Shown in pieces: positions 1-64,000 of a stretch of 64,000 bases of DNA. This DNA is from Spirochaetia bacterium. GTDB taxonomy: Bacteria; Spirochaetota; Spirochaetia; DSM-2461. A model generated the notes under the pieces. That model saw only the letters and a program-made list of their open reading frames with translations. It had not been told where the DNA came from and searched no databases. Within the stretch, counting starts at the first letter, position 1; every line of letters begins with the position of its first letter. The DNA lies in contig CAXXIA010000001.1 in assembly GCA_963666985.2 (NCBI GenBank), positions 480,001 through 544,000 on the forward strand. Reading direction: 5' to 3'. Made by a program: the position numbers and the translations under genes.

Positions 1-2
1 CC

Positions 3-977
3 GAGAATTCCCGTATTATCAGTGATAATCTGCACGCCATTATCGAAGATATCAAACAGGCGGGAAATTCCAGTCTGGATACGGTGGCTTCCTTTGAAAT
101 GATCGATAAGGAAGTCGGCGGCGTGACAAACAGTCTGTCGGAAATCGCTTCGAATATTGATGAGCTGAGTTTGGGCGGCAATCAGGTATTGGAAGCCATG
201 AACGATCTGAGGGAATACACGTCTCAAGTTCATGACAATACGGCTGAAATCTCCAAGAGCATTCATTTTGTGGGAAGTGCGGTTAATACCGCTTCGGACA
301 TTTCTCGCCGGGTGAGTTCCGGAGGTGAAAAAATTCGCTTGGGAATGGATGTTCTTCGAGAGAGTTCCGTTCGGACCGGAAACGTTGCCGATACAATCAA
401 AACCGTCGGTTTCAAGCTGGAAGAAACCGTGAATAAGTTTCAAACGGATGCTCGCGGCCGGATTTCCGAACATACGGAAAAAAATGATGCGGAAAGCAAA
501 AGGCGTACGGACGGTGGAACTCTTTCATCCTCCATGCGTTCCGAAAGACCTGCCGCCGATAATTTTGATTCCAAGAAACCCTCGGCGGGTTTTAATGCTT
601 CGGAATCCAGAACAACGGCGGGAACCGCCGACAAACGGCACGAGCCGTCCGTGCGGGGAAAAAGCGTTAAGAAAGAAGATAGCGAACGATCCGTTCCCGG
701 TGATGCCGCCTCGAAGACAGCGCATGCTGACACGGCGCCGAAACCGGCCCCCAAAAAAGCTGTTTCGGAGAACCCGAAAACCGTTTCGGCAAAAGAGAAC
801 CTCTCGGTTCCGCTTTTTATTCCGGAAGAATCGGAGCCTCCGACGCTCTCCATACCGAAGCGCGGAATCGGTATCGTTGAGGAAACGGACGACGGTGTTA
901 CCTTGAGTGAAGGCGATTGGCCTGGCCGCAGAGAAATCGTCGTTGTAGACGATGACGGCAATACCGATCAGCCATGA
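3..977 (+). CDS. Methyl-accepting chemotaxis protein, C-terminal part (5'-truncated by window edge) with long low-complexity tail
   Basis: Frame is open from position 3 (ENSRIISDNLHAIIEDIKQAG...). Heptad-patterned helices (EIASNIDELSLGGNQVLEAMNDL...LEETVNKFQT) are typical of spirochaete MCP signalling/methylation regions. Confidence 0.8.
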   Translation, partial: ENSRIISDNLHAIIEDIKQAGNSSLDTVASFEMIDKEVGGVTNSLSEIASNIDELSLGGNQVLEAMNDLREYTSQVHDNTAEISKSIHFVGSAVNTASDISRRVSSGGEKIRLGMDVLRESSVRTGNVADTIKTVGFKLEETVNKFQTDARGRISEHTEKNDAESKRRTDGGTLSSSMRSERPAADNFDSKKPSAGFNASESRTTAGTADKRHEPSVRGKSVKKEDSERSVPGDAASKTAHADTAPKPAPKKAVSENPKTVSAKENLSVPLFIPEESEPPTLSIPKRGIGIVEETDDGVTLSEGDWPGRREIVVVDDDGNTDQP

Positions 978-1717
978 GTCAATTTCTCGTCATCGGGCAC
1001 AGGGGCGCTCCGGACCAAGCTGTTGAAAACACCGAAGAATCTTTTCGCTCCGCCTTGGATGCGGGGGCTCATCTTATTGAAACGGATGTACGGATCAGCG
1101 CCGACGGTCATGTCGTGGTTGCGCATGATGCCGATTTTTCCCGTTTGGGAGGGCCCTCGACGCCCATCATCCGCCGCACTCGGGCCGAAATCAAACATTT
1201 TGAACTGCACGATGCGGAGGGAAGAACGGCGCGCCCCCTTTTTATGGACGAGGCCTTGGAACTGTTTCCCGATATTTCGTTTAATGTCGATCTGAAAGAT
1301 TCATCCGAGATAGCCGTAGAACCGTGGATTGCGCTTTTGCGTAAAACAGCGGCTTTTCAGCGGTGCCGGACCGCATCATTCAGCGACAAGACGCTGCGTT
1401 TATTTCGGAAAGCGGTGCCGGAAGCTCCGGTTTCCGTGGCACAAATGGGGGCGGCCTCTCTTCTTTTTGCCGCAAGATTCGGAAAACCCAGGAAGCCCGA
1501 CCCTTCGGAAGGCGTGATGCAGCTTCCCGAGAAGGCCGGCCCGTTATCCGTTGTTACGCCCCGGACTCTCGATGCCTGGCACCGCTCCGGCTGGAAAATT
1601 CATGTTTGGACCGTTGATAATGAAAAAGATATGCGGCGGCTCATGGGGTGGGGGGTTGACGGTATAATAACCAACCGCCCATCGTTATTGAAGCATATTA
1701 CAACGAGAGCACAATGA
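974..1717 (+). CDS. Glycerophosphodiester phosphodiesterase (GDPD family)
   Basis: IGHRGA, ENT, IETDVRISADGHVVVAHD, VWTVD and GVDGIITNRP motifs; ATGA overlap with the upstream gene. Confidence 0.93.
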   Translation: MSQFLVIGHRGAPDQAVENTEESFRSALDAGAHLIETDVRISADGHVVVAHDADFSRLGGPSTPIIRRTRAEIKHFELHDAEGRTARPLFMDEALELFPDISFNVDLKDSSEIAVEPWIALLRKTAAFQRCRTASFSDKTLRLFRKAVPEAPVSVAQMGAASLLFAARFGKPRKPDPSEGVMQLPEKAGPLSVVTPRTLDAWHRSGWKIHVWTVDNEKDMRRLMGWGVDGIITNRPSLLKHITTRAQ

Positions 1718-3024
1718 AGCAGCACGATAAGACCTTTATCATCGATACCAATGTCCTCGTTCATCGACCCGACGCCTTTTTATCGTTTCGTGATTCCCTT
1801 GTCGTGATTCCCCTGTGGGTGTTCGAGGAACTCGATAATCTGAAGCGGGATCATGCGGGGCGCGGACGAAGTGCCCGGCAAGCCATCAGATATATCAATG
1901 AGTTTTCGAAAAAGGGCGATTTACAGTCCGGCGTGAAGCTTCCTTCGGGCGGAACCCTTATGGTGGGGTTCATCGGGGAAGTCAAAATCCCCAAAGATAT
2001 GTCGCTGGAGAAGATGGATAACAAGATCATTCTCTGCGCACTTTCCTATATGCAGGCCGGGAACGATGTTTTTTTCGTTTCGAAAGACATCAACGCCAGA
2101 ATCAAAGCTTCCGTATTGGGGCTTCGGGCGGTTGATTACGAGAAAAACAAGGTCAGCATGGAGCACCTCTACGACGGTGTCGTTGAGGCGCAAATCGACG
2201 ATGCGATGCTCACCGACTTTCAGATGTCCGGAAGACTGCCTTGGGACGAAAAACCTCTTTTCCCGCATCAGTATGTTCTTTTCCGGCAGGAGAAGGAAGG
2301 AAATAAAACTCTTCATATCGGAAGATGGCTGGTGGAAGAAGGGCTTCTCCGCTACGTGGAGTCCTGGCAGGAACCGGTGATGGGCATTAAACCGCTGAAC
2401 GTGAAGCAGCGAATGGCTTTCGATCTTTTAATGGACGATTCGATACCGCTGGTTACGCTGGTCGGAAAAGCCGGAACAGGCAAAACGCTCCTGGCCATGG
2501 CGGCGGCACTAAAGAAAACCCTGGAAGAAAAACAGTATTCCCGGGTTCTCGTGAGCCGTCCCATAATCCCCATGGGACAGGATCTCGGGTACCTTCCCGG
2601 ACAGAAGCAGGCGAAAATGTCCCACTGGATGCAGCCCGTGTTCGATAATCTTGAGTTTATCATCGACTCGGCGAAGCAGCAGAATCTAAAGAGCATCGAT
2701 CAGCTGCTCAACAACAAGGTGATGGAAATCGAGGCCATTACCTATATCCGCGGCCGATCCTTACCCCGTCAGTACATTATTATCGACGAGGCTCAGAATC
2801 TGACTCCGCATGAAGTGAAGACCATCGTGAGCCGCGCCGGCGACGGTTCCAAAGTGGTTTTAACCGGCGATCCTTACCAGATCGACAGCCCCTATCTCGA
2901 TGCGGAATCGAACGGACTGACGTACTTGGTGGAGGCCTTTAAGGGGCAGAATCTCGCCGGACATATTTCTCTGGCGAAAAGCGAACGAAGTCCGCTTGCC
3001 GAATTGGCGGCCGAGCTTTTGTGA
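1714..3024 (+). CDS. PIN-PhoH (PhoH2/YlaK-like) ATPase
   Basis: N-terminal PIN motif IIDTNVL..ELD; Walker A GKAGTGKT; LGYLPG, YIRGRS, IIDEAQN and TGDPYQID. Confidence 0.93.
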   Translation: MKQHDKTFIIDTNVLVHRPDAFLSFRDSLVVIPLWVFEELDNLKRDHAGRGRSARQAIRYINEFSKKGDLQSGVKLPSGGTLMVGFIGEVKIPKDMSLEKMDNKIILCALSYMQAGNDVFFVSKDINARIKASVLGLRAVDYEKNKVSMEHLYDGVVEAQIDDAMLTDFQMSGRLPWDEKPLFPHQYVLFRQEKEGNKTLHIGRWLVEEGLLRYVESWQEPVMGIKPLNVKQRMAFDLLMDDSIPLVTLVGKAGTGKTLLAMAAALKKTLEEKQYSRVLVSRPIIPMGQDLGYLPGQKQAKMSHWMQPVFDNLEFIIDSAKQQNLKSIDQLLNNKVMEIEAITYIRGRSLPRQYIIIDEAQNLTPHEVKTIVSRAGDGSKVVLTGDPYQIDSPYLDAESNGLTYLVEAFKGQNLAGHISLAKSERSPLAELAAELL

Positions 3025-3088
3025 TGAAATCCGTTGGTTTTCTCGGAAACCGGTTCATCGCAAGTTTTCCAAAGGCGGCTGAAAAACC

Positions 3089-3409
3089 ATGAAAAATCGC
3101 TCTTACGATTCGAAAATACTGAAAGAACTGGCCGAACTCACGGAACTTGCTCTTGAGAGGGAACGCTCCGCCCGGCTCGATGATGTTTCAAAGTCGCTCA
3201 ACCGATGGAAAAAAGGCGGAATCGGTTCCGCCGAAGCCCTGGAGAATATCCGCCGTTCGGCCGGAACCCCGGAAGTCTCTTGGCACAAAGACGCCGATCC
3301 GGGTGTTCCCGTGGCTCACGCCGTGGCCATGGGGCTTCTCTTTCGGGAGGATCTGTCCGACGGTGTTTGGAACAGTATTGAGGTTTTGATAACTCTTGCC
3401 GGGATTTAA
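3089..3409 (+). CDS. Hypothetical protein
   Basis: 106-aa helical ORF filling the gap in a same-strand run; no recognisable motif. Confidence 0.6.
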   Translation: MKNRSYDSKILKELAELTELALERERSARLDDVSKSLNRWKKGGIGSAEALENIRRSAGTPEVSWHKDADPGVPVAHAVAMGLLFREDLSDGVWNSIEVLITLAGI

Positions 3410-3420
3410 TCGGTAAGATA

Positions 3421-3450
3421 TTGGCCCCGAATGCGCGGGGAGATTATACT
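3421..3450 (+). promoter_or_regulatory. Putative sigma70 promoter giving a leaderless transcript
   Basis: TTGGCC(3421)-N18-TATACT(3445-3450), then 6 nt to ATG 3457; no Shine-Dalgarno (SD). Confidence 0.5.
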
Positions 3451-3456
3451 ATAGAC

Positions 3457-3711
3457 ATGGAGCGTGTCCGTTTCTGCCGCTATTGCGGAGAACTTGTAGA
3501 AGATAAATGGCTGCATTGTCCTTGGTGCGGTCATGCTTTGTCTCCCGCGGCGATGAAGTGGGACGACATTATCGACGAATCCATGGATAAAACGGAACAG
3601 GCTCTCCTTAAAGGGAGGATCGTACGCCTTGACGATCTTTCCGGCCGCCTGAACGCCCTGGAATCCGAACTGGACAAATTCCTTGACGCCCGGATTCGTC
3701 AAAAGGGCTGA
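3457..3711 (+). CDS. Zinc-ribbon protein with C-terminal coiled coil
   Basis: FCRYCG...HCPWCG double CxxC; ATG 3457 preferred over TTG 3421. Confidence 0.75.
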   Translation: MERVRFCRYCGELVEDKWLHCPWCGHALSPAAMKWDDIIDESMDKTEQALLKGRIVRLDDLSGRLNALESELDKFLDARIRQKG

Positions 3712-3794
3712 TTCGCACAGCGGCGGCGATTTCGGCGTATTTTTCTTATCGTGCCGTTCGAATCATCCTTCGAAAAAAAGATGATAAGTTTTTC

Positions 3795-3822
3795 TAAGCC
3801 GCCCCGCGATTCAAGTCGATAA
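3795..3822 (+). promoter_or_regulatory. Putative sigma28 (FliA) promoter
   Basis: TAAG-N16-GTCGATAA compared with consensus TAAA-N15/16-GCCGATAA. Confidence 0.4.
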
Positions 3823-3827
3823 AAGAA

Positions 3828-6137
3828 TTGATGAAGTCCGTCCAGACAATTTTTGTTCTCTTGATGATCGCTTCAACTCTCTATGCGGCCGATCCTTATT
3901 TTTCACTGTCGGATATGTCCGAGGACGATCGCCTTCTGTTTTCCTGCGATACCGATCAGCCCGGGTGGGGCGATTATAATTCTCTTTTTATTGCCGATCT
4001 CTCCGATGGCGATTCTCTTACGGAACTCACGCATTTTCCCGAACATGTTAATTTTTTCAGATCTTCCGGTGAACTGCAGATTCAGAACCGCTTTGGGCTG
4101 TATCGGATGGACCTGAATTCGAACGGGCGATTTCGTCGAATGCCCTTTTATCCTTCATTTGTTCAAGGAAACGAGATTCCCGAGGGCAGAATTCTTCCCG
4201 CCGCTTCTTCACCCGACGGCCGATGGATTCTCGTTCAGGAACCCAAAGGGCCGGTTCGGGGAAATTTGGTTCTTTACGATATCCATAAGGGAGGAATGAC
4301 GACGATATCCGAGAATCATATTCTCGATTATCGCGATCCTCCGGCGAAATGGTCTCCCGATTCGCGGTACATACTTTATACGAGAGACGGAAAACTCTAC
4401 TATTTTTCCGTCGGGCATGTTGAAGATGAGCGTATTCCGAACGAAGGATACCGTGAATTCGGACCGGGCACTCTGGACAGCATTCGCTGGACGGGTTCCG
4501 ATGCCTTGTTCTACATCAGAAACTCTCAAGTCAATCTGGTCCGGCCTTCCGAGTTCTTCACCAGGTCCTTTTATCTTGATCCGCTCCCCATCGGTCATGT
4601 CGTCGGATCGCTTCCCGTCGATTTCGATCCTCATTTTGATTCGTTTTGGCCTTCTCCCGACGGGAAGTCTCTGCTGGTTCTGAAAGAAGATCGAAATCTG
4701 TTTTTATTTCCTTTAACGGTTGGAGATTCCGCGGGAAACGAGAGGGCTCTTTCCCTTCCGTTCCTTCTGCTGCCGCACGGAGCCGCCGTGCTTCAAATTT
4801 GGTGGAGAATCGACGGTGAAATCCTTCTTTTGGCCGGCGGGAGCCGACGCGACGGATCGCCGACGATGCTTTATCACCTGAATCCCCGGGACGGTTCGGA
4901 TTCCTCTTTTTCTTTGATGGATGTTCCGGAAATCAGGCGATTGATTCCTTCTCCGGATCGTCTATCGGTAGCCTTTCTGGAATCGGGCGGCGTTTCGATT
5001 CGGAATTCGGATGATTTTAAAGAACGGCGCTTCATTGCCCATCCCGATCCGAGAGATCTTTTTTGGCTTGCCGAAGATCAAATCCTTATTGCCGGAGCCC
5101 GGCGGACCGAAGCGGTGAATCTTTCGGATGGCACCGTGCATTTACTGGCGCTTTCGCAGGCCGAAGAGGCCGGTTTCGATTCCGACGGAACCCTCATCGC
5201 TTTGGGAAACGGAAGGAAATATCGTTACGATACCGATCGGCACCTTTGGAGAGACTCAGGGGAAGGCGGAACCGGAATGTTCAGGCGTCCTCGTTTCGAA
5301 AACTTAGTGCATCGAGTGTATTTGGAAGATCTCAAAACGGCCTCCTATGCCAATCACATCATGGTCCGAACCGTCGACGGATTCGGAAATCGGGCTCTCT
5401 TCAGCGTCCCTGTTCCCGAAATGAAAGAATTGCCCGAGAAAGGGGAGATTGAGGAGATCGAAGCGGCCGATGAACGTCTTTTCTGTCACGGTTCGCGTAC
5501 TCGGAGGAGGGAAGTCGCCCTGGTGTTCGATGCCGTCGACGGTGATGAAGGGCTTGATGAGGTTCTCACCGTTCTCGCCGATTATGATATCAAGGCGACA
5601 TTCTTCGTTTGCGGTGATTTCATCAGAAGGCAGCCTGAGTCCGCTTTAATGCTCGCCGAATCCGGCCATGAAATCGGTTCTCTGTTCTATACGCACATGG
5701 ATATGACCGATTATCGCTATCGCATAGACGGAGATTTCGTTGTTCGGGGACTCGGTCGGAATGAAGACGAGTATTTTCGCGCGACGGGATTCGAAGTATC
5801 CACGTTATGGCATGCTCCATGGTATATTATCAGTCCTTCGATTCTGGAAGCGACGGGAAGAATGAGTTACGTTTACATCGGCCGCGACGTGGATCCCCTG
5901 GACTGGGTGACTCTGGACGCATCTTACGGAACAAGGGATTTATATGAACGGAGTCCTCTCTTGGTGGAACGGACTCTTGAAGAGAAAAAGCCGGGTTCCA
6001 TTATCCCTGTTCGCATCGGGAAACCCGGAACGAGGGAAGACTATTTTTTCAGAAAACTCGATCTGCTCATCAACGGCTTACTGAAAGCCGGCTATGATAT
6101 CGTCACTATTGGGGAAATGAGGGATCATGCTCAGTAA
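3828..6137 (+). CDS. Secreted beta-propeller protein with C-terminal polysaccharide deacetylase (CE4/NodB-like) domain
   Basis: Signal peptide; repeated WSPD/SPDG propeller motifs; C-terminal VALVFDA, ATFFVCG, GHEIGS, YTH and WHAPW. Confidence 0.85.
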   Translation: MMKSVQTIFVLLMIASTLYAADPYFSLSDMSEDDRLLFSCDTDQPGWGDYNSLFIADLSDGDSLTELTHFPEHVNFFRSSGELQIQNRFGLYRMDLNSNGRFRRMPFYPSFVQGNEIPEGRILPAASSPDGRWILVQEPKGPVRGNLVLYDIHKGGMTTISENHILDYRDPPAKWSPDSRYILYTRDGKLYYFSVGHVEDERIPNEGYREFGPGTLDSIRWTGSDALFYIRNSQVNLVRPSEFFTRSFYLDPLPIGHVVGSLPVDFDPHFDSFWPSPDGKSLLVLKEDRNLFLFPLTVGDSAGNERALSLPFLLLPHGAAVLQIWWRIDGEILLLAGGSRRDGSPTMLYHLNPRDGSDSSFSLMDVPEIRRLIPSPDRLSVAFLESGGVSIRNSDDFKERRFIAHPDPRDLFWLAEDQILIAGARRTEAVNLSDGTVHLLALSQAEEAGFDSDGTLIALGNGRKYRYDTDRHLWRDSGEGGTGMFRRPRFENLVHRVYLEDLKTASYANHIMVRTVDGFGNRALFSVPVPEMKELPEKGEIEEIEAADERLFCHGSRTRRREVALVFDAVDGDEGLDEVLTVLADYDIKATFFVCGDFIRRQPESALMLAESGHEIGSLFYTHMDMTDYRYRIDGDFVVRGLGRNEDEYFRATGFEVSTLWHAPWYIISPSILEATGRMSYVYIGRDVDPLDWVTLDASYGTRDLYERSPLLVERTLEEKKPGSIIPVRIGKPGTREDYFFRKLDLLINGLLKAGYDIVTIGEMRDHAQ

Positions 6138-6144
6138 TTCGGGT

Positions 6145-6171
6145 TTAAATCGAATCCCGTGTGGCTGATGA
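6145..6171 (+). promoter_or_regulatory. Putative sigma28 promoter of fliS
   Basis: TTAAA followed after 14 nt by GCTGATGA (6/8 match to GCCGATAA), upstream of a late flagellar gene. Confidence 0.35.
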
Positions 6172-6199
6172 TTTATGTAGGAATGGAGGGTAGCACCCA

Positions 6200-6622
6200 A
6201 TGACATCAGATCCGCTTCGAGTCTATAAGCAAACCCGCGTGAAGACGGCTTCTCAAGGACAGCTGATTGTTATGCTGTACGATGAGGGGCTGAAACAGCT
6301 GAAAGCGGCGGAATCGGAACTTAAGAGAGACCCGCCGAAGTTGGATTCGGCTCACAACGCCATTGTGAAAGCACAGGATGTTATAACCGAATTGATGGTT
6401 TCCCTGGATTTCGACAAGGGCGGCGATATCGCACAGAACCTTTTTCATCTGTACATGTATTTCAATCAGAAACTCGTCGATGCCAATCTTTCCAAGGACT
6501 CATCCGGGATTACGGAGGTGTACACCTTAATGTCCGATCTTCGTGAAGCTTGGTCTTCCATAGAGAAAGAGACGGCCGGAACTAGCGGCAGGGTATCGAT
6601 CGGAGTGAATCTGGCGGGCTGA
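6200..6622 (+). CDS. fliS: Flagellar export chaperone FliS
   Basis: YKQTRVKTASQGQLIVMLYD, KAQDVITELMVSLDF, IAQNLFHLYMY and LREAW; GGAGG SD. Confidence 0.97.
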   Translation: MTSDPLRVYKQTRVKTASQGQLIVMLYDEGLKQLKAAESELKRDPPKLDSAHNAIVKAQDVITELMVSLDFDKGGDIAQNLFHLYMYFNQKLVDANLSKDSSGITEVYTLMSDLREAWSSIEKETAGTSGRVSIGVNLAG

Positions 6623-6626
6623 TTTC

Positions 6627-7064
6627 ATGCTTTCCGTGAATCCTTGGGCGGATCTGAATGCCTCCAGGCAGCGTGCCGTCGAGGAATACGAAATGATTCT
6701 TGATGCTCTGGAAAAAGCGCTGGAAGACCCCCTGGCGGCCACCGCAGGAGCCATGAAGCGGCAGAACGAATGCTGGGGTGCTCTGCTTTTTGCGGCCCGT
6801 GAATCGGGAGCCGCCTTATCTTCCGCCGTTCGAACAACCGAAGCACGGCTTAATGACGCCGCCGCCGCCGGAGAGTCCGCCGTTTTGGATGAAGCCCTGA
6901 CAAAACGTCTGGTGGCCGCCATGGAACGGACGGCCGTTTTATCCGAAGGAATACGCCGCCGCAGAACAGTGGCGGCGGAAGAAGCCTCAAAACGCCGGAA
7001 AAGACGTCCGTCACATCTACGGTATAGCCGAAATGAAGGCCGGCAGCTTGATATTAAGGTCTGA
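6627..7064 (+). CDS. Hypothetical helical protein, possibly a FliT/FlgN-like flagellar chaperone
   Basis: 4 nt after fliS; all-helical, basic C-terminus ending QLDIKV. The function is inferred from position only. Confidence 0.5.
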   Translation: MLSVNPWADLNASRQRAVEEYEMILDALEKALEDPLAATAGAMKRQNECWGALLFAARESGAALSSAVRTTEARLNDAAAAGESAVLDEALTKRLVAAMERTAVLSEGIRRRRTVAAEEASKRRKRRPSHLRYSRNEGRQLDIKV

Positions 7065-7217
7065 AATCGGCTTGCTTTTTTTAAGATTCGCGAAGTTCCT
7101 GTTCGGCATATAAAAAATACACGCGAACATTTAACCGGAAAGTGTTCTTAAAATAACACAACCGTTACGTTCTCTTGATCGTTTTCTCATAGATTCCCGG
7201 TTTCATTTTTCTACCAC

Positions 7218-7242
7218 TCTTTCGGACTTTAAATCCGAAAGA
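7218..7242. promoter_or_regulatory. Inverted repeat upstream of ugpB (operator or 5' hairpin)
   Basis: TCTTTCGGA-N7-TCCGAAAGA. Confidence 0.4.
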
Positions 7243-7267
7243 ACAAAAAAATTTCCGGGAGGAAAAC

Positions 7268-8617
7268 ATGAAGAAACTGGGATTCGTAATCCTGGCATTG
7301 ATCGCGATGACTTCCGTGCTGTGGGCCAATGGTTCACAGGAAGCCGAAAAAGGTGCCGCCGAAGCACAAGGACCTATTGAAATCTACTGGTGGCACGCCA
7401 TGGGCGGAGCCTTGGGCGAAAAGGTGGATCAGATTGCCGCAGATTTTAATGCAACGCAGAGCGATTACAAAGTAATTCCCGTTAATAAAGGAAATTACTC
7501 CGATACAATGACGGCCGGTATCGCCGCTTTCCGTTCAGGGGAACAGCCCCACATTATTCAGGTTTATGAAGTGGGTACGGGAACCATGATGGCCGCCAAG
7601 GGGGCCGTTAAACCTGTTTATCAGATGATGAAGGAAGCCGGAGCCGAATTCGATCCTTCCGCTTATCTGGCAACCGTTACCGGTTACTACACAACTCCCG
7701 CCGGTGAAATGCTCTCCATGCCGTTCAACAGTTCCACTCCCGTTATGTATTACAACAAGGATGCCTTCAGCGCCGCCGGGCTTGATCCGGAGAATCCTCC
7801 CAAAACCTGGGAAGAGGTTGCCGAGGTTTCCAGAATCCTTGTTGATAAAGGTGTTGTTGCGGCCGGTTTTACCACGACATGGCCTTCCTGGCTTATGGTG
7901 GAGAACTTTTCCGCTTGGCACAATATGCCCATCGGGACCAAGGAAAACGGTTTTGCCGGTCTGGATACTGAATTTACTTTCAATAAAACCGGCGTTGTAA
8001 AGCACCATGAAATGCTGGCTCAGTGGCAGAAAGAAGGTATCTTCAAATACGGTGGAAGAGCGAGCGAAGCCGGTCCTCTGTTCAACACAGGTGAAGTGGC
8101 CATGACCTTCGGTTCTTCGGCCGGATATGCCGGATATAAAAAGAATTGTGAGTTCAACTGGGGAACATCCATGCTTCCTTACTGGAAATCCATGGTAAGC
8201 GATCCTCAGAATTCCATCATCGGCGGAGCTTCCCTGTGGGTTTTTGAAGGACATTCAACTCCGGAATACAAAGGCGTCGCCGCTTTCTTCAACTATCTTT
8301 CCAGCGCGGAAGTACAGGCCGATTGGCATCAGTTTACCGGGTATCTTCCCATTACCTATGCCGCTTACGAGCTGACAAAAAGTCAGGGATTCTATGATGC
8401 GAATCCCGGAACCGAAACGGCTCTTCTTCAGATGACCCGCAAGCAGCCGACGCCCAATTCGAAGGGACTCCGGTTCGGTAATTACAACCAAATTCGCAGC
8501 ATCATTAATGATGAGCAGGAAGCTATTTTCTCCGGTGAGAAAACCGCCCAGCAGGGTTTGGACGACGCCGTCAGAAGAGGCAATGAACTTCTCCGCCAGT
8601 TTGAAGCCGCCAATTAA
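7268..8617 (+). CDS. ugpB: sn-glycerol-3-phosphate ABC transporter substrate-binding protein
   Basis: WWHAMGG, AFRSGEQPHIIQVYEVGT, SMPFNSSTPVMYYNKDAF, NSIIGGASLWV, WHQFTGYLP and KGLRFGN. Confidence 0.95.
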   Translation: MKKLGFVILALIAMTSVLWANGSQEAEKGAAEAQGPIEIYWWHAMGGALGEKVDQIAADFNATQSDYKVIPVNKGNYSDTMTAGIAAFRSGEQPHIIQVYEVGTGTMMAAKGAVKPVYQMMKEAGAEFDPSAYLATVTGYYTTPAGEMLSMPFNSSTPVMYYNKDAFSAAGLDPENPPKTWEEVAEVSRILVDKGVVAAGFTTTWPSWLMVENFSAWHNMPIGTKENGFAGLDTEFTFNKTGVVKHHEMLAQWQKEGIFKYGGRASEAGPLFNTGEVAMTFGSSAGYAGYKKNCEFNWGTSMLPYWKSMVSDPQNSIIGGASLWVFEGHSTPEYKGVAAFFNYLSSAEVQADWHQFTGYLPITYAAYELTKSQGFYDANPGTETALLQMTRKQPTPNSKGLRFGNYNQIRSIINDEQEAIFSGEKTAQQGLDDAVRRGNELLRQFEAAN

Positions 8618-8642
8618 ACATCTCTGATTTCTTCGGTGCATC

Positions 8643-8667
8643 AACCGGTCCTTCGGGACCGGTTTTC
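8643..8667 (+). terminator. Intercistronic hairpin after ugpB (terminator or mRNA stabiliser)
   Basis: AACCGGTCC-TTCG-GGACCGGTT-TTC with a cUUCGg tetraloop. Confidence 0.7.
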
Positions 8668-8686
8668 ACCCTTATAAGGAAAGAAA

Positions 8687-9568
8687 ATGCAAGATAAGCA
8701 GATTATCTATAAAGATCCTGTTCTTCCGTATCTGTTAATTCTCCCGGAACTGATGATTATTCTGATTTTTTTCTTTTGGCCGGCCTTTCAAGCCCTTCGT
8801 CAGTCTTTTTTGATAGAAGATCCTTTCGGCCTCAGTTCTCGATTTGTTTGGTTTGACAATTATAGAATTGTTCTCTCAAACCCCCTATATCTGACATCTT
8901 TAAAAACAACATTTGTGTTTTCGTTCTGGATAACATTTCTTTCCATGGTTCTCGGTCTTCTTTTGGCATGGCTGGTGTTTCAGCTTAAAAAAAGGGAAAC
9001 TTATCAGACTTTTATCATATGGCCGTATGCTTTGGCCCCGGCCGTTGCCGGTGTTGTCTGGTATTTTATTTTTAATCCGCTTTTGGGTGTGTTCCCCTGG
9101 GTTCTCTCCCGTTTCGGAGTTGTTTGGGATCCTGTTCTCTTGGGGAAACAGGCGATCTTCATGGTTATCGCCGCTCTGGTGTGGAAACAAATCAGCTATA
9201 ATTTTCTGTTTTATCTGGCCGGATTGGAAGGAATACCCAAATCGTATATCGAAGCGGGCATGGTGGCCGGCGCCGCCAAAAGGCAGATTTTCTTCAGAAT
9301 CGTCATACCGCTGTTAACGCCCGTAACATTTTTTCTTTTTACCATGAATCTTCTTACTTCACTGTTCGACTCTTTCGGAACCATTCACAACCTCACTTCC
9401 GGAGGTCCCAATCATGCCACGGAGAATCTTGTTTACAAGGTTTATTCCGACGGATTCATCGGTTTGAATCTGGGCGGTTCTTCCGCTCAATCGGTCGTTA
9501 TCATGATTCTGGCCATTTCCCTGACATTGATACAGTTCAAATTCTCCGGAAAGAAGGGCATGAAATGA
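8687..9568 (+). CDS. ugpA: Glycerol-3-phosphate ABC transporter permease
   Basis: FFFWPAFQA, EDPFG, WKQISYNFLFYLAGL, EAA-like loop and SAQSV. Confidence 0.92.
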   Translation: MQDKQIIYKDPVLPYLLILPELMIILIFFFWPAFQALRQSFLIEDPFGLSSRFVWFDNYRIVLSNPLYLTSLKTTFVFSFWITFLSMVLGLLLAWLVFQLKKRETYQTFIIWPYALAPAVAGVVWYFIFNPLLGVFPWVLSRFGVVWDPVLLGKQAIFMVIAALVWKQISYNFLFYLAGLEGIPKSYIEAGMVAGAAKRQIFFRIVIPLLTPVTFFLFTMNLLTSLFDSFGTIHNLTSGGPNHATENLVYKVYSDGFIGLNLGGSSAQSVVIMILAISLTLIQFKFSGKKGMK

Positions 9569-10413
9569 GCGAAATGTTTCGTAAAGTTCTTATTCGCGTG
9601 ATTGTGATTCTCGCAATCCTGATTATGTTTTTTCCCGTTTACATGACCTTCGTGGGAGCTTCCCACAGCATGAGCGCTCTCTTTAAAAAGCCCGTTCCTT
9701 TACTGCCCGGTCCCTACTTCTTTCAGAATATGAAAATCGCCCTTTTGAGCGGAGCCAAGTCCGCGGGAGAGTTTTCCGCCTCCGGACTGACGATGCTGAA
9801 AAACACTCTTATCATTACAGCCGGTATTACATTCGGGAAAATCGGCATCAGTTTTCTGGCCGCGTATGCGCTTTCCTATTTCAACTTCAGAGGGAAAGAG
9901 CTGTTTTTCTGGATGGTGATTATTACGCTGATGCTTCCGCTGGAAGTCCGGATTATTCCCACTTATGAAATCACGGCGGCTCTGGGACTTCTGAACTGCC
10001 ATATAGGAATCATTCTGCCTTCCATCGCTTCGGCGACGGCAACGTTTTTGTATCGCCAGACATTTAAAGATCTGCCTGAGGAAATTACCGAAGCGGCGAT
10101 GATCGACGGAGCAGGCCCTCTTTCTTTTATGGTAAGAATCCTTGCCCCCATGACTCGGACCGTAACGGCGGCGCTGATTGTGATTCAGTTCATCTATGGG
10201 TGGAATCTGTATCTCTGGCCGCTCTTAATCACCACCGATCCCATGCTGCATCCCATTGTTGTGGGAATCTATAACATGCTGAATTCGGGAGATCAGCAGG
10301 CGGAATGGAACGTAATGATGGCCGCGACTCTCATAGCCATGATTCCGCCGGTTATTGTGATTATTACCATGCAGAAACAATTCATTCAGGGAATGAACGA
10401 TCAGGATAAGTGA
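9565..10413 (+). CDS. ugpE: Glycerol-3-phosphate ABC transporter permease
   Basis: TLMLPLEVRIIPT, SATATFLYRQ, EAAMIDGAGP and FIYGWNLYLWPLL. Confidence 0.92.
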   Translation: MSEMFRKVLIRVIVILAILIMFFPVYMTFVGASHSMSALFKKPVPLLPGPYFFQNMKIALLSGAKSAGEFSASGLTMLKNTLIITAGITFGKIGISFLAAYALSYFNFRGKELFFWMVIITLMLPLEVRIIPTYEITAALGLLNCHIGIILPSIASATATFLYRQTFKDLPEEITEAAMIDGAGPLSFMVRILAPMTRTVTAALIVIQFIYGWNLYLWPLLITTDPMLHPIVVGIYNMLNSGDQQAEWNVMMAATLIAMIPPVIVIITMQKQFIQGMNDQDK

Positions 10414-11354
10414 TTTTTTCGGAGTGGGATTTCCCGGACCTTCCCCGGGATAATTTCATGACTCAGTTCCATCTTAAGAATCTCTACAAATTCCGCTATA
10501 AGATTATTGCCGGGTATTGTCGTGCCGGTTAAACATCCGAAATAAATCAGGGCGGTTCTTTCTAAAGGAATCATTGCAAGTGAATAATCTCTGGAAAAAC
10601 GCTCAAAGAAATCATTGGTGAATCCTACTACATTGCCCTTGGAAATCATTTCTCTACATAAAACTTGATTTATTGAATTGAAAATAACAATAGGCGGACC
10701 GAAATCGCCAATTAAATCAGTTGCCATAACTTTTTCAAGACTTTGAAGACAAAGAGGCATTTTAGATAGCTCATTGATAGTTATCATTCTTTTTTGAGCA
10801 AAAACGGAATCCTTTGATACACAGGCCATTACAGGTGCTTCATATATTTTCTCAAATTTTATAGTTTTATTTTTTAAAGAATCAGATTGCTGAAGAAGAA
10901 AACCGGGAGCAGCAACTAGAGCCATTTCGTTTTCTTTAATACACAACTTGTTTAGTATCTCTTCCGTCGGCATTTCAACAATATAAAATTTAATTGAGGG
11001 ATATTTCTTTTGGTATTGCATAAGCGCATCAGGCAATATCGTATTATTCATAGCCGGATCAACATAAAGGAAAAAATTGGTCTTTTTGCTCACTTCGATA
11101 TCCTGCTTAACATCTACTTGCATCTCAAAATATTTTGATACAATATCTTGTGCATAAATAACCGCTTTATTACCCGCGGGTGTGAGGGAAATCCGATTTT
11201 CTTTTCGGTGAAAAAGTAGAACGTCCAGTTCTTTTTCCAATTCTTGGATGGCTCTACTTAAGCCTTGCGGCGAAATATAGAGAGTTCTTGCTGATTTGCT
11301 GATAGAACAAGATTCGGCTACATGAAGAAAATAGTTAAGATAATCAATCCTCAT
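10401..11354 (-). CDS. LysR-family transcriptional regulator
   Basis: N-terminal HTH SISKSARTLYISPQGLSRAIQELEKELDVLLFHR..LTPAG; AT-rich; divergent from the oxidoreductase operon. Confidence 0.93.
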   Translation of the reverse strand: MRIDYLNYFLHVAESCSISKSARTLYISPQGLSRAIQELEKELDVLLFHRKENRISLTPAGNKAVIYAQDIVSKYFEMQVDVKQDIEVSKKTNFFLYVDPAMNNTILPDALMQYQKKYPSIKFYIVEMPTEEILNKLCIKENEMALVAAPGFLLQQSDSLKNKTIKFEKIYEAPVMACVSKDSVFAQKRMITINELSKMPLCLQSLEKVMATDLIGDFGPPIVIFNSINQVLCREMISKGNVVGFTNDFFERFSRDYSLAMIPLERTALIYFGCLTGTTIPGNNLIAEFVEILKMELSHEIIPGKVREIPLRKNHLS

Positions 11355-11493
11355 AATTCATACCAATTAAGCAATTATTGAATCGTGGAATCTCATTAAA
11401 TAAATAAATATACATAAGAAAATCTCGAATTGCAAGCAACATTATATTGAGGAAGTCATAAATATATTGATGTGGTGAAAAGTAAATGTTTCG

Positions 11494-11522
11494 TTGACTG
11501 GTATCTTGGGCACTTGTATAGT
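11494..11522 (+). promoter_or_regulatory. Putative sigma70 promoter of the flavoprotein operon
   Basis: TTGACT-N17-TATAGT. Confidence 0.6.
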
Positions 11523-11611
11523 CGCTTTGTTGTTAACAAATATCTTTAACGATTTATTAGATTGATTAATCATAACATTTTGGACGTCCTGCGGAAAATG
11601 AAGGAAAAACT

Positions 11612-13621
11612 ATGGATATTTTGGATTTTATAAGAAATGAGGGGATTCCAAAGTGGCCTTATCCTATCGAATATGGAGAAGAAACTGAGGATAGTTCCGA
11701 TGTCGTTATCATTGGAGGCGGTCTGGCCGGTTGTTGCGCCGCAATTCATGCCGCCAGAAGAGGTGCAAGTGTTACTGTAATTGAAAAAGGTTCAACAAAA
11801 CGCAGCGGATCAGCAGGTCCCGGAATTGACCATTGGGAGTTTGCCGTAACTAATCCATGTTCGTCCACTACGCCGGATGAGATGGTTGAAATTATGGGGA
11901 AAGGTGACATTTTTGAGGCTGAACATCTTCTCTATGTGGCCCTTAATGAATCGTTTGATACCCTCCTTGAGTTTGAGGAGATGGGCCTGAAAATACGCGA
12001 TACGGATGATGATTTTAAAGATGCTCCTTTCAGAGATGAAAAATCAAAACTTCTCTTTGCCTATGACTATGATGGGAAATTATGTTTAAGAATTTTTGGC
12101 GCAGGCCTTAAGCCGGCTCTCTATAAGGAAATGAAGCGTCTTGGTGTCAAAATATATGACAGAGTGATGGGGACCTCGCTTCTTACGGAAAAAGGCGAAC
12201 AAGGAAGACGCGTTATCGGGGCAACGGGTTATAATGTTCGAACAGGCCGATTTTATATTTTCAATGCCAAAGCAACGGTAATCGCTACGGCGAAACCTGT
12301 ACGTCTTTGGGAGTTCGGATCGGAGAAAGTTGGAAGCGCTTCTTGTTTCCAAGATGTTAATTGTACTGGTGAAGGACATGCCATGGCATGGAAAGCCGGT
12401 GCAAAGTTCGTTTTGATGGAACGTAATATTCCCTATATGGGTTCGATGTCCTATCCACCGTTCAGTACCGGAAATTCAAGAACGACTTGGTTCCCATGCA
12501 ATATGGTTGATGCTCATGGAAAGCCTTTGCCATGGGGAGGACGCTACGGACAACCTTTGGAGGGTGGTGTTCATGCGAGAACCCACTGCGGCGAAGGACA
12601 GAAATTCCTTTATCAGAGAGTGCAAGATCCTGCATATGCTCTTTATGGATATATGCCGGATTTACCGGAGAGAATTAGGAACGGAGAGTTCAGACTTCCT
12701 TTTTATGCGGACTTGCCGTCAATGCCTGATGAAGAGCGTGATGTTATTTTCGGTATGATGGTGGGAAATGAAAGCAAAACAAGAACCCCTGTTTTTAGAA
12801 AACTCACCCAAGCCGGATTCAATCCGGATAAGGATATGCTTCAGGCAAACATAGACAGTCCCGAAGGATCGGGCATTAATACTCCGATTGCACCTCCGTC
12901 CAACTCGCCGAATATCAGAGATGCGTCTTTTTTATGCGGTGGACCTATGATCGGATGGGAAATGAAAACAAATCTTGAAGGTCTTTTTATAGCCGGAAAT
13001 CAAACGGGTACGGGTTGTGCCGCAATTGCTGCAACAACAGGTCGCTATTGCGGAAGAAGTGTCGCAAAATATGTAAAAGATAAAGATTTCATAAATCCGT
13101 ATCGTCCGCAAATCGATGAAGAAAAAGAACGTATCTATGCTCCGCTTAAGAATGATGGGGGAAAAGGCTGGAAAGAAGTACAAATTGGTCTTTGTCGCGT
13201 AATGCAGGATTACTGCGGACAATATAAGAGTGAAGAAATCCTGAAAACAGGCCTTTGGTGGCTTAATTCAATTCGTGAAAATGAAATAAAAAATCTGTCC
13301 GTAAACAATCCTCATGAGCTTGCACGTGTCTTAGAATGCGACACGCGAGTGACTGTCGGTGAAATAATCATGCACAACAGTCTTGCACGAAAAACAAGCT
13401 GTCCTCAGCTTGACTTCAAGAGACTGGACAATTCTGAGGTAAAGGCGGCTGAGGAAGAGAGTTTTATTACGGTTCAGCAGGCTGATGGGAAAATTATGAG
13501 CGAAGAGGTCCCTCTTGGTTATTGGCTAATGGGAGATTTTGAACCGACATTGGCTGAAAATTATAAGAAATATTCCTGTTTTGAAGATTCGAATAACGGA
13601 TTAGGAGGGAACTCAAAATGA
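11612..13621 (+). CDS. FAD-dependent oxidoreductase of the APS reductase alpha / AsfA / fumarate reductase superfamily
   Basis: VVIIGGGLAG FAD motif, EKGSTKRSGS, TGEGHAMAWKAGA, TNLEGLFIAG and helical C-terminal domain (RVMQDYCG, NPHELAR, SLARK). Confidence 0.88.
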   Translation: MDILDFIRNEGIPKWPYPIEYGEETEDSSDVVIIGGGLAGCCAAIHAARRGASVTVIEKGSTKRSGSAGPGIDHWEFAVTNPCSSTTPDEMVEIMGKGDIFEAEHLLYVALNESFDTLLEFEEMGLKIRDTDDDFKDAPFRDEKSKLLFAYDYDGKLCLRIFGAGLKPALYKEMKRLGVKIYDRVMGTSLLTEKGEQGRRVIGATGYNVRTGRFYIFNAKATVIATAKPVRLWEFGSEKVGSASCFQDVNCTGEGHAMAWKAGAKFVLMERNIPYMGSMSYPPFSTGNSRTTWFPCNMVDAHGKPLPWGGRYGQPLEGGVHARTHCGEGQKFLYQRVQDPAYALYGYMPDLPERIRNGEFRLPFYADLPSMPDEERDVIFGMMVGNESKTRTPVFRKLTQAGFNPDKDMLQANIDSPEGSGINTPIAPPSNSPNIRDASFLCGGPMIGWEMKTNLEGLFIAGNQTGTGCAAIAATTGRYCGRSVAKYVKDKDFINPYRPQIDEEKERIYAPLKNDGGKGWKEVQIGLCRVMQDYCGQYKSEEILKTGLWWLNSIRENEIKNLSVNNPHELARVLECDTRVTVGEIIMHNSLARKTSCPQLDFKRLDNSEVKAAEEESFITVQQADGKIMSEEVPLGYWLMGDFEPTLAENYKKYSCFEDSNNGLGGNSK

Positions 13622-13962
13622 TCGAAACAAAGAAGAATGCTGTTGTTCTGCCTAATCCGGCAACACCGTGTATACCAATTACTTTTAACGAAGAAATTTG
13701 TATCGGCTGCAATACGTGTGTTGATGTTTGCAGGGCGGATGTGCTTTTGCCGAATCCTGTGCATGGAAAGCCGCCGCTTGTTGTTTATCCGGATGAATGC
13801 TGGTTCTGCGGGTGCTGTGTTGATGATTGCCCTGTTGAAGGAGCAAGCGAATTTCATCATCCCTTGAATCAAGAAATCGCATGGAAAGATAAAAAAACCG
13901 GAGAGTTATTTCGAGTCGGGATAAAGAATCCGCCTCCGCCATGTACAAAGAAACTGTATTAA
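13618..13962 (+). CDS. 2x[4Fe-4S] ferredoxin, AprB/AsfB-like partner subunit
   Basis: CIGCNTCVDVC and PDECWFCGCCVDDCP; C-terminal extension; ATGA overlap. Confidence 0.9.
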   Translation: MIETKKNAVVLPNPATPCIPITFNEEICIGCNTCVDVCRADVLLPNPVHGKPPLVVYPDECWFCGCCVDDCPVEGASEFHHPLNQEIAWKDKKTGELFRVGIKNPPPPCTKKLY

Positions 13963-14052
13963 GAAGTACATAAGAATCGTATTCGCAGAAAAACTTTATG
14001 AACGAAAAAAGTTAATAAAGGTTAATAATATAGACTGAATTGGAGGATATTT

Positions 14053-15339
14053 ATGTCGGAGATTTCAATCAAAAAAAGCAAGGCTGATCCGAAATTTATT
14101 AAGCATGCCGTTATGATCGTAATAGCCTGCTTCTTTTCACAGTATATGCTTTCTTGTTTACCGTCGGATAGTGTTAATGTTTTTCAAAATTACTTTCACG
14201 CAACGTACGGCTGGTCACTGACAAGCATAACCGCGCCGATAACGATTGCAGCTCTTGTTTCAATTCCACTGACTTTTGTCGTAGGAACGGTTCTGTTGAA
14301 ATGGGGGCCAAGAATTCCAATGGCCGCCTCACTTATTATTTTGGCAATATGTCAGGTGATTGTCGGATTTTCTTCATCTTTGGCTGTGCTTTCCATAGCG
14401 CTTTTCTTAACAAAGTTTTTTGCTCTTGTGCTGCAGCTTTGTACATATTCCTATACCGTCAGATGGTTTTCTTCATGGCGAGGGCGCATCTTGGGAATCA
14501 TAACGATCGCATCTCCAATTAACAGTGCGACATCGGTAGCACTGTTAACAAAGGGAACTCAATATCTCGGTTTCTCAACAACATATACAATTCTCGGAAT
14601 TGTCGTTTTAGCGCTGGGTATTTATGCCGCATTGGTTGGTGTGAATAATCCGGAACAGTTGGGGCTCTATGCCGACGGAAAGCCGGAGCCGATAAGCTCT
14701 GAAGATAGTGATTTTTCCGAAGTTAAAGCTAAATGGACAACTAAGAAAATTTTTGCGACAAAAGAAACGTGGATGTTGATTATATCTTTTGGAATGCTTG
14801 CCTTTATGATAAACGGAATCATGCCAAATTTCATCTTAAGAATGGCTTCGGTGGGAGTCGATATCAATACATCATTAATTCTTCTTTCCGCCGCAGCTTT
14901 GTTGGGAATCCCCATAAGCTATCTTTTCGGATGGTTGGACGACAAGTTTGGAACCTCAAACGCCAGTACGGTATTAGGCATCACATTTCTCATTACAATG
15001 ATTTGCCTTCTTCTCGGTAGTGCGGACAATATGTTGGTTCTTTTTATCGGTGTTGTCGGTATTGCCAGTATTATCGGAGGAACCCCGAATCTTGCACCTT
15101 CCAATACCGCATGGGTGTTTGGGCGGAAAGCTTTTGAACATGTGAATAGACAGACCATGACGATTATGAACATCATCCCCGCTTTTGCCCTTACATTCAT
15201 GAGCATGATTTTTGATCATACAGGCAGTTTCAATTTGGCATATAAAATCATGATCGGAATGGCGATTATTGCGACCGTCATTATTTTCTTCATTAAAACT
15301 ACATACGATCCGGAAAACCCGAAAGCGGCGAAGATCTAG
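14053..15339 (+). CDS. MFS transporter (OFA-like)
   Basis: About 12 hydrophobic segments; RWFSSWRGRILGI and FGWLDDKFG motifs. Confidence 0.9.
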   Translation: MSEISIKKSKADPKFIKHAVMIVIACFFSQYMLSCLPSDSVNVFQNYFHATYGWSLTSITAPITIAALVSIPLTFVVGTVLLKWGPRIPMAASLIILAICQVIVGFSSSLAVLSIALFLTKFFALVLQLCTYSYTVRWFSSWRGRILGIITIASPINSATSVALLTKGTQYLGFSTTYTILGIVVLALGIYAALVGVNNPEQLGLYADGKPEPISSEDSDFSEVKAKWTTKKIFATKETWMLIISFGMLAFMINGIMPNFILRMASVGVDINTSLILLSAAALLGIPISYLFGWLDDKFGTSNASTVLGITFLITMICLLLGSADNMLVLFIGVVGIASIIGGTPNLAPSNTAWVFGRKAFEHVNRQTMTIMNIIPAFALTFMSMIFDHTGSFNLAYKIMIGMAIIATVIIFFIKTTYDPENPKAAKI

Positions 15340-15408
15340 AAAAGAATAAGAATCCAATGGTGTTACTCCGTTAATATTTCCCATCTGCGAATATATATTG
15401 TTTCTCTG

Positions 15409-15436
15409 CGGAGCCTTTAAAAAGGCTCCGTTTTTT
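15409..15436 (+). terminator. Rho-independent terminator
   Basis: CGGAGCCTTT-AA-AAAGGCTCCG-TTTTTT. Confidence 0.85.
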
Positions 15437-15512
15437 ATATATATAATTCGACTTTATTTTTTGTAATTTTTCATCTTACTCTTGACCCCGCGCCGCTTAA
15501 CATGAAATACAG

Positions 15513-16823
15513 GTGGTTATGAATCGCTCTGCATCACAGCAATCATCGATTTTCCTCCTGTGGCTCCCTCTTGCCGTGATGTGGATTCTCATGGCCGTGG
15601 AACAGCCGGCCATCGCGGCCGTTTTGGCTCGGCTGCCCGAGGCCAAACGGCAGTTGGCGGCTTTCGGAGTTACCTATTCTCTGGCTTTATTCATTGAGGG
15701 ACCGATTATCCAAATGCTGGCCTCGGGAACGGCGATTGCAGACAGCCGGGGAAACTACCGCCGGCTTCTCTCCCTGATGCATCTGCTCGGCGTCGGAATG
15801 ACGTTATTCCAATGTCTTTTGTGTATTCCCGCCGTTTTTAGACCGTTTGCTCTGAACGTTATAGGCATGCCGGCCGAATTGATTGAAAACTCCCGCTTGG
15901 CCCTTCTTGTCATGCTCCCCTGGGGAATATCGGTTGGATACCGCCGGTTGTGGCAAGGTGTTTTAATCCGTTACGGACATACTCGTGTGATACCCGTAAC
16001 GATGATTTTACGAATTCTGACATCTCTCGGAGTTCTGATTCTCGGATATCGAACCGGGAGAGCCTCCGGTGCCATCTTGGGAGGCCTGTCTCTTTCGGCC
16101 GGGGTTATTGTCGGGGCAATCTCGGCATGGGCATATGCAAGGCCGATAATCCGCAGGATTCCATCGGAGTCGACTCATGAAATGGAGTGGAAATCACTTC
16201 TTATTTTTTATATCCCTTTGGCCCTTGTGAGTTTTATCAATCTGGGAGCCGGACCTTTGATGCAGATCGGTTTGGCACGCGGGCCGATGCCGCTGGAGTC
16301 CTTGGCTTTATACCCGGTCGGTATGGGCTATCTTTTTCTTTTTAATTCCTTTTCCATGTCTTCTCAGGAAGTTGTTATCGCGCGATTGGATGGAAATGAA
16401 TCCCGGAAAGCTTTGCTGCGCTTCAGTCTGATTCTTTCGTTGAGTCTTTTTCTCATATACCTTGCGGGTCTTTCCGGTCCGATATGGGAATTGTGGTTTA
16501 TCGGTGTGTCCGGACTTTCCCGCGATTTGTCCGAACTTGTTCCGAAGACGATTCTTCTCGGATTGCCGGTGATTCCTCTTACAACGTTAATCGCTTTGTA
16601 TCGGGGAGCTTTGGTTCGGCAGAAACGGACCCGGGAGGTGACAGTCGGAACGGCCGTGAATGTATCGATACTGCTGATTGGGATGTTTCTCGGCGTCGCC
16701 CTCCTGCCGTTTCCGGCCGTGCATACCGTTTTTGCCGCTTATTCTTTGGCCTACATAACCGAGTTTTTTTATCTTTTTTTCAGAAAACCTCTTTTGCCGT
16801 TTCGGAAGATGACTGCGGTATAA
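15513..16823 (+). CDS. MATE/MOP-superfamily membrane protein, ANKH-like
   Basis: WLPLA..EQPAIAAVLARL..LAAFGVTYSLALFIEGPI, RRLWQGVLIR; two-fold internal repeat (FYIPLA..LAR). The start may be ATG 15519. Confidence 0.75.
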   Translation: MVMNRSASQQSSIFLLWLPLAVMWILMAVEQPAIAAVLARLPEAKRQLAAFGVTYSLALFIEGPIIQMLASGTAIADSRGNYRRLLSLMHLLGVGMTLFQCLLCIPAVFRPFALNVIGMPAELIENSRLALLVMLPWGISVGYRRLWQGVLIRYGHTRVIPVTMILRILTSLGVLILGYRTGRASGAILGGLSLSAGVIVGAISAWAYARPIIRRIPSESTHEMEWKSLLIFYIPLALVSFINLGAGPLMQIGLARGPMPLESLALYPVGMGYLFLFNSFSMSSQEVVIARLDGNESRKALLRFSLILSLSLFLIYLAGLSGPIWELWFIGVSGLSRDLSELVPKTILLGLPVIPLTTLIALYRGALVRQKRTREVTVGTAVNVSILLIGMFLGVALLPFPAVHTVFAAYSLAYITEFFYLFFRKPLLPFRKMTAV

Positions 16824-16845
16824 AAAGTAAGGAGTGTGATGACCT

Positions 16846-17604
16846 ATGCAACAGCGGAAGTATGATCAGCTAAAGGTGGAAATCCATCAAAACAGGGAAG
16901 ACATGGGACTGGCCGCCGCACGAAGAACGGCGGAGCTGATTCGAAAAATCGCCCGGGAGAAGGGACGGGTGAATATGATTTTCGCGGCCGCTCCGTCGCA
17001 GAACGATGTGCTGAAGAGTCTGAGGGAAACGGCGGACATATCATGGGAGAAGGTGAATGCCCTTCATATGGATGAATACCTGGGACTGGATGAAAAAGCC
17101 CCCCAGAGGTTTTCGAACTATCTTCAGGATCATATTTTTAAATTTATATCCTGCGGGAGCGTTCATTTTATCAATACGGCGGCATCTCAAAGTGAAGAGG
17201 AGATTCGCCGGTATTCCGATTTGCTGGAGAACTTCCCCCCGGATATCGTCTGCATGGGGGTTGGAGAGAACGGACATATCGCCTTCAACGATCCTCCGGA
17301 TGCCGATTTCAACGATCCTTTTTTCGTCAAAGAGATTCAACTCGATGAGAAATCCCGAATACAGCAGGTTCATGACGGCTGTTTCGCGAAGCTGGATGAT
17401 GTTCCCCGGCGGGCGCTGACACTGACGGTTCCCGCTTTATTTTCGGGGAAGCACCTTATCTGCGCCGTTCCGACGAAGTTCAAAGCGGCCGCGGTGAAAG
17501 CGATGCTGAGTGAAGATATTTCGCCGGACTGTCCGGCATCAATCTTAAGAAAGCACGAGGACGCGGTTTTGTATCTCGATAGGGAGAGCGCTTCCCTGAT
17601 TTAG
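16846..17604 (+). CDS. nagB: Glucosamine-6-phosphate deaminase family protein
   Basis: FAAAPSQ, HMDEYLG, MGVGENGHIAFNDP and CPASILRKH. Confidence 0.85.
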   Translation: MQQRKYDQLKVEIHQNREDMGLAAARRTAELIRKIAREKGRVNMIFAAAPSQNDVLKSLRETADISWEKVNALHMDEYLGLDEKAPQRFSNYLQDHIFKFISCGSVHFINTAASQSEEEIRRYSDLLENFPPDIVCMGVGENGHIAFNDPPDADFNDPFFVKEIQLDEKSRIQQVHDGCFAKLDDVPRRALTLTVPALFSGKHLICAVPTKFKAAAVKAMLSEDISPDCPASILRKHEDAVLYLDRESASLI

Positions 17605-17718
17605 GATCGGAAGATGATGAAACCGTGCCCCTGAGAGCGGCGCACGGTTTGGATTCAGGTTCTGACGACATTCCGGCGACACCGCTTGCCCGCGCGCGCT
17701 ATAATCAATCACAAGATT

Positions 17719-20595
17719 ATGAACAACACCCTCTACATTCTGGACGGCTACGGCCTTATCTATCGTGCGTATTTCGCTTTTATTTCCCGCCCCTTGACCG
17801 ATCGGGAGGGAAACAATGTCTCGGCCGTTCACGGATTTTTCCGGGCTCTCTTTTCTCTGATGCGCAACAACGGCGCCAAAGATCTCGCCGTGGCCATGGA
17901 CCCCATCGGGCCGACGTTTCGGCACGAGATGTATCCGGAGTACAAAGCCACCCGGGACGCGGCGCCTGAGGATCTTCATGCGCAGGTTCCTCTTATCGAA
18001 GAGATTCTGGGTAAGCTGGGAATCCCGGTGATTCGGATGGACGGGTTTGAGGCCGACGATGTGATGGGCTCCGTGGCGGCCCTCTGCTGCAAAGAGAAAA
18101 GAGAATGCCGTTTGGTCACCTCCGACAAGGATATGATGCAGCTGGTCGGCGGCTGCGTGAAATTGCTGCGTCCGGAAAAAGGCGGCGGCTACCGGGAGAT
18201 GGGATCCGAGGAGGTCTTTGAGGACAAAGGCGTTCGTCCGGAGCAGATGATAGATTATCTGGCACTGATCGGTGATGCCTCGGACAATATTCCCGGGGTG
18301 GCGGGCATCGGGCCGAAGACGGCCTCCGCGCTTCTGGCCGAATGGGGTGATTTGGACGGCCTGTATGCGAATCTGGACTCGGCGGCCAAGGGCGCGCGGC
18401 TGGAGAAGCTCCGCGGCGGCAAGGAGACGGCCTATTTCAGCCGGGAGTTGGTCACCATCAAGACCGATCTGGATGTGAAGAAGGCCTTGGCCGCAGCTGG
18501 GGGGAGCTTTGCAGGCGCAGGCGGCGATTATTATGCCGCCGCACAGTTGTTTCGAGAAAAGGATATGAAGAGCCTGGCCGCCGAGGCGGAGGCTTTCGCC
18601 GTGAAGGCCGGCGGCCGCGGCACAGCTGCTGATGAGGCGGCGGATAAACGCGGCGGCATGGATTCCGGCGATGGGGCCGGGGGAAGCGCCGGTGGCGGAA
18701 GAACCGCCGGGGCCGATGAGAGCCGGGGAGTTCCGGCGGAATCAGGGGCGGCCGGTATCGGAAGAGCCGCCTCAGATGAGAGTGGAGAGGCAATCTCTGC
18801 GGCGGCTTCGGGGGTCACCTATAAAGCCCTTTTGAAGAAAGACGATCTGGAAGAGTGGGGAGCGAACATCAGAGAGGCCGGAGCGGTGGCGCTGGATACC
18901 GAAACCACGAGTCTGGATGCGATGCGGGCCGATCTGGTGGGGATTTCGCTGTCGGTGAAGGCGGGGGAGGCGGCCTGGATTCCGGTAAAGAGACCCGACG
19001 GGCCGTGTCTGGAGGCTCAAATCGTTCTCGAATGGCTGGCGGATCTGCTCGGCGGCGGGGATGTTCGGATTATCGGGCAGAATTTTAAATACGATTACAA
19101 GGTTTTAAGGCGTGCCGGGTGCGCGGTTCCTCCGGCGTGGTTCGATACGATGATCGCGGCCTGGATGATCGATGCTTCCTCGCCTGTGGGCATGGATGCT
19201 CTGGCCGAGCGGTATTTGGGCCTGAAAACGGTGAAATTCAAGGATGTGGTGTCCAAGGGCGGAACCTTCGCCGATGTGCCTTTGGATGATGCGGTGCGCT
19301 ATGCGGCCGAGGACGCGGATATCACTTGGAGGCTCTTTGAGGTTCTCTCACCGATGCTGGAACAGGATAAGGCGCGCCTGGCCCTTTTCAGAGGAATGGA
19401 AATGCCCCTGCTGCCGGTTCTGGCGGGCATGGAGATGGAAGGAATCGGCCTGGATATCTTCGAGCTTGAGGCCTACGGCGAAGAGCTGGGCCGGGGAATC
19501 CGTAACGTGGAGAAGGAGATTTACGAACTCTGCGGAAAGGAATTCAATATCGCCTCTCCCAAGCAGCTCCAGCAGATTCTTTTTGAAGAGCGGGGCCTTA
19601 CTCCCGGGAAGAAAACGAAGACGGGTTTTTCCACGGACAATACGGTTTTATCCGATTTGGCCGGGGAAGATCCGGTGCCCGAGAAGGTTTTGGTGTACCG
19701 CTCCTTAACCAAGCTCAAGTCCACCTATGTGGATGTGCTGCCCACCTTGGTGCATCCGCAGGACGGGCGGGTTCATACGAGTTTCCTCCAGACCGGCGCG
19801 GCGACCGGGCGGCTTGCCAGCAACAATCCGAATCTGCAGAACATTCCGGTTCGCGATGAGAACGGCCGGCGGATTCGCGCGGCGTTTAAGGCCCGGCCGG
19901 GATGTCTTTTCGTTTCGGCCGATTATTCGCAAGTGGAGCTGGTGGTTCTGGCCCATATGTCCGGGGACCAGGCGCTTTCGGCGGCCTTCCGGGATGGCGT
20001 GGACGTACATGCCCGAACGGCGGGGCTGCTCTTCGGGGTGGGCGACGGTGATGTAACGGGCGCCCAGCGGCGCATGGCCAAGGCCGTGAATTTCGGGGTG
20101 ATGTACGGGATGAGCGCGTTCCGTCTGTCCAATGAGCTCGGGATTCCGCGCAAGGAGGCCAAGCATTTCATCGACGCTTATTTCACCACGTATTCGGCGA
20201 TTCGCTCTTTCGTGGAATCGGCGGTGGCGGAAGCTGAAGAGGCGGGCGGGGTGCGCACCCTTTACGGCCGATTCCGGCCACTTCCGGGAATCAACAGCCG
20301 CAACCGGGTGGAAAAGGCGGCGGCCGAGCGTGCCGCGGTGAACTCGCGGATTCAAGGAACGGCGGCGGATATTATGAAGGCGGCGATGATTGATGTGGCT
20401 TCGGGGCTGGAGGCGCGTTACCCTGCGGCGAAGATGCTGCTGCAGGTGCATGACGAGCTGCTTCTGGAGGTGCCTGAGGGCGAGGCGGAAGCGGTGGCCT
20501 CATTCCTGAAGGAAACCATGGAAGGGGCGGTGGAACTTTCGGTGCCGCTTCGGGTGGGTGTGGAGATTGCTCCCTCGTGGGGGGATTTGCATTAA
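17719..20595 (+). CDS. polA: DNA polymerase I
   Basis: 5'-3' exonuclease (ILDGYGLIYRAYFA, EADD, GDASDNIPG); intact 3'-5' exonuclease motifs (DTETT, NFKYD, YAAEDA); polymerase motifs ADYSQVEL, KAVNFG..YG and QVHDE. ATG 17719 preferred. Confidence 0.98.
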   Translation: MNNTLYILDGYGLIYRAYFAFISRPLTDREGNNVSAVHGFFRALFSLMRNNGAKDLAVAMDPIGPTFRHEMYPEYKATRDAAPEDLHAQVPLIEEILGKLGIPVIRMDGFEADDVMGSVAALCCKEKRECRLVTSDKDMMQLVGGCVKLLRPEKGGGYREMGSEEVFEDKGVRPEQMIDYLALIGDASDNIPGVAGIGPKTASALLAEWGDLDGLYANLDSAAKGARLEKLRGGKETAYFSRELVTIKTDLDVKKALAAAGGSFAGAGGDYYAAAQLFREKDMKSLAAEAEAFAVKAGGRGTAADEAADKRGGMDSGDGAGGSAGGGRTAGADESRGVPAESGAAGIGRAASDESGEAISAAASGVTYKALLKKDDLEEWGANIREAGAVALDTETTSLDAMRADLVGISLSVKAGEAAWIPVKRPDGPCLEAQIVLEWLADLLGGGDVRIIGQNFKYDYKVLRRAGCAVPPAWFDTMIAAWMIDASSPVGMDALAERYLGLKTVKFKDVVSKGGTFADVPLDDAVRYAAEDADITWRLFEVLSPMLEQDKARLALFRGMEMPLLPVLAGMEMEGIGLDIFELEAYGEELGRGIRNVEKEIYELCGKEFNIASPKQLQQILFEERGLTPGKKTKTGFSTDNTVLSDLAGEDPVPEKVLVYRSLTKLKSTYVDVLPTLVHPQDGRVHTSFLQTGAATGRLASNNPNLQNIPVRDENGRRIRAAFKARPGCLFVSADYSQVELVVLAHMSGDQALSAAFRDGVDVHARTAGLLFGVGDGDVTGAQRRMAKAVNFGVMYGMSAFRLSNELGIPRKEAKHFIDAYFTTYSAIRSFVESAVAEAEEAGGVRTLYGRFRPLPGINSRNRVEKAAAERAAVNSRIQGTAADIMKAAMIDVASGLEARYPAAKMLLQVHDELLLEVPEGEAEAVASFLKETMEGAVELSVPLRVGVEIAPSWGDLH

Positions 20596-20635
20596 TTTTT
20601 TGGGGGGTGATCCCCGAAGCCGGGCGGGGAATGCC
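20596..20635 (+). repeat. Short dispersed intergenic repeat, copy 1
   Basis: T6 ... GGGTGATCCCCGAAGCCG ... ATGCC; the 18-bp core is identical to 52957-52974. Confidence 0.7.
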
Positions 20636-20701
20636 TGATGTTGGTTTTCGAATGGGCCATTGTCGAAACAAGGCCGAGCCAACGTCTTCACGGAGGACTG
20701 C

Positions 20702-21283
20702 ATGCTGATCGGAATCGCCGGGAAGACCGGCGCGGGAAAAAACCATATCGCTTCCTTATTGGAAAAAAGAGGCTGGCGTGTTCTTGATTTGGATTCGGTA
20801 GCTCATAAATCCTTGAATGTTCTTGCCGAGGATATCGAATCAACCTTTGGCCCGGGGCTGCTGAAAAACGGCGTTATCGACAGACGGCAGCTCGGCGGCA
20901 TTGTGTTTGCCCAGAGCGCCGCTTTGATGAAGCTTGAGGAGATAACGTATCCCTGGATTGAGGAAGAAACCCGGAAATGGATCGCCGAAGATCCCCAAAA
21001 GCCGGCGGCGATTCATGCCATCAATCTTCATAAAACGCATCTGGCCAAAACGATGAAAGCGCTGATATGGGTTTGGGCGCCGATTTGGGTCAGAAAGCGG
21101 CGTGTCATGAAGCGCGATAAACGCTCGTGGAACGATCTTAAGGGACGATTTAAGGCTCAAAAGAGACTCAGTCCTAAGTTATTTTCGTCATGCGCCGAAA
21201 TCTATAGTGTGAGGAATTCGAAAAACAAGGCGGCCTTGGAGAGGCGGCTTGATCGAATCCTCGATCGTCTGCAGCCCCGATAA
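20702..21283 (+). CDS. coaE: Dephospho-CoA kinase
   Basis: IGIAGKTGAGKN P-loop, LDLDSVAH and IDRRQLGGIVF; GGAGG SD before ATG 20702; follows polA. Confidence 0.9.
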   Translation: MLIGIAGKTGAGKNHIASLLEKRGWRVLDLDSVAHKSLNVLAEDIESTFGPGLLKNGVIDRRQLGGIVFAQSAALMKLEEITYPWIEEETRKWIAEDPQKPAAIHAINLHKTHLAKTMKALIWVWAPIWVRKRRVMKRDKRSWNDLKGRFKAQKRLSPKLFSSCAEIYSVRNSKNKAALERRLDRILDRLQPR

Positions 21284-21360
21284 TCGGGCGGATCGCCGAA
21301 AGCCGTAAGTAAAACGGCCTTAAGCGATGAGGCGGACGGTCATAACGGGAGGAACACACA

Positions 21361-22014
21361 ATGAGCGCCGAATCCACGCGCAATCCCGGATTGATCGCAA
21401 TCCTTACCATACTCGGAATTCTGGCCGTCGCCTTTGCCGCCGGACTTTTACTGTTTCAAGAGAAAGGAGGCGAGGCCGAAGGCCCGGGGATTGCTCTTTC
21501 CTCACGGCAGCCGGCCGCTCAGAGCGATGAATTCGATCCCATAAGCTGGGCCCGGGAAGATGCCGCTTATCCTCCTTTGCTTGAAGATGAAGGTGAGGAT
21601 GGTGAGTATGTCGCCGACTATACCGGTGAAAATCCCATCCCGGCGGAAAAGCCGCAAGAGATTCCCGAACCGGTTGTAACGAAACAGCCGGCCGCCGTCG
21701 CCGCTCCGCCCGCGCCTCCCAAAGAACCTCAGTACCGAGAAGTCCGTGAAAACGCCTATTGGGTGCAGGTTTTCTCATCCGACAGCGTGGGACGCGCCGA
21801 GGCTATTCGGGATGAGTTGTCTTCCGAAGGATTCCCTTCTTCCGTACAAACGAAAAACGTGGATGGGAAAACCTGGTACCGCGTTCGGATCGGAGCCTTC
21901 GACGGTGAAAGTGAAGCCGAGCATTACGCTGAAAAAATCCGTAAAATCGCCGGTTACGAATCGAGCTATGTGGTTGTGGCGCCCGTAACCAAGCGGATTC
22001 CCATAGACGACTGA
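21361..22014 (+). CDS. SPOR-domain peptidoglycan-binding protein
   Basis: N-terminal TM segment, acidic/Pro linker and YWVQVFS...WYRVRIGAF. Confidence 0.9.
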   Translation: MSAESTRNPGLIAILTILGILAVAFAAGLLLFQEKGGEAEGPGIALSSRQPAAQSDEFDPISWAREDAAYPPLLEDEGEDGEYVADYTGENPIPAEKPQEIPEPVVTKQPAAVAAPPAPPKEPQYREVRENAYWVQVFSSDSVGRAEAIRDELSSEGFPSSVQTKNVDGKTWYRVRIGAFDGESEAEHYAEKIRKIAGYESSYVVVAPVTKRIPIDD

Positions 22015-22080
22015 AACTCATCGGTGAATCCGGCCTCTGAAAACCGGATGACTCGCGGGTTTGAGATCCTGTTTGAACTT

Positions 22081-22112
22081 CCCGTTTGAGGGAAAAATCC
22101 CTCACGGGTTTT
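22081..22112 (+). terminator. Terminator hairpin between convergent genes
   Basis: CCCG-TT-TGAGGGA-AAAA-TCCCTCA-CGGG-TTTT. Confidence 0.6.
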
Positions 22113-22137
22113 GGATTCGCCGTATCTTCCGTAACAG

Positions 22138-23973
22138 TTACTGAAATCTTTTTCGATTGTTCAGCAGCAATAAATTCTTAATTTCAGCGGTATTCCGCGC
22201 TTCCAGCCATTCCCTCTGGAAGTCTTTCTGGCTGACCAGCGTGGCGATGGAGGCAATTGTCTTCAGATGAAGATCCCGTTTTTCCTTCGTTCCGCCCAAA
22301 AGAAAAACGGCCTTAACATTATTTTCCTCGGAAGAAAATTCCAGCCCCTCTTTGCATCGGATAATTTTCAGAAACAGAATATTTTCTCCGTCGACAACGA
22401 TATGAGGAATGGCCAGAAATTCTGAGATAACCGTACTGATTTCATCCTGCCTCTGTTGATAACGCCGGATGATTTCTTCCGGAGCCATTCCCGTTTCTTC
22501 GGCGATATCGTCCGCCGCGGCTGTCAGCATCTTCTCGAAAGACATCTTTTTGGGCAGATCCGTAATTCGGGAAGTTTTAATCAGCTCGTCGAAACCGTCC
22601 TGTTCAATGTTGTCCCGATGGATGACAATTTCCCTCAGTTCGTCTTCCAGAAGATCCCGCGTTAAGCGCTTATCGGCAATTCGTTTGAGAAGATGGAGCA
22701 GAGCGGACTCGCCTCTGGGCTGCTTTCTCCCATAGAAAAAATAGATGCAGAAGCTGAGAAAAAGAAAGGCAAGACTGATTTCCATGGCGTTCGAACCCAT
22801 ATCGACGATGAAAAAGGTGAAAACGGCGATACTGAACAACTGAAGCCAGGGGTAGAGCGGCGCTTTAAAGCTGGGTCTGTAATTGGAAAGTCTGCTTTCC
22901 CTGAACATGATGACGGAAATGTTGGTTAAAACGTAGGACGTTAAAATAACGGTGGAAGCGGCTTTTACCAAAATTTCCAGCGGCAGAAGCAGAGAAAGGT
23001 AAATGAGAATACCCGTGATAAAGATCGCGACCGCGGGAGTTTCTCTTTTTTTATGAACGGCGGCTATCTTGCGGGGAAGCAGATTATCGCGGCTGAGCGC
23101 CAGAGGATAACGGGACGCGGCCATCAGACCGGCATTGGCGGTGGTGATGAAGGCAAGCAGAGAAGCACAAATAATCAAATAATATCCGGGATTCCCTATC
23201 AGCAGACGAGCGGAATCGGCGACGGGAGTTAGGGATTCGGCAAAGAATTCGGGACTGAGCGTTCCGACCAGGATATAGACGATAAGCGTATAGAGGGCGG
23301 TTACGATCGTAATGGAAGAAATCATCCCTAAGGGAATATTTCTTTTGGGATTGATAACTTCCTCGGATACATTGGCAACCTTCAAAAGACCGCCGAACGA
23401 GATGAAAATAAATCCCGATGTGGCGGCGACTTCATTGATTCCCGATTTCATGAAGGGTGTGAAATTCGTAGGGTTGATTTTGGGAAATCCAACGATGATA
23501 TATCCCAGCATAATCAGAAGTAAGCCGGCCACCATAATAATCTGAAAAACAGCCGCTTCCTTCACGCCGCGGATATTCATCAAGATGAAGAGCAGGCAAA
23601 GAAACAGAGAAGAAATCGCAATCGGAATCCGTGTAAAGAGGAAGAGAACTTCCGATATACCGAATATGGCGAAAGCGCTTTTCAGAGACAGGGCAAACCA
23701 TCCCAGAAATCCGGATAGAGTTCCCAGCATCGGACCGAATGCTCGGTTAATAAAATAGTAATCGCCTCCGGCTTTCGGCATGGCTGTAGAGAGTTCGATA
23801 ACACTCATAACTCCCAAAAGGGCCAGTATCCCGGCAAGAAAATACGATACGACGACCGCGGGGCCCGTTTTCGCGTAAGCCATTCCGGGAAGAATGAAAA
23901 TTCCGGAACTGATCATCGCTCCCGTCGCCAGGCCGAACACTCCCCAGAAAGAAATTCCTTTGTTAAGGCTCAC
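22138..23973 (-). CDS. APC-family amino acid permease fused to a C-terminal PTS EIIA-type domain
   Basis: GAMISSGIFILPG, ELSTAMPKAGGDY, EEVINPKRNIP; C-terminal RQDEISTVISEFLAIPH. Confidence 0.9.
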   Translation of the reverse strand: MSLNKGISFWGVFGLATGAMISSGIFILPGMAYAKTGPAVVVSYFLAGILALLGVMSVIELSTAMPKAGGDYYFINRAFGPMLGTLSGFLGWFALSLKSAFAIFGISEVLFLFTRIPIAISSLFLCLLFILMNIRGVKEAAVFQIIMVAGLLLIMLGYIIVGFPKINPTNFTPFMKSGINEVAATSGFIFISFGGLLKVANVSEEVINPKRNIPLGMISSITIVTALYTLIVYILVGTLSPEFFAESLTPVADSARLLIGNPGYYLIICASLLAFITTANAGLMAASRYPLALSRDNLLPRKIAAVHKKRETPAVAIFITGILIYLSLLLPLEILVKAASTVILTSYVLTNISVIMFRESRLSNYRPSFKAPLYPWLQLFSIAVFTFFIVDMGSNAMEISLAFLFLSFCIYFFYGRKQPRGESALLHLLKRIADKRLTRDLLEDELREIVIHRDNIEQDGFDELIKTSRITDLPKKMSFEKMLTAAADDIAEETGMAPEEIIRRYQQRQDEISTVISEFLAIPHIVVDGENILFLKIIRCKEGLEFSSEENNVKAVFLLGGTKEKRDLHLKTIASIATLVSQKDFQREWLEARNTAEIKNLLLLNNRKRFQ

Positions 23974-24176
23974 CTCTTTATCCCTCTTCCGATAGGCACT
24001 TCACTATAGTTGATAATGCTGGTTCCCACCACTTTTTCATGATTCGGAACATGCATTTTCCTCGAAGTTGCAAAGAGCGGTGTTAACGGATTTTTTTCGG
24101 CCGAAATCGTTTCGATTCCGTTTACGATTCACCTCCGAAAAACCTTCGGCTGTGTTAGAATAAAGACGGGGGATTC

Positions 24177-27100
24177 ATGAAACCGTTTTTTCATGAACGG
24201 ATGATTTATTCGCTGTCGGCCCATCGTATTCGAATAGTTACGGTCCTTTTTTCAATCTTAATCTCTTTTTTTATGAGTGTTCCGCCGCTCTCGGCGGAAT
24301 CGAATGCCCCTCCCGAGCTGGTGCTCCAGACCGGACACGGCAATATTTCGGGAATTACCGCGGATATCACTCCTAACGGTATGACGGTCGTATCGGCCGG
24401 AGACGACCGCAGGATGATTGTTTGGGACGTGCGGACCGGAAAGAAAATACGAAGCTTCGAATTGGGCTATGAAGCGGAACGTCTTTTTACATTACCCGAC
24501 GGCGAAACCGTCATTCTCATCGGGAATAACGCCGATGTCGAAGAGGGTGTATTTGAGGATGACATCCTTGAGATTCGAAAGATAGCCGACGGAGAAGTTC
24601 AGTGGCGCTACAGTGCGATTTACCTTGATGATTTATCTCTTTCGCAAGACAGAACCTTCGCGGCCGCATGCAATGGCGGCGATTTATATCTGGTGGATTT
24701 ATTATTAAAAAAATTGATGAGCTTCAGCATTGAAGATCTGGAGCGGGGAGGTCTTGCGGAGGCCGGTATCATCAATTTTACGGCTGTTTCTCCTGATAAA
24801 ACCCAAGTTGCCCTCGGAAATAACGAGGGCTTCCTGATGATCTGGGACATTGCCGAACAAACCTTTATCGATATCGTGCAAATTTGTCCCGAGGGACTGA
24901 ATCAAGCCGTTTTTTCACCGGACGGCCGGAGCATTTTCGTCGCGGGAGGCGACGGAACGATACGGCAATGGGATTGGAAAAATCATCGGATTCTCAAAGA
25001 ATTCCAGGGTGTTGACGACACGACGATATTGGCGAACGATATCGACGTTTCCGATAACGGAAATCTCCTCATCTGTGCCGATGATGATGATCAAAATGTA
25101 TTGCTCTGGGATGTAAAAGCGGGAACGCTTTTAAAGACTCTCATTGGTCACGATATCTACCTCAAGCATCTGCTTTTCTATAACGGAGGACGGAGAATCC
25201 TTTCAACGGGGGATGACGGAGCCATTTGTCTTTGGGATGCCTCCGACGGGAAGAATCTTGCCGTATTGGGAGGCGTGTCAAAAAGTCTTGATGAGGCTGT
25301 TATTTCGCCGAATGGCGAGTTCTTTGCCACGGCCGATAACCAAAGAATCTTTTTTAGGGATGCGAAAACGGGGAAACTGATTCAAACAATCTACGCCTCT
25401 GTTCCCCAGCTTTTATTCCTCTCGGACAACGGGAGAGTGGTGGCTTATCTCAAGGGATTTCAGTACATCACGTTTTGGGACATTAAAAACAGAAAGGAAA
25501 TTTTGAGTTTGAATCCATGGGCACCCAACTCCTATGGTCCTCTCATCTATCAAGCCGATTTCGATTTGGAAGCCGGACATGCTTTCTTTTCAGACGGGGA
25601 CAACCGAATCCATTACTACGACTGCAATACCGAAAAAATCCTTTGGTCCGTGAATGCGCATGAGGAAACAATTCGAGATGTTGCTTTTTCACCTGACGGC
25701 CGATATGTCATATCCTCCGGAAATGACGGCTATATCCGTTTTTGGGAAAGAGATAACGGAAGATTGAGCAAAGAATTTTTCTATGATGAAAATTCAATAG
25801 TTTCATTTCGGATTACACCCGATGGGAAAAAACTTGTCGCGGTCAGTACGTGCCGGGGATTTCCTGTTTGGAACATGGAAACCGGAGAGCTGGTTTATCG
25901 CGGAGATTTGCCCAATAACGGTGAGAGCATCATTCTTTCTCCTAACGGAGAAACGGCTTATACGGGCGGAGACGATGGTGTAATCTGTGCTGTCGATCTT
26001 GAAACGGGAAGGGTCCTGAATCGATTCCCCGGTCATTCGGGCATTGTGGATGCTCTTGCCGTCTTTCCCGGCGGCACGCATATTCTATCGGCGGGGCAGG
26101 ACGGCACCACCCGTATCCGGAACACCCAAACCGGCGAATTCGCTTCCTATTTCGTGGGAAAAGACGGTGAGTGGCTGGCCTACACCGAAGACGGCTACTG
26201 GGATTCTTCTCCCAACGGAGGGGAACTGGTGGCCATGGTTCGGGGGAATGATGTTTGGAACATCGATCAGTTCGCCGTACGGACGAACAGGCCGGATAAA
26301 ATCGTATCCCGGCTTCCAAATCCCGACACGGACCTTATGAATCATTATTTTTTGATGCACAAGAAGCGTTTGCGCCGCATGGGACTCACCGAAGAGGAGT
26401 TGGATGAAAACTACCATGTGCCTTCGGCGGAGATTCGGGATGCCGGCCGAGAAGGGAAGTTCCTCCGTTTGGAACTCTCATTTTCGGACGACTTTTACAA
26501 TCTTACATCTTACAACGTTTATGTTAACGATGTTCCCCTCTACGACGGCGGAAATCCACTGAAGGGACGCCGAGCGGTCCGAAGCGAAACGGTGGAACTG
26601 AATTCGGGGCGGAACAAAGTGGAAGTTTCCTGTATGAATGCGCAAGGAACCGAATCTTTCCGGGATTATGTCGTTGAGGATTACGACCAAAAGGTTTCCG
26701 GCAACCTCTATTACATCGGTTTCGGTGTTTCTCATTACAAGGACGAACAGCTGAATCTCGGCTATGCTCATCAAGACGCACTTGATTTAGCCGTCCTATT
26801 CAACGGCATGGCGGGGGTGCATTTCGAGCATGCTTATGCGTACTACCTTATCGATGAAAAAGTTTCCGCCGAGTATATTTCAAGAGTCAAAGAGGTGCTT
26901 CGGGACGCCACGGTGGATGATACGGTCGTTCTGTTCATTGCCGGACACGGTGTTTATGAGCAGGGAGATGATCCTGTTTATTATTATGTAACCTATGAAA
27001 CCGATCTGGATGATTTGGCCGCAACCGCGGCGAACTTTGAGATGATCGAGGATATCCTTCGAGGCATCGCTCCCAGAAAGAAACTTTTTCTGATGGATAC

Positions 27101-27566
27101 CTGCGAATCGGGTGAGATTGACGAAGAAGAATGGGAAGTGTCGGCCGTCCTGACCGACAGCCGGGGTATTCGGGCTCGTTCCATTGATGAGAATCGCGGA
27201 CTCGGGCGCAGCGAAGGAAGATCTTTCCATTCCCCGCGGCCCTTTTTGAACAACAAAGACAGCTACATATACAACGATTTGCTTCGGCGTTCGGGCGCCA
27301 TCGTGTTTTCTTCCTGTCGGGGGCATGAATTTTCGTATGAGGATGAATCAATCCAAAACGGATATTTCACGGAGTATATCATCAGCTGCATGCTGGACCG
27401 CGAGGCCGATGTGAACGGAGATAACATGATTTCCATCGACGAGATGCGTTCCTATGTGCCGAAAGCCGTTTCGGCAGATACCGACGGTTTGCAGAATCCC
27501 ACAGTGGATAGGGATAATATCTACCAGGATTTCGGCTTCTCGCTAATGAAAAGAAGGGAACCGTAA
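24177..27566 (+). CDS. Exported WD40-repeat protein with C-terminal caspase (C14) domain
   Basis: N-terminal hydrophobic segment; many GH..FSPDG..WD repeats; His/Cys dyad FIAGHG and MDTCESG; NGYFT, QNP. Confidence 0.9.
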   Translation: MKPFFHERMIYSLSAHRIRIVTVLFSILISFFMSVPPLSAESNAPPELVLQTGHGNISGITADITPNGMTVVSAGDDRRMIVWDVRTGKKIRSFELGYEAERLFTLPDGETVILIGNNADVEEGVFEDDILEIRKIADGEVQWRYSAIYLDDLSLSQDRTFAAACNGGDLYLVDLLLKKLMSFSIEDLERGGLAEAGIINFTAVSPDKTQVALGNNEGFLMIWDIAEQTFIDIVQICPEGLNQAVFSPDGRSIFVAGGDGTIRQWDWKNHRILKEFQGVDDTTILANDIDVSDNGNLLICADDDDQNVLLWDVKAGTLLKTLIGHDIYLKHLLFYNGGRRILSTGDDGAICLWDASDGKNLAVLGGVSKSLDEAVISPNGEFFATADNQRIFFRDAKTGKLIQTIYASVPQLLFLSDNGRVVAYLKGFQYITFWDIKNRKEILSLNPWAPNSYGPLIYQADFDLEAGHAFFSDGDNRIHYYDCNTEKILWSVNAHEETIRDVAFSPDGRYVISSGNDGYIRFWERDNGRLSKEFFYDENSIVSFRITPDGKKLVAVSTCRGFPVWNMETGELVYRGDLPNNGESIILSPNGETAYTGGDDGVICAVDLETGRVLNRFPGHSGIVDALAVFPGGTHILSAGQDGTTRIRNTQTGEFASYFVGKDGEWLAYTEDGYWDSSPNGGELVAMVRGNDVWNIDQFAVRTNRPDKIVSRLPNPDTDLMNHYFLMHKKRLRRMGLTEEELDENYHVPSAEIRDAGREGKFLRLELSFSDDFYNLTSYNVYVNDVPLYDGGNPLKGRRAVRSETVELNSGRNKVEVSCMNAQGTESFRDYVVEDYDQKVSGNLYYIGFGVSHYKDEQLNLGYAHQDALDLAVLFNGMAGVHFEHAYAYYLIDEKVSAEYISRVKEVLRDATVDDTVVLFIAGHGVYEQGDDPVYYYVTYETDLDDLAATAANFEMIEDILRGIAPRKKLFLMDTCESGEIDEEEWEVSAVLTDSRGIRARSIDENRGLGRSEGRSFHSPRPFLNNKDSYIYNDLLRRSGAIVFSSCRGHEFSYEDESIQNGYFTEYIISCMLDREADVNGDNMISIDEMRSYVPKAVSADTDGLQNPTVDRDNIYQDFGFSLMKRREP

Positions 27567-27701
27567 AGACTGTTCGTTCACCCCAAGGCTGAAATCGCCC
27601 AAGCCTCGGCAGACTGTTTGAACAAGGCCTTTTCCCATGCACCGCAAGTCCTCTCGGGAATCTTTAAAAAACATGCTTCGGAATCGGATGCCGTACATCT
27701 T

Positions 27702-28625
27702 TCAGATTTTCTTATTTTCCCCGTCGAATTGGTTCTTAACGCGGTAGTCCACGGGATTGTTGTAGACCGTTGAAAAAGGCGGAACGGAATTGGTAATCCA
27801 CACATTCCCGCCGATTATGGAACCCCTGCCGATAACGGTTTTCCCGCCGAGAATGGTGGCTCCGGCATAGATGGTAACATCATCTTCTATGGTCGGATGC
27901 CGCTTTTCGTCCGCTTGTTCTTTTACCACGCTCAGCGCTCCGATGGTGACTCCCTGGTAGAGCTTAACGTTGCGTCCGATAACCGCCGTTTCCCCGATAA
28001 CAACCCCGGTCGCATGATCGATGAAAAAAGCCTCGCCGATACTCGCGCCGGGGTGAATATCGATACCCGTTATCTTATGGATATGTTCGCTCATCATTCG
28101 CGGGATGAGCGGTACGCCGCGGAGATACAGTTCGTGGGCGATGCGATGGCAGGCGATGGCCAAAAGGCCGGGGTAGGAAAGGATGACTTCATCACGGCTT
28201 TTGGCCGCCGGATCGCCGGCGAAGGCGGCATCCACATCGTCCATGGCCCGGCGGCGCAGTTCGGGAATGCATTCCAGAAGATCCAAGGCAATGGATTCGG
28301 CCTCTTCACGGCAGGAACCGCTTTCGGCTTCACAGCCCTTTATACGGGTGCCGTATTCCAGACTCTTGGCGATTTCAACGGTTAAATCCCTAACCAAACG
28401 GCGGGTTTTGGCGCCGATTGTGAAGGCGATTAAATCATCGTCGAGCTGTTCTTCCGATTGGAATCCGGGGAAAATCAGCGATTCCAATGTTTCCAGAATG
28501 TCGATAACGCCTTTTCTTGAAGGCAGATTCGGACCTCTGAGATGATTGATTCCTCCAAGTTCGTCATAGGAGGCGATCACGGCATCACCGATTTTCGCGA
28601 TACGCGTTTCCAGACTTTCACTCAT
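27702..28625 (-). CDS. cysE: Serine O-acetyltransferase
   Basis: GDPAA, YPG, GIDIHPGA, FIDHATGVVIGETA, YQGVTIGA and KRHPTIED. Confidence 0.93.
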   Translation of the reverse strand: MSESLETRIAKIGDAVIASYDELGGINHLRGPNLPSRKGVIDILETLESLIFPGFQSEEQLDDDLIAFTIGAKTRRLVRDLTVEIAKSLEYGTRIKGCEAESGSCREEAESIALDLLECIPELRRRAMDDVDAAFAGDPAAKSRDEVILSYPGLLAIACHRIAHELYLRGVPLIPRMMSEHIHKITGIDIHPGASIGEAFFIDHATGVVIGETAVIGRNVKLYQGVTIGALSVVKEQADEKRHPTIEDDVTIYAGATILGGKTVIGRGSIIGGNVWITNSVPPFSTVYNNPVDYRVKNQFDGENKKI

Positions 28626-28740
28626 GCTTACAAATTAACCCGGAAATCTTATGTGTTGAATAGGTTCGATGAGCAAACCCGTTGAGATTGCATGCGAAAC
28701 GACCTGTTCCCTGCGGCGTTAATCCCGAGTATGTTTAAGC

Positions 28741-29892
28741 ATGAACTTTTCACGCCCGTCGGCCCATGGCAATTCCGAATCGAGGCCTCCGGCTTTTCGG
28801 TCGGCCGGGCCTCCCGTTATCGTTGAGAGCGGAACCGGCATGTTCTGCCGGCCTGATTGTGCGCAGCTCTCCGAAAAAGACTGCGGGCGAAAAGCCTTCA
28901 GTTCAGCCAAAGAGGCCCTGGAATGGGGCTTCAATCCCTGTCCCGACTGCAGGCCCATGGATGCCGCCGCGGTTTCAGGCGCCGCCGAGTCCGCGTACGG
29001 AACGGACGGTGAGGACGGTGAATATTCCGATGCGGCGGATCGCACCGGCACCGCCGTGAATCCTCACTCGGCCCTTATCGCGCTTATGGACGATATCGCA
29101 TCGGATCCGCTGTTTCGAATTGGAAAGAGCGGTCTGCGGGAACGGGGAATTATGCCGGATTACATCGATCGTCTTTACGGCGATGCGTTCGGAGTGGATT
29201 TCCAGGGTTTTTTGCGCATGAGGCGGCTGAATACGCGATTCGGAGCCGTTCTCTATTCGCCTGAAAACGGCTCCGAAAGCGACGGATTGAGCCGGAGCCG
29301 CTATGGCGATGGAAATACGGGAGCATCCTTTCTCTCGACTCGCGGCTCTGCTGATTCGGACGCCGCCGATGCCGATTTCAGAACCGTGAATCGGCTGAAA
29401 ACGCCTCTGGGTCCCGTTATGGTCGCGGCATCATCCAAAGGAATCTGCATGCTCGAATTTGCCGAAAGGCGAACGATGGAAAAACGGATAGAGGCGATGG
29501 AAAAGGAATCCGGGGTGAGCTTCAAAACGGGGATAAGTCCTTTCTTCGCTCCATTGGCGGAAGAACTCAATGCCTACTTCAAGCGGGAATTAAAAGAATT
29601 TTCCGTGCCTCTCGATATCGGAGGAACGGATTTTCAAGTCGGAGTCTGGGAGGAATTGAGGCGCATTCGGTGGGGGGAGACGAGAACCTATGCCCGGCAG
29701 GCCGAGGCCTTGGGAAATCCAAAGGCCGTCCGAGCAATCGCCCGAGCCGACGGTGAGAATCCCATCGGTATTCTTATTCCCTGTCACAGGGTTATCGGGT
29801 CGGACGGTTCCTTGACCGGTTTCAGCGGCGGCCTTTGGCGCAAGGAGTTTCTGCTGCGATTGGAATCGGATCAGGGAGATCTTTTCGAATGA
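28741..29892 (+). CDS. ada: Ada-like protein: Zn-binding N-domain, degenerate AraC HTH and O6-methylguanine-DNA methyltransferase
   Basis: TGMFCRPDC..GFNPCPDCRP; GTDFQVGVWEEL, AVRAIA and IPCHRVIG active site. Confidence 0.85.
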   Translation: MNFSRPSAHGNSESRPPAFRSAGPPVIVESGTGMFCRPDCAQLSEKDCGRKAFSSAKEALEWGFNPCPDCRPMDAAAVSGAAESAYGTDGEDGEYSDAADRTGTAVNPHSALIALMDDIASDPLFRIGKSGLRERGIMPDYIDRLYGDAFGVDFQGFLRMRRLNTRFGAVLYSPENGSESDGLSRSRYGDGNTGASFLSTRGSADSDAADADFRTVNRLKTPLGPVMVAASSKGICMLEFAERRTMEKRIEAMEKESGVSFKTGISPFFAPLAEELNAYFKRELKEFSVPLDIGGTDFQVGVWEELRRIRWGETRTYARQAEALGNPKAVRAIARADGENPIGILIPCHRVIGSDGSLTGFSGGLWRKEFLLRLESDQGDLFE

Positions 29893-31004
29893 GAAGAATG
29901 AATCGAAGCGCCGGGAACCAGCGCGGTGCGGATAAGAGCGCCGGAGAACACGGAGGGAACATATACGGCGGAAAAAATCGCGGCGGCAAATCGGGTGAAG
30001 TTGTTCTTGCGTTCACCGAGGATGAACTGCGCGCGATTCAATCCGATCCCCGGCCGCCTTTTCGGATTACCGCTCACTGGCTTTCGCTTCTCGACGGCAC
30101 CCCGGAAGATCCGCTGCGCCGTCAGGCTCTGCCTTCGACGTTCGAAGAGAGGAACATGCCCGGAGAGCGGCCCGATCCTTTGGGCGAGGGTGATTATTCT
30201 CCACTGCCCCGCCTTATCCGTCGCTACGCAGACAGAGTGTTGGTTGTAACGACGGGCCGATGCGCGCTTTATTGCCGCCATTGTTTCCGGCGACGGCTTT
30301 CCGGAGATGATTCGGGAGATATAAGCGGAAAAGAGGCGGCGGACATCGCTTCCTGGCTTTCCGGGCATCGGGAAGTCAAAGAGCTTCTGCTTTCCGGCGG
30401 AGATCCGCTGATGCTCGGTGAGAGAAGATTATTGGATCTTATCGATACGTTCAGAGAGGCGCGGCCGGATATCGTTATCCGGCTGGGAACGCGGATACCC
30501 GTGGTGGAGCCGTCTCGGATTACGCGGAATACGGCCGCGGCGCTCGGCAGGCGAAGACCTCTCTGGGTTGTTATTCAGGCGAATCATCCGCGGGAGCTGG
30601 ACCCGGAATGTCTGAAGGCTCTGGACCGCCTGCAGCGGCGGGGTTTGCCGGTGGTGAATCAGGCTGTGCTGCTTCGCGGCGTGAACGATGATGTGAATGT
30701 TCTGGAGGAACTTTCCCGGAAACTGGTCGCGGCCGGAGTGAAGCCGTATTATTTGTTTCAGGGTGATGCGGCCGAGGGGACCGGGCATTTCAGGCTGCCC
30801 CTGGAAGAGGCGCGGAATCTGGCGGACAATCTTCGTTCTCGGCTCAGCGGCCTTGCCATGCCCTCGTTTGCCGTTGATATTCCGGGAGGCGGAGGTAAGG
30901 TCCCTCTGGCGCCCGATTATGTTTTGGGACGGGAAGAGGCCGGCTGGCGTCTTCGCACGCCCGACGGAACCGAGGGGATTTATCCCGATCCTCCGGAAGA
31001 ATGA
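29889..31004 (+). CDS. KamA-family radical SAM protein (lysine 2,3-aminomutase / EpmB-like)
   Basis: CALYCRHCFRR, LSGGDPL, NHPREL, NQAVLLRGVND, PYYLFQ and PGGGGKVP (PLP lysine). ATG 29889 overlaps the ada stop. Confidence 0.92.
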   Translation: MRRMNRSAGNQRGADKSAGEHGGNIYGGKNRGGKSGEVVLAFTEDELRAIQSDPRPPFRITAHWLSLLDGTPEDPLRRQALPSTFEERNMPGERPDPLGEGDYSPLPRLIRRYADRVLVVTTGRCALYCRHCFRRRLSGDDSGDISGKEAADIASWLSGHREVKELLLSGGDPLMLGERRLLDLIDTFREARPDIVIRLGTRIPVVEPSRITRNTAAALGRRRPLWVVIQANHPRELDPECLKALDRLQRRGLPVVNQAVLLRGVNDDVNVLEELSRKLVAAGVKPYYLFQGDAAEGTGHFRLPLEEARNLADNLRSRLSGLAMPSFAVDIPGGGGKVPLAPDYVLGREEAGWRLRTPDGTEGIYPDPPEE

Positions 31005-31639
31005 GGACTGAAATGGAAAAAGATCATGGAAAACATCATGCGGATGCACCGCATTTGCTTTGGGAAACTATGGGAGAGGAAATTCTTTACGACGCGAAGA
31101 TTTTCCGGCTTCGTTCGGTGCTCAGGAAATCTTCCGACGGTCGGATTGCGCCGTTTGTTTCTTTGGACACGCCCAACTGGGTAACCGTTATCCCCGAGCT
31201 TTCGGGATCCGTCGGGCCTGCCGCCGCAACAGCCGCCGCTCCAACAGCCGCCGCTCCGCGCTTTCTCATGGTTCGGCAGTTCCGTCACGGATCGGAACAA
31301 ATCGGTCTGGAATTCCCCGCCGGAATCATCGATGAGGGCGAAACACCCCGAGAGGCCGCGGCGCGGGAGCTGTTGGAGGAAACAGGGTATAAAGCGGGCG
31401 AACTCACGGAAATAGGCGCGGTGAATCCCAATCCGGCCTTCATGAACAATACAAGCTATACCTACCTGGCGAGAAATCTTGAGAAAGTCTCCGGTCAGGA
31501 ATTGGATGAAAACGAGATTCTGGATTTTCACGCAGTTGATGTGGAAGAAATCCGCCGTGATATCGGAACCGGCGTTTATGCCAGTGCCATTACGGTTCAG
31601 GCCTGGTATTTCTATTTAAAGGCGGTCGGCTGTGTCTGA
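31001..31639 (+). CDS. NUDIX hydrolase (ADP-ribose pyrophosphatase-like)
   Basis: VRQFRHG, EFPAG..GETPREAAARELLEETG Nudix box and NPA. Confidence 0.92.
   Translation: MRTEMEKDHGKHHADAPHLLWETMGEEILYDAKIFRLRSVLRKSSDGRIAPFVSLDTPNWVTVIPELSGSVGPAAATAAAPTAAAPRFLMVRQFRHGSEQIGLEFPAGIIDEGETPREAAARELLEETGYKAGELTEIGAVNPNPAFMNNTSYTYLARNLEKVSGQELDENEILDFHAVDVEEIRRDIGTGVYASAITVQAWYFYLKAVGCV
31220..31258 (+). repeat. In-frame short tandem repeat in the NUDIX gene
   Basis: GCCGCCGCAACA / GCCGCCGCTCCAACA / GCCGCCGCTCCG encoding AAAT-AAAPT-AAAP. Confidence 0.8.
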
Positions 31640-32060
31640 TAAAATGACCATGCGGCACAGAATCATGTCCGTCGAGCGTGAGATTCGCATTAAAGCCTAT
31701 GAGATTGACGCCATGGGCGTGGTCAGCAACATTGTTTATGTGAAGTGGTTCGAGGACATGCGTCATGATTTCCTGGACGCTTATTATCCGTACGATGAAA
31801 TGATGAAACTCAATTTTTCTCCGATACTGATGAATACCGACATTCATTATCGTATTCCGCTGACCATCCATGACAAGCCCCGAGGCTTCTGCTGGGTGAG
31901 GAAGATGGGACGCGTGAAATGGGAATTTGAATTCGAGATCGGTTCGGATAAAGGAATCCATTGCACCGGTACGCAGATCGGCGGATTCTACGATATTGAT
32001 GCGGGAAGGCCCGTCCCGATTCCCGAGAGACTTCAAGAGATTTATCGGGAAGAGGGCTGA
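31632..32060 (+). CDS. Acyl-CoA thioesterase (YbgC/4HBT hotdog family)
   Basis: YEIDAMGVVSNIVYVKWFEDMR and RPVPIP. Confidence 0.88.
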   Translation: MSDKMTMRHRIMSVEREIRIKAYEIDAMGVVSNIVYVKWFEDMRHDFLDAYYPYDEMMKLNFSPILMNTDIHYRIPLTIHDKPRGFCWVRKMGRVKWEFEFEIGSDKGIHCTGTQIGGFYDIDAGRPVPIPERLQEIYREEG

Positions 32061-32196
32061 AGAACTCCCCTAAAAGGTGCCTTGAATCATTGTATACATC
32101 TTAGAAGCCGGCGGAACGACCGGTTTTAGAACTCCATTCGTGAGTACGCGGATGATGTCCGCCGGTCTCGTCCTATCTCCATGAAGCGCATGATGT

Positions 32197-32267
32197 ATTG
32201 GACCGGAAAAAAAGAGTCCGATTGGCCCTGTGGCCGCTTATGAATTAAGCTTATCTTATGGGCCAAT
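32197..32267. promoter_or_regulatory. Putative MocR-family operator (two direct boxes plus one inverted box)
   Basis: ATTGGACC 32197, ATTGGCCC 32221 and GGGCCAAT 32260. Confidence 0.55.
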
Positions 32268-32280
32268 AGGAGGCCGTACC

Positions 32281-32388
32281 ATGTGGTTAAGGCGAAAAAG
32301 CGATAAGCCCAAGGATGTATTCCCATTCGTTATTGAAGAGCCCGAAGAATGGAAGTTTTGGATGATTCTTTGGATGATGAGAATCTGA
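32281..32388 (+). CDS. Small ORF (35 aa), absent from the ORF track
   Basis: AGGAGG-7nt-ATG; MWLRRKSDKPKDVFPFVIEEPEEWKFWMILWMMRI; its TGA overlaps the MocR ATG (TGATG). Confidence 0.5.
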   Translation: MWLRRKSDKPKDVFPFVIEEPEEWKFWMILWMMRI

Positions 32389-33833
32389 TGAATGCGAACG
32401 GCCTCGTGTTGGATAGAAATTCGTCTCAGCCTCTTTTTCTGCAGCTGACCGTCGCGCTTCGGAAGGCCGTTACGGGAGAATTGTATTCACCGGGTGATCG
32501 TTTGCCCCCGAGTCGTCTTATGGCTTTGAACCTCGGTGTTTCGAGGAACCTTGTTACGGCGGTATACGATCAGCTGGCCGCCGAGGGCTATCTCAGCGGT
32601 AAGGTCGGCCGGGGGACTTTTGTTACTCCGGAGGCCGGCCGGGTGAAACAGAGACCGGTTACCTTTGGAAAAAATCCGCGCGGGCGAAGCGGAGGTTCTC
32701 CCGTCGAGTACGATTTTACTCCGGGGAGACCGGATCTTTCGGCAATCCCCATCGACCGATGGTCCGAATCTCTGAAGGATGCGGTTCGCAATGGAGCCGT
32801 TTCGGAGAGAGGCTACGGACCGGCGGAGGGGAGTGATCGGCTTCGGCGGGCCATTTCGGCCCTGCTCTTTCGAGTGCGGGGACTTGAAGTCTCGGCCGAT
32901 GACATTCTCATTACAGCGGGGACGGCTCAGAGTCTTTTACTCCTCGCGTTATCCGTGGAACGGGGAACCTTTTACTGTGAAAATCCGTGTATCCCTTATG
33001 CCCGGGAAGCGTTTAAAGCCGTTTCTCATCGCATCAAACACCTTGATGCGGATACAAAGGGGGCTCTGACGCCGAACCGGAACGCCGGAGGAGTCTGTTA
33101 TCTCAATCCTAGTCATCAGTTTCCGCGCGGAACCCGCATGAGTCTTGAACGACGGCTTGAATTCATTGATTGGGCGAAAGAGAGCGATTCGATGATTATC
33201 GAGGATGATTATGATTCGGAATTTCGCTATGAAGGTTTACCGATTCCTCCCATGGCGGGAATCGGCGGTTCCCGCATTGTGTATTTGGGGACTTTCAGTA
33301 AATGTCTTTTCCCGTCTCTTCGCATCGGCTACCTGGTTGCGACCGGGAAGTCGGGTGAAACGATTCGCGCGAAAAAAGATGCTTTTCTGATGCGTGTTCC
33401 CGGTGATATACAGCGTGCTTTGGCATTGTTTATGGAACGCGGCTATTTGGATGCGCATATCAAATCCATGAAGACGATTTATCGGAACCGGGCCGATAAA
33501 ATCCGTGATGAATTAAACCGTCATCTGGGAGGAGGATGGAGCGCCGACGGAACCGAAGGAGGATTTCATTGGTCGGTAACGTTCGATGAAGTTCGATTCG
33601 GCCTTGAGTTTTTCGAATCCTGTTCCCGAGCGGGTTTGGCGATAAAGGGTGAGGGACATTATCGGACCGAGGCCGATGTGAGTACCGATCGGCTTGTTCT
33701 TGGATTCGGGAATCTTCGTGATGAAAAAATAGAAGCGGGTATCGGCACTCTGTGCCGTCTTGTCGAAGATTGCCGGAAGCGGAGTTTCGGCCGAGCCCCG
33801 GTTAAGCCGGAACATGAACAGCGGAATGCTTGA
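32388..33833 (+). CDS. MocR/GabR-family regulator (GntR HTH plus PLP aminotransferase-like domain)
   Basis: PGDRLPPSR..LGVSRNLV..YDQLAAEGY, PSHQFP, IIEDDYDSEFRY and GTFSKCLFPSLRIG. Start 32388 preferred over 32349. Confidence 0.93.
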   Translation: MNANGLVLDRNSSQPLFLQLTVALRKAVTGELYSPGDRLPPSRLMALNLGVSRNLVTAVYDQLAAEGYLSGKVGRGTFVTPEAGRVKQRPVTFGKNPRGRSGGSPVEYDFTPGRPDLSAIPIDRWSESLKDAVRNGAVSERGYGPAEGSDRLRRAISALLFRVRGLEVSADDILITAGTAQSLLLLALSVERGTFYCENPCIPYAREAFKAVSHRIKHLDADTKGALTPNRNAGGVCYLNPSHQFPRGTRMSLERRLEFIDWAKESDSMIIEDDYDSEFRYEGLPIPPMAGIGGSRIVYLGTFSKCLFPSLRIGYLVATGKSGETIRAKKDAFLMRVPGDIQRALALFMERGYLDAHIKSMKTIYRNRADKIRDELNRHLGGGWSADGTEGGFHWSVTFDEVRFGLEFFESCSRAGLAIKGEGHYRTEADVSTDRLVLGFGNLRDEKIEAGIGTLCRLVEDCRKRSFGRAPVKPEHEQRNA

Positions 33834-33877
33834 GGGATGAGCGCGAGAAGTACGCTCTTCAAGGCCGCGCCGTTTGT

Positions 33878-34555
33878 TCAGCGGGATGATTTTGCCAGGA
33901 TTTCTTCAACGGCTTTCCTGGTGATCATTCCTCCGTGAGCCAAATGGAAGTTTTGAACGCCTGCATCCAAAAGTTTCCGAAGGCTCGCTTTAAGATCATC
34001 GACATTATTTGAGAGAAGAGACAGGGCGGGTTTCAGCGGTGGGAATTTCATGATTAAATCGCCGATGATTGCCTCTTTTTCGTCGGTAATGACCGACAGG
34101 GATCCTGAGGTGTGTCCCGGAGTGGGAAGAATCTTTGCCGCGACACCGTAGGCGGCAAGGTCCGTTTCTTCGGTTACGGTGATATCGGCTTTGATGGGAC
34201 GACGGTTCTTTTCCGTGTTTTTCGGAGCGAATCGAGTCATGACGCGCGCCGGCACCGTTCTTGGAATAATCTCTTCCCCCCAGCCTTCTTCCAGGGCCGC
34301 GGCTGCGTTCTTATGGCAGAGAACCGGAGCGCCCGTAAGTACCCGAAGGGCGGAAAGCGAACCGACGTGGTCCCAGTGCCCGTGAGTCAGAACGATGAGA
34401 GAGACTTCGGAGGGTTTAATGCCGATATCGTTCAGCGCTTTTTCCATTGTGAAGCTATTCCCTTTAGGGCCGCAATCAACGAGAATGGTGCTCCGTCCGA
34501 CAAGAGCGAAGGCCTTTGCGAAACCTCCGATGAATGTTTGAATGTTTTGAGACAT
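33878..34555 (-). CDS. Metallo-beta-lactamase-fold hydrolase
   Basis: LTHGHWDHVG, TPGHTSGS, GD and AHG. Confidence 0.9.
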   Translation of the reverse strand: MSQNIQTFIGGFAKAFALVGRSTILVDCGPKGNSFTMEKALNDIGIKPSEVSLIVLTHGHWDHVGSLSALRVLTGAPVLCHKNAAAALEEGWGEEIIPRTVPARVMTRFAPKNTEKNRRPIKADITVTEETDLAAYGVAAKILPTPGHTSGSLSVITDEKEAIIGDLIMKFPPLKPALSLLSNNVDDLKASLRKLLDAGVQNFHLAHGGMITRKAVEEILAKSSR

Positions 34556-34620
34556 AGTTCTCCTTCCGTAATTGATTGTATATAAAACAAGAGTTCATGC
34601 GGGAGTCTTTTTGTTAAAAA

Positions 34621-34642
34621 GAAAACAGAATAGCCTGTTTTC
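34621..34642. promoter_or_regulatory. Palindromic operator-like site between the divergent MBL and MATE genes
   Basis: GAAAACAG-N6-CTGTTTTC, 3 nt before the MATE ATG. Confidence 0.5.
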
Positions 34643-34645
34643 AGG

Positions 34646-36037
34646 ATGCAATTTATGAAAGAGAAGAAAACCCTTTGGAAAATAGCATTGCCTCTTTTGA
34701 TGAACATGCTGATTTCTCAAGTGCAGCTTATTATCGACCGCTCCTTTCTCGGAAAATTGGATGTTGATTACATGAGCGCTTTGGGAAATGTCACGGCGCC
34801 GTTCTGGACGACGATGTCGGTTATTTGGGCGCTCACCACAGGTGCCACGGTTTTAATGAGTCAGGCAATCGGCGCAGGACGGGAAGAAAGTGTTGAAGGT
34901 TTGGGACACTGTGTTTTGAAATTCAACAGCATTATTTCCTTTTTCGTCATGGTGATGTGGCTTTTTCTGGGGAAAAAGATTTTTCAAGCCATGGGTGTAA
35001 CCGGAGTCGTTCTTGATTATGCCGTGGCTTATCTCATGCTGATGCTGCCCATGGTGCTTCTGACCGGACCTCTTTCCGGCGGAGTCGCCATACTCCAGGC
35101 TTATGGAACGACGCATCCGGTGATGATCTCCGGAATTGTCCGCTCAGGATTGAACATTATTCTTGATTGGATTCTTATCTTCGGGCATTTGGGAATGCCG
35201 AAGATGGGAATCCAGGGAGCGGCGCTGGCAACGACCATAGCGGAAATTATCGGTACGATTGTTTTATTCGCCATGATTTTAAAGCCGGGAGTCATCCCGT
35301 TTCGAATAACGTGGAAAAAAACCCTGAAAGCACCGCTCAGTCTTTACGGAAAGGTTTCCGGAAAGGGGATGCCTTCGGCCGGAGAAGAACTTCTCTGGAA
35401 TATGGGGAATATCGGTCTTATAAGGCTGCTGAACACCATCAGCATGACGGCGGCGGGAATCTATACAATGATATTCAGTATAGAGATTCTTCCGGCTCTG
35501 CTGTTTTCGGCCATAGGTCAGGGGGTTCTCACTTTGGCCGGTCATCGTACCGGTGAGGGGGATGTGAAGGGTGCGATCCGGATCGGTCTCCGCGGACTTC
35601 GCGACAGCGTGATCATCGCCGTGGCCGTATTTCTCGTTTTTCTATTCTTTCCCCGTTTCCTTTTGGGGATTTTCACGACGGACCCAATTGTCATTGATCA
35701 ATCGGTTCCTCTTTTGCTTGTTGCGGGCGCCATGTTTTTTCCCCGATCGGCCAATATTGTGATGGGGCACGGAATCCGGGGCTACGGCGATACGAAATGG
35801 ATGATGATGACGCAAATCTTCGGTACGGTTTACATCATCAGCTGCGGAGCGTTTCTGCTTTTTGTTCTTGATTTGGGAATTATGAGTGTGTACCTGGCTT
35901 TGATTTCCGATGAAACCCTCAGGGCGATTATCAACGCTTTCCGGTTTTTTAAAGGACCCCGGATCGGTGTCGATTTTCCTCAGCCCGAACCGGAAGAGGT
36001 GCCGGTGATTCCTCCGGATCTTCCGCCGATTTTGTAG
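34646..36037 (+). CDS. MATE-family efflux transporter
   Basis: SQAIGAG, LNIILDWILIFGHLGMPKMGIQGAALAT and RGYGDTK. Confidence 0.93.
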   Translation: MQFMKEKKTLWKIALPLLMNMLISQVQLIIDRSFLGKLDVDYMSALGNVTAPFWTTMSVIWALTTGATVLMSQAIGAGREESVEGLGHCVLKFNSIISFFVMVMWLFLGKKIFQAMGVTGVVLDYAVAYLMLMLPMVLLTGPLSGGVAILQAYGTTHPVMISGIVRSGLNIILDWILIFGHLGMPKMGIQGAALATTIAEIIGTIVLFAMILKPGVIPFRITWKKTLKAPLSLYGKVSGKGMPSAGEELLWNMGNIGLIRLLNTISMTAAGIYTMIFSIEILPALLFSAIGQGVLTLAGHRTGEGDVKGAIRIGLRGLRDSVIIAVAVFLVFLFFPRFLLGIFTTDPIVIDQSVPLLLVAGAMFFPRSANIVMGHGIRGYGDTKWMMMTQIFGTVYIISCGAFLLFVLDLGIMSVYLALISDETLRAIINAFRFFKGPRIGVDFPQPEPEEVPVIPPDLPPIL

Positions 36038-36074
36038 AGCATATGAAGTCGGCCGAAAAGCCGGATTCGCCGCA

Positions 36075-36167
36075 GCCTTATAAAGAGCGGCCGCAAGCCG
36101 AGAAGAACCAAAAGAATCGATTGAGAGCAAGATCGTTCGGTTCCTCTGGGCTTCGGGCCGATAAGGC
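36075..36167. other. 93-nt imperfect intergenic hairpin
   Basis: Nested complementary pairs GCCTTAT/ATAAGGC, CGGCC/GGCCG, AAGCC/GGCTT, GAACC/GGTTC and CGAT/ATCG. Confidence 0.6.
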
Positions 36168-36271
36168 AGGCCCCGATGATCTTTTAAAATCCGGATAAGG
36201 CAATATCCGTCGAGACTTCCATCATCGTCCGCATCAGAATCCAGATGTAACTGAAGATATGGAGGAATCGG

Positions 36272-36742
36272 ATGGCTCGTGAATGGAAAAGGGAATTGGT
36301 CTCCATCGGGACGGTCGTGAAAGACGGTGAGGTTCGGAAGATCGTACTTGATAAGGGGTACGGTCCGGGTTTGAAGGAATTAAGCGGTTTCAGTCACATT
36401 TTCGTTTTATGGTGGGCCGACCGCTATGAGGAACATCGATTTAAGGTCGAGATGCTCATGGATCTGCCGTATGCTTCCGGAGTCAGCGGCGGACTTTTTG
36501 CTACCAGATCGCCGGTTCGCCCCAATCCCATCGGTGTAAACACGGCGAAAATCCGGTCGGTGGATATCGAACGGGGCGAAATCAGGGTTGATGAAATCGA
36601 TGCTTTTAACGGTACAAAGGTTTTGGATATCAAGCCATACTATGGATGCATCGATAGGGTGGAAGATTATCATCAGCCCGAATGGGTTCCGGAGGATTGG
36701 GGAGAGTGGTATGTTCCCATTCCGGAAATGACTTACGAGTAG
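36272..36742 (+). CDS. TrmO/TsaA(YaeB)-like SAM-binding protein
   Basis: LSGFSHIFVLWW, GLFATRSPVRPNPIG and IDAFNGTKVLDIKPY. Confidence 0.88.
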   Translation: MAREWKRELVSIGTVVKDGEVRKIVLDKGYGPGLKELSGFSHIFVLWWADRYEEHRFKVEMLMDLPYASGVSGGLFATRSPVRPNPIGVNTAKIRSVDIERGEIRVDEIDAFNGTKVLDIKPYYGCIDRVEDYHQPEWVPEDWGEWYVPIPEMTYE

Positions 36743-36928
36743 GAGTCTCTCTAAAAATGCGCCTTTGGTTCGAACACAGGGTCGTAGCGGAGCGAAGAGA
36801 GGAAGACTCCCGGCAATACTCTGTTCGGCGGTGCTCGAAATGCTTATGGAACGCAGCGGCACTCCGCTTTTCGCGCTCCTGCGGTCTTGTATTCGGACCC
36901 AATTCGCTCTTTTCTTAAAAAGAGACTC
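36743..36928. mobile_element. 186-bp MITE-like element
   Basis: Terminal inverted repeat GAGTCTCT/AGAGACTC, extended imperfect subterminal inverted repeat, AG on both flanks; no coding capacity. Confidence 0.7.
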
Positions 36929-36943
36929 AGGTAGGCGGATTTT

Positions 36944-37483
36944 ATGGATGCGCGAATCGCGGACGGAATCGATTTTTTTCTGGTTGGATTGTCCTTTTTC
37001 GGAGATCCTTTCTCCGGAAACGCAGGGTGGACCGAAGAAAATGAGATAGGCCGGCTGTGGTCGCGCTTCATGCGCCATCGGGAAGAATGCGCGGGTGAGT
37101 TTCCGCCTGCCTCCGAAGTTCGTCCGCCGGGATATTCCGGAGAATCGGATTTTTTAATGTTCGAAGCGCATATCATGGATTCCCTAACGGAAAAAACGGG
37201 ACATTATGAAGTCTTTGCCGGATATCCGGCGGATTCCAAGAACCTTGGCGAAATGTCCCCTCTTTTATGCGCGAAGCATTTCTTTTCGTCTAAAACGGCC
37301 TGGTTTACCCTCTCCGGTAATGTCATGGCCGACGAAGATACTTATGCGGCCATGGAAGTCTGGATTGCCGGCCAAGGTTTTGTTCGGGACGGTTCTTGGA
37401 CCTGTAATGTTTATGACGGGAGATTCAAAGGGATCGAACGGCTGGACGAATCGGTCATCGATGTGTGCATCCCGGTACGCTGA
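36944..37483 (+). CDS. GyrI-like effector-binding domain protein
   Basis: GLSFFGDPF..WTEENEIGRLWSRF, YEVFAG and YDGRFKG..SVIDVCIP. Confidence 0.75.
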   Translation: MDARIADGIDFFLVGLSFFGDPFSGNAGWTEENEIGRLWSRFMRHREECAGEFPPASEVRPPGYSGESDFLMFEAHIMDSLTEKTGHYEVFAGYPADSKNLGEMSPLLCAKHFFSSKTAWFTLSGNVMADEDTYAAMEVWIAGQGFVRDGSWTCNVYDGRFKGIERLDESVIDVCIPVR

Positions 37484-38265
37484 TGTCTTCCATGGATGCT
37501 GTGGAACGTGTATTCGCCGCATTGGATTCCGTGGAACACCGGCTGACAGAGCCCATTTGTGTCGGAGATATGGCCGCCGCCGCCGGCTGCTCCCTGTTCC
37601 ATTTTATCCGTCTTTTCAATGCCGTTACTTGGCATTCACCCTACGATTATGCCATGCGGCGGAAAATCGGCGCTTCGGCGGCACGGGTTCTTGGCGGCGC
37701 GGAATCCCTTCTGGAGATAGCCTTGGACCTCGGATTCGAGAGTCCCGAGGGTTTTACCCGAGCATTCTGCCGCGTTTTCGGTATCAATCCTTCCGATGCC
37801 CGAAGAGAGGGTTTTGTTGATCCGCGGAAAATTCTTCATCTTCCGGACAAATTCATGCTGGATGTTCTCTCCCGCTGCAAAATTGCGGGGAAAACCCGAT
37901 TTGAGAGCGAATTCGCTCTCAATATTCGAACCGCAGCGGCCCGAGGCCCCGCCGAAGCTCTGGAATCCGCGGCCGGCGGTTTGGGAAATGGGAATTGGAT
38001 CGGAGTTATTTACGCATCCGAAAACGACGGCGGCATACAGGTCTTTGCCGGTCCCGGCGGTCCGTTCCGACTGAACATTGAGGCCGGTTCGTGGTTCGAG
38101 ATGGTCCATCGGGGGCCGGTTTCGGATCTGAAAATGATTCCCGGCCTTACGGATTTTGTCTTTTGGACCGCTTTGGGACTTTCCGAACCTCCCGATAAAA
38201 TCATCATGCATCGTAATAATGCTTCGGAAACGCAAGTTTTCATCAGAGCCGAAGGAGGTTCATAA
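37483..38265 (+). CDS. AraC-family regulator (N-terminal HTH, Rob/SoxS-like)
   Basis: AGCSLFHFIRLF, IALDLGFESPEGFTRAFCRVFGINP; TGATG coupling at 37483. Confidence 0.88.
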   Translation: MSSMDAVERVFAALDSVEHRLTEPICVGDMAAAAGCSLFHFIRLFNAVTWHSPYDYAMRRKIGASAARVLGGAESLLEIALDLGFESPEGFTRAFCRVFGINPSDARREGFVDPRKILHLPDKFMLDVLSRCKIAGKTRFESEFALNIRTAAARGPAEALESAAGGLGNGNWIGVIYASENDGGIQVFAGPGGPFRLNIEAGSWFEMVHRGPVSDLKMIPGLTDFVFWTALGLSEPPDKIIMHRNNASETQVFIRAEGGS

Positions 38266-38711
38266 TGGCCGTTATCAGAGACGCCGAAATAAGTGATATC
38301 CCCGCCATGGCGGAACTTTTGGAAGAACTCTTCATGAAAGAGGCCGATTTTGTTCCGGACGGACAAAAGCAGGAACACGGATTGGCGTTGCTGCTGGAAT
38401 CCGATGCCGTCGTCCTCTGCGCCGACTCTTGCGGCGAGCTGGTGGGCATGGCGACGATGCAGTTTTCAGTATCCACCGCCGAAGGAGCGGTCGGCGGCCG
38501 GATTGAGGACGTGGTTGTCAAAAGGAATTTTCGCGGCGAGGGGATAGGGAAGCGTTTACTGGAAGAAATGATTTCACGAGCAAAAGCTTCGGGCTGCACT
38601 CGATTGCAGCTTGCGGCCGATGAGGAAAATATCCCGGCCCATGGATTCTATCGTCATTTGGGATGGGAAAGAACGAATCTTCGGCTATGGCATTTTTTTA
38701 CCGAACGATAA
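38265..38711 (+). CDS. GNAT-family N-acetyltransferase
   Basis: IEDVVVKRNFRGEGIGKRLL and NIPAHGFYRHLGW. Confidence 0.9.
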   Translation: MAVIRDAEISDIPAMAELLEELFMKEADFVPDGQKQEHGLALLLESDAVVLCADSCGELVGMATMQFSVSTAEGAVGGRIEDVVVKRNFRGEGIGKRLLEEMISRAKASGCTRLQLAADEENIPAHGFYRHLGWERTNLRLWHFFTER

Positions 38712-39543
38712 ACGTTCTGTTTTCATGGACGAAAATGGATCGATTCAGATAGAGAAACAGAGCGTACACCAGGGTTCGGCGTTCCACGTCCTTGCCCATC
38801 TGAATCAGTTCCCGAATGGACGAGCGGTCGCTGACCGGCAGAACATTCTGCGCGATGATGGGGCCCTGATCCAAATCCTCATTGGCGAAATGAGCGGTGG
38901 CGCCGATAACCTTCACGCCTTTATACCAGGCCTGATGGTAGGGCTTGGCTCCTTTGAACGCAGGCAGAAATCCGTGATGGATGTTGATAACCCGGTTTTC
39001 CCAGGCACGGGTAAACTCAGCGGAGAGAATCTGCATGTATCGGGCCATTACGACAAGATCGATTCGGTATTCGCTCAAGATCTTCTGCATTCGATCTTCG
39101 GCTTTTTCCTTCCCTTCCGAATAATCGATTTGGTAAAAAGGAATGCCGAATTGTCCTGCCACAGGCTCGTTGATAAGGTGGTTCGATATAATCACGGGGA
39201 TTTCGCAGTCCAGCTCTCCGTCCCGATACTTCAGCAGCAGTTCCCACAGGCAGTGATTTGTTTTACTGACCAGAATGGCGACACGTTCTTTTTTATTCGT
39301 GTTGTACAGGCTCCATTCCATATTGAATTTTTCAGCCGTCGGAGCAAATGCGGCTTCGAATCCCTTGCGGTCGAAAGGGGCCGGAGCGTCGAATATGCCT
39401 TTGAGCATGAAAATACCGACATCCGAAGCGGTATGCTGGGTTAAATCCACGACGTTGGCGCCGTTTTCAGCAATGACTTGAGTAACGCAGGCAATGATGC
39501 CTTTCTGATCCGGGCAGGAAATCTTTATAATAAATCGGTCCAT
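38698..39543 (-). CDS. purU: Formyltetrahydrofolate deformylase
   Basis: ACT domain CPDQKGI; ARYMQILS, INIHHGFLPAFKGAKPYHQA, GATAHF and LDQGPII. Confidence 0.96.
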   Translation of the reverse strand: MDRFIIKISCPDQKGIIACVTQVIAENGANVVDLTQHTASDVGIFMLKGIFDAPAPFDRKGFEAAFAPTAEKFNMEWSLYNTNKKERVAILVSKTNHCLWELLLKYRDGELDCEIPVIISNHLINEPVAGQFGIPFYQIDYSEGKEKAEDRMQKILSEYRIDLVVMARYMQILSAEFTRAWENRVINIHHGFLPAFKGAKPYHQAWYKGVKVIGATAHFANEDLDQGPIIAQNVLPVSDRSSIRELIQMGKDVERRTLVYALFLYLNRSIFVHENRTFIVR

Positions 39544-39544
39544 A

Positions 39545-40225
39545 TCAAACCTCCGAATGTTTTTCCCAGTGCTTATCCTTCACTTTCGCGACAAGAAGAC
39601 GCATGTTCAATCCCATCATCATCAGCGAGAGGACAAAGCTTCCGGTTACGACCGTCCAGGGATGTCCGCCCAGTGAAATGTTTTTCCAAATCGGAATGTC
39701 CATGGTTAAGTTCACGGTCAAAGTGAGAAAAGGAACCAGGAGAATGAAGAAAATCGGCGACCATTGCGTCAGCCAAAGGCCTTTATTGCGCATGAACAGA
39801 AGGGCCAGTCCGCCTCCGATGAGAACCGAAAGAAGAATCTCAAGAGGGATGAACCAGAGGGAGACAAAGAGCATTGTGGAAACGCCGCCGCCGCCTTTAA
39901 ATCGGTACCAGATGGGAAATATATGTCCCAGGACGGCGGCGATACCCATGGAGTAAAGAACTCCGTAATCAAAGGCCTGTTGTCCGTCGAAAAGAAATCG
40001 CTGAACGAAAAGGATGGGAATGATCGCTTTGAGTCCGTCGAGAATCATCACGAAAATACCCCAGCCGCGGCCTACGGTGCGCCCCATATTGGATGCTCCG
40101 GGATTTTTATTCCCCATGGTTCGTATGTCTTTTCCCGTAACGAGTTTCGTAAAGATGATGGCGAAATTGATACCGCCGATGAGGTATGCGGCAAGAATTA
40201 CGATCAAGGCTATGAGGATGGTCAT
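39545..40225 (-). CDS. plsY: Acyl-phosphate:glycerol-3-phosphate acyltransferase
   Basis: YLIGGI, DIRTMGNKNPGASN, DGLKA and GHIFPIWYRFKGGGGVST. Confidence 0.9.
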   Translation of the reverse strand: MTILIALIVILAAYLIGGINFAIIFTKLVTGKDIRTMGNKNPGASNMGRTVGRGWGIFVMILDGLKAIIPILFVQRFLFDGQQAFDYGVLYSMGIAAVLGHIFPIWYRFKGGGGVSTMLFVSLWFIPLEILLSVLIGGGLALLFMRNKGLWLTQWSPIFFILLVPFLTLTVNLTMDIPIWKNISLGGHPWTVVTGSFVLSLMMMGLNMRLLVAKVKDKHWEKHSEV

Positions 40226-40302
40226 GTTCTCTCCTTTCCGTGTTGGGAATCCGTCATTAAGAAAGCGGCGTATTATTGTTCGCGCCGGCGGGGTTGCCCG
40301 GA

Positions 40303-41892
40303 TTATTCCAGACTGATGATTAAGGCCGCCTTCGTCTGCCCTCCGAAATGATGCACGATTTCGGCCCCGGGCATGGCTTTACTCAGAACTTGAAGCACGG
40401 CTTCGAGATTTCTCGGATCAAATCCGTCGCCATGGTAAACGGCACAGTCGCTGAACTCATCCGTTTCCAGTTTTTTCAGCGCTTCGGATACGGCGAGGGA
40501 AGGAGATAACCCTTTTCCGAGGATTTCGTCCGAATGAGTGACGAACCAGTCGTTTTCTTCCAAATCCAATTCGCCGAATCGCGTATCCATGCCGCATTTA
40601 TAGACGAACAGTCCAACGGCATCATCAATGAAATCCATCATGGATTCCACGTTTTTTACCGCGGATTCTTCTTTGCTGAATCCGTAAGATGCGGTAATTC
40701 CCTGAATAACGCTTTTTGTCGGAACGATGGAAAGCGATTTGGAGGAATCGTTTTTTGCGGCAAGAACCGACGGGATGATGTTTGAGTTGTTCGGAAGAAC
40801 GATGACATGATCTTCTTCTATGTGTTCAAGAGCTTCAAGGATTTCTTCCGGAGAGGGAAGAACGTCTCCGTAAAGAAAGCAGTCCGTTATTTCCAAATCT
40901 TCAAAGATGCGTCCGAAACCTTCTCCCGGAATAAAAGAGAGTACGGCGCATTCGCCTTCATCACCGCTGCCGGCCGAAACCAAGCGGGTTTGTTCGTCCA
41001 TGTCGTCGACTTTCGTCCGTTCGAGGTATCCTGATGTTTTCAGCCGCTCAAAGACGGCTTCCGGTTCGTTCGTATGGATGTGAACTTTCAGCAAATCCTG
41101 TTCATCCACAAGGGCGATGCTGTCGCCCATGGAACCGAGCCATTCGGAGAGATCGGCATCTTTAGGCCCTTCGCGGCGAACGATCGCTTCGGTGCAGTAG
41201 CGGTAATGCGGGCGTTCTTCGGCACTGTTGGCCGAAGGATCGGGCTGGAAACGATAGTCGGCTTCTTCTTCCTCGACGGGAAGAGATCCGGTAAGTGCGG
41301 CGATCATGCCTCGAATAATAAAGAGAAGTCCGAGCGCGCCCGAGTCGATGACTCCGGCGCGCGCCAAGATGGGCAGTTGTTCCGGCGTTTTGAAAAGGGC
41401 CGCTGTTCCCGATTCTTCGGCGATTCTCAGAGCCTCAACCACATCATCGCCCGCGTAATCGGCAAGGGTTCGGCTTATCGCGGCGAGAATGCTGATCATG
41501 GTTCCTTCGGTCGGCGAGAAAAGGGCGCCGTTGACCGTATAGCTGCCGTTGGCGATGCCGGCCGCAAGATTTCTCGGAGTAAGAAACGCATCCTTCCCAA
41601 CGGCTTCGAAGAAACCGAAAAAGAATCGAGCCAGGATAAAGCCCGAATTCCCGCGGCTGCAGCGGTTGAGTTCGGCGACGAAATCCCGGCTCATTTCCGA
41701 AAGCGTTATTCCCTCGGCTTCTGTGAGATTTTCCACGCCCGCCGCAAGGGAAGATGTCATATTCCCGCCGGTATCTCCGTCGGGAACGGGAAACACATTA
41801 AGTCGGTCGAGCAGCTTGCGGTTCAGTTCCAGGTAGTCCAATCCGCCCCGTATGGCCGAGGCGAGCTGATCCGGCGACAGTTGTTTTACCAT
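40303..41892 (-). CDS. DAK2-domain protein (fatty acid kinase FakA-like)
   Basis: LNVFPVPDGDTGGNM, RGNSG, EGTM, DSGALG, YCTE and KVHIHTNEP. Confidence 0.92.
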   Translation of the reverse strand: MVKQLSPDQLASAIRGGLDYLELNRKLLDRLNVFPVPDGDTGGNMTSSLAAGVENLTEAEGITLSEMSRDFVAELNRCSRGNSGFILARFFFGFFEAVGKDAFLTPRNLAAGIANGSYTVNGALFSPTEGTMISILAAISRTLADYAGDDVVEALRIAEESGTAALFKTPEQLPILARAGVIDSGALGLLFIIRGMIAALTGSLPVEEEEADYRFQPDPSANSAEERPHYRYCTEAIVRREGPKDADLSEWLGSMGDSIALVDEQDLLKVHIHTNEPEAVFERLKTSGYLERTKVDDMDEQTRLVSAGSGDEGECAVLSFIPGEGFGRIFEDLEITDCFLYGDVLPSPEEILEALEHIEEDHVIVLPNNSNIIPSVLAAKNDSSKSLSIVPTKSVIQGITASYGFSKEESAVKNVESMMDFIDDAVGLFVYKCGMDTRFGELDLEENDWFVTHSDEILGKGLSPSLAVSEALKKLETDEFSDCAVYHGDGFDPRNLEAVLQVLSKAMPGAEIVHHFGGQTKAALIISLE

Positions 41893-42755
41893 TATTCATC
41901 CATAAGCATGTAGCCGAGTCCGAGATAGTCCGGGCCCGCATGGGGCAAATTGCTGTGGCTGCATCCGTAGAGAACCACGTCGACATCGCCTTCAAGCTTT
42001 TCAATTTCGAATTTGAGTTCTTGGGCTTCTTCTTGGTGAGGACCGTGAACGCTGATCAGCGCCTTCAAAGGTGCGTTCGGCCATAATTCGCGGTCCTGTT
42101 CGATGAAATCGATGAATCTCTTAACGGCCTGAATCGGTTTTTTTACTTTCCCGGCGGATTTCAAGTTGCCCGGGGGATCGGTGGCGCTCAGAAGGGGAAT
42201 GATTTTCATGGCCGAGCCCATAACCGCCTTGGCGGTTCCGATGCGGCCGGTCCGTTTGAGGTAGAAAAGGTCATAAACAAGACCGTGATGGCGTGTGCGA
42301 AGAGGAGCGGCTTTCAGAAAGGCATCCATTTCCTCTCGGGAGGCACCTGCCTTTATCCGCAGGGCGGCTTCTTTTACGATGATGCTGTAGCCTTCCACCA
42401 GATGACGCGAGTCGTAGTATGTAATGTCCAGTTCCGGATGTTCTTGAATGACTTTTGTTACAACTTGGGCTGTCGCCGATGAGGCCGTGGCGGACATATG
42501 AAGGGTAAGGATGGGTTCGTCGGGATGACGGCGATAGATTTCCAGAAGGTCTTCTTCCCGGAGACCTGACGTGGAAACGTTTCGGTTCTTGTCTTTTAAG
42601 ATCTTTCGGATTTCTTCCTTGGCCTCATCGCTCATGCCGGAATCCACATCAATGGGTTTTCCGTCGACATACATGGGGTAATTGCAGACCTCAACTCCCC
42701 ATTCGGCGAATTCAGCGGCCGGTATTTGTGCTGCCGTATCGGCTACCAATACCAT
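41892..42755 (-). CDS. DegV-family fatty-acid-binding protein (FakB-like)
   Basis: VADTAA, STSG, DSR, LFYLKRTGRIG and HAGP; TAATG overlap with the FakA-like gene. Confidence 0.88.
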   Translation of the reverse strand: MVLVADTAAQIPAAEFAEWGVEVCNYPMYVDGKPIDVDSGMSDEAKEEIRKILKDKNRNVSTSGLREEDLLEIYRRHPDEPILTLHMSATASSATAQVVTKVIQEHPELDITYYDSRHLVEGYSIIVKEAALRIKAGASREEMDAFLKAAPLRTRHHGLVYDLFYLKRTGRIGTAKAVMGSAMKIIPLLSATDPPGNLKSAGKVKKPIQAVKRFIDFIEQDRELWPNAPLKALISVHGPHQEEAQELKFEIEKLEGDVDVVLYGCSHSNLPHAGPDYLGLGYMLMDE

Positions 42756-42766
42756 TGAATACCTCC

Positions 42767-44023
42767 TTATTCTTTGCGGCGTGCCGGTTTCTCCGGCATT
42801 TCAACGATTATATCTGTTCTCGCTTTGGCGATACAGGGGTGAAAATACCCCAATTCCTTATCTCTCCGTCTGACTCCCGCAGGTTCCGAAATATAGTCCA
42901 CATCTCCTTGAACAAGAAGACTCCGGCACCAGCCGCAGGTTCCCGTACGGCAGAAGGAGGGAGGATTCAGACCGGCCCGTTCCATGGCCACAAGAACCGT
43001 TTCGCCCGGATCGGCCGGAATCGTTATCTCCGAACGGCCGGGGATTCGAACGGTGAGTTTTTTCGCGGCTTCTTCCGTTCGTTTCCCCGATTGACCGTAA
43101 TCTTCCCGCCGTATGCGGCGGGGTTTGTTTTTCAGGGATGCAATTTCTTTATTCAGGTGGGTATGCATGGCCTCGGGACCGCAGATAAAAAAAGTCGCTT
43201 CTTTTTCTTCCATGGCATCGGCCAAAATGTCTGCGGTAATAAAGCCCCGGCGGCAGGATTGTTCGGCGTTCGGATTTTCGGATCGGCCGGAATCTTGCGG
43301 AGAGGGGGGAGCGTAACGGTTTTCCGAAAGAACGCAAATCCTTCCGAACCGATCGGAGTGAATTTTTTCCCATTGACGGAAATCTGCATCAAAAAGAAGT
43401 TCTTCCGAGGTTCTGGAACCCTGTATGAGAACGATGTGAACATCACTTTCCGTATCGTCCAGTAAATCGCCGATGATGGAACGAAACGGTGTCACACCGG
43501 ATCCGCCCGCAATACATATAAGAAGTGGAGAGTCCCGAAGCGGCTCGTAAGTGAAAAATCCCTGAGGCGCCGATGTTTTTACGGAAGTACCGACAGTCCA
43601 CTCCCGTCCTATGAGGCCGGCGATGAAAGGGCTTTCGTCCGTTCTTACGGTAATTCGATAAGCGTTTTCTTTTTCCGACTCGTTCGGTGTACCGCTGAGA
43701 GAGTAGGGCCGGCTTATTCCATGTCCGTCGTGTGTGTCCACTTCCACGGAAAGATACTGACCTGCCCGGAACGGCGCCGGTTCCGTGTCGTCGTGCGCCG
43801 GTTTCAGAACATAGGTTCTGGTTGAAGGACTTTCTTTTCGAATCTCCGCGATAACGAGATTTTGCGATAACGGATGGAGTGCCTGAGCCAAAGAATTGAT
43901 GCAGCATTCCGTCGGTTTGGTTTTCGGAGCACGCCGCATCCTTCGACGCCGTTCGGTTATTGGAGCGATGAATCGTAAAAGATCTCTCAGCGGACCGCGT
44001 TTAATAATGATGGAGTTGCTCAT
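42767..44023 (-). CDS. FNR-type FAD/NAD(P)H oxidoreductase with C-terminal [2Fe-2S] domain
   Basis: FRAGQY, RPYSLS, IAGGSGVTPF, FICGP and CRTGTCGWC...HPC. Confidence 0.92.
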   Translation of the reverse strand: MSNSIIIKRGPLRDLLRFIAPITERRRRMRRAPKTKPTECCINSLAQALHPLSQNLVIAEIRKESPSTRTYVLKPAHDDTEPAPFRAGQYLSVEVDTHDGHGISRPYSLSGTPNESEKENAYRITVRTDESPFIAGLIGREWTVGTSVKTSAPQGFFTYEPLRDSPLLICIAGGSGVTPFRSIIGDLLDDTESDVHIVLIQGSRTSEELLFDADFRQWEKIHSDRFGRICVLSENRYAPPSPQDSGRSENPNAEQSCRRGFITADILADAMEEKEATFFICGPEAMHTHLNKEIASLKNKPRRIRREDYGQSGKRTEEAAKKLTVRIPGRSEITIPADPGETVLVAMERAGLNPPSFCRTGTCGWCRSLLVQGDVDYISEPAGVRRRDKELGYFHPCIAKARTDIIVEMPEKPARRKE

Positions 44024-45537
44024 CGGTTCATATCCGCCATCGTTTTTTCCGCCGCATTCCTGCCTGAGTTTAAGGCGCTTCCGTATCCGTGCGCGATGGA
44101 TGCGTTCCCGCCGCAGAAGCGGAGATTTTTATAGAAGCGTTCCCGGTTTCTTGAAAGAACACGAGGGACAATCCCGTCCCACGGCTCGGCCTCATACCCG
44201 TAAACCGTTCCGTCCCATGATCCGACATAGCGGGAAAATGTCGGAGGCGCCGCGGTTTCAATTTCTTCGATTCGCCCTCGAATTTTAACGCCGACGGCCC
44301 GTTCAAATTGATTTATCGCCAGTTCGGCGAAACGCCTTTTTTCTCTGTTGTATGTTTTTGATGTAACATCCGACCATGCTTCGGGCCGCGTTCCAAGGGT
44401 AAGAGACAGAATCGTGGTTCCCGGAGGCGAGGCCTTGGGATCGGCCGCGTTTAAACAAACCGAAGCCTGCAGAGGATTGGGATCGTGCCGGTTTAAAAAC
44501 TTCGCTTCAAGTTCCGGTGTGTTCATATGCGGCGCGATGAAATAGGAATAATCGGTCAGCCCGATTTTTTCTCTATCGGCATCCAGGCCAAGATAGACCA
44601 CGAAGAAGCTCAGTCCGTTGCGCCGTGCGTTCGCGACTTTATAGACCTTTTGCGGAGCATGTTTATTATTATTGAAGTTGGCGAAAATCCGATGAGGAAG
44701 GATGTTCGAAACAACCCGTCCGCAATGAACGGATTCGCCTCCGGCAAGAGTAACCCCCGTGATGTTCCTGCCTGATGTTTCAATGCCCGTAACTTCCGTA
44801 TTAAATCGGATTTCTCCGCCTTCGGCGCGGATGGCGGAAACAAGAGATGCCGCCATTCCATGCGATCTTGAACGGGGAATAACGGCGCCGTAATACAGAT
44901 AGGAATAGACCATGGAGGCCCATAGTGAAAAGGACACTCTGTTTGTAGGCACCCCGAGATAACACCAATACGGGTAAATCAAATCCCTGGCCTCGGGACT
45001 TAAGCCTATCTCGTCCGCGACTTCATCGGTAACGGCTCCGCCCGTACGGAGAAAATTTCCAAAATCGCCGAAAATTTTCTTTACCGACGGACGAGGATTT
45101 TTCCGGAGATATTCGAAGGCCTCAAAGGTTTCGGCGCAGACCGCCATGAAATCGCGGATTTCTTTTTCTCCGTATCCGATGTGCTCCGAAACGGCGTGCG
45201 TGAAAGCCTCAGGACCGAACGGAGCTCTGAAATCTGTTTTCTTGTCCGTCAGAAGAAGACGATAGGCTTCCGGAACCGGCAGGAATTCGAGACTTTTATC
45301 AACCTCTTTAAGAAAATCAACTATGGGGGAATTCGCCATTTCATGAAGAGATGTTTCAAATTCAAAACGGCCCCTGATAAAGGATGTCGCGAAGCCCCCC
45401 GCTAGATTATGACGTTCCAATACAAGAACTTTTATTCCGGCTTTGGCCAAATCGTAAGCGGCCGTAAGTCCGCCGAGTCCGGCGCCGATCACAATCACTT
45501 CCGGTGATACTCTGCTTTTCATCAGCTCTCCGAGCAT
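44020..45537 (-). CDS. Phytoene desaturase (CrtI) / retinol saturase-family flavoprotein
   Basis: VIGAGLGGL, LERHNLAGGFATSFIRGRFEFE, FVVYLG, PPG, TFSRY..GTVYG and GYGSALNSG. The start may be ATG 45522. Confidence 0.88.
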   Translation of the reverse strand: MLGELMKSRVSPEVIVIGAGLGGLTAAYDLAKAGIKVLVLERHNLAGGFATSFIRGRFEFETSLHEMANSPIVDFLKEVDKSLEFLPVPEAYRLLLTDKKTDFRAPFGPEAFTHAVSEHIGYGEKEIRDFMAVCAETFEAFEYLRKNPRPSVKKIFGDFGNFLRTGGAVTDEVADEIGLSPEARDLIYPYWCYLGVPTNRVSFSLWASMVYSYLYYGAVIPRSRSHGMAASLVSAIRAEGGEIRFNTEVTGIETSGRNITGVTLAGGESVHCGRVVSNILPHRIFANFNNNKHAPQKVYKVANARRNGLSFFVVYLGLDADREKIGLTDYSYFIAPHMNTPELEAKFLNRHDPNPLQASVCLNAADPKASPPGTTILSLTLGTRPEAWSDVTSKTYNREKRRFAELAINQFERAVGVKIRGRIEEIETAAPPTFSRYVGSWDGTVYGYEAEPWDGIVPRVLSRNRERFYKNLRFCGGNASIAHGYGSALNSGRNAAEKTMADMNR

Positions 45538-45692
45538 TGAAGTCCGTCTTTTATTCGGGAAACTCCCCTCAAGTGCAACCAGTATAGTCAGTTCCGCCTG
45601 ATTTGTGATACAAATTACTTAAAAATGTCCGGGAAAAAGTATTTTGTAAGTGCTAATCACGGATTACGATAGAAAAAAAACGATTAAGACGA

Positions 45693-46628
45693 TTGCGTTA
45701 TATTGATATAATCGATCCATCGCGGAGCCAACCTGTGTTTTATAGACGAAAGGATGCGAAGCTCATTAAGGGCCAGAGCATGATCAATCGTATGTTTCCT
45801 TACATGATGAGAGATAAAATCGGATCTCAAGTCTATGTCCCTCTGAAACTCAACCTTGATAATGCGGCGGAATACATCCGTGAAAAAGCCGAAAAACATG
45901 GACGGCATGATTTCAGCTATTTCGACATTCTTGTCGCGGCCGTTATGAGAGCCATTGCTGAGAAACCCGAGCTGAACCGATTTATTAAAGGACGCCGGTA
46001 TTATCAGCGGCGCAGCCTCAGCGCGACTTTTATCGTAAAGAAAAACCTCACCGAAGAAGATGAAGAGCGTCAGGCCATCATAACCTTCGATCCGGCCGAT
46101 ACTTTGGATGAATATTCGGAGAAACTTCGCGCGGCAATTGCCGCCATGCGGAGCAAACCCGAGGACGAGGGCGAGAAGATTATGAAAGTTCTTTTCGCTT
46201 TGCCGTCTAAAATAATCGACTTGTTTACTCTGTGGCTGATGAGGCTTGACGACCGCGGAATGATGCCTCGATATCTCGCCGAGTCCGACGGTATGCATAC
46301 CAGCATATACATTGCCAATCTGGGCAGTATCGGTTTTGAAGATGCGCCGTTCCATCATTTGTATGAATGGGGCACGGGCTCCGTTTTTCTTACTTTCGGC
46401 CGACTCCATCGGGAAAGGTCGTTCAGCAAAGACGGGACGGAGAAAGTACACTTGGTTATCAGAGCCGGTGTAACCATTGATGAACGAATCGGCGAGGGGC
46501 TCTATTTTTCAAAAGCCATACGGCTTTTCAAAAAATACGTTGAGAATCCCAGACTCCTTGAAGAGTGGCCCGATCTTCCGGCTCTGTGGGAGAAGATGAA
46601 AGAGCCGGGAAAAACAATTCGCATCTGA
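45693..46628 (+). CDS. Stand-alone 2-oxoacid dehydrogenase E2-like acyltransferase domain protein
   Basis: PELNRFI, IANLGSIG, PFHHLYEWG and TIDERIGEG; no lipoyl domain. Confidence 0.8.
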   Translation: MRYIDIIDPSRSQPVFYRRKDAKLIKGQSMINRMFPYMMRDKIGSQVYVPLKLNLDNAAEYIREKAEKHGRHDFSYFDILVAAVMRAIAEKPELNRFIKGRRYYQRRSLSATFIVKKNLTEEDEERQAIITFDPADTLDEYSEKLRAAIAAMRSKPEDEGEKIMKVLFALPSKIIDLFTLWLMRLDDRGMMPRYLAESDGMHTSIYIANLGSIGFEDAPFHHLYEWGTGSVFLTFGRLHRERSFSKDGTEKVHLVIRAGVTIDERIGEGLYFSKAIRLFKKYVENPRLLEEWPDLPALWEKMKEPGKTIRI

Positions 46629-46786
46629 TACAAAGGAATGCGGGCCGCATCGGAGACTGGCGGAGTTTCGCTCACGGATTACCGGCCGAACGGACGAATC
46701 CGGAGACGGCGCGGCAGCCCCCTTTTCACAGGCTGTTGGAAAAGGATTTTACGGCCTTCTCACAGGTCCGTGCCGTAACGGTTTGC

Positions 46787-47920
46787 TTAAGCGATGGCCA
46801 GACCCGTATCGAGTTCCAAATCATCCGGGAGCCATTCGGCAACTTCGGAAAGAGGCCGCATAAAGACGGTTCCCGTCTGTTCGATATATTTGGCATCATG
46901 GATCTTAAAAATGATCCGGCTGTCCGCAAGTCCGACGATCTCAATCTTACCGATTGGATGACTCATGACGTACTTAAAACGCTTGGCCATTCCCGAAAGG
47001 TGACGTTTGGCCTCTTCGATGATTCCGATACCTTCGGCAATAGGTATTTGGAAACTCTTTTGAACCCGTTTTACAGGCCTGCATTGAAACACGTAATACG
47101 GCGCGATTCCCGCGGAGACAAGATCGTTCATCAAGTCGGCCATAACGTCCGGATCGTCGTTGATGCCTTTGAGCAGGACCGTTTGGCAGCTTACCGCCAC
47201 TCCCGCTAAGCTCAACCGGCGCACAGCTTCAATCGTTTCCGAAACAATTTCTTTGGGATGATTAATATGAGTCACAACATAAATTCGCGGCTTTGAGGGA
47301 TCGCTGTTATGGCGTGCAAAAATATCCAGGAGTTTTTTATCATCCAGTATGCGTTTGGGAAGAGATGTCGGTGTTTTCGTTCCGAATCGGATAAAGCGGA
47401 TATGCTGAATTTTTGAGATTTTCCGTAGAAAAGATTCGATGATATCCGTGGAAAGCATCAATGAATCACCGCCGGTGATAAGAATATTGTTGATCTCCCG
47501 ATGCGCGGCGATATAATCCAGCGCGTCGTCGAAATTGCACAAAACCTCGGCGTTGGTGAGTCCTACCATCCTCTTTCGGAAGCAGTATCGGCAATAAATG
47601 GCACAAATATTCGTCGATAAGAGCAGCACCGTCGGTTCATATTTATGCTGAAGTCCCTTGGCTTTTGTGTTCTCGGCCTCACCGCTGGTATCGTAATCAC
47701 CCGAAAGATCGAGTTCCTCAATGTTCGGCAAGTACATTCTTCGGATCGGATCGTTCGGGTCGTCGGAATCCATCAGATCCATGACATGCCGAGTTACACG
47801 GATCGGATGAATCTTGGCAATCTCATTCAGCTGCAGCTTTTCTTTCTCCGTGAGATTGACGTATTCGCTCATTTCCTCGACTGTTGTAACCGTGTGGCAT
47901 AGGATATTTTTCCAGGACAT
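46787..47920 (-). CDS. Second KamA-family radical SAM protein (divergent subfamily)
   Basis: GLQHKY, CAIYCRYCFRKR, TGGD, HINHPKE, QTVLLKGIND, PYYVFQCRP and MSHPIGKIEI. Confidence 0.92.
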   Translation of the reverse strand: MSWKNILCHTVTTVEEMSEYVNLTEKEKLQLNEIAKIHPIRVTRHVMDLMDSDDPNDPIRRMYLPNIEELDLSGDYDTSGEAENTKAKGLQHKYEPTVLLLSTNICAIYCRYCFRKRMVGLTNAEVLCNFDDALDYIAAHREINNILITGGDSLMLSTDIIESFLRKISKIQHIRFIRFGTKTPTSLPKRILDDKKLLDIFARHNSDPSKPRIYVVTHINHPKEIVSETIEAVRRLSLAGVAVSCQTVLLKGINDDPDVMADLMNDLVSAGIAPYYVFQCRPVKRVQKSFQIPIAEGIGIIEEAKRHLSGMAKRFKYVMSHPIGKIEIVGLADSRIIFKIHDAKYIEQTGTVFMRPLSEVAEWLPDDLELDTGLAIA

Positions 47921-47944
47921 GAGGAACCTTCATTTCTATATAAT

Positions 47945-47973
47945 GTAAGTACTTACCGCTTTTATGGTAAGTA
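47945..47973. promoter_or_regulatory. Overlapping palindromic operator-like sites
   Basis: GTAAGTACTTAC (47945-56) and TACTTACC-N8-GGTAAGTA (47950-73). Confidence 0.5.
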
Positions 47974-48258
47974 AATGAGTAATCCGTAGATTCTTTTTAA
48001 AAAGTTCAATGGAAATGTAAAATGCGCATATTAACATACACTATCTTTTTCTCGGATGCAACGAAATCTTATCTTTCTTCTTTGATTAAATGAACAAAGA
48101 AATCTTCTTGGAGCGAATTTGATGATTTTTCGCGCCGCTGAAAGATGTAATCAACGAATCTTCAATACGTCCGAAAACGGCGTTTCCGGGAGTGTGTATA
48201 AATTTAGAATGGATCTCATTTTCTCCGGTATAATGAATAAAAGAAGTAAAGGACGATT

Positions 48259-48912
48259 ATGAAAACCATTCTCTGTTACGGTGATTCGAATACGTGGGGG
48301 TATAATCCCGTTTCCGGCGCCAGGCATCCGTATCACCTTCGATGGACAACGGTCCTGCAGAAGGAACTTGGAAATGATTATCTTGTTATACCTGAAGGAC
48401 TCAATGGACGCACCACGGTCTGGGACGATCCCATTGAACTCCATAAAAGCGGATCGAAATACTTGCCGCCCTGCCTGGAAAGTCATAAACCTTTGGATTT
48501 GGTGGTCATCATGCTGGGAACAAATGATTTAAAGGTGCGCTTTTCCCTGCCTGCCGCGGATATTGCCGCGGGTGCGGGCCGACTTGTCGATATCGTCAAG
48601 AAAAGTGAATGCGGTCATGACGGATCGGCCCCGCATGTCCTTCTCTTGGTTCCTCCCGAAATCCGCCGTCTCTCCGGTTTTGCCGAAATGTTCGCGGGAT
48701 CGCGCAAAAAATCCCTGGACTTTCCTTCATCGTATGCCGCCGTTGCGGCGGAAAAGGGTGTTCCGTATCTGGTTATCGGTGAAACCGTCCGATTTGGAGA
48801 TACGGACGGTATTCATTTTGAAGCCGATCAGCTTTTTGTTCTGGGGAAGCTTGTGGCGGATGAAGTTCGCCGGATTTGTGATGTCCGCTTGAACGATGAT
48901 TTTCCGGCTTGA
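48259..48912 (+). CDS. SGNH/GDSL hydrolase
   Basis: GDSNTWG, EGLNGRTT, MLGTND and DGIHF. Confidence 0.93.
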   Translation: MKTILCYGDSNTWGYNPVSGARHPYHLRWTTVLQKELGNDYLVIPEGLNGRTTVWDDPIELHKSGSKYLPPCLESHKPLDLVVIMLGTNDLKVRFSLPAADIAAGAGRLVDIVKKSECGHDGSAPHVLLLVPPEIRRLSGFAEMFAGSRKKSLDFPSSYAAVAAEKGVPYLVIGETVRFGDTDGIHFEADQLFVLGKLVADEVRRICDVRLNDDFPA

Positions 48913-49210
48913 GAACAATAATACAATTCTTATCATTCTGATCTTGCTTATTTGCCTCATTTTTTTGTACAGTTTCATTACGCGGTGACTTATTATCATG
49001 CGTCTTGCCATTGCCCCGGCGGGAATCTGAAGGCTTCCAAGTTTTTTGAGTATCCAATACGCCGGGTAATGATTCTCCCGGGCCCGATTTCCTTCAAGAA
49101 TGAATGAAGAGTCGGGCATGGGTTAAAAAAGTGAGAATCGGGAATCCGGAGGCGGCCGTTGGGGGCTGCCACCGTGAAGCCTGTTTTTTCATAACCTCCT
49201 TTTCACGCGT

Positions 49211-49248
49211 GGGCGCTCCGGATCGTTGGTCCGGAGCGCTCCTTTTTT
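49211..49248 (+). terminator. Rho-independent terminator
   Basis: GGGCGCTCCGGATC-GTT-GGTCCGGAGCGCTCC-TTTTTT. Confidence 0.85.
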
Positions 49249-49273
49249 AAAAGCACTTTTACCGAACATTCTG

Positions 49274-49321
49274 TTGACAACTGATTTGTTACTGATAATA
49301 TGAATGCGTTAACGTGCACGC
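49274..49321 (+). promoter_or_regulatory. ara operon promoter and LacI-type operator
   Basis: TTGACA-N16-TAATAT with TGn extension, followed by the CG-centred pseudo-palindrome GCGTTAACGTGCACGC (49306-21). Confidence 0.7.
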
Positions 49322-49372
49322 GGCTAAAAGCCGTTAAGGCGTCATGATCAAATCTTTCGGAGGAATCGGGGT

Positions 49373-50962
49373 ATGGATGCGGTGAAGATTATCGAAAACG
49401 GACAAGCCATCATGGGGATGGAGCTTGGTTCCACGAGAATAAAAGCCGTCTTAATCGGACCGGACAACAGTCCCTTGGCATCCGGAGGACACGGATGGGA
49501 AAATTCCCGAATTGATGAAATCTGGACCTATCCGCTGGAAGAAGTTCTCTCCGGTATCGCCGCCGCCTACGCGGATTTGAAGAATGATGTTCAAAAAAAG
49601 TATGGAATCAATCTGAGATCCTTCGCGGCCGGTGGATTCAGCGCCATGATGCACGGATATCTTCCTTTTAACGCATCGAATGAACTTATCGCTCCTTTTA
49701 GAACCTGGCGAAACAATATAACCGGACAAGCCGCGAAGGAATTGACCGATTTACTTCATTATCCGGTCCCGCAGCGATGGAGCATTGCACATCTTCATCA
49801 AGCCGTTCTCAACGGAGAAGATCATGTCGGCGAGATTGCGTATCTGACAACTCTCGCCGGTTATGTCCATTGGAAATTGACCGGGAAAAAGGCATTAGGC
49901 GCCGGAGATGCCTCCGGAATGTTCCCCATCGACAGTGATACGCTTGTTTTCGATCCGAAACGCCTTGAGAAATATGATGCCCACATCGCCGATAAAGGAT
50001 TCGGATGGAAACTCGGTGATCTTCTTCCCGAAATCGTACCCGTTGGAGAGGAAGCGGGAAGGCTGACCGAAGAAGGCGCGCGTCTTTTGGATCCTTCCGG
50101 AGATCTTGTGGCGGGAATCCCCATTTGTCCTCCCGAAGGTGATGCCGGAACGGGAATGGTGGCCACGAACAGCGTTCGTGTTCGAACCGGAAACGTTTCG
50201 GCCGGAACCTCCGTTTTTGCCATGCTCGTCATGGAAAAAGAACCCTCGAAGGTTCATGATGAAATCGATCTGGTAACCACGCCCGACGGGAAACTTGTCG
50301 GGATGGCGCATTCCAACAACTGCACTTCGGATTATGATGCCTGGATCAATCTGTTCGGTCGGGCCGCTCGGGCTATGGGGGCCGAGTTTACCACTCCCGA
50401 ACTCTATGACACACTTCTGGAACTTGCTTTGAAGGGAGATCGGGACTGCGGAGGTCTTCTGGCCTACGGGTATGTATCCGGCGAACACCTCACCGGATTC
50501 GGCGAGGGACGTCCGCTTTTCGTCCGGCATCCGGAGAGTCCGCTGACTTTGGAAAACTTCATCAGGACGCATCTTTTCACATCATTATGCGCATTACGCA
50601 CCGGACTGAACGTTCTCATGGAAGAAGAAGGCGTTAAGGTTGATGAAATCCGGGGGCACGGAGGCTTCTTTAAAACCGCCCGCGTCGGTCAACGAATTAT
50701 GGCGGCGGCAACAGGAACGCCGGTGAGCCTTTTGGAAACCGCGGGTGAAGGCGGTGCCTGGGGCATGGCGCTTCTGGCATCGTATATGCTTCGTGAGAAA
50801 CGGGAGCTGAGTCTTCCCGATTTTCTGGACGATGCGCTTTCCGGCGGGGTGGGAGAAGCCATGAAGCCCGATCCTGATGATGTCGCCGGTTTTGAGGCCT
50901 TTTTCAAGCGCTACCATAAGGGGCTGCCCATCGAATCGGCGGCCGTGGAATCGCTCAGCTAA
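49373..50962 (+). CDS. araB: FGGY-family sugar kinase, probable L-ribulokinase
   Basis: GMELGSTRIKAVL, SAMMHGY, FRTWRN, PPEGDAGTGMVATN and GEGGAWG; operonic with araD and araA. Confidence 0.85.
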   Translation: MDAVKIIENGQAIMGMELGSTRIKAVLIGPDNSPLASGGHGWENSRIDEIWTYPLEEVLSGIAAAYADLKNDVQKKYGINLRSFAAGGFSAMMHGYLPFNASNELIAPFRTWRNNITGQAAKELTDLLHYPVPQRWSIAHLHQAVLNGEDHVGEIAYLTTLAGYVHWKLTGKKALGAGDASGMFPIDSDTLVFDPKRLEKYDAHIADKGFGWKLGDLLPEIVPVGEEAGRLTEEGARLLDPSGDLVAGIPICPPEGDAGTGMVATNSVRVRTGNVSAGTSVFAMLVMEKEPSKVHDEIDLVTTPDGKLVGMAHSNNCTSDYDAWINLFGRAARAMGAEFTTPELYDTLLELALKGDRDCGGLLAYGYVSGEHLTGFGEGRPLFVRHPESPLTLENFIRTHLFTSLCALRTGLNVLMEEEGVKVDEIRGHGGFFKTARVGQRIMAAATGTPVSLLETAGEGGAWGMALLASYMLREKRELSLPDFLDDALSGGVGEAMKPDPDDVAGFEAFFKRYHKGLPIESAAVESLS

Positions 50963-50987
50963 GCGCGGACCGGGCGGAAAGAGGCAT

Positions 50988-52241
50988 ATGGCGACCCTGA
51001 AGGACATTGCGGATCGGGCCGGTGTCTCCATAGGCACCGTGGATCGGATTATTCACGACCGGGGACGGTATTCCAAAGAAACCGCCGAGAAGGTTCGGCG
51101 GATTTTGGAAGAAACCGACTACAGGCCCAATGTCATGGCCCGGCATCTTTCCAAATCCGGTACATGCAGGCTCGCCGCTCTGATTCCCGAATCCGGCCAA
51201 GACAGCGGGTACTGGGCCGTACCTCTCAACGGCATGCGTTTGGCCGAAAAGGAACTCGAACCTTTCGGATTGAGCCTTGAAGTGATTTTTTTTGACCGGT
51301 TTCGAAAGAACGGCCTTATCGACGCGGGAGGCACTCTGATCGGCCGGAATGATATCGACGGGCTTCTGATGGCTCCCATGAGACCGGATGAGGCGGAAGA
51401 TCTGCTGGAAAGGCTTCATTCGAAAATCCCGGTTGTGTGCTTTGATACCGATCTTCCGGGAACGAAGCGTATGAGCTATATCGGCCAGGATTCCTATAAA
51501 AGCGGACATCTGGGAGCGCGGCTCACGATGATGAGCGCCCGCAGCGCCCGCAGCGAAAACGGCGCAAACAGCATTCACAGCATCCGCAGCGCCCGCAGCG
51601 AAAACGGCGCAAACAGCATCCACAGCGCCTGCAGTGCCCGCAGCGAAAACGGCACAAACAGCATCCATAGCGCGATCGGCGATCCCCGCGGGCCGAGCGG
51701 GAAACAAGAAAGAAGCGGGAAAAGCGTAAAACCTGACGAACCTACAACCGTCCCAACCCCCCCGGCGAAATATCTGGTTGTCGCACCGATGGACGACAAC
51801 GTGCATCTTGAAAAGCGGCGGCGCGGATTCATCGATGGCGTAAACAATATCGGCGGCAGCTCTGAAGTGCTGCGGATTACCGTGGAGTCGGACGGCGATA
51901 CCGCCAATTTTTACAAACTCCTGGATGAACATATTACATCGGAAACGGCCGGTATTTTCGTTGTGAACGCCTCAACACACTTTATCGCCGAGTATCTGAA
52001 TGAGCGAAATCTGTGCATCGCGCTAGTCGGTTACGACCTGGTTCCTGAAAACAAGAAATGGCTGGAGAAGGGCTTAATCGATTTTCTACTCACCCAGAGA
52101 CCGGTACAGCAGGGGTATCGGGCCGTTCGCTACCTTTTTCGGAAAATCGTGATGGGCGAGGATTGCCCGGACCATGAATACACGCCCATCGACATCGTGG
52201 CGCGTGAAAACCTGGAATACCTGGACGAGGAGAATCAATGA
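50988..52241 (+). CDS. LacI-family regulator with repeat-containing insertion
   Basis: MATLKDIADRAGVSIGTVDRIIH..YRPN HTH; YIGQD, VGYDL and QRPVQQGY. ATG 50988 follows GAGG. Confidence 0.92.
   Translation: MATLKDIADRAGVSIGTVDRIIHDRGRYSKETAEKVRRILEETDYRPNVMARHLSKSGTCRLAALIPESGQDSGYWAVPLNGMRLAEKELEPFGLSLEVIFFDRFRKNGLIDAGGTLIGRNDIDGLLMAPMRPDEAEDLLERLHSKIPVVCFDTDLPGTKRMSYIGQDSYKSGHLGARLTMMSARSARSENGANSIHSIRSARSENGANSIHSACSARSENGTNSIHSAIGDPRGPSGKQERSGKSVKPDEPTTVPTPPAKYLVVAPMDDNVHLEKRRRGFIDGVNNIGGSSEVLRITVESDGDTANFYKLLDEHITSETAGIFVVNASTHFIAEYLNERNLCIALVGYDLVPENKKWLEKGLIDFLLTQRPVQQGYRAVRYLFRKIVMGEDCPDHEYTPIDIVARENLEYLDEENQ
51534..51668 (+). repeat. 3 x 45-bp in-frame tandem repeat built of 9-bp subunits
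   Basis: AGCGCCCGC AGCGCCCGC AGCGAAAAC GGCGCAAAC AGCATTCAC and two near copies (SARSARSENGANSIH). Confidence 0.95.
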
Positions 52242-52948
52242 ACGATAAGTACAAAGACATCAAAGAAGAATGCTATGAGGCCAACATGGAGATTCCCCGC
52301 AGGAATCTGGCCATTTACACATTCGGCAACGTCAGTGTTCTCGACCGCTCGGCCGGCATCTTCGCCATCAAGCCAAGCGGCGTATCCTACGACGAGCTGA
52401 AGCCGACCAATATCGTTCTTTGCGACATGAACGGCAATCGCATCGAAGGAACGCTGAATCCCAGCTCCGACACCAAAACCCATGCGGTCCTCTACACCGC
52501 ATTCGACGGCATCGGCGGCGTGGTTCACACTCATTCCACCTTTGCGGTCGGCTGGGCCCAATCCCTGCAGCCCCTTGTTATCTACGGAACCACCCATGCC
52601 GATCACAGTGCCCAGGACATTCCCTGCACGCCCCCCATGTCGGATGAAATGATCAAAGGCGATTACGAAATCGAGACCGGCAACCAAATCGTTCAGCATT
52701 TTGCCCGTTTGAACCTGAATCCGAATGAAAATCAGATGGTTCTTGTGGGCAGTCACGGACCCTTTACCTGGGGCAAAACGGCGGCCAAGGCCGTTTATAA
52801 CGCCGTGGTTCTGGAGGAAATTGCCAAAATGGCCGTGATAACCCGGACGGTGAATCCCGAAGTCCCGCGCCTGAAAGAGGCGCTCCGCCGCAAGCATTAC
52901 GAGAGGAAGCATGGGCCCAATGCGTATTACGGGCAGGGAAAAGAATAA
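52238..52948 (+). CDS. araD: L-ribulose-5-phosphate 4-epimerase
   Basis: TFGNVS, IKPSGVSY, PSSDTKTH, VHTHS, GTTHAD, HGPFTWG and RKHGPNAYYGQ. Confidence 0.97.
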   Translation: MNDKYKDIKEECYEANMEIPRRNLAIYTFGNVSVLDRSAGIFAIKPSGVSYDELKPTNIVLCDMNGNRIEGTLNPSSDTKTHAVLYTAFDGIGGVVHTHSTFAVGWAQSLQPLVIYGTTHADHSAQDIPCTPPMSDEMIKGDYEIETGNQIVQHFARLNLNPNENQMVLVGSHGPFTWGKTAAKAVYNAVVLEEIAKMAVITRTVNPEVPRLKEALRRKHYERKHGPNAYYGQGKE

Positions 52949-52950
52949 GA

Positions 52951-52987
52951 TTTTTTGGGTGATCCCCGAAGCCGCGCGGCCGATGCC
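52951..52987 (+). repeat. Short dispersed intergenic repeat, copy 2
   Basis: T6-GGGTGATCCCCGAAGCCG...ATGCC, matching 20596-20635. Confidence 0.7.
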
Positions 52988-53007
52988 GCCAAGGGAAGGA
53001 GTAAAAA

Positions 53008-54516
53008 ATGGATAAAAGCGTTTTTAATCGGTATGAAGTCTGGTTCGTCACCGGATCGCAGAATCTCTACGGCGAGGAAACCCTGAAGCAGGTTGCCGCG
53101 GACGCGAAGAAAATCGTCGAAGGCCTGAACGCCTCGGGCGCTCTCGCCGTGAAATTGGTCTGGAAAGAAACCTTGAAATCCACCGAAGAAGTCTGCAGGC
53201 TCATGCGGGATGCGAACGCCGATGATGCCTGTATCGGGCTTGTTACCTGGATGCACACCTTCAGCCCGGCCAAAATGTGGATAACCGGTTTATCCGAACT
53301 CAATAAGCCTTTCTGCCAGTTCCACACCCAATTCAACCGCGACATCCCCTGGGCCACCATCGATATGGACTTCATGAATTTGAACCAAACCGCCCACGGC
53401 GGCCGGGAGTTCGGATTCATCGGAAGCCGGCTGCGCCTGGAGAGGAAAGTCGTCGTTGGTCATTGGGAAGATCCCGAAGCGCGCCGGCGCATCGATGTCT
53501 GGATGCGGGCCGCGGCCGCTTTCGCCGACGGGAAGTCCCTGAAGCTGGCTCGCTTCGGCGACAACATGCGGGAAGTGGCCGTTACCGAAGGCGACAAAGT
53601 GGAGGCCCAGAAAGTGTTCGGGTATGCGGTCCACGGCTACGCCTTGGGGGATCTTGTCCAATACACCGACGCGGTAAACGATGCCGATATCGACGTATTG
53701 GTGGCCGAATATAAGGACCTTTACGTGTGGGGCAAGGGGCTGGATTCGGGCGTCGGACTTCAGAGAGTCCGGACCGGTGCCCGCCTGGAAATCGGTTTCC
53801 GCCGATTTTTGGAAAGCGTCGGCGCCAAAGCCTTCACAACGACTTTTGAGAATCTCTATGGGCTGGAACAGCTTCCCGGTTTAGCCTGCCAGAGGCTGAT
53901 GGCCGACGGCTACGGCTTCGGCGCCGAGGGAGACTGGAAAACATCCGCACTGCTTCGGGCCATGAAAGTGATGGCCGCGGGACTCCCCGGAGGAACATCC
54001 TTCATCGAGGATTACACCTACCATTTCGATCCGGCACGTCCCTTAGCCCTCGGTTCCCATATGCTGGAAGTCTGTCCGAGCATCGCCGAAGGACCGGTAC
54101 GGCTTGAAGCTCAGCCCTTGGGTATCGGCGGCAAGGACGATCCGGCGCGTCTGATCTTCGATTCACCGGCCGGCCCCGCTTTTAATCTGGCCGTGATGGA
54201 CATGGGCAACCGCTTCCGCTTTGTGTTGAATGAAGTGGAGGCCGTGAAGCCTCCGGCGGATCTGCCGAAACTTCCCGTGGCGCGCGTTGTTTGGGAAGCC
54301 AAACCGAGTTTGGCCGTCGCGGCGGCCGCCTGGATCTATGCCGGCGGAACGCATCATTCGGGCTATTCGCAAGCCCTGACACGCGAGCACATCGTCGATT
54401 ATGCGTCCATGGCCGGTGTTGAACTCTTAAGCATCGGAGAGAACACCACCGTCGAAGGCATCAGAAACGAGATTCGCTGGAACGAAATGTATTATTGGCT
54501 GGCCAAAGGCCTGTAG
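53008..54516 (+). CDS. araA: L-arabinose isomerase
   Basis: WFVTGSQNLYG, WMHTFSPAKMW, MNLNQTAHG, GFGAEGDWK, EDYTY, HMLE and GGTHH. Confidence 0.97.
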   Translation: MDKSVFNRYEVWFVTGSQNLYGEETLKQVAADAKKIVEGLNASGALAVKLVWKETLKSTEEVCRLMRDANADDACIGLVTWMHTFSPAKMWITGLSELNKPFCQFHTQFNRDIPWATIDMDFMNLNQTAHGGREFGFIGSRLRLERKVVVGHWEDPEARRRIDVWMRAAAAFADGKSLKLARFGDNMREVAVTEGDKVEAQKVFGYAVHGYALGDLVQYTDAVNDADIDVLVAEYKDLYVWGKGLDSGVGLQRVRTGARLEIGFRRFLESVGAKAFTTTFENLYGLEQLPGLACQRLMADGYGFGAEGDWKTSALLRAMKVMAAGLPGGTSFIEDYTYHFDPARPLALGSHMLEVCPSIAEGPVRLEAQPLGIGGKDDPARLIFDSPAGPAFNLAVMDMGNRFRFVLNEVEAVKPPADLPKLPVARVVWEAKPSLAVAAAAWIYAGGTHHSGYSQALTREHIVDYASMAGVELLSIGENTTVEGIRNEIRWNEMYYWLAKGL

Positions 54517-55908
54517 ATGAACCTTGAACGATTACTGGAACTTGCCGTAACCACCCGACTTATCAGGAGCGGAGCGGATTTACTGCGGCGAGTTCCTGAA
54601 ATCCTTGATGAGGCTCTGGAAAGAGCCGGGAACGTCGCCGACTCTTCCGGTCTTGACGCCGCTGCGGACGGGCGAAAAGAACTCGGGCCGATACTCATCG
54701 CCGATGAGAACACATGGGAAGCCGCCGGCCGGGAAGTTGAAGCGGCCTTTAACAGCGCAGGCCGGCCCGTATCCTTTGTGAAGCTCTTTCCGGGATCGCC
54801 CCCGCTTAAGGCCGAATACAGACACGTCACGGCTCTTGTGGAGGAACTGCACAGCCGCGATGGTTTTGTTATAGCCGTGGGAAGCGGAACCGTAAACGAT
54901 TTGGTGAAACTCTCCTGCGGCGAAATGAAGCGGCCCTACGGTGTTGTGGGCACCGCGGCATCCATGGACGGATATTCCTCTCAAGGTGCGGCCGTTCTCA
55001 AGGAGGGACTGAAGCAGACCCTGAAATGCCCGGCTCCGGTGTTTATCGTTGCCGATACTCAGGTTCTTGCGGAAGCGCCGCCGGGAATGTCCGCCTCGGG
55101 CTATGCCGATTTGGCCGCGAAGATTCCGGCCGGACTGGACTGGATTCTGGCGGATCGTCTCGGCGCCGACCCGATCGATCCTGTCGCCTGGGCCATGGTA
55201 CATGAAGGTTTGGAAGATCGTTTGGCCCCGGCCGCGGGAGTCGGACGGGGAGACGGTGAGGCGTTGAATTTCTTGTTCGAGGGACTGACCGCAACCGGAT
55301 GCTCCATGCAGTACTATGGAGAATCCAGGCCCGTGGCCGGAGGTGAGCATCAGTTTTCCCATGTTCTGGAGATGGAAGGCTGGCAATATAAAGGTCGTTC
55401 TCCCTCGCACGGTTTCAAAGTGGGTGTGGGATCTTTGGCCTCGCTGAGAGTATTCCGTGAGCTTCTTGCTTTTCTCGAATCGGGTGAAAGGCTTGGACCG
55501 CAAAAAATTGAGGAACTTGTTGCCGCCTATCCTTCGCTTGAGTCCGAATTGTCCGAAGCGATGAGTCTTTTCGGAGATTCTCCTGCTTTGGAATCCGTTA
55601 AGGCGGTTCTGGCGGAAAAAAGGCCGTCTCCGGACGTGCTTCGGACGAGATTATCTGTACTTGAAAGGAATAGGGAAGGCATTATCACTGATTTAAAGGC
55701 CCGAATGCCCGATTATGAAACTTTTCGCGGGCGGCTGGCCGCGGCAGGTGCGCCTTCGTCGGCCGCCGATATCGGTTTGGACGGAGCAAAAGTGGTACGA
55801 ACCCTGAAATCCGCCCGAATGATCAGAAACCGCTACGGCGGGCTGGATTTGGCGTACGAGCTGGGTCTGTTCGATTCGATTACGGAGAAAGTCGGCCGGG
55901 AGATTTGA
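54517..55908 (+). CDS. araM: sn-glycerol-1-phosphate dehydrogenase (AraM/EgsA-like)
   Basis: AVGSGTVNDLVK, TAASMDGYSS, SGYADLAAK, SRPVAGGEHQFSH, HGFKVG and IRNRY. Confidence 0.85.
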   Translation: MNLERLLELAVTTRLIRSGADLLRRVPEILDEALERAGNVADSSGLDAAADGRKELGPILIADENTWEAAGREVEAAFNSAGRPVSFVKLFPGSPPLKAEYRHVTALVEELHSRDGFVIAVGSGTVNDLVKLSCGEMKRPYGVVGTAASMDGYSSQGAAVLKEGLKQTLKCPAPVFIVADTQVLAEAPPGMSASGYADLAAKIPAGLDWILADRLGADPIDPVAWAMVHEGLEDRLAPAAGVGRGDGEALNFLFEGLTATGCSMQYYGESRPVAGGEHQFSHVLEMEGWQYKGRSPSHGFKVGVGSLASLRVFRELLAFLESGERLGPQKIEELVAAYPSLESELSEAMSLFGDSPALESVKAVLAEKRPSPDVLRTRLSVLERNREGIITDLKARMPDYETFRGRLAAAGAPSSAADIGLDGAKVVRTLKSARMIRNRYGGLDLAYELGLFDSITEKVGREI

Positions 55909-56118
55909 CACATCAGGTATCAATAACTCCAATTGCTCCGATTCTTTAAGAATAAAAACTTCTGTAATAAGAAAATATTGAATTTTCTCATTCACAAAAT
56001 AATCTGTAAATATTTTGTAAAATTGGAAAATTGAGAAATTATCGCTTAGTATGGAAAGAGGGGAAAAAAATTACGGTATATAAAGACGTAGCTATATACC
56101 GCATGGAAAGGAATATCA

Positions 56119-57078
56119 GTGATTCCAAACAAAGCACATTTTATTTGGATTGGCGATTACTTTTCATGGCTCAGTTATATATCTGTATTGAGCTGTCTGC
56201 GGAACGGGGGATTCGATGAAGTTCATCTACATTTTGTCGGTCCTTCAAATAACAGCCCCTATTTAGAGTCTCTTAAGAAATTCAGAGTTTTCAAAGTCCA
56301 TTTCAGTTCTTCCATGAATATATTCCAAGAATGCGGAGAATATGCTTCGAGACTGGAAGAACTCTACCAAAAAGTGGAGAATTCCTACGTCATAAAATCC
56401 AATATTCTGAGATATGCCGTACTTTATTCCTCAGGTGGAGTCTATTTCGATTGTGATTTTCTTGTCTTAAAGCCTTTTTCGAAATTGCTTAATGAAAAAA
56501 ATGCACTATTGGGGAAAGAAAAAATATTAGCGCCTTACAAAGTAATTAAATCTAGAAATCCTATCATAAAGCTTATTCTCAAGATGAAAGTACTCATTCG
56601 GCTTTTATGTGCAAAAATCCCAAAAGGTTATATAATATATAATAAACTTAATATAAATCATGAAGCTTTTAACAATGCCTTAATTGGTTCCATTGAAAAA
56701 GGGGATTTGATCATTGAAATTATTGAATCACTTCTTAAAATTGATTGTAAAAAAATTAATAAAGCTTACTATACCGGTACATACTTACTTCAGAACGTTA
56801 TGGAATTGATGAAAGAGAATACAGATATAAGCATTTATGATTCTTCTTACTTTTTTCCAATATCGCCAATTATTTCGGAGCATTTATTTAAAAAATATCG
56901 CCAAGTCAGGCTGGAAAAGATAATAACCGATAATGCATATGCACTTCATTGGTATTCCGCGACTTTTCGGAATAATTCTGAATTCGCCTTGTCTTGTACA
57001 ATAGATTCATTATATGAAGGAAATAAAAAGACTATATTTTACGATATAATTGAAAAGTTTTCTATTAATAATGATTAA
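56119..57078 (+). CDS. DXD-motif glycosyltransferase (GT32/Och1-like)
   Basis: IPNKAHFIWIG, SNILRYAVLYSSGGVYFDCD, NALIG and TGT. Confidence 0.85.
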   Translation: MIPNKAHFIWIGDYFSWLSYISVLSCLRNGGFDEVHLHFVGPSNNSPYLESLKKFRVFKVHFSSSMNIFQECGEYASRLEELYQKVENSYVIKSNILRYAVLYSSGGVYFDCDFLVLKPFSKLLNEKNALLGKEKILAPYKVIKSRNPIIKLILKMKVLIRLLCAKIPKGYIIYNKLNINHEAFNNALIGSIEKGDLIIEIIESLLKIDCKKINKAYYTGTYLLQNVMELMKENTDISIYDSSYFFPISPIISEHLFKKYRQVRLEKIITDNAYALHWYSATFRNNSEFALSCTIDSLYEGNKKTIFYDIIEKFSINND

Positions 57079-57093
57079 GTTTAGGAGTATATC

Positions 57094-57924
57094 TTGGTTT
57101 ATATAAGCTGCACAACAACAAGGAAACGCTTATCGCTGTTCTATTTTACCTACAAATCTTTAAAGCGTCAGAAGTATGATAAATATAAAATCGTTCTTAA
57201 TATTTCATCGGAAGGATACTTATATGATGAAGGAATCTCAAGTATACCCGATTGGTTAGAAAAAGAAGATATTATAATTAAATGGGTTCCGAATACAGGG
57301 CCTTATAGAAAACTTTTACCGTTAATAAATGATATTGATGAAATGGATATAGTAATTACTGTTGATGATGATATTTTGTATCATGAAAATTGGCTAAAAG
57401 AGTTTGTTGATGCAGGGGAAAAAAATAAAGACAAAATAATTGCCGCAAGAGGAAGGTTCGTTAGAAAAACAATCTTTGGGAATTATAAAAATTATAGACA
57501 ATGGTCTGTATGTAGAGATAAAAGCTTTGGGCTAAATATAATTGCAGTTGGATGCGGTGGAATCCTTTATAGAAAATCTTTGATTGATTTAAGCTTTATT
57601 AATGATGAAGCATTTGTAAACATCTCACCTACAAGTGACGATTTATGGTTTAAGTGCGCAGAATTATTAAAGGGAACTGAAATTTTTGTTGATCCTTTAA
57701 TTGATAACGACAATATTACTTTAGACCATAAGTATGGCTTATTTAAACAAGGTAATAGTTTGGTTAATAGAAATGAAACTGTATTTAAAATTGGTATAAA
57801 GCTTATAATTGACTATATATTTGGACACCTGGGAATAAATACTGGAAAGAATGATAAGAATTGGGATGAGATTGGAAAATATTTAAAAAGAAAATATAAC
57901 TTTAGAATTAAAGATGTAATCTGA
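57094..57924 (+). CDS. GT-A fold glycosyltransferase
   Basis: SCTT..RL, PYRKLLP, ITVDDDILY, GCGGILY and DDLWF. Confidence 0.78.
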   Translation: MVYISCTTTRKRLSLFYFTYKSLKRQKYDKYKIVLNISSEGYLYDEGISSIPDWLEKEDIIIKWVPNTGPYRKLLPLINDIDEMDIVITVDDDILYHENWLKEFVDAGEKNKDKIIAARGRFVRKTIFGNYKNYRQWSVCRDKSFGLNIIAVGCGGILYRKSLIDLSFINDEAFVNISPTSDDLWFKCAELLKGTEIFVDPLIDNDNITLDHKYGLFKQGNSLVNRNETVFKIGIKLIIDYIFGHLGINTGKNDKNWDEIGKYLKRKYNFRIKDVI

Positions 57925-57965
57925 TGGTCTTACTCTTTTAGATTGATTTTAAAGGGAGCTGTTAG

Positions 57966-58862
57966 TTGAAATATTTTTTTTCAATAATAATGCCTCTTTT
58001 TAATAAAATGGATTATTGTAAACTCTCAATCCAATCCGTTGTAAATCAAAGTTTTAAAGATTACGAGTTAATAATTGTAAATGATGGATCGACTGATAAT
58101 AGCGTTGAGATAGTAAATGAGTTTCTTGATAATCCACAAATAAAATTATTTTCTATTACGAATCATGGGGTTTCATATGCCAGAAATTATGGCGTAAAGA
58201 GAGCTAATGGATTATATGTATCATTTTTAGATGCTGACGATCTATATCATTCGGAATATCTTAAGATAATGCATGCTGCAATTAAAACTTATCCTGAAAA
58301 AAAATGGTTTGGAACAGGCTATATCAAGAGCAATAATCCATCATTAAATGATCTTAATAAAGTTTCTAATGACGAATTTAAAATTATAGATTATTATGAA
58401 GCTTCAATTAAATCCGGCAAATATAGAAGTATAATTCATATTTCTTCAACAGTAATTGAATTAAACTTATTTAAAGAAATTGGAGGTTTTACTGAAAACG
58501 CAACACATTGGGAAGATTATGATCTTTTTTTTAGATTGGCAGATAACAATAAACTTATTTTTTTTGATTCCCCGTTAACATACTATCGTATTGGCTTTTT
58601 AGATAGTTTATCACAATCGAATAATCATAGAGTTGAACCCACGAAATTATTTTCTTTAGAAAATTTTAAATCAAGAAACAGGTATAAAAGAAAGCTTTAT
58701 TCATTATTAATTAAAGACTACTTAGATATTTATTTGGACTTTGATGGGAATATAATAAAAATTGATAAGGTTAAATGTCTTAGGTATGCATTTATGACTT
58801 TCTTCATTGGGCCCAAATCTCTTCTATATATATTGAAGACGTTTAAATTGCTTTTTTTTTAA
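57966..58862 (+). CDS. GT2-family glycosyltransferase
   Basis: SIIMPLFN, VNDGSTD, GVSYARN, FLDADD and WEDYD. Confidence 0.92.
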   Translation: MKYFFSIIMPLFNKMDYCKLSIQSVVNQSFKDYELIIVNDGSTDNSVEIVNEFLDNPQIKLFSITNHGVSYARNYGVKRANGLYVSFLDADDLYHSEYLKIMHAAIKTYPEKKWFGTGYIKSNNPSLNDLNKVSNDEFKIIDYYEASIKSGKYRSIIHISSTVIELNLFKEIGGFTENATHWEDYDLFFRLADNNKLIFFDSPLTYYRIGFLDSLSQSNNHRVEPTKLFSLENFKSRNRYKRKLYSLLIKDYLDIYLDFDGNIIKIDKVKCLRYAFMTFFIGPKSLLYILKTFKLLFF

Positions 58863-58878
58863 AGAGGATTTAAACTAA

Positions 58879-59784
58879 ATGAAATTGTCGGTTATTGTCC
58901 CGATTTATAATACTGAAAAATATCTTAAAAAATGCATTGATTCTATTTTGGCGCAATCTTTTCCAGATTTCGAATTAATTCTAATAAATGACGGATCAAC
59001 GGATAACTCCGGTACTATTTGTGACAATTATGCAAAAAGAGATTCTAGAATTATTGTTATTCAGCAGGTTAATAAAGGATTATCTTATTCTCGTAATCTT
59101 GGGAAGAAAATTGCAAAAGGTGAATATTTATCTTTTATAGATAGTGATGATTATATTCATCCGAAGATGTTTATAGATATGATTAATAACTTAAAAGATC
59201 ATAATGCTGACATATCAATCTGTAATTTTAAAGTTATTGGTGTAAAACAGCCTGTAAAAATATTTTATATAGAAACATTTGGAATAAATGCATATTCAAG
59301 TAAGGATTACCTAATTTTGTCTCAATGTAGAAATCCCGTAGTCTGGAATAAGATATATAAAAGTTCTTTATGGAAGAATGTTGATTTTCCAATTAATCAT
59401 ATTAATGAAGATGAATTTGTAACATATAAAGTATTATATTCAGCGAATAGAATTGTTGTTACCGATAATAGGTATTACTATTATCGAAAAAGAAAAAATA
59501 GTATTATGGATTCTGATTCCTATTATAAAAAACTTGATTATATTTATGCACATAAGCTGAAAATTAAATATTTTAGAATGAAAAAAGAATCAGAATTGAA
59601 AGTTTTATCAATTGTATTATGGATTTCATCGCAAAAAGAAGTTTTGTTGCGTGCAATTAAACAATTCCATTTATTTATAATAATTAAAACATTGAGTTCA
59701 TTGGTATTTCACTTTTATTGGTTTTTTCTATTTAAAATATTTCAATTGAAGAAGAATATAAGGAATAGTAAGAGGTTTATTTAA
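58879..59784 (+). CDS. GT2-family glycosyltransferase
   Basis: SVIVPIYN, INDGSTD, FIDSDD, VWNKIY and NED. Confidence 0.93.
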   Translation: MKLSVIVPIYNTEKYLKKCIDSILAQSFPDFELILINDGSTDNSGTICDNYAKRDSRIIVIQQVNKGLSYSRNLGKKIAKGEYLSFIDSDDYIHPKMFIDMINNLKDHNADISICNFKVIGVKQPVKIFYIETFGINAYSSKDYLILSQCRNPVVWNKIYKSSLWKNVDFPINHINEDEFVTYKVLYSANRIVVTDNRYYYYRKRKNSIMDSDSYYKKLDYIYAHKLKIKYFRMKKESELKVLSIVLWISSQKEVLLRAIKQFHLFIIIKTLSSLVFHFYWFFLFKIFQLKKNIRNSKRFI

Positions 59785-59838
59785 AATGTATAAACGATAT
59801 ATTGGAAATAGTGGGTATTTATGCGGTCGAAGACAGGG

Positions 59839-59865
59839 CACTACGGCTTTAGCCGTGGATGAATG
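59839..59865. mobile_element. Isolated IS200/IS605-type end hairpin (remnant)
   Basis: CTACGGC-TTTA-GCCGTGG-ATGAATG in a GC-richer patch between AT-rich genes. Confidence 0.55.
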
Positions 59866-59902
59866 AGCTCCGAGTGTTAGTTGAATAAATAGAGAAAAAG
59901 TT

Positions 59903-60751
59903 ATGATACCTAGAATTATATGGATCTATTGGGATAAAGGTGAAAAAAATGCACCTTTCATTATAAAGAAATGCATTGAATCATGGCGAAGCAACAATAA
60001 AAAATGGGATGTTCGATTAATTGATAAAGAAACAATTTCTAATTTTATAGATATTGAAGTAGCAAAAGAAAAATTTGACAGATTATCGATACAAATTCAA
60101 TCGGATGTAATAAGAATTTCCTTGCTAAAGATCTATGGTGGAGTATGGGTTGATGCAAGTGCATATTGTCCAAAATCGCTGGATAGTTGGTTATATGATA
60201 TATGCGATTCCGGTTTTTTCATGTTTTCAAATCCTGGTCCTGACAGACTAATAGCGAGTTGGTTTATCGCGGCAGAAAAAGAAAATTATATACTCATTAC
60301 ACTATATGATTATTTTATAAATATAGTTAGGAAAAATAAATTTTATTTCAAGAATAGAACTTTATCAAAGATAAAAAGAAAAGTTTATAAATTTGTAAAA
60401 AATAGGTTTAATAAGAACATTGAAGTAACGAAATATTGGCTGAATCCAATTTGTTTAAAGATATTTCGGATCTATCCATATTTTTTATTTCACTATTGTT
60501 TCAACCATTTGGTATTGCATGATAAAAGGTTTAATAAAGAATGGTCTATCATGAAAAAAGTAAGTGCCGAAAATTCACACTTTCTTCAAAAAAAAGGATT
60601 ACTTTCAATCCCAACAGATGAAATAATGTGGAAAATATATGAAAATGAAATACTTGTCCATAAATTGAATTATAGATTTGATGAATCAAATTATTCAAAT
60701 AGAACTTTACTAGGTCGTTTTCTTGAATTTAATGAAAAAGGCAATAACTAA
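59903..60751 (+). CDS. Capsular polysaccharide synthesis protein (Caps_synth/GT32-like)
   Basis: IPRIIWIYWDKG, SDVIRISLLKIYGGVWVDAS, SWFIAA and HKL. Confidence 0.88.
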   Translation: MIPRIIWIYWDKGEKNAPFIIKKCIESWRSNNKKWDVRLIDKETISNFIDIEVAKEKFDRLSIQIQSDVIRISLLKIYGGVWVDASAYCPKSLDSWLYDICDSGFFMFSNPGPDRLIASWFIAAEKENYILITLYDYFINIVRKNKFYFKNRTLSKIKRKVYKFVKNRFNKNIEVTKYWLNPICLKIFRIYPYFLFHYCFNHLVLHDKRFNKEWSIMKKVSAENSHFLQKKGLLSIPTDEIMWKIYENEILVHKLNYRFDESNYSNRTLLGRFLEFNEKGNN

Positions 60752-60885
60752 TAGAATTATATCTCTCTAAAATATGGTAAATAGTTAAAAAATTTATGGT
60801 TCTAATAATTGATGGAGCATTCATGCATTTCACCATTCGAACAGGTTATTCAAACACACAGTATTGTGTGAAATCCTAGAAATAG

Positions 60886-61665
60886 TTAGTTATTATTAAC
60901 ATTATATGCAAGTATCTTATTATAGGATGATAAATAATTAAAATACGTGATATCATGCCTATATTTCTTTCGTACTTTTTCTGCAGTTTTAATTGAATAG
61001 TATTTTAACCAATCATCATTTGCATTAGAAGAATTAAATTTCTCAAGTGGTTGAAGATTAAATCTTTCTGCTATATATGGATAAGTTTCTTCAATTTTTT
61101 CAAGCTTTAATATTTTAGAAAAATGATTGAGTCCTGCTTTTTTAAGTAAATAGTATTGAGGAATAAAATGTTTATCACATAACCGATTAGGTATTTTGCA
61201 TATGATACTTACGAAATCATCAAAAGATAAATTGCCATTGCGAAGTTTCTTGTTAAAATAGAATTTAAAGTCATTCAAATTAAGATCTTTATCATTAAAA
61301 AATTTGCTTTTATAACATGAAACTAAACGAATAAAGGGGTCTCTAACGTAAGTGAAAATGAAATAGTTATAGTTTTGATTTCTAATTTTATTTATTTTAT
61401 CAAATTGAATTTTATGAACTTCATAGAAATTGTTTACGATATTCCAATCTGGATAAATAGATTTTGCTATACTTATTTTAATCGATGTACATGCAACTTT
61501 AGAATTTACAAAATAAATTATCTTTCTATCATTAATTCGAATAAACTCTAAACGGTTAATCCAAAATAATTGAACAAGGAAATTCTTTACTATTTTATTA
61601 TAAAATCGAATTTTTTTATGTAGTTTTTTTAAAATCGGAATTTTACGAATCTTATATAATATCAT
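60886..61665 (-). CDS. Sulfotransferase family 2 protein
   Basis: 5'-PSB-like KVACTS and 3'-PB-like VRDPFIRLVSCY; HFIPQ. Confidence 0.88.
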   Translation of the reverse strand: MILYKIRKIPILKKLHKKIRFYNKIVKNFLVQLFWINRLEFIRINDRKIIYFVNSKVACTSIKISIAKSIYPDWNIVNNFYEVHKIQFDKINKIRNQNYNYFIFTYVRDPFIRLVSCYKSKFFNDKDLNLNDFKFYFNKKLRNGNLSFDDFVSIICKIPNRLCDKHFIPQYYLLKKAGLNHFSKILKLEKIEETYPYIAERFNLQPLEKFNSSNANDDWLKYYSIKTAEKVRKKYRHDITYFNYLSSYNKILAYNVNNN

Positions 61666-62147
61666 AATTCTATATTATATATATTGTTTGTTCATAGATG
61701 ATTTGTCAAGTAAAAAATTGAATAATTATAGAAGAGTAATGGGCTTATTTTTTATGGTTTTTTACGCTTATGCTTTTCTTGGGTATAAATATTTTTTCTA
61801 TGAGCAATTTAACTACGGGATAATCGAATTCCCAATTTTACTTTTAACTTTTTCCAGACTTCTGAGCTGATTTCTCAATTTCGGTCATTGAAGTCTTAAT
61901 TGATTTACAGAAAGTTTTCAACAAGAAAAGGATTAAAGCTTCCAGAACCATCAACTTTTAGAAATCTTCTTGAAATAGTCGACCGATTACAGCATGAACA
62001 ACATACGATATATTATAAACTCGGATTGTCGGCAGAGCTCTTTTCTATGAGAAATATTCATTCCGAAAAATAATTCGGTTGTAAATTCACAGTAACTTTT
62101 TGACTTCTGTGTTGGACATTATCATCCTCAATTCATCAGGAAAGTAA

Positions 62148-62918
62148 TTATAAGGATTTTAAAGAATCTAAAATATCATTATACTCTTCTATATAGTAAA
62201 GTTTTAAAACATCATTCTTGTATTTTTTCATAACTTTTCTTAATGTCTCGGCAGTATAGTAATTTATCCAATTTTCATTTGAACCCGAAGGATTTAACAA
62301 TTGTAATTGCTTTAAATTATACTTTTTAGCAATTATTGGAAATGATTCTTCAATACTCTCTAGTTTAAGAATTGATGAGAAATGCCTAAGACCGGCTTTT
62401 TTAAGCAGATAGTATTGAGGAACAAAGTGTCTGTCACATAATCTGTTAGGAATATGACAAATTATATCAACAAATTCTTCAAATGAAATATTTCCATTCC
62501 GAATTTTTTTATTAAAATAGAATTTAAAATCATTAACCTTTATAGTTTTATCGACTATAAGTTTACTTTTATAGCATGATACTAAACGAGAAAAAGGATT
62601 CCTGACATAGACAAAAATATAGTTATCTAAATCATTTTTGTTAAGTTTATTGACTTTTTTTAAACTGATTCTGTGAACATCATATAGATTCTCAGCCTCC
62701 CATTCCGGATTTAACGTTTGTGCAAAACAAGTTTTTATGGAAGTACCGGCAACTTTAGATATAGAAAGATATATTAGTTTTCTGTCTGGAAGTTTATAGA
62801 ATTCCAATTTTTTTGAGATCGATAAAAGATTGAAAAAATTTATAAATCTTTTTCGAAATCGCCACATCGTTTTTAAGGAAAAGTCTATAAACTTGTATTT
62901 TCGAATACTAGTAAGCAT
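62148..62918 (-). CDS. Sulfotransferase family 2 protein (paralogue)
   Basis: KVAGTS, VRNPFSRLVSCY and HFVPQ. Confidence 0.88.
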   Translation of the reverse strand: MLTSIRKYKFIDFSLKTMWRFRKRFINFFNLLSISKKLEFYKLPDRKLIYLSISKVAGTSIKTCFAQTLNPEWEAENLYDVHRISLKKVNKLNKNDLDNYIFVYVRNPFSRLVSCYKSKLIVDKTIKVNDFKFYFNKKIRNGNISFEEFVDIICHIPNRLCDRHFVPQYYLLKKAGLRHFSSILKLESIEESFPIIAKKYNLKQLQLLNPSGSNENWINYYTAETLRKVMKKYKNDVLKLYYIEEYNDILDSLKSL

Positions 62919-62977
62919 ATTAATAATTATTTATGAAAAATGGAAAAGATCAAGAAAACAATAATGAATGAAAAAGA

Positions 62978-63698
62978 CGGATTGAAATTCCTAACGCAAT
63001 TCAGCCAATGCCTGCTTCGGTGTTTTATACCCCAAGGTTTTTCTTAGCCTTTCATTTAAAAATCAGGCTATCCGACCCACATAATATTGGTCGATATTCC
63101 GAAAATCATCAATTTCATAAAGCATATCACAGATTAAACCATTTGTATTTTCGCATGTCGCTTTTTCCCATGGCGAATGAGGGTGACAGAAGAAAACATC
63201 GATTTTGGCTCTTTTAGCCAATTGCTTGTGCTCACTGTTTCCCTTGCCTTGATCCAAGGTCAACGTCTTTCTTAGATGAGGTTCTATCCACTTAAATCGT
63301 CTCTCAATTGTTTTTCGAACAGTGGCTGCATCGTATTTGAGAAGAAGATCCATCTGGATATATCGTGTTTGTCTTTCTACAATGATACAGATAGCCGACT
63401 TATGATCTTTCCCTATGATTAAGTCTCCCTCCCAATGACCTGGTACTTCCCGGTCTTCCACTTCCGGCGGCCTCGCGCTGTGACAACAACTTTGACACAT
63501 CGCGAGGGGGATCTATTTCTTTCCAGTCTTCGGAATTGATTTTCAATTTTGGACATTGATGCCTTCGTTGCTTTAAAGACAGGTATTCGGCAAGAAAGGG
63601 ATTACAACTTCCTAAATCATCACCTTGGAATGTCATTCTGCGGTAACTCATGGAAACTCCTTGCTCTTTTATTTTCGTGCGTTAGGAATTTCAATCCG
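62978..63698 (-). mobile_element. Internally deleted IS30-family element (721 bp)
   Basis: Perfect 21-bp terminal inverted repeat CGGATTGAAATTCCTAACGCA (62978-98 and 63678-98) enclosing transposase fragments. Confidence 0.9.
63063..63651 (-). pseudogene. IS30 transposase pseudogene
   Basis: RPPEVEDREVPGHWEGDLIIG, TLTLDQGK and FCHPHSPWEKATCENTNGL; N-terminus (MSYRRMTF, after AAGGAG) is in another frame and largely deleted. Confidence 0.88.
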
Positions 63699-63759
63699 CT
63701 TAGTTTAATAATTTTAAGTAAAAAAGTCATTCAATTCTTTTTTCACATACAGACAGCGA

Positions 63760-64000
63760 AAGTGATCCGCCCTCTCCCATCCTGTTATGAACCGCCGGGT
63801 TGCCGGTAGAATCTTTTACCATCCCGGAGACAGCCCTTGGTGTGCCGGTTCGGCCTGACGAGACTTCCTGTTTCGACAGGCTCCCGTTATCGGGTTCTCG
63901 CCACGCTTCTCGCTTCGCTGTGGTGCATGGCTGTTTGCGTTCTTCGTCCTCGCCGCTGTACGACATAGTGGCCGCAACAGGCCTTACCTTTCCGAGTTAT
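63760..64000. other. GC-rich structured non-coding segment running off the window end (possible IS110/IS1111 non-coding end)
   Basis: GC-rich within an AT-rich island; hairpins at 63795-63827, 63867-63880 and 63883-63894; no credible ORF. Confidence 0.4.

Follow-up and report, generated by a model that had tools for sequence, protein, structure and literature searches.

Within the CrtI superfamily of flavoproteins, RetSat reduces a C=C bond and CrtISO needs reduced flavin, and to our knowledge none of CrtI, CrtISO and RetSat has a dedicated FNR–[2Fe–2S] partner. Among characterised systems that include a ferredoxin and an NADH reductase, the nearest is limonene dehydrogenase CtmAB of Castellaniella defragrans, a COG1233 flavoprotein heterodimer with a covalent-histidine motif, which acts on a hydrophobic alkene without oxygen in oxidative terpene catabolism; CtmAB is clustered with CtmE, a [2Fe–2S] protein required for growth on limonene, and CtmF, an NADH:ferredoxin reductase, and no Fak or PlsY genes are described with it (PMC4109377). 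A relative of CtmAB, the steroid Δ24-desaturase of Sterolibacterium denitrificans (Δ24-SD), carries out flavin chemistry at a lipid side-chain C=C bond under anoxia through two subunit types and covalent FMN semiquinones, with no FNR partner described in the excerpts available (PMC11061730). An anaerobe that reduces a fatty-acid C=C bond in an NADH-linked reaction is Butyrivibrio fibrisolvens; its conjugated-linoleate reductase, CLA-R, is cited in PMC4478896, according to which it belongs to none of the KEGG, COG and Pfam families.

The locus described here lies in a window of 64,000 nucleotides from a Spirochaetia bacterium (Table 1), in which five genes spanning 6 kb encode a flavoprotein, an FNR–[2Fe–2S] reductase, a DegV/FakB protein, a FakA-like kinase and a PlsY paralog. 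The flavoprotein and FNR genes overlap in ATGA, FNR and degV are separated by an 11-nt gap, degV and fakA overlap in TAATG, and a 77-nt gap precedes the plsY-like gene, beyond which purU starts after 1 nt. The six open reading frames, junctions and domains of the original prediction were all recovered from the open reading frame list and by domain profile searches, and a promoter scan remained at chance level (6 found against 7.0 expected).

Table 1. Genes of the cassette and its immediate neighbours, with positions in the window.
Feature	Position	Strand	Remarks
CrtI-superfamily flavoprotein, 505 aa	44020..45537	-	PF01593; proposed catalytic subunit, FNR-coupled subfamily
FNR–[2Fe–2S] reductase (PaaE/Hcr domain order), 418 aa	42767..44023	-	PF00970, PF00175, PF00111; proposed electron supplier
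DegV/FakB fatty-acid-binding protein, divergent subfamily, 287 aa	41892..42755	-	TIGR00762 126.9, cut-off 99.7
FakA-like kinase, three domains, 529 aa	40303..41892	-	PF02734, PF21645, PF13684
Non-canonical PlsY paralog, 226 aa	39545..40225	-	acyl-phosphate site kept, G3P site rebuilt
Stand-alone E2-like acyltransferase domain	45693..46628	+	divergent neighbour, outside the cassette
purU	38698..39543	-	TIGR00655 above cut-off; not a conserved cassette member

The five genes form a conserved unit in free-living spirochaetes. Of 26 loci selected for matching cassette genes, 16 carry all five in this order (13 genomes from six Spirochaetia families and three metagenome contigs), and the remaining 10 run into contig ends; the linkage is therefore not due to chance, nor is it peculiar to this genome. 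Cassette genes are collinear at 34–71% identity, while the flanking genes vary. In the window's family, where the flavoprotein occurs in 8 of 36 genomes and the PlsY variant in 7 of 37, the two co-occur with the sole exception of a contig that ends inside fakA. The cassette falls in one flavoprotein clade and therefore has a single origin, as far as can be seen from a survey in which Bacillota are only sparsely represented.

The E2-like gene and purU were ruled out as cassette members by their rarity. The former lies near the flavoprotein gene in 2 of 160 distinct loci, the window and one distant plasmid paralog, and its orthologs (72–73% identical) in two other genomes (G011 and G007) are on other contigs; purU is near the cassette only in the window and in G011. 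The E2-like protein consists of a catalytic domain with no lipoyl domain, and carries Glu at what we take to be the catalytic-His position of the E2 C-terminal motif. Judged by its sequence, it is not a 2-oxoacid dehydrogenase E2.

The predicted model of the flavoprotein (pLDDT 89.1) has its best fold match in 4REP (Z 34.0, rmsd 3.3, 464 aligned residues, TM 0.77), and the FAD-binding CrtI/amine-oxidase fold of the model places the protein in the CrtI superfamily. Its sequence scores lie far under the cut-offs of the CrtI (TIGR02734, 103.4 against 238.1) and CrtISO (TIGR02730, 101.5 against 586.9) models, by which measure it is neither enzyme. RetSat is compared by description only, and no RetSat model was among the best 25 NCBIfam matches. 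A search of the whole genome (93.1% complete) for crtB with the SQS_PSY profile PF00494 gave 0 matches, the same profile being positive in 8 of 14 genomes as a control; a carotenoid role is ruled out by the sub-cut-off scores and the absent crtB. CLA-R, likewise compared by description only, is presumably similar in mass, whereas the flavoprotein, unlike CLA-R, has clear Pfam hits, which speaks against the two being the same enzyme.

The FNR partner comprises FAD and NAD domains followed by a plant-type [2Fe–2S] domain, as in PaaE/Hcr-type reductases, together with a family-specific N-terminal extension, and scores under the cut-off of every named equivalog; its four cluster cysteines are conserved without exception in an alignment of 22 homologues. 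All 139 scorable flavoprotein homologues (300 bits or more) have this partner, which is encoded adjacently in 129, fused in 7 and behind a tandem paralog in 3. The fusions occur in both orders, and a distant flavoprotein paralog is fused instead to a NirB-type NADH/[2Fe–2S] module. Flavoprotein and FNR are thus fixed partners far beyond the cassette, and almost certainly work together. As with CtmAB, a ferredoxin and an NAD(P)H reductase are encoded alongside a CrtI-superfamily flavoprotein, in 139 of 139 cases, although CtmE and CtmF are separate proteins; the two different flavoprotein subunits of CtmAB and Δ24-SD have no counterpart in the cassette.

Members of the flavoprotein–FNR family are present in 104 of 401 genomes of Spirochaetota and, in the phylum to which a Syntrophales genome belongs, in 48 of 301; some proteins labelled Clostridia are members too. 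DegV is near the pair in 19 of 89 loci with enough flank, and most pairs are without a Fak link, which belongs to one clade of a far wider two-gene module and hence represents one evolutionary event rather than repeated evidence. In other clades, an acyl-CoA ligase, acyl-CoA dehydrogenase, enoyl-CoA hydratase or FadR-like regulator lies near the pair in 31 of 72 rows, which are related to one another and were counted with no background control; further neighbours are fabD-F-Z, a PlsC-type acyltransferase and YhhN. Glycyl-radical enzyme and aldehyde oxidoreductase neighbours are restricted to other clades, outside the cassette. The fabD-F-Z context of one locus (L151) had prompted the idea that the pair substitutes for a FAS-II enoyl reductase; FabV is present in 5 of 5 genomes tested, including G443, so that no substitute is needed.

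The FakA-like kinase retains the catalytic residues Asp38/Asp40, Cys240 and His282/His284 (His-x-His), and scores just below the cut-off of TIGR03599 (373.8 against 396.1) and under that of NF038248 (230 against 975). The Thr, Ser, Arg and His of the DegV carboxylate site appear to be kept in pairwise alignments judged by eye. The three-domain FakA, the Asp pair, the Cys, the His-x-His and the DegV carboxylate residues are thus shared with Bacillota FakA/FakB (PMC9136124, PMC10848957), whereas here the genes share an operon with those of the redox pair and of the rebuilt PlsY, and DegV is divergent. A second, DAK2–DegV-fused system adjoins canonical plsY. Oleate hydratase, a possible supplier of intermediates, was not found in five cassette genomes.

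A 100/100 branch sets the PlsY variant apart from canonical PlsY, and the variant scores 98.4 against the TIGR00023 cut-off of 137.2. Its acyl-phosphate site is kept (Asn41, His101 and Gly111/112/114, with Thr41 replaced by Ser45), so that the fold, Asn37, Arg45, His92 and Gly102/103/105 (Aquifex aeolicus numbering) are common to the variant and the solved A. aeolicus PlsY (5XJ5-9; PMC5700162). In contrast, the G3P clamp (Ser35, Arg45, Lys104, Asn180 and His177) is changed apart from its Arg: all 20 copies have Gly in place of Lys104 and 17 of 20 have Asn in place of Ser35, the HxxN motif is absent in 18 of 18, and an SxGGH motif is inserted. Two alignments of the C-terminal half differ in register, leaving the absence of HxxN as the one firm point for His177, and the predicted model, with pLDDT under 50 from residue 150, confirms the PlsY fold only. 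His188 and Asn207 are invariant in the variant, and His188 might replace His177. The Lys104-to-Gly change and the missing HxxN suggest that the acceptor may not be glycerol-3-phosphate, which we consider rather likely.

The five genes very probably act in one pathway. We tentatively propose, at somewhat less than an even chance, that the cassette encodes a saturase which uses NAD(P)H to reduce C=C bonds in acyl chains, and that this activity is coupled to the acylation of a non-G3P acceptor from acyl-phosphate; in this proposal we infer both substrate and direction. FNR, whose partnership with the flavoprotein follows from gene context, would oxidise NAD(P)H, probably NADH, and pass single electrons via its [2Fe–2S] cluster to the FAD of the flavoprotein; the reduced flavoprotein would then hydrogenate a C=C bond of a long acyl chain that may be free, FakB-bound or in the membrane. 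From homology and the kept catalytic residues, FakB is predicted to present the fatty acid and FakA to convert it to acyl-phosphate, from which the PlsY paralog, as its residues suggest, would acylate a non-G3P acceptor such as a 2-acyl-lysophospholipid, so that a scavenged lipid would be remodelled rather than built from scratch. The substrate of the redox pair is likely to be a lipid, and net reduction is slightly better supported than not. Electron transfer from NADH to an alkene is estimated, with a general-knowledge free energy of oleate hydrogenation, at about −60 kJ/mol, and desaturation into NAD+ would therefore be uphill. The reductase partner itself leaves the direction unfixed, because CtmAB–CtmEF is oxidative (PMC4109377).

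Alternatively, the redox pair may reduce not the fatty acid but the acyl acceptor, in the manner of RetSat (a sphingoid base, a fatty or isoprenoid allylic alcohol, or an alkenyl glycerol), which the rebuilt PlsY would then acylate from FakAB acyl-phosphate. This reading is unlikely, but has the merit that a single molecule accounts for both the changed PlsY pocket and the redox pair, and several neighbours fit it: at individual loci the pair adjoins a serine-palmitoyltransferase-like gene (506 bits against a cut-off of 640), YhhN or a DAG-kinase-family gene, two non-cassette PlsY variants adjoin GNAT proteins, and the upstream flank of some cassettes includes an epimerase-like gene, an SDR and a CAAX-protease-like gene. 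However, such neighbours are scattered over one or a few loci each, with none inside the cassette, and β-oxidation neighbours are commoner; the plasmalogen-synthase-type gene DUF2229, present in all four of the further cassette genomes examined for it, was not found in the window's genome.

Similarly unlikely is a reading with no net reduction, in which FNR only primes the flavin of a CrtISO-like cis–trans or positional isomerase, or of an allylic dehydrogenase or hydroxylase resembling CtmAB and Δ24-desaturase. CtmAB oxidises limonene despite its clustered ferredoxin and NADH:ferredoxin reductase, Δ24-SD uses flavin semiquinones, and an FNR–[2Fe–2S] protein is a one-electron donor; the Propionibacterium acnes fatty-acid isomerase 2B9W shares the flavoprotein fold (Z 23.7, rmsd 3.7, 400 aligned residues). 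Nevertheless, the covalent-flavin His motif of CtmAB and Δ24-SD, as given in PMC11061730, is present in 0 of 160 sequences of the flavoprotein family, in which an invariant His65 seems, by an alignment to CrtI that is not certain, to lie two residues later. Both enzymes are heterodimers, whereas here a single flavoprotein gene is usual, tandem paralogs ahead of one FNR gene being limited to 3 of 139 rows, and the strictly 1:1, often fused donor would suggest stoichiometric electron flow.

The route of the original prediction, in which edited and phosphorylated fatty acids are transferred onto glycerol-3-phosphate, would require compensating changes in the PlsY pocket and is improbable. The kept Arg45 and acyl-phosphate site favour it, as do the invariant Asn207 and His188, which could stand in for lost residues, and six genomes with the complete cassette, including a single-contig assembly of 96% completeness, showed no canonical or other PlsY. 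Against it, the S35A, K104A and H177A mutants of A. aeolicus PlsY retain 4.8, 7.4 and 6.5% activity, each a loss of over 90% (PMC5700162), and canonical PlsY is also present in five cassette genomes, including that of the window. Moreover, no PlsY of any kind was seen in 226 of 301 Spirochaetia genomes, so that Spirochaetia have some other route, and a variant that is the only PlsY in its genome need not acylate glycerol-3-phosphate; a 384-aa acyltransferase considered as the alternative G3P acyltransferase of Spirochaetia was set aside, as it matched no solved structure and no NCBIfam model. Of the earlier interpretation, the conserved five-gene unit, the non-carotenoid flavoprotein and the lipid neighbours of the pair in many other lineages have held, but the E2-like gene and an ordinary PlsY have been given up. 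That the redox pair and the Fak–PlsY genes are two independent lipid modules, joined once and co-regulated with no shared metabolite, is very improbable: one origin of the cassette, pairs alone in most lineages and three fakA–degV–PlsY-variant loci without an adjacent pair (L258, L268 and L269) agree with it, but order and tight spacing are held across six families to about 35–45% identity while the flanks change, and every member of the cassette clade with sufficient flank carries DegV.

The cassette suggests a hitherto undescribed route for remodelling scavenged lipids, and a literature search, which covered subscription journals thinly, found no publication on it or on the flavoprotein–FNR pair. 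The flavin pair probably hydrogenates lipid double bonds without oxygen, as judged from its sequence and context. That the whole constitutes an undescribed anaerobic lipid remodelling, combining a fatty-acyl saturase pair with an acyl-phosphate acyltransferase for a new acceptor (a lysophospholipid, long-chain alcohol or sphingoid amine), is a more doubtful proposition. The PlsY paralog would extend a family to which a single reaction is ascribed, and, with five genes in 6 kb, co-expression is feasible. Since FakB binds free fatty acids, the cassette links the family to them more clearly than any other context, and therefore indicates which substrates to try first. According to a 2026 review, it is still poorly resolved which hosts and which enzymes carry out particular steps of biohydrogenation (PMC13464031), and the flavoprotein–FNR family offers a concrete candidate for a biohydrogenation enzyme. 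If this is true, the pair would be a missing biohydrogenation enzyme, from a family that syntrophic fatty-acid degraders and Clostridia of the gut share.

The five genes of the cassette (see the table below) are conserved as a unit, and their linkage is not confined to this genome, the refuting case named with the original prediction. Among 26 loci chosen for matching a cassette gene, 16 carry the complete cassette in the same order and on the same strand within 5.8–6.2 kb (13 genomes from six Spirochaetia families, the window's included, and three metagenome contigs); in the remaining 10, whichever genes are present stand in that order up to a contig end, and one of these loci has an additional, different PlsY upstream. 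The lowest identities to the window's proteins are 45% (flavoprotein), 34% (FNR), 43% (DegV), 38% (FakA), and 38% (PlsY-like), and the flanks differ between genomes. Within the bacterial family to which the window belongs, 8 of 36 genomes carry the flavoprotein and 7 of 37 carry the PlsY variant; these are the same genomes apart from G007, where the contig ends inside fakA.

Features of the window and of related loci (G000, the window's genome)
Feature	Location	Strand	Remark
CrtI-superfamily flavoprotein	45537-44020	-	
FNR-[2Fe-2S] reductase	44023-42767	-	
DegV	42755-41892	-	
FakA	41892-40303	-	
PlsY-like	40225-39545	-	
purU	38698-39543	-	starts 1 nt past the PlsY-like stop
E2-like gene	45693-46628	+	
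Promoter-like site	45684-45712		overlaps TTG start of E2-like ORF
Tandem repeat	51534-51673		45 bp, 3.1 copies, 90% match
LacI-type regulator	50877-52241		contains the repeat in frame
AraM/EgsA-like gene	54517-55908		144 bits, below cut-off
KamA-family radical SAM genes	29835-31004; 46787-47920		16 kb apart
Second lipid-scavenging locus	L033:7669-11024		G000:C2, about 1957.7-1961.0 kb
Second stand-alone E2-like gene, before an acyl-CoA ligase	L034:7564-10187		G000:C1, about 419.6 kb
fabD-fabF-fabZ, then redox pair	L151:4429-9937		
Glycyl-radical enzyme and activase near pair	L004:14465-17506		
NirB-type fusions	L160:3359-6250; L161:7750-10650		
G013 fakA	L002:11743-13236		
384-aa candidate acyltransferase	L303:1216-2370		

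The six ORFs first described, with their strands and their ATGA, 11-nt, and TAATG junctions, were borne out on the sequence, and each domain call is backed by Pfam and NCBIfam; 77 nt separate FakA from the PlsY-like gene. Phytoene synthase, first noted as absent from the window, has no match in the genome assembly either (4.86 Mb, 93.1% complete); PlsX also has no match there, and FabF and FabV are present. Among named organisms, Spirochaeta and Sediminispirochaeta MAGs are closest to this genome. The window also holds a glycerol-1-phosphate-dehydrogenase-like gene (AraM/EgsA), the last of an apparent arabinose operon and not seen at cassette loci elsewhere.

The E2-like gene, originally counted with the cassette, is a bystander: only 2 of 160 loci have it close to the flavoprotein, namely the window and a fatty-acid-synthase-like cluster with a distant plasmid paralog. 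Its orthologs in G011 and G007 (72–73% identity) are on contigs other than the cassette's, and upstream of those two cassettes stands PadR or an SDR instead. purU is near the cassette only in the window and G011. As a promoter-like site overlaps the TTG start of the E2-like ORF and one ortholog begins at about residue 13, the true E2-like start may lie downstream. The second stand-alone E2-like gene immediately precedes an acyl-CoA ligase, a pairing that recurs in L312 and L313.

The redox pair, composed of the flavoprotein and the FNR, is older and more widespread than the cassette. With the family profile, matches were obtained in 104 of 401 genomes of Spirochaetota (E 1e-40) and, in the phylum to which a Syntrophales genome belongs, in 48 of 301 genomes (1e-60); source labels include Clostridia, Ruminococcus, and Treponema. 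Among 151 distinct homologues of at least 300 bits, a sample weighted to close relatives that are not independent, 12 were unscorable at contig ends and all 139 others have an FNR partner (129 adjacent, 7 fused, and 3 behind a tandem paralog). By the same test, 8 of 9 weaker homologues (<300 bits) have none, one of the eight adjoining a shorter FAD-binding reductase. Fusions are FNR-first in Syntrophales and flavoprotein-first in the proteins P0228 and P0252, and one distant paralog has a NirB-type NADH/[2Fe–2S] module as its fusion partner. In two Spirochaetota genomes, a CrtI-like domain is fused behind a NirB-type NADH/rubredoxin-reductase/BFD module. The four cluster cysteines of the FNR are kept in 22 of 22 aligned rows, and an acidic residue, which we take to mark NADH use, follows the NAD-domain serine in most rows, suggesting that the FNR uses NADH.

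The best fold match of the confident flavoprotein model (pLDDT 89.1) is the CrtI-type desaturase 4REP (Z 34.0, rmsd 3.3, 464 aligned), compared with Z 23.7 for P. acnes fatty-acid isomerase. Assignment as CrtI or CrtISO was rejected, with scores far below both model cut-offs. The nearest characterised arrangement to the pair is CtmAB with CtmE/CtmF (PMC4109377). In CtmAB and the related Delta24-desaturase, a His motif is the site of covalent flavin binding (PMC11061730). This motif is found in 0 of the 160 flavoproteins compared here; the family has a conserved motif of its own, in which 149 of 151 sequences share an invariant His.

We infer both substrate and direction of the pair. The substrate is likely a lipid, its class being less secure, because lipid genes neighbour the pair: outside the cassette, of 72 pairs with sufficient flanking sequence, 31 lie within 6.5 kb of a gene for an acyl-CoA ligase, an acyl-CoA dehydrogenase, or an enoyl-CoA hydratase, or of a FadR-like gene (a raw figure without background control), and single loci add fabD-F-Z, a PlsC-type acyltransferase with DUF5692, YhhN, a DAG-kinase-family gene, a Hydrolase_4 protein, and a serine-palmitoyltransferase-like gene. 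At the fabD-fabF-fabZ locus the pair follows directly, and that genome also has FabV. At L155, L156, and L162, one or two DUF5692 membrane proteins flank the pair; DUF5692 is also reported close to homologues of a gene from a putative isoprene-reductase operon (PMC10134865). In other clades an uncharacterised glycyl-radical enzyme and its activase lie near the pair (L004, L074, L084, L085, and L093), often joined by an aldehyde:ferredoxin oxidoreductase.

That the pair acts on the acyl acceptor and not on the fatty acid is unlikely. Action as an isomerase or oxidase is about equally improbable. Electron transfer from NADH to an alkene is downhill by ~60 kJ/mol, calculated with an assumed free energy of oleate hydrogenation, and the energetics favour saturation over desaturation into NAD+. 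However, CtmAB oxidises its substrate despite a similar partner (PMC4109377), so the FNR could prime an isomerase or oxidase.

The Fak half looks active from its residues. FakA retains the residues with which its S. aureus counterpart performs catalysis, namely the Asp pair, Cys, and His-x-His (PMC9136124), and the DegV carboxylate residues appear kept (PMC10848957). In G013, one stop codon divides fakA into two in-frame ORFs, through error or a real split. The second lipid-scavenging locus of the window's genome holds a canonical plsY, a DUF1295 protein, and a divergent DAK2–DegV fusion, and YhhN lies close to them. In G034 (L025), a locus of this kind directly adjoins the cassette, as does a fakA–plsY locus in L041.

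The gene first called plsY encodes a PlsY relative that, like the other cassette copies, keeps Asn37, Arg45, and His92 (A. aeolicus numbering), as well as the glycine loop, but it is not an ordinary PlsY. Its alignment with A. aeolicus PlsY is limited to residues 6–149; the second PlsY, on contig C2 of the window's genome, is alignable over its full length and has every motif, and a 100/100 branch separates the variants from canonical PlsY. Lys104 is replaced by Gly in 20 of 20 cassette copies and Ser35 by Asn in 17 of 20, while all 18 full-length rows lack the HxxN motif and carry an inserted SxGGH motif. In A. aeolicus PlsY, each single change of Ser35, Lys104, or His177 causes >90% activity loss (PMC5700162). 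These alterations argue against editing followed by ordinary G3P acylation, which we consider improbable, somewhat more so than the preceding alternatives. Against a rebuilt pocket, the C-terminal register is uncertain, and His188 may substitute for His177. Canonical PlsY was found in 5 and not seen in 6 of 11 genomes examined (13 have the complete cassette), a counter-argument that loses force given that no PlsY of any kind was seen in 226 of 301 Spirochaetia genomes; a candidate G3P acyltransferase for PlsY-less genomes matched nothing known. Variants with no redox pair seen alongside (L258, L259, L261, L268, L269; L260; L263–L267, L272) accompany fakA/degV, follow an acyl-CoA ligase, or neighbour GNAT proteins together with an unassigned 260-aa membrane protein.

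In a FastTree tree of 143 flavoproteins (160 minus 17 near-copies of one genus), those of the cassette form a single clade of 25 rows (support 99), 20 with DegV and 5 cut by contig ends; the link between the redox pair and the Fak–PlsY genes thus arose once and has since been kept. That they are two unrelated modules is very improbable.

Every cassette part belongs to a known superfamily, and two fail membership of their named families. A literature search that covered only a minority of subscription papers found no paper on the redox pair or cassette and no characterised counterpart of the combination. We tentatively propose, as a possible reading, that electrons would pass from NAD(P)H through the FNR and its [2Fe–2S] cluster to the flavoprotein, which would saturate an acyl-chain double bond; FakB/FakA would produce the acyl-phosphate, and the PlsY variant would acylate an acceptor other than G3P, one candidate being a lysophospholipid.
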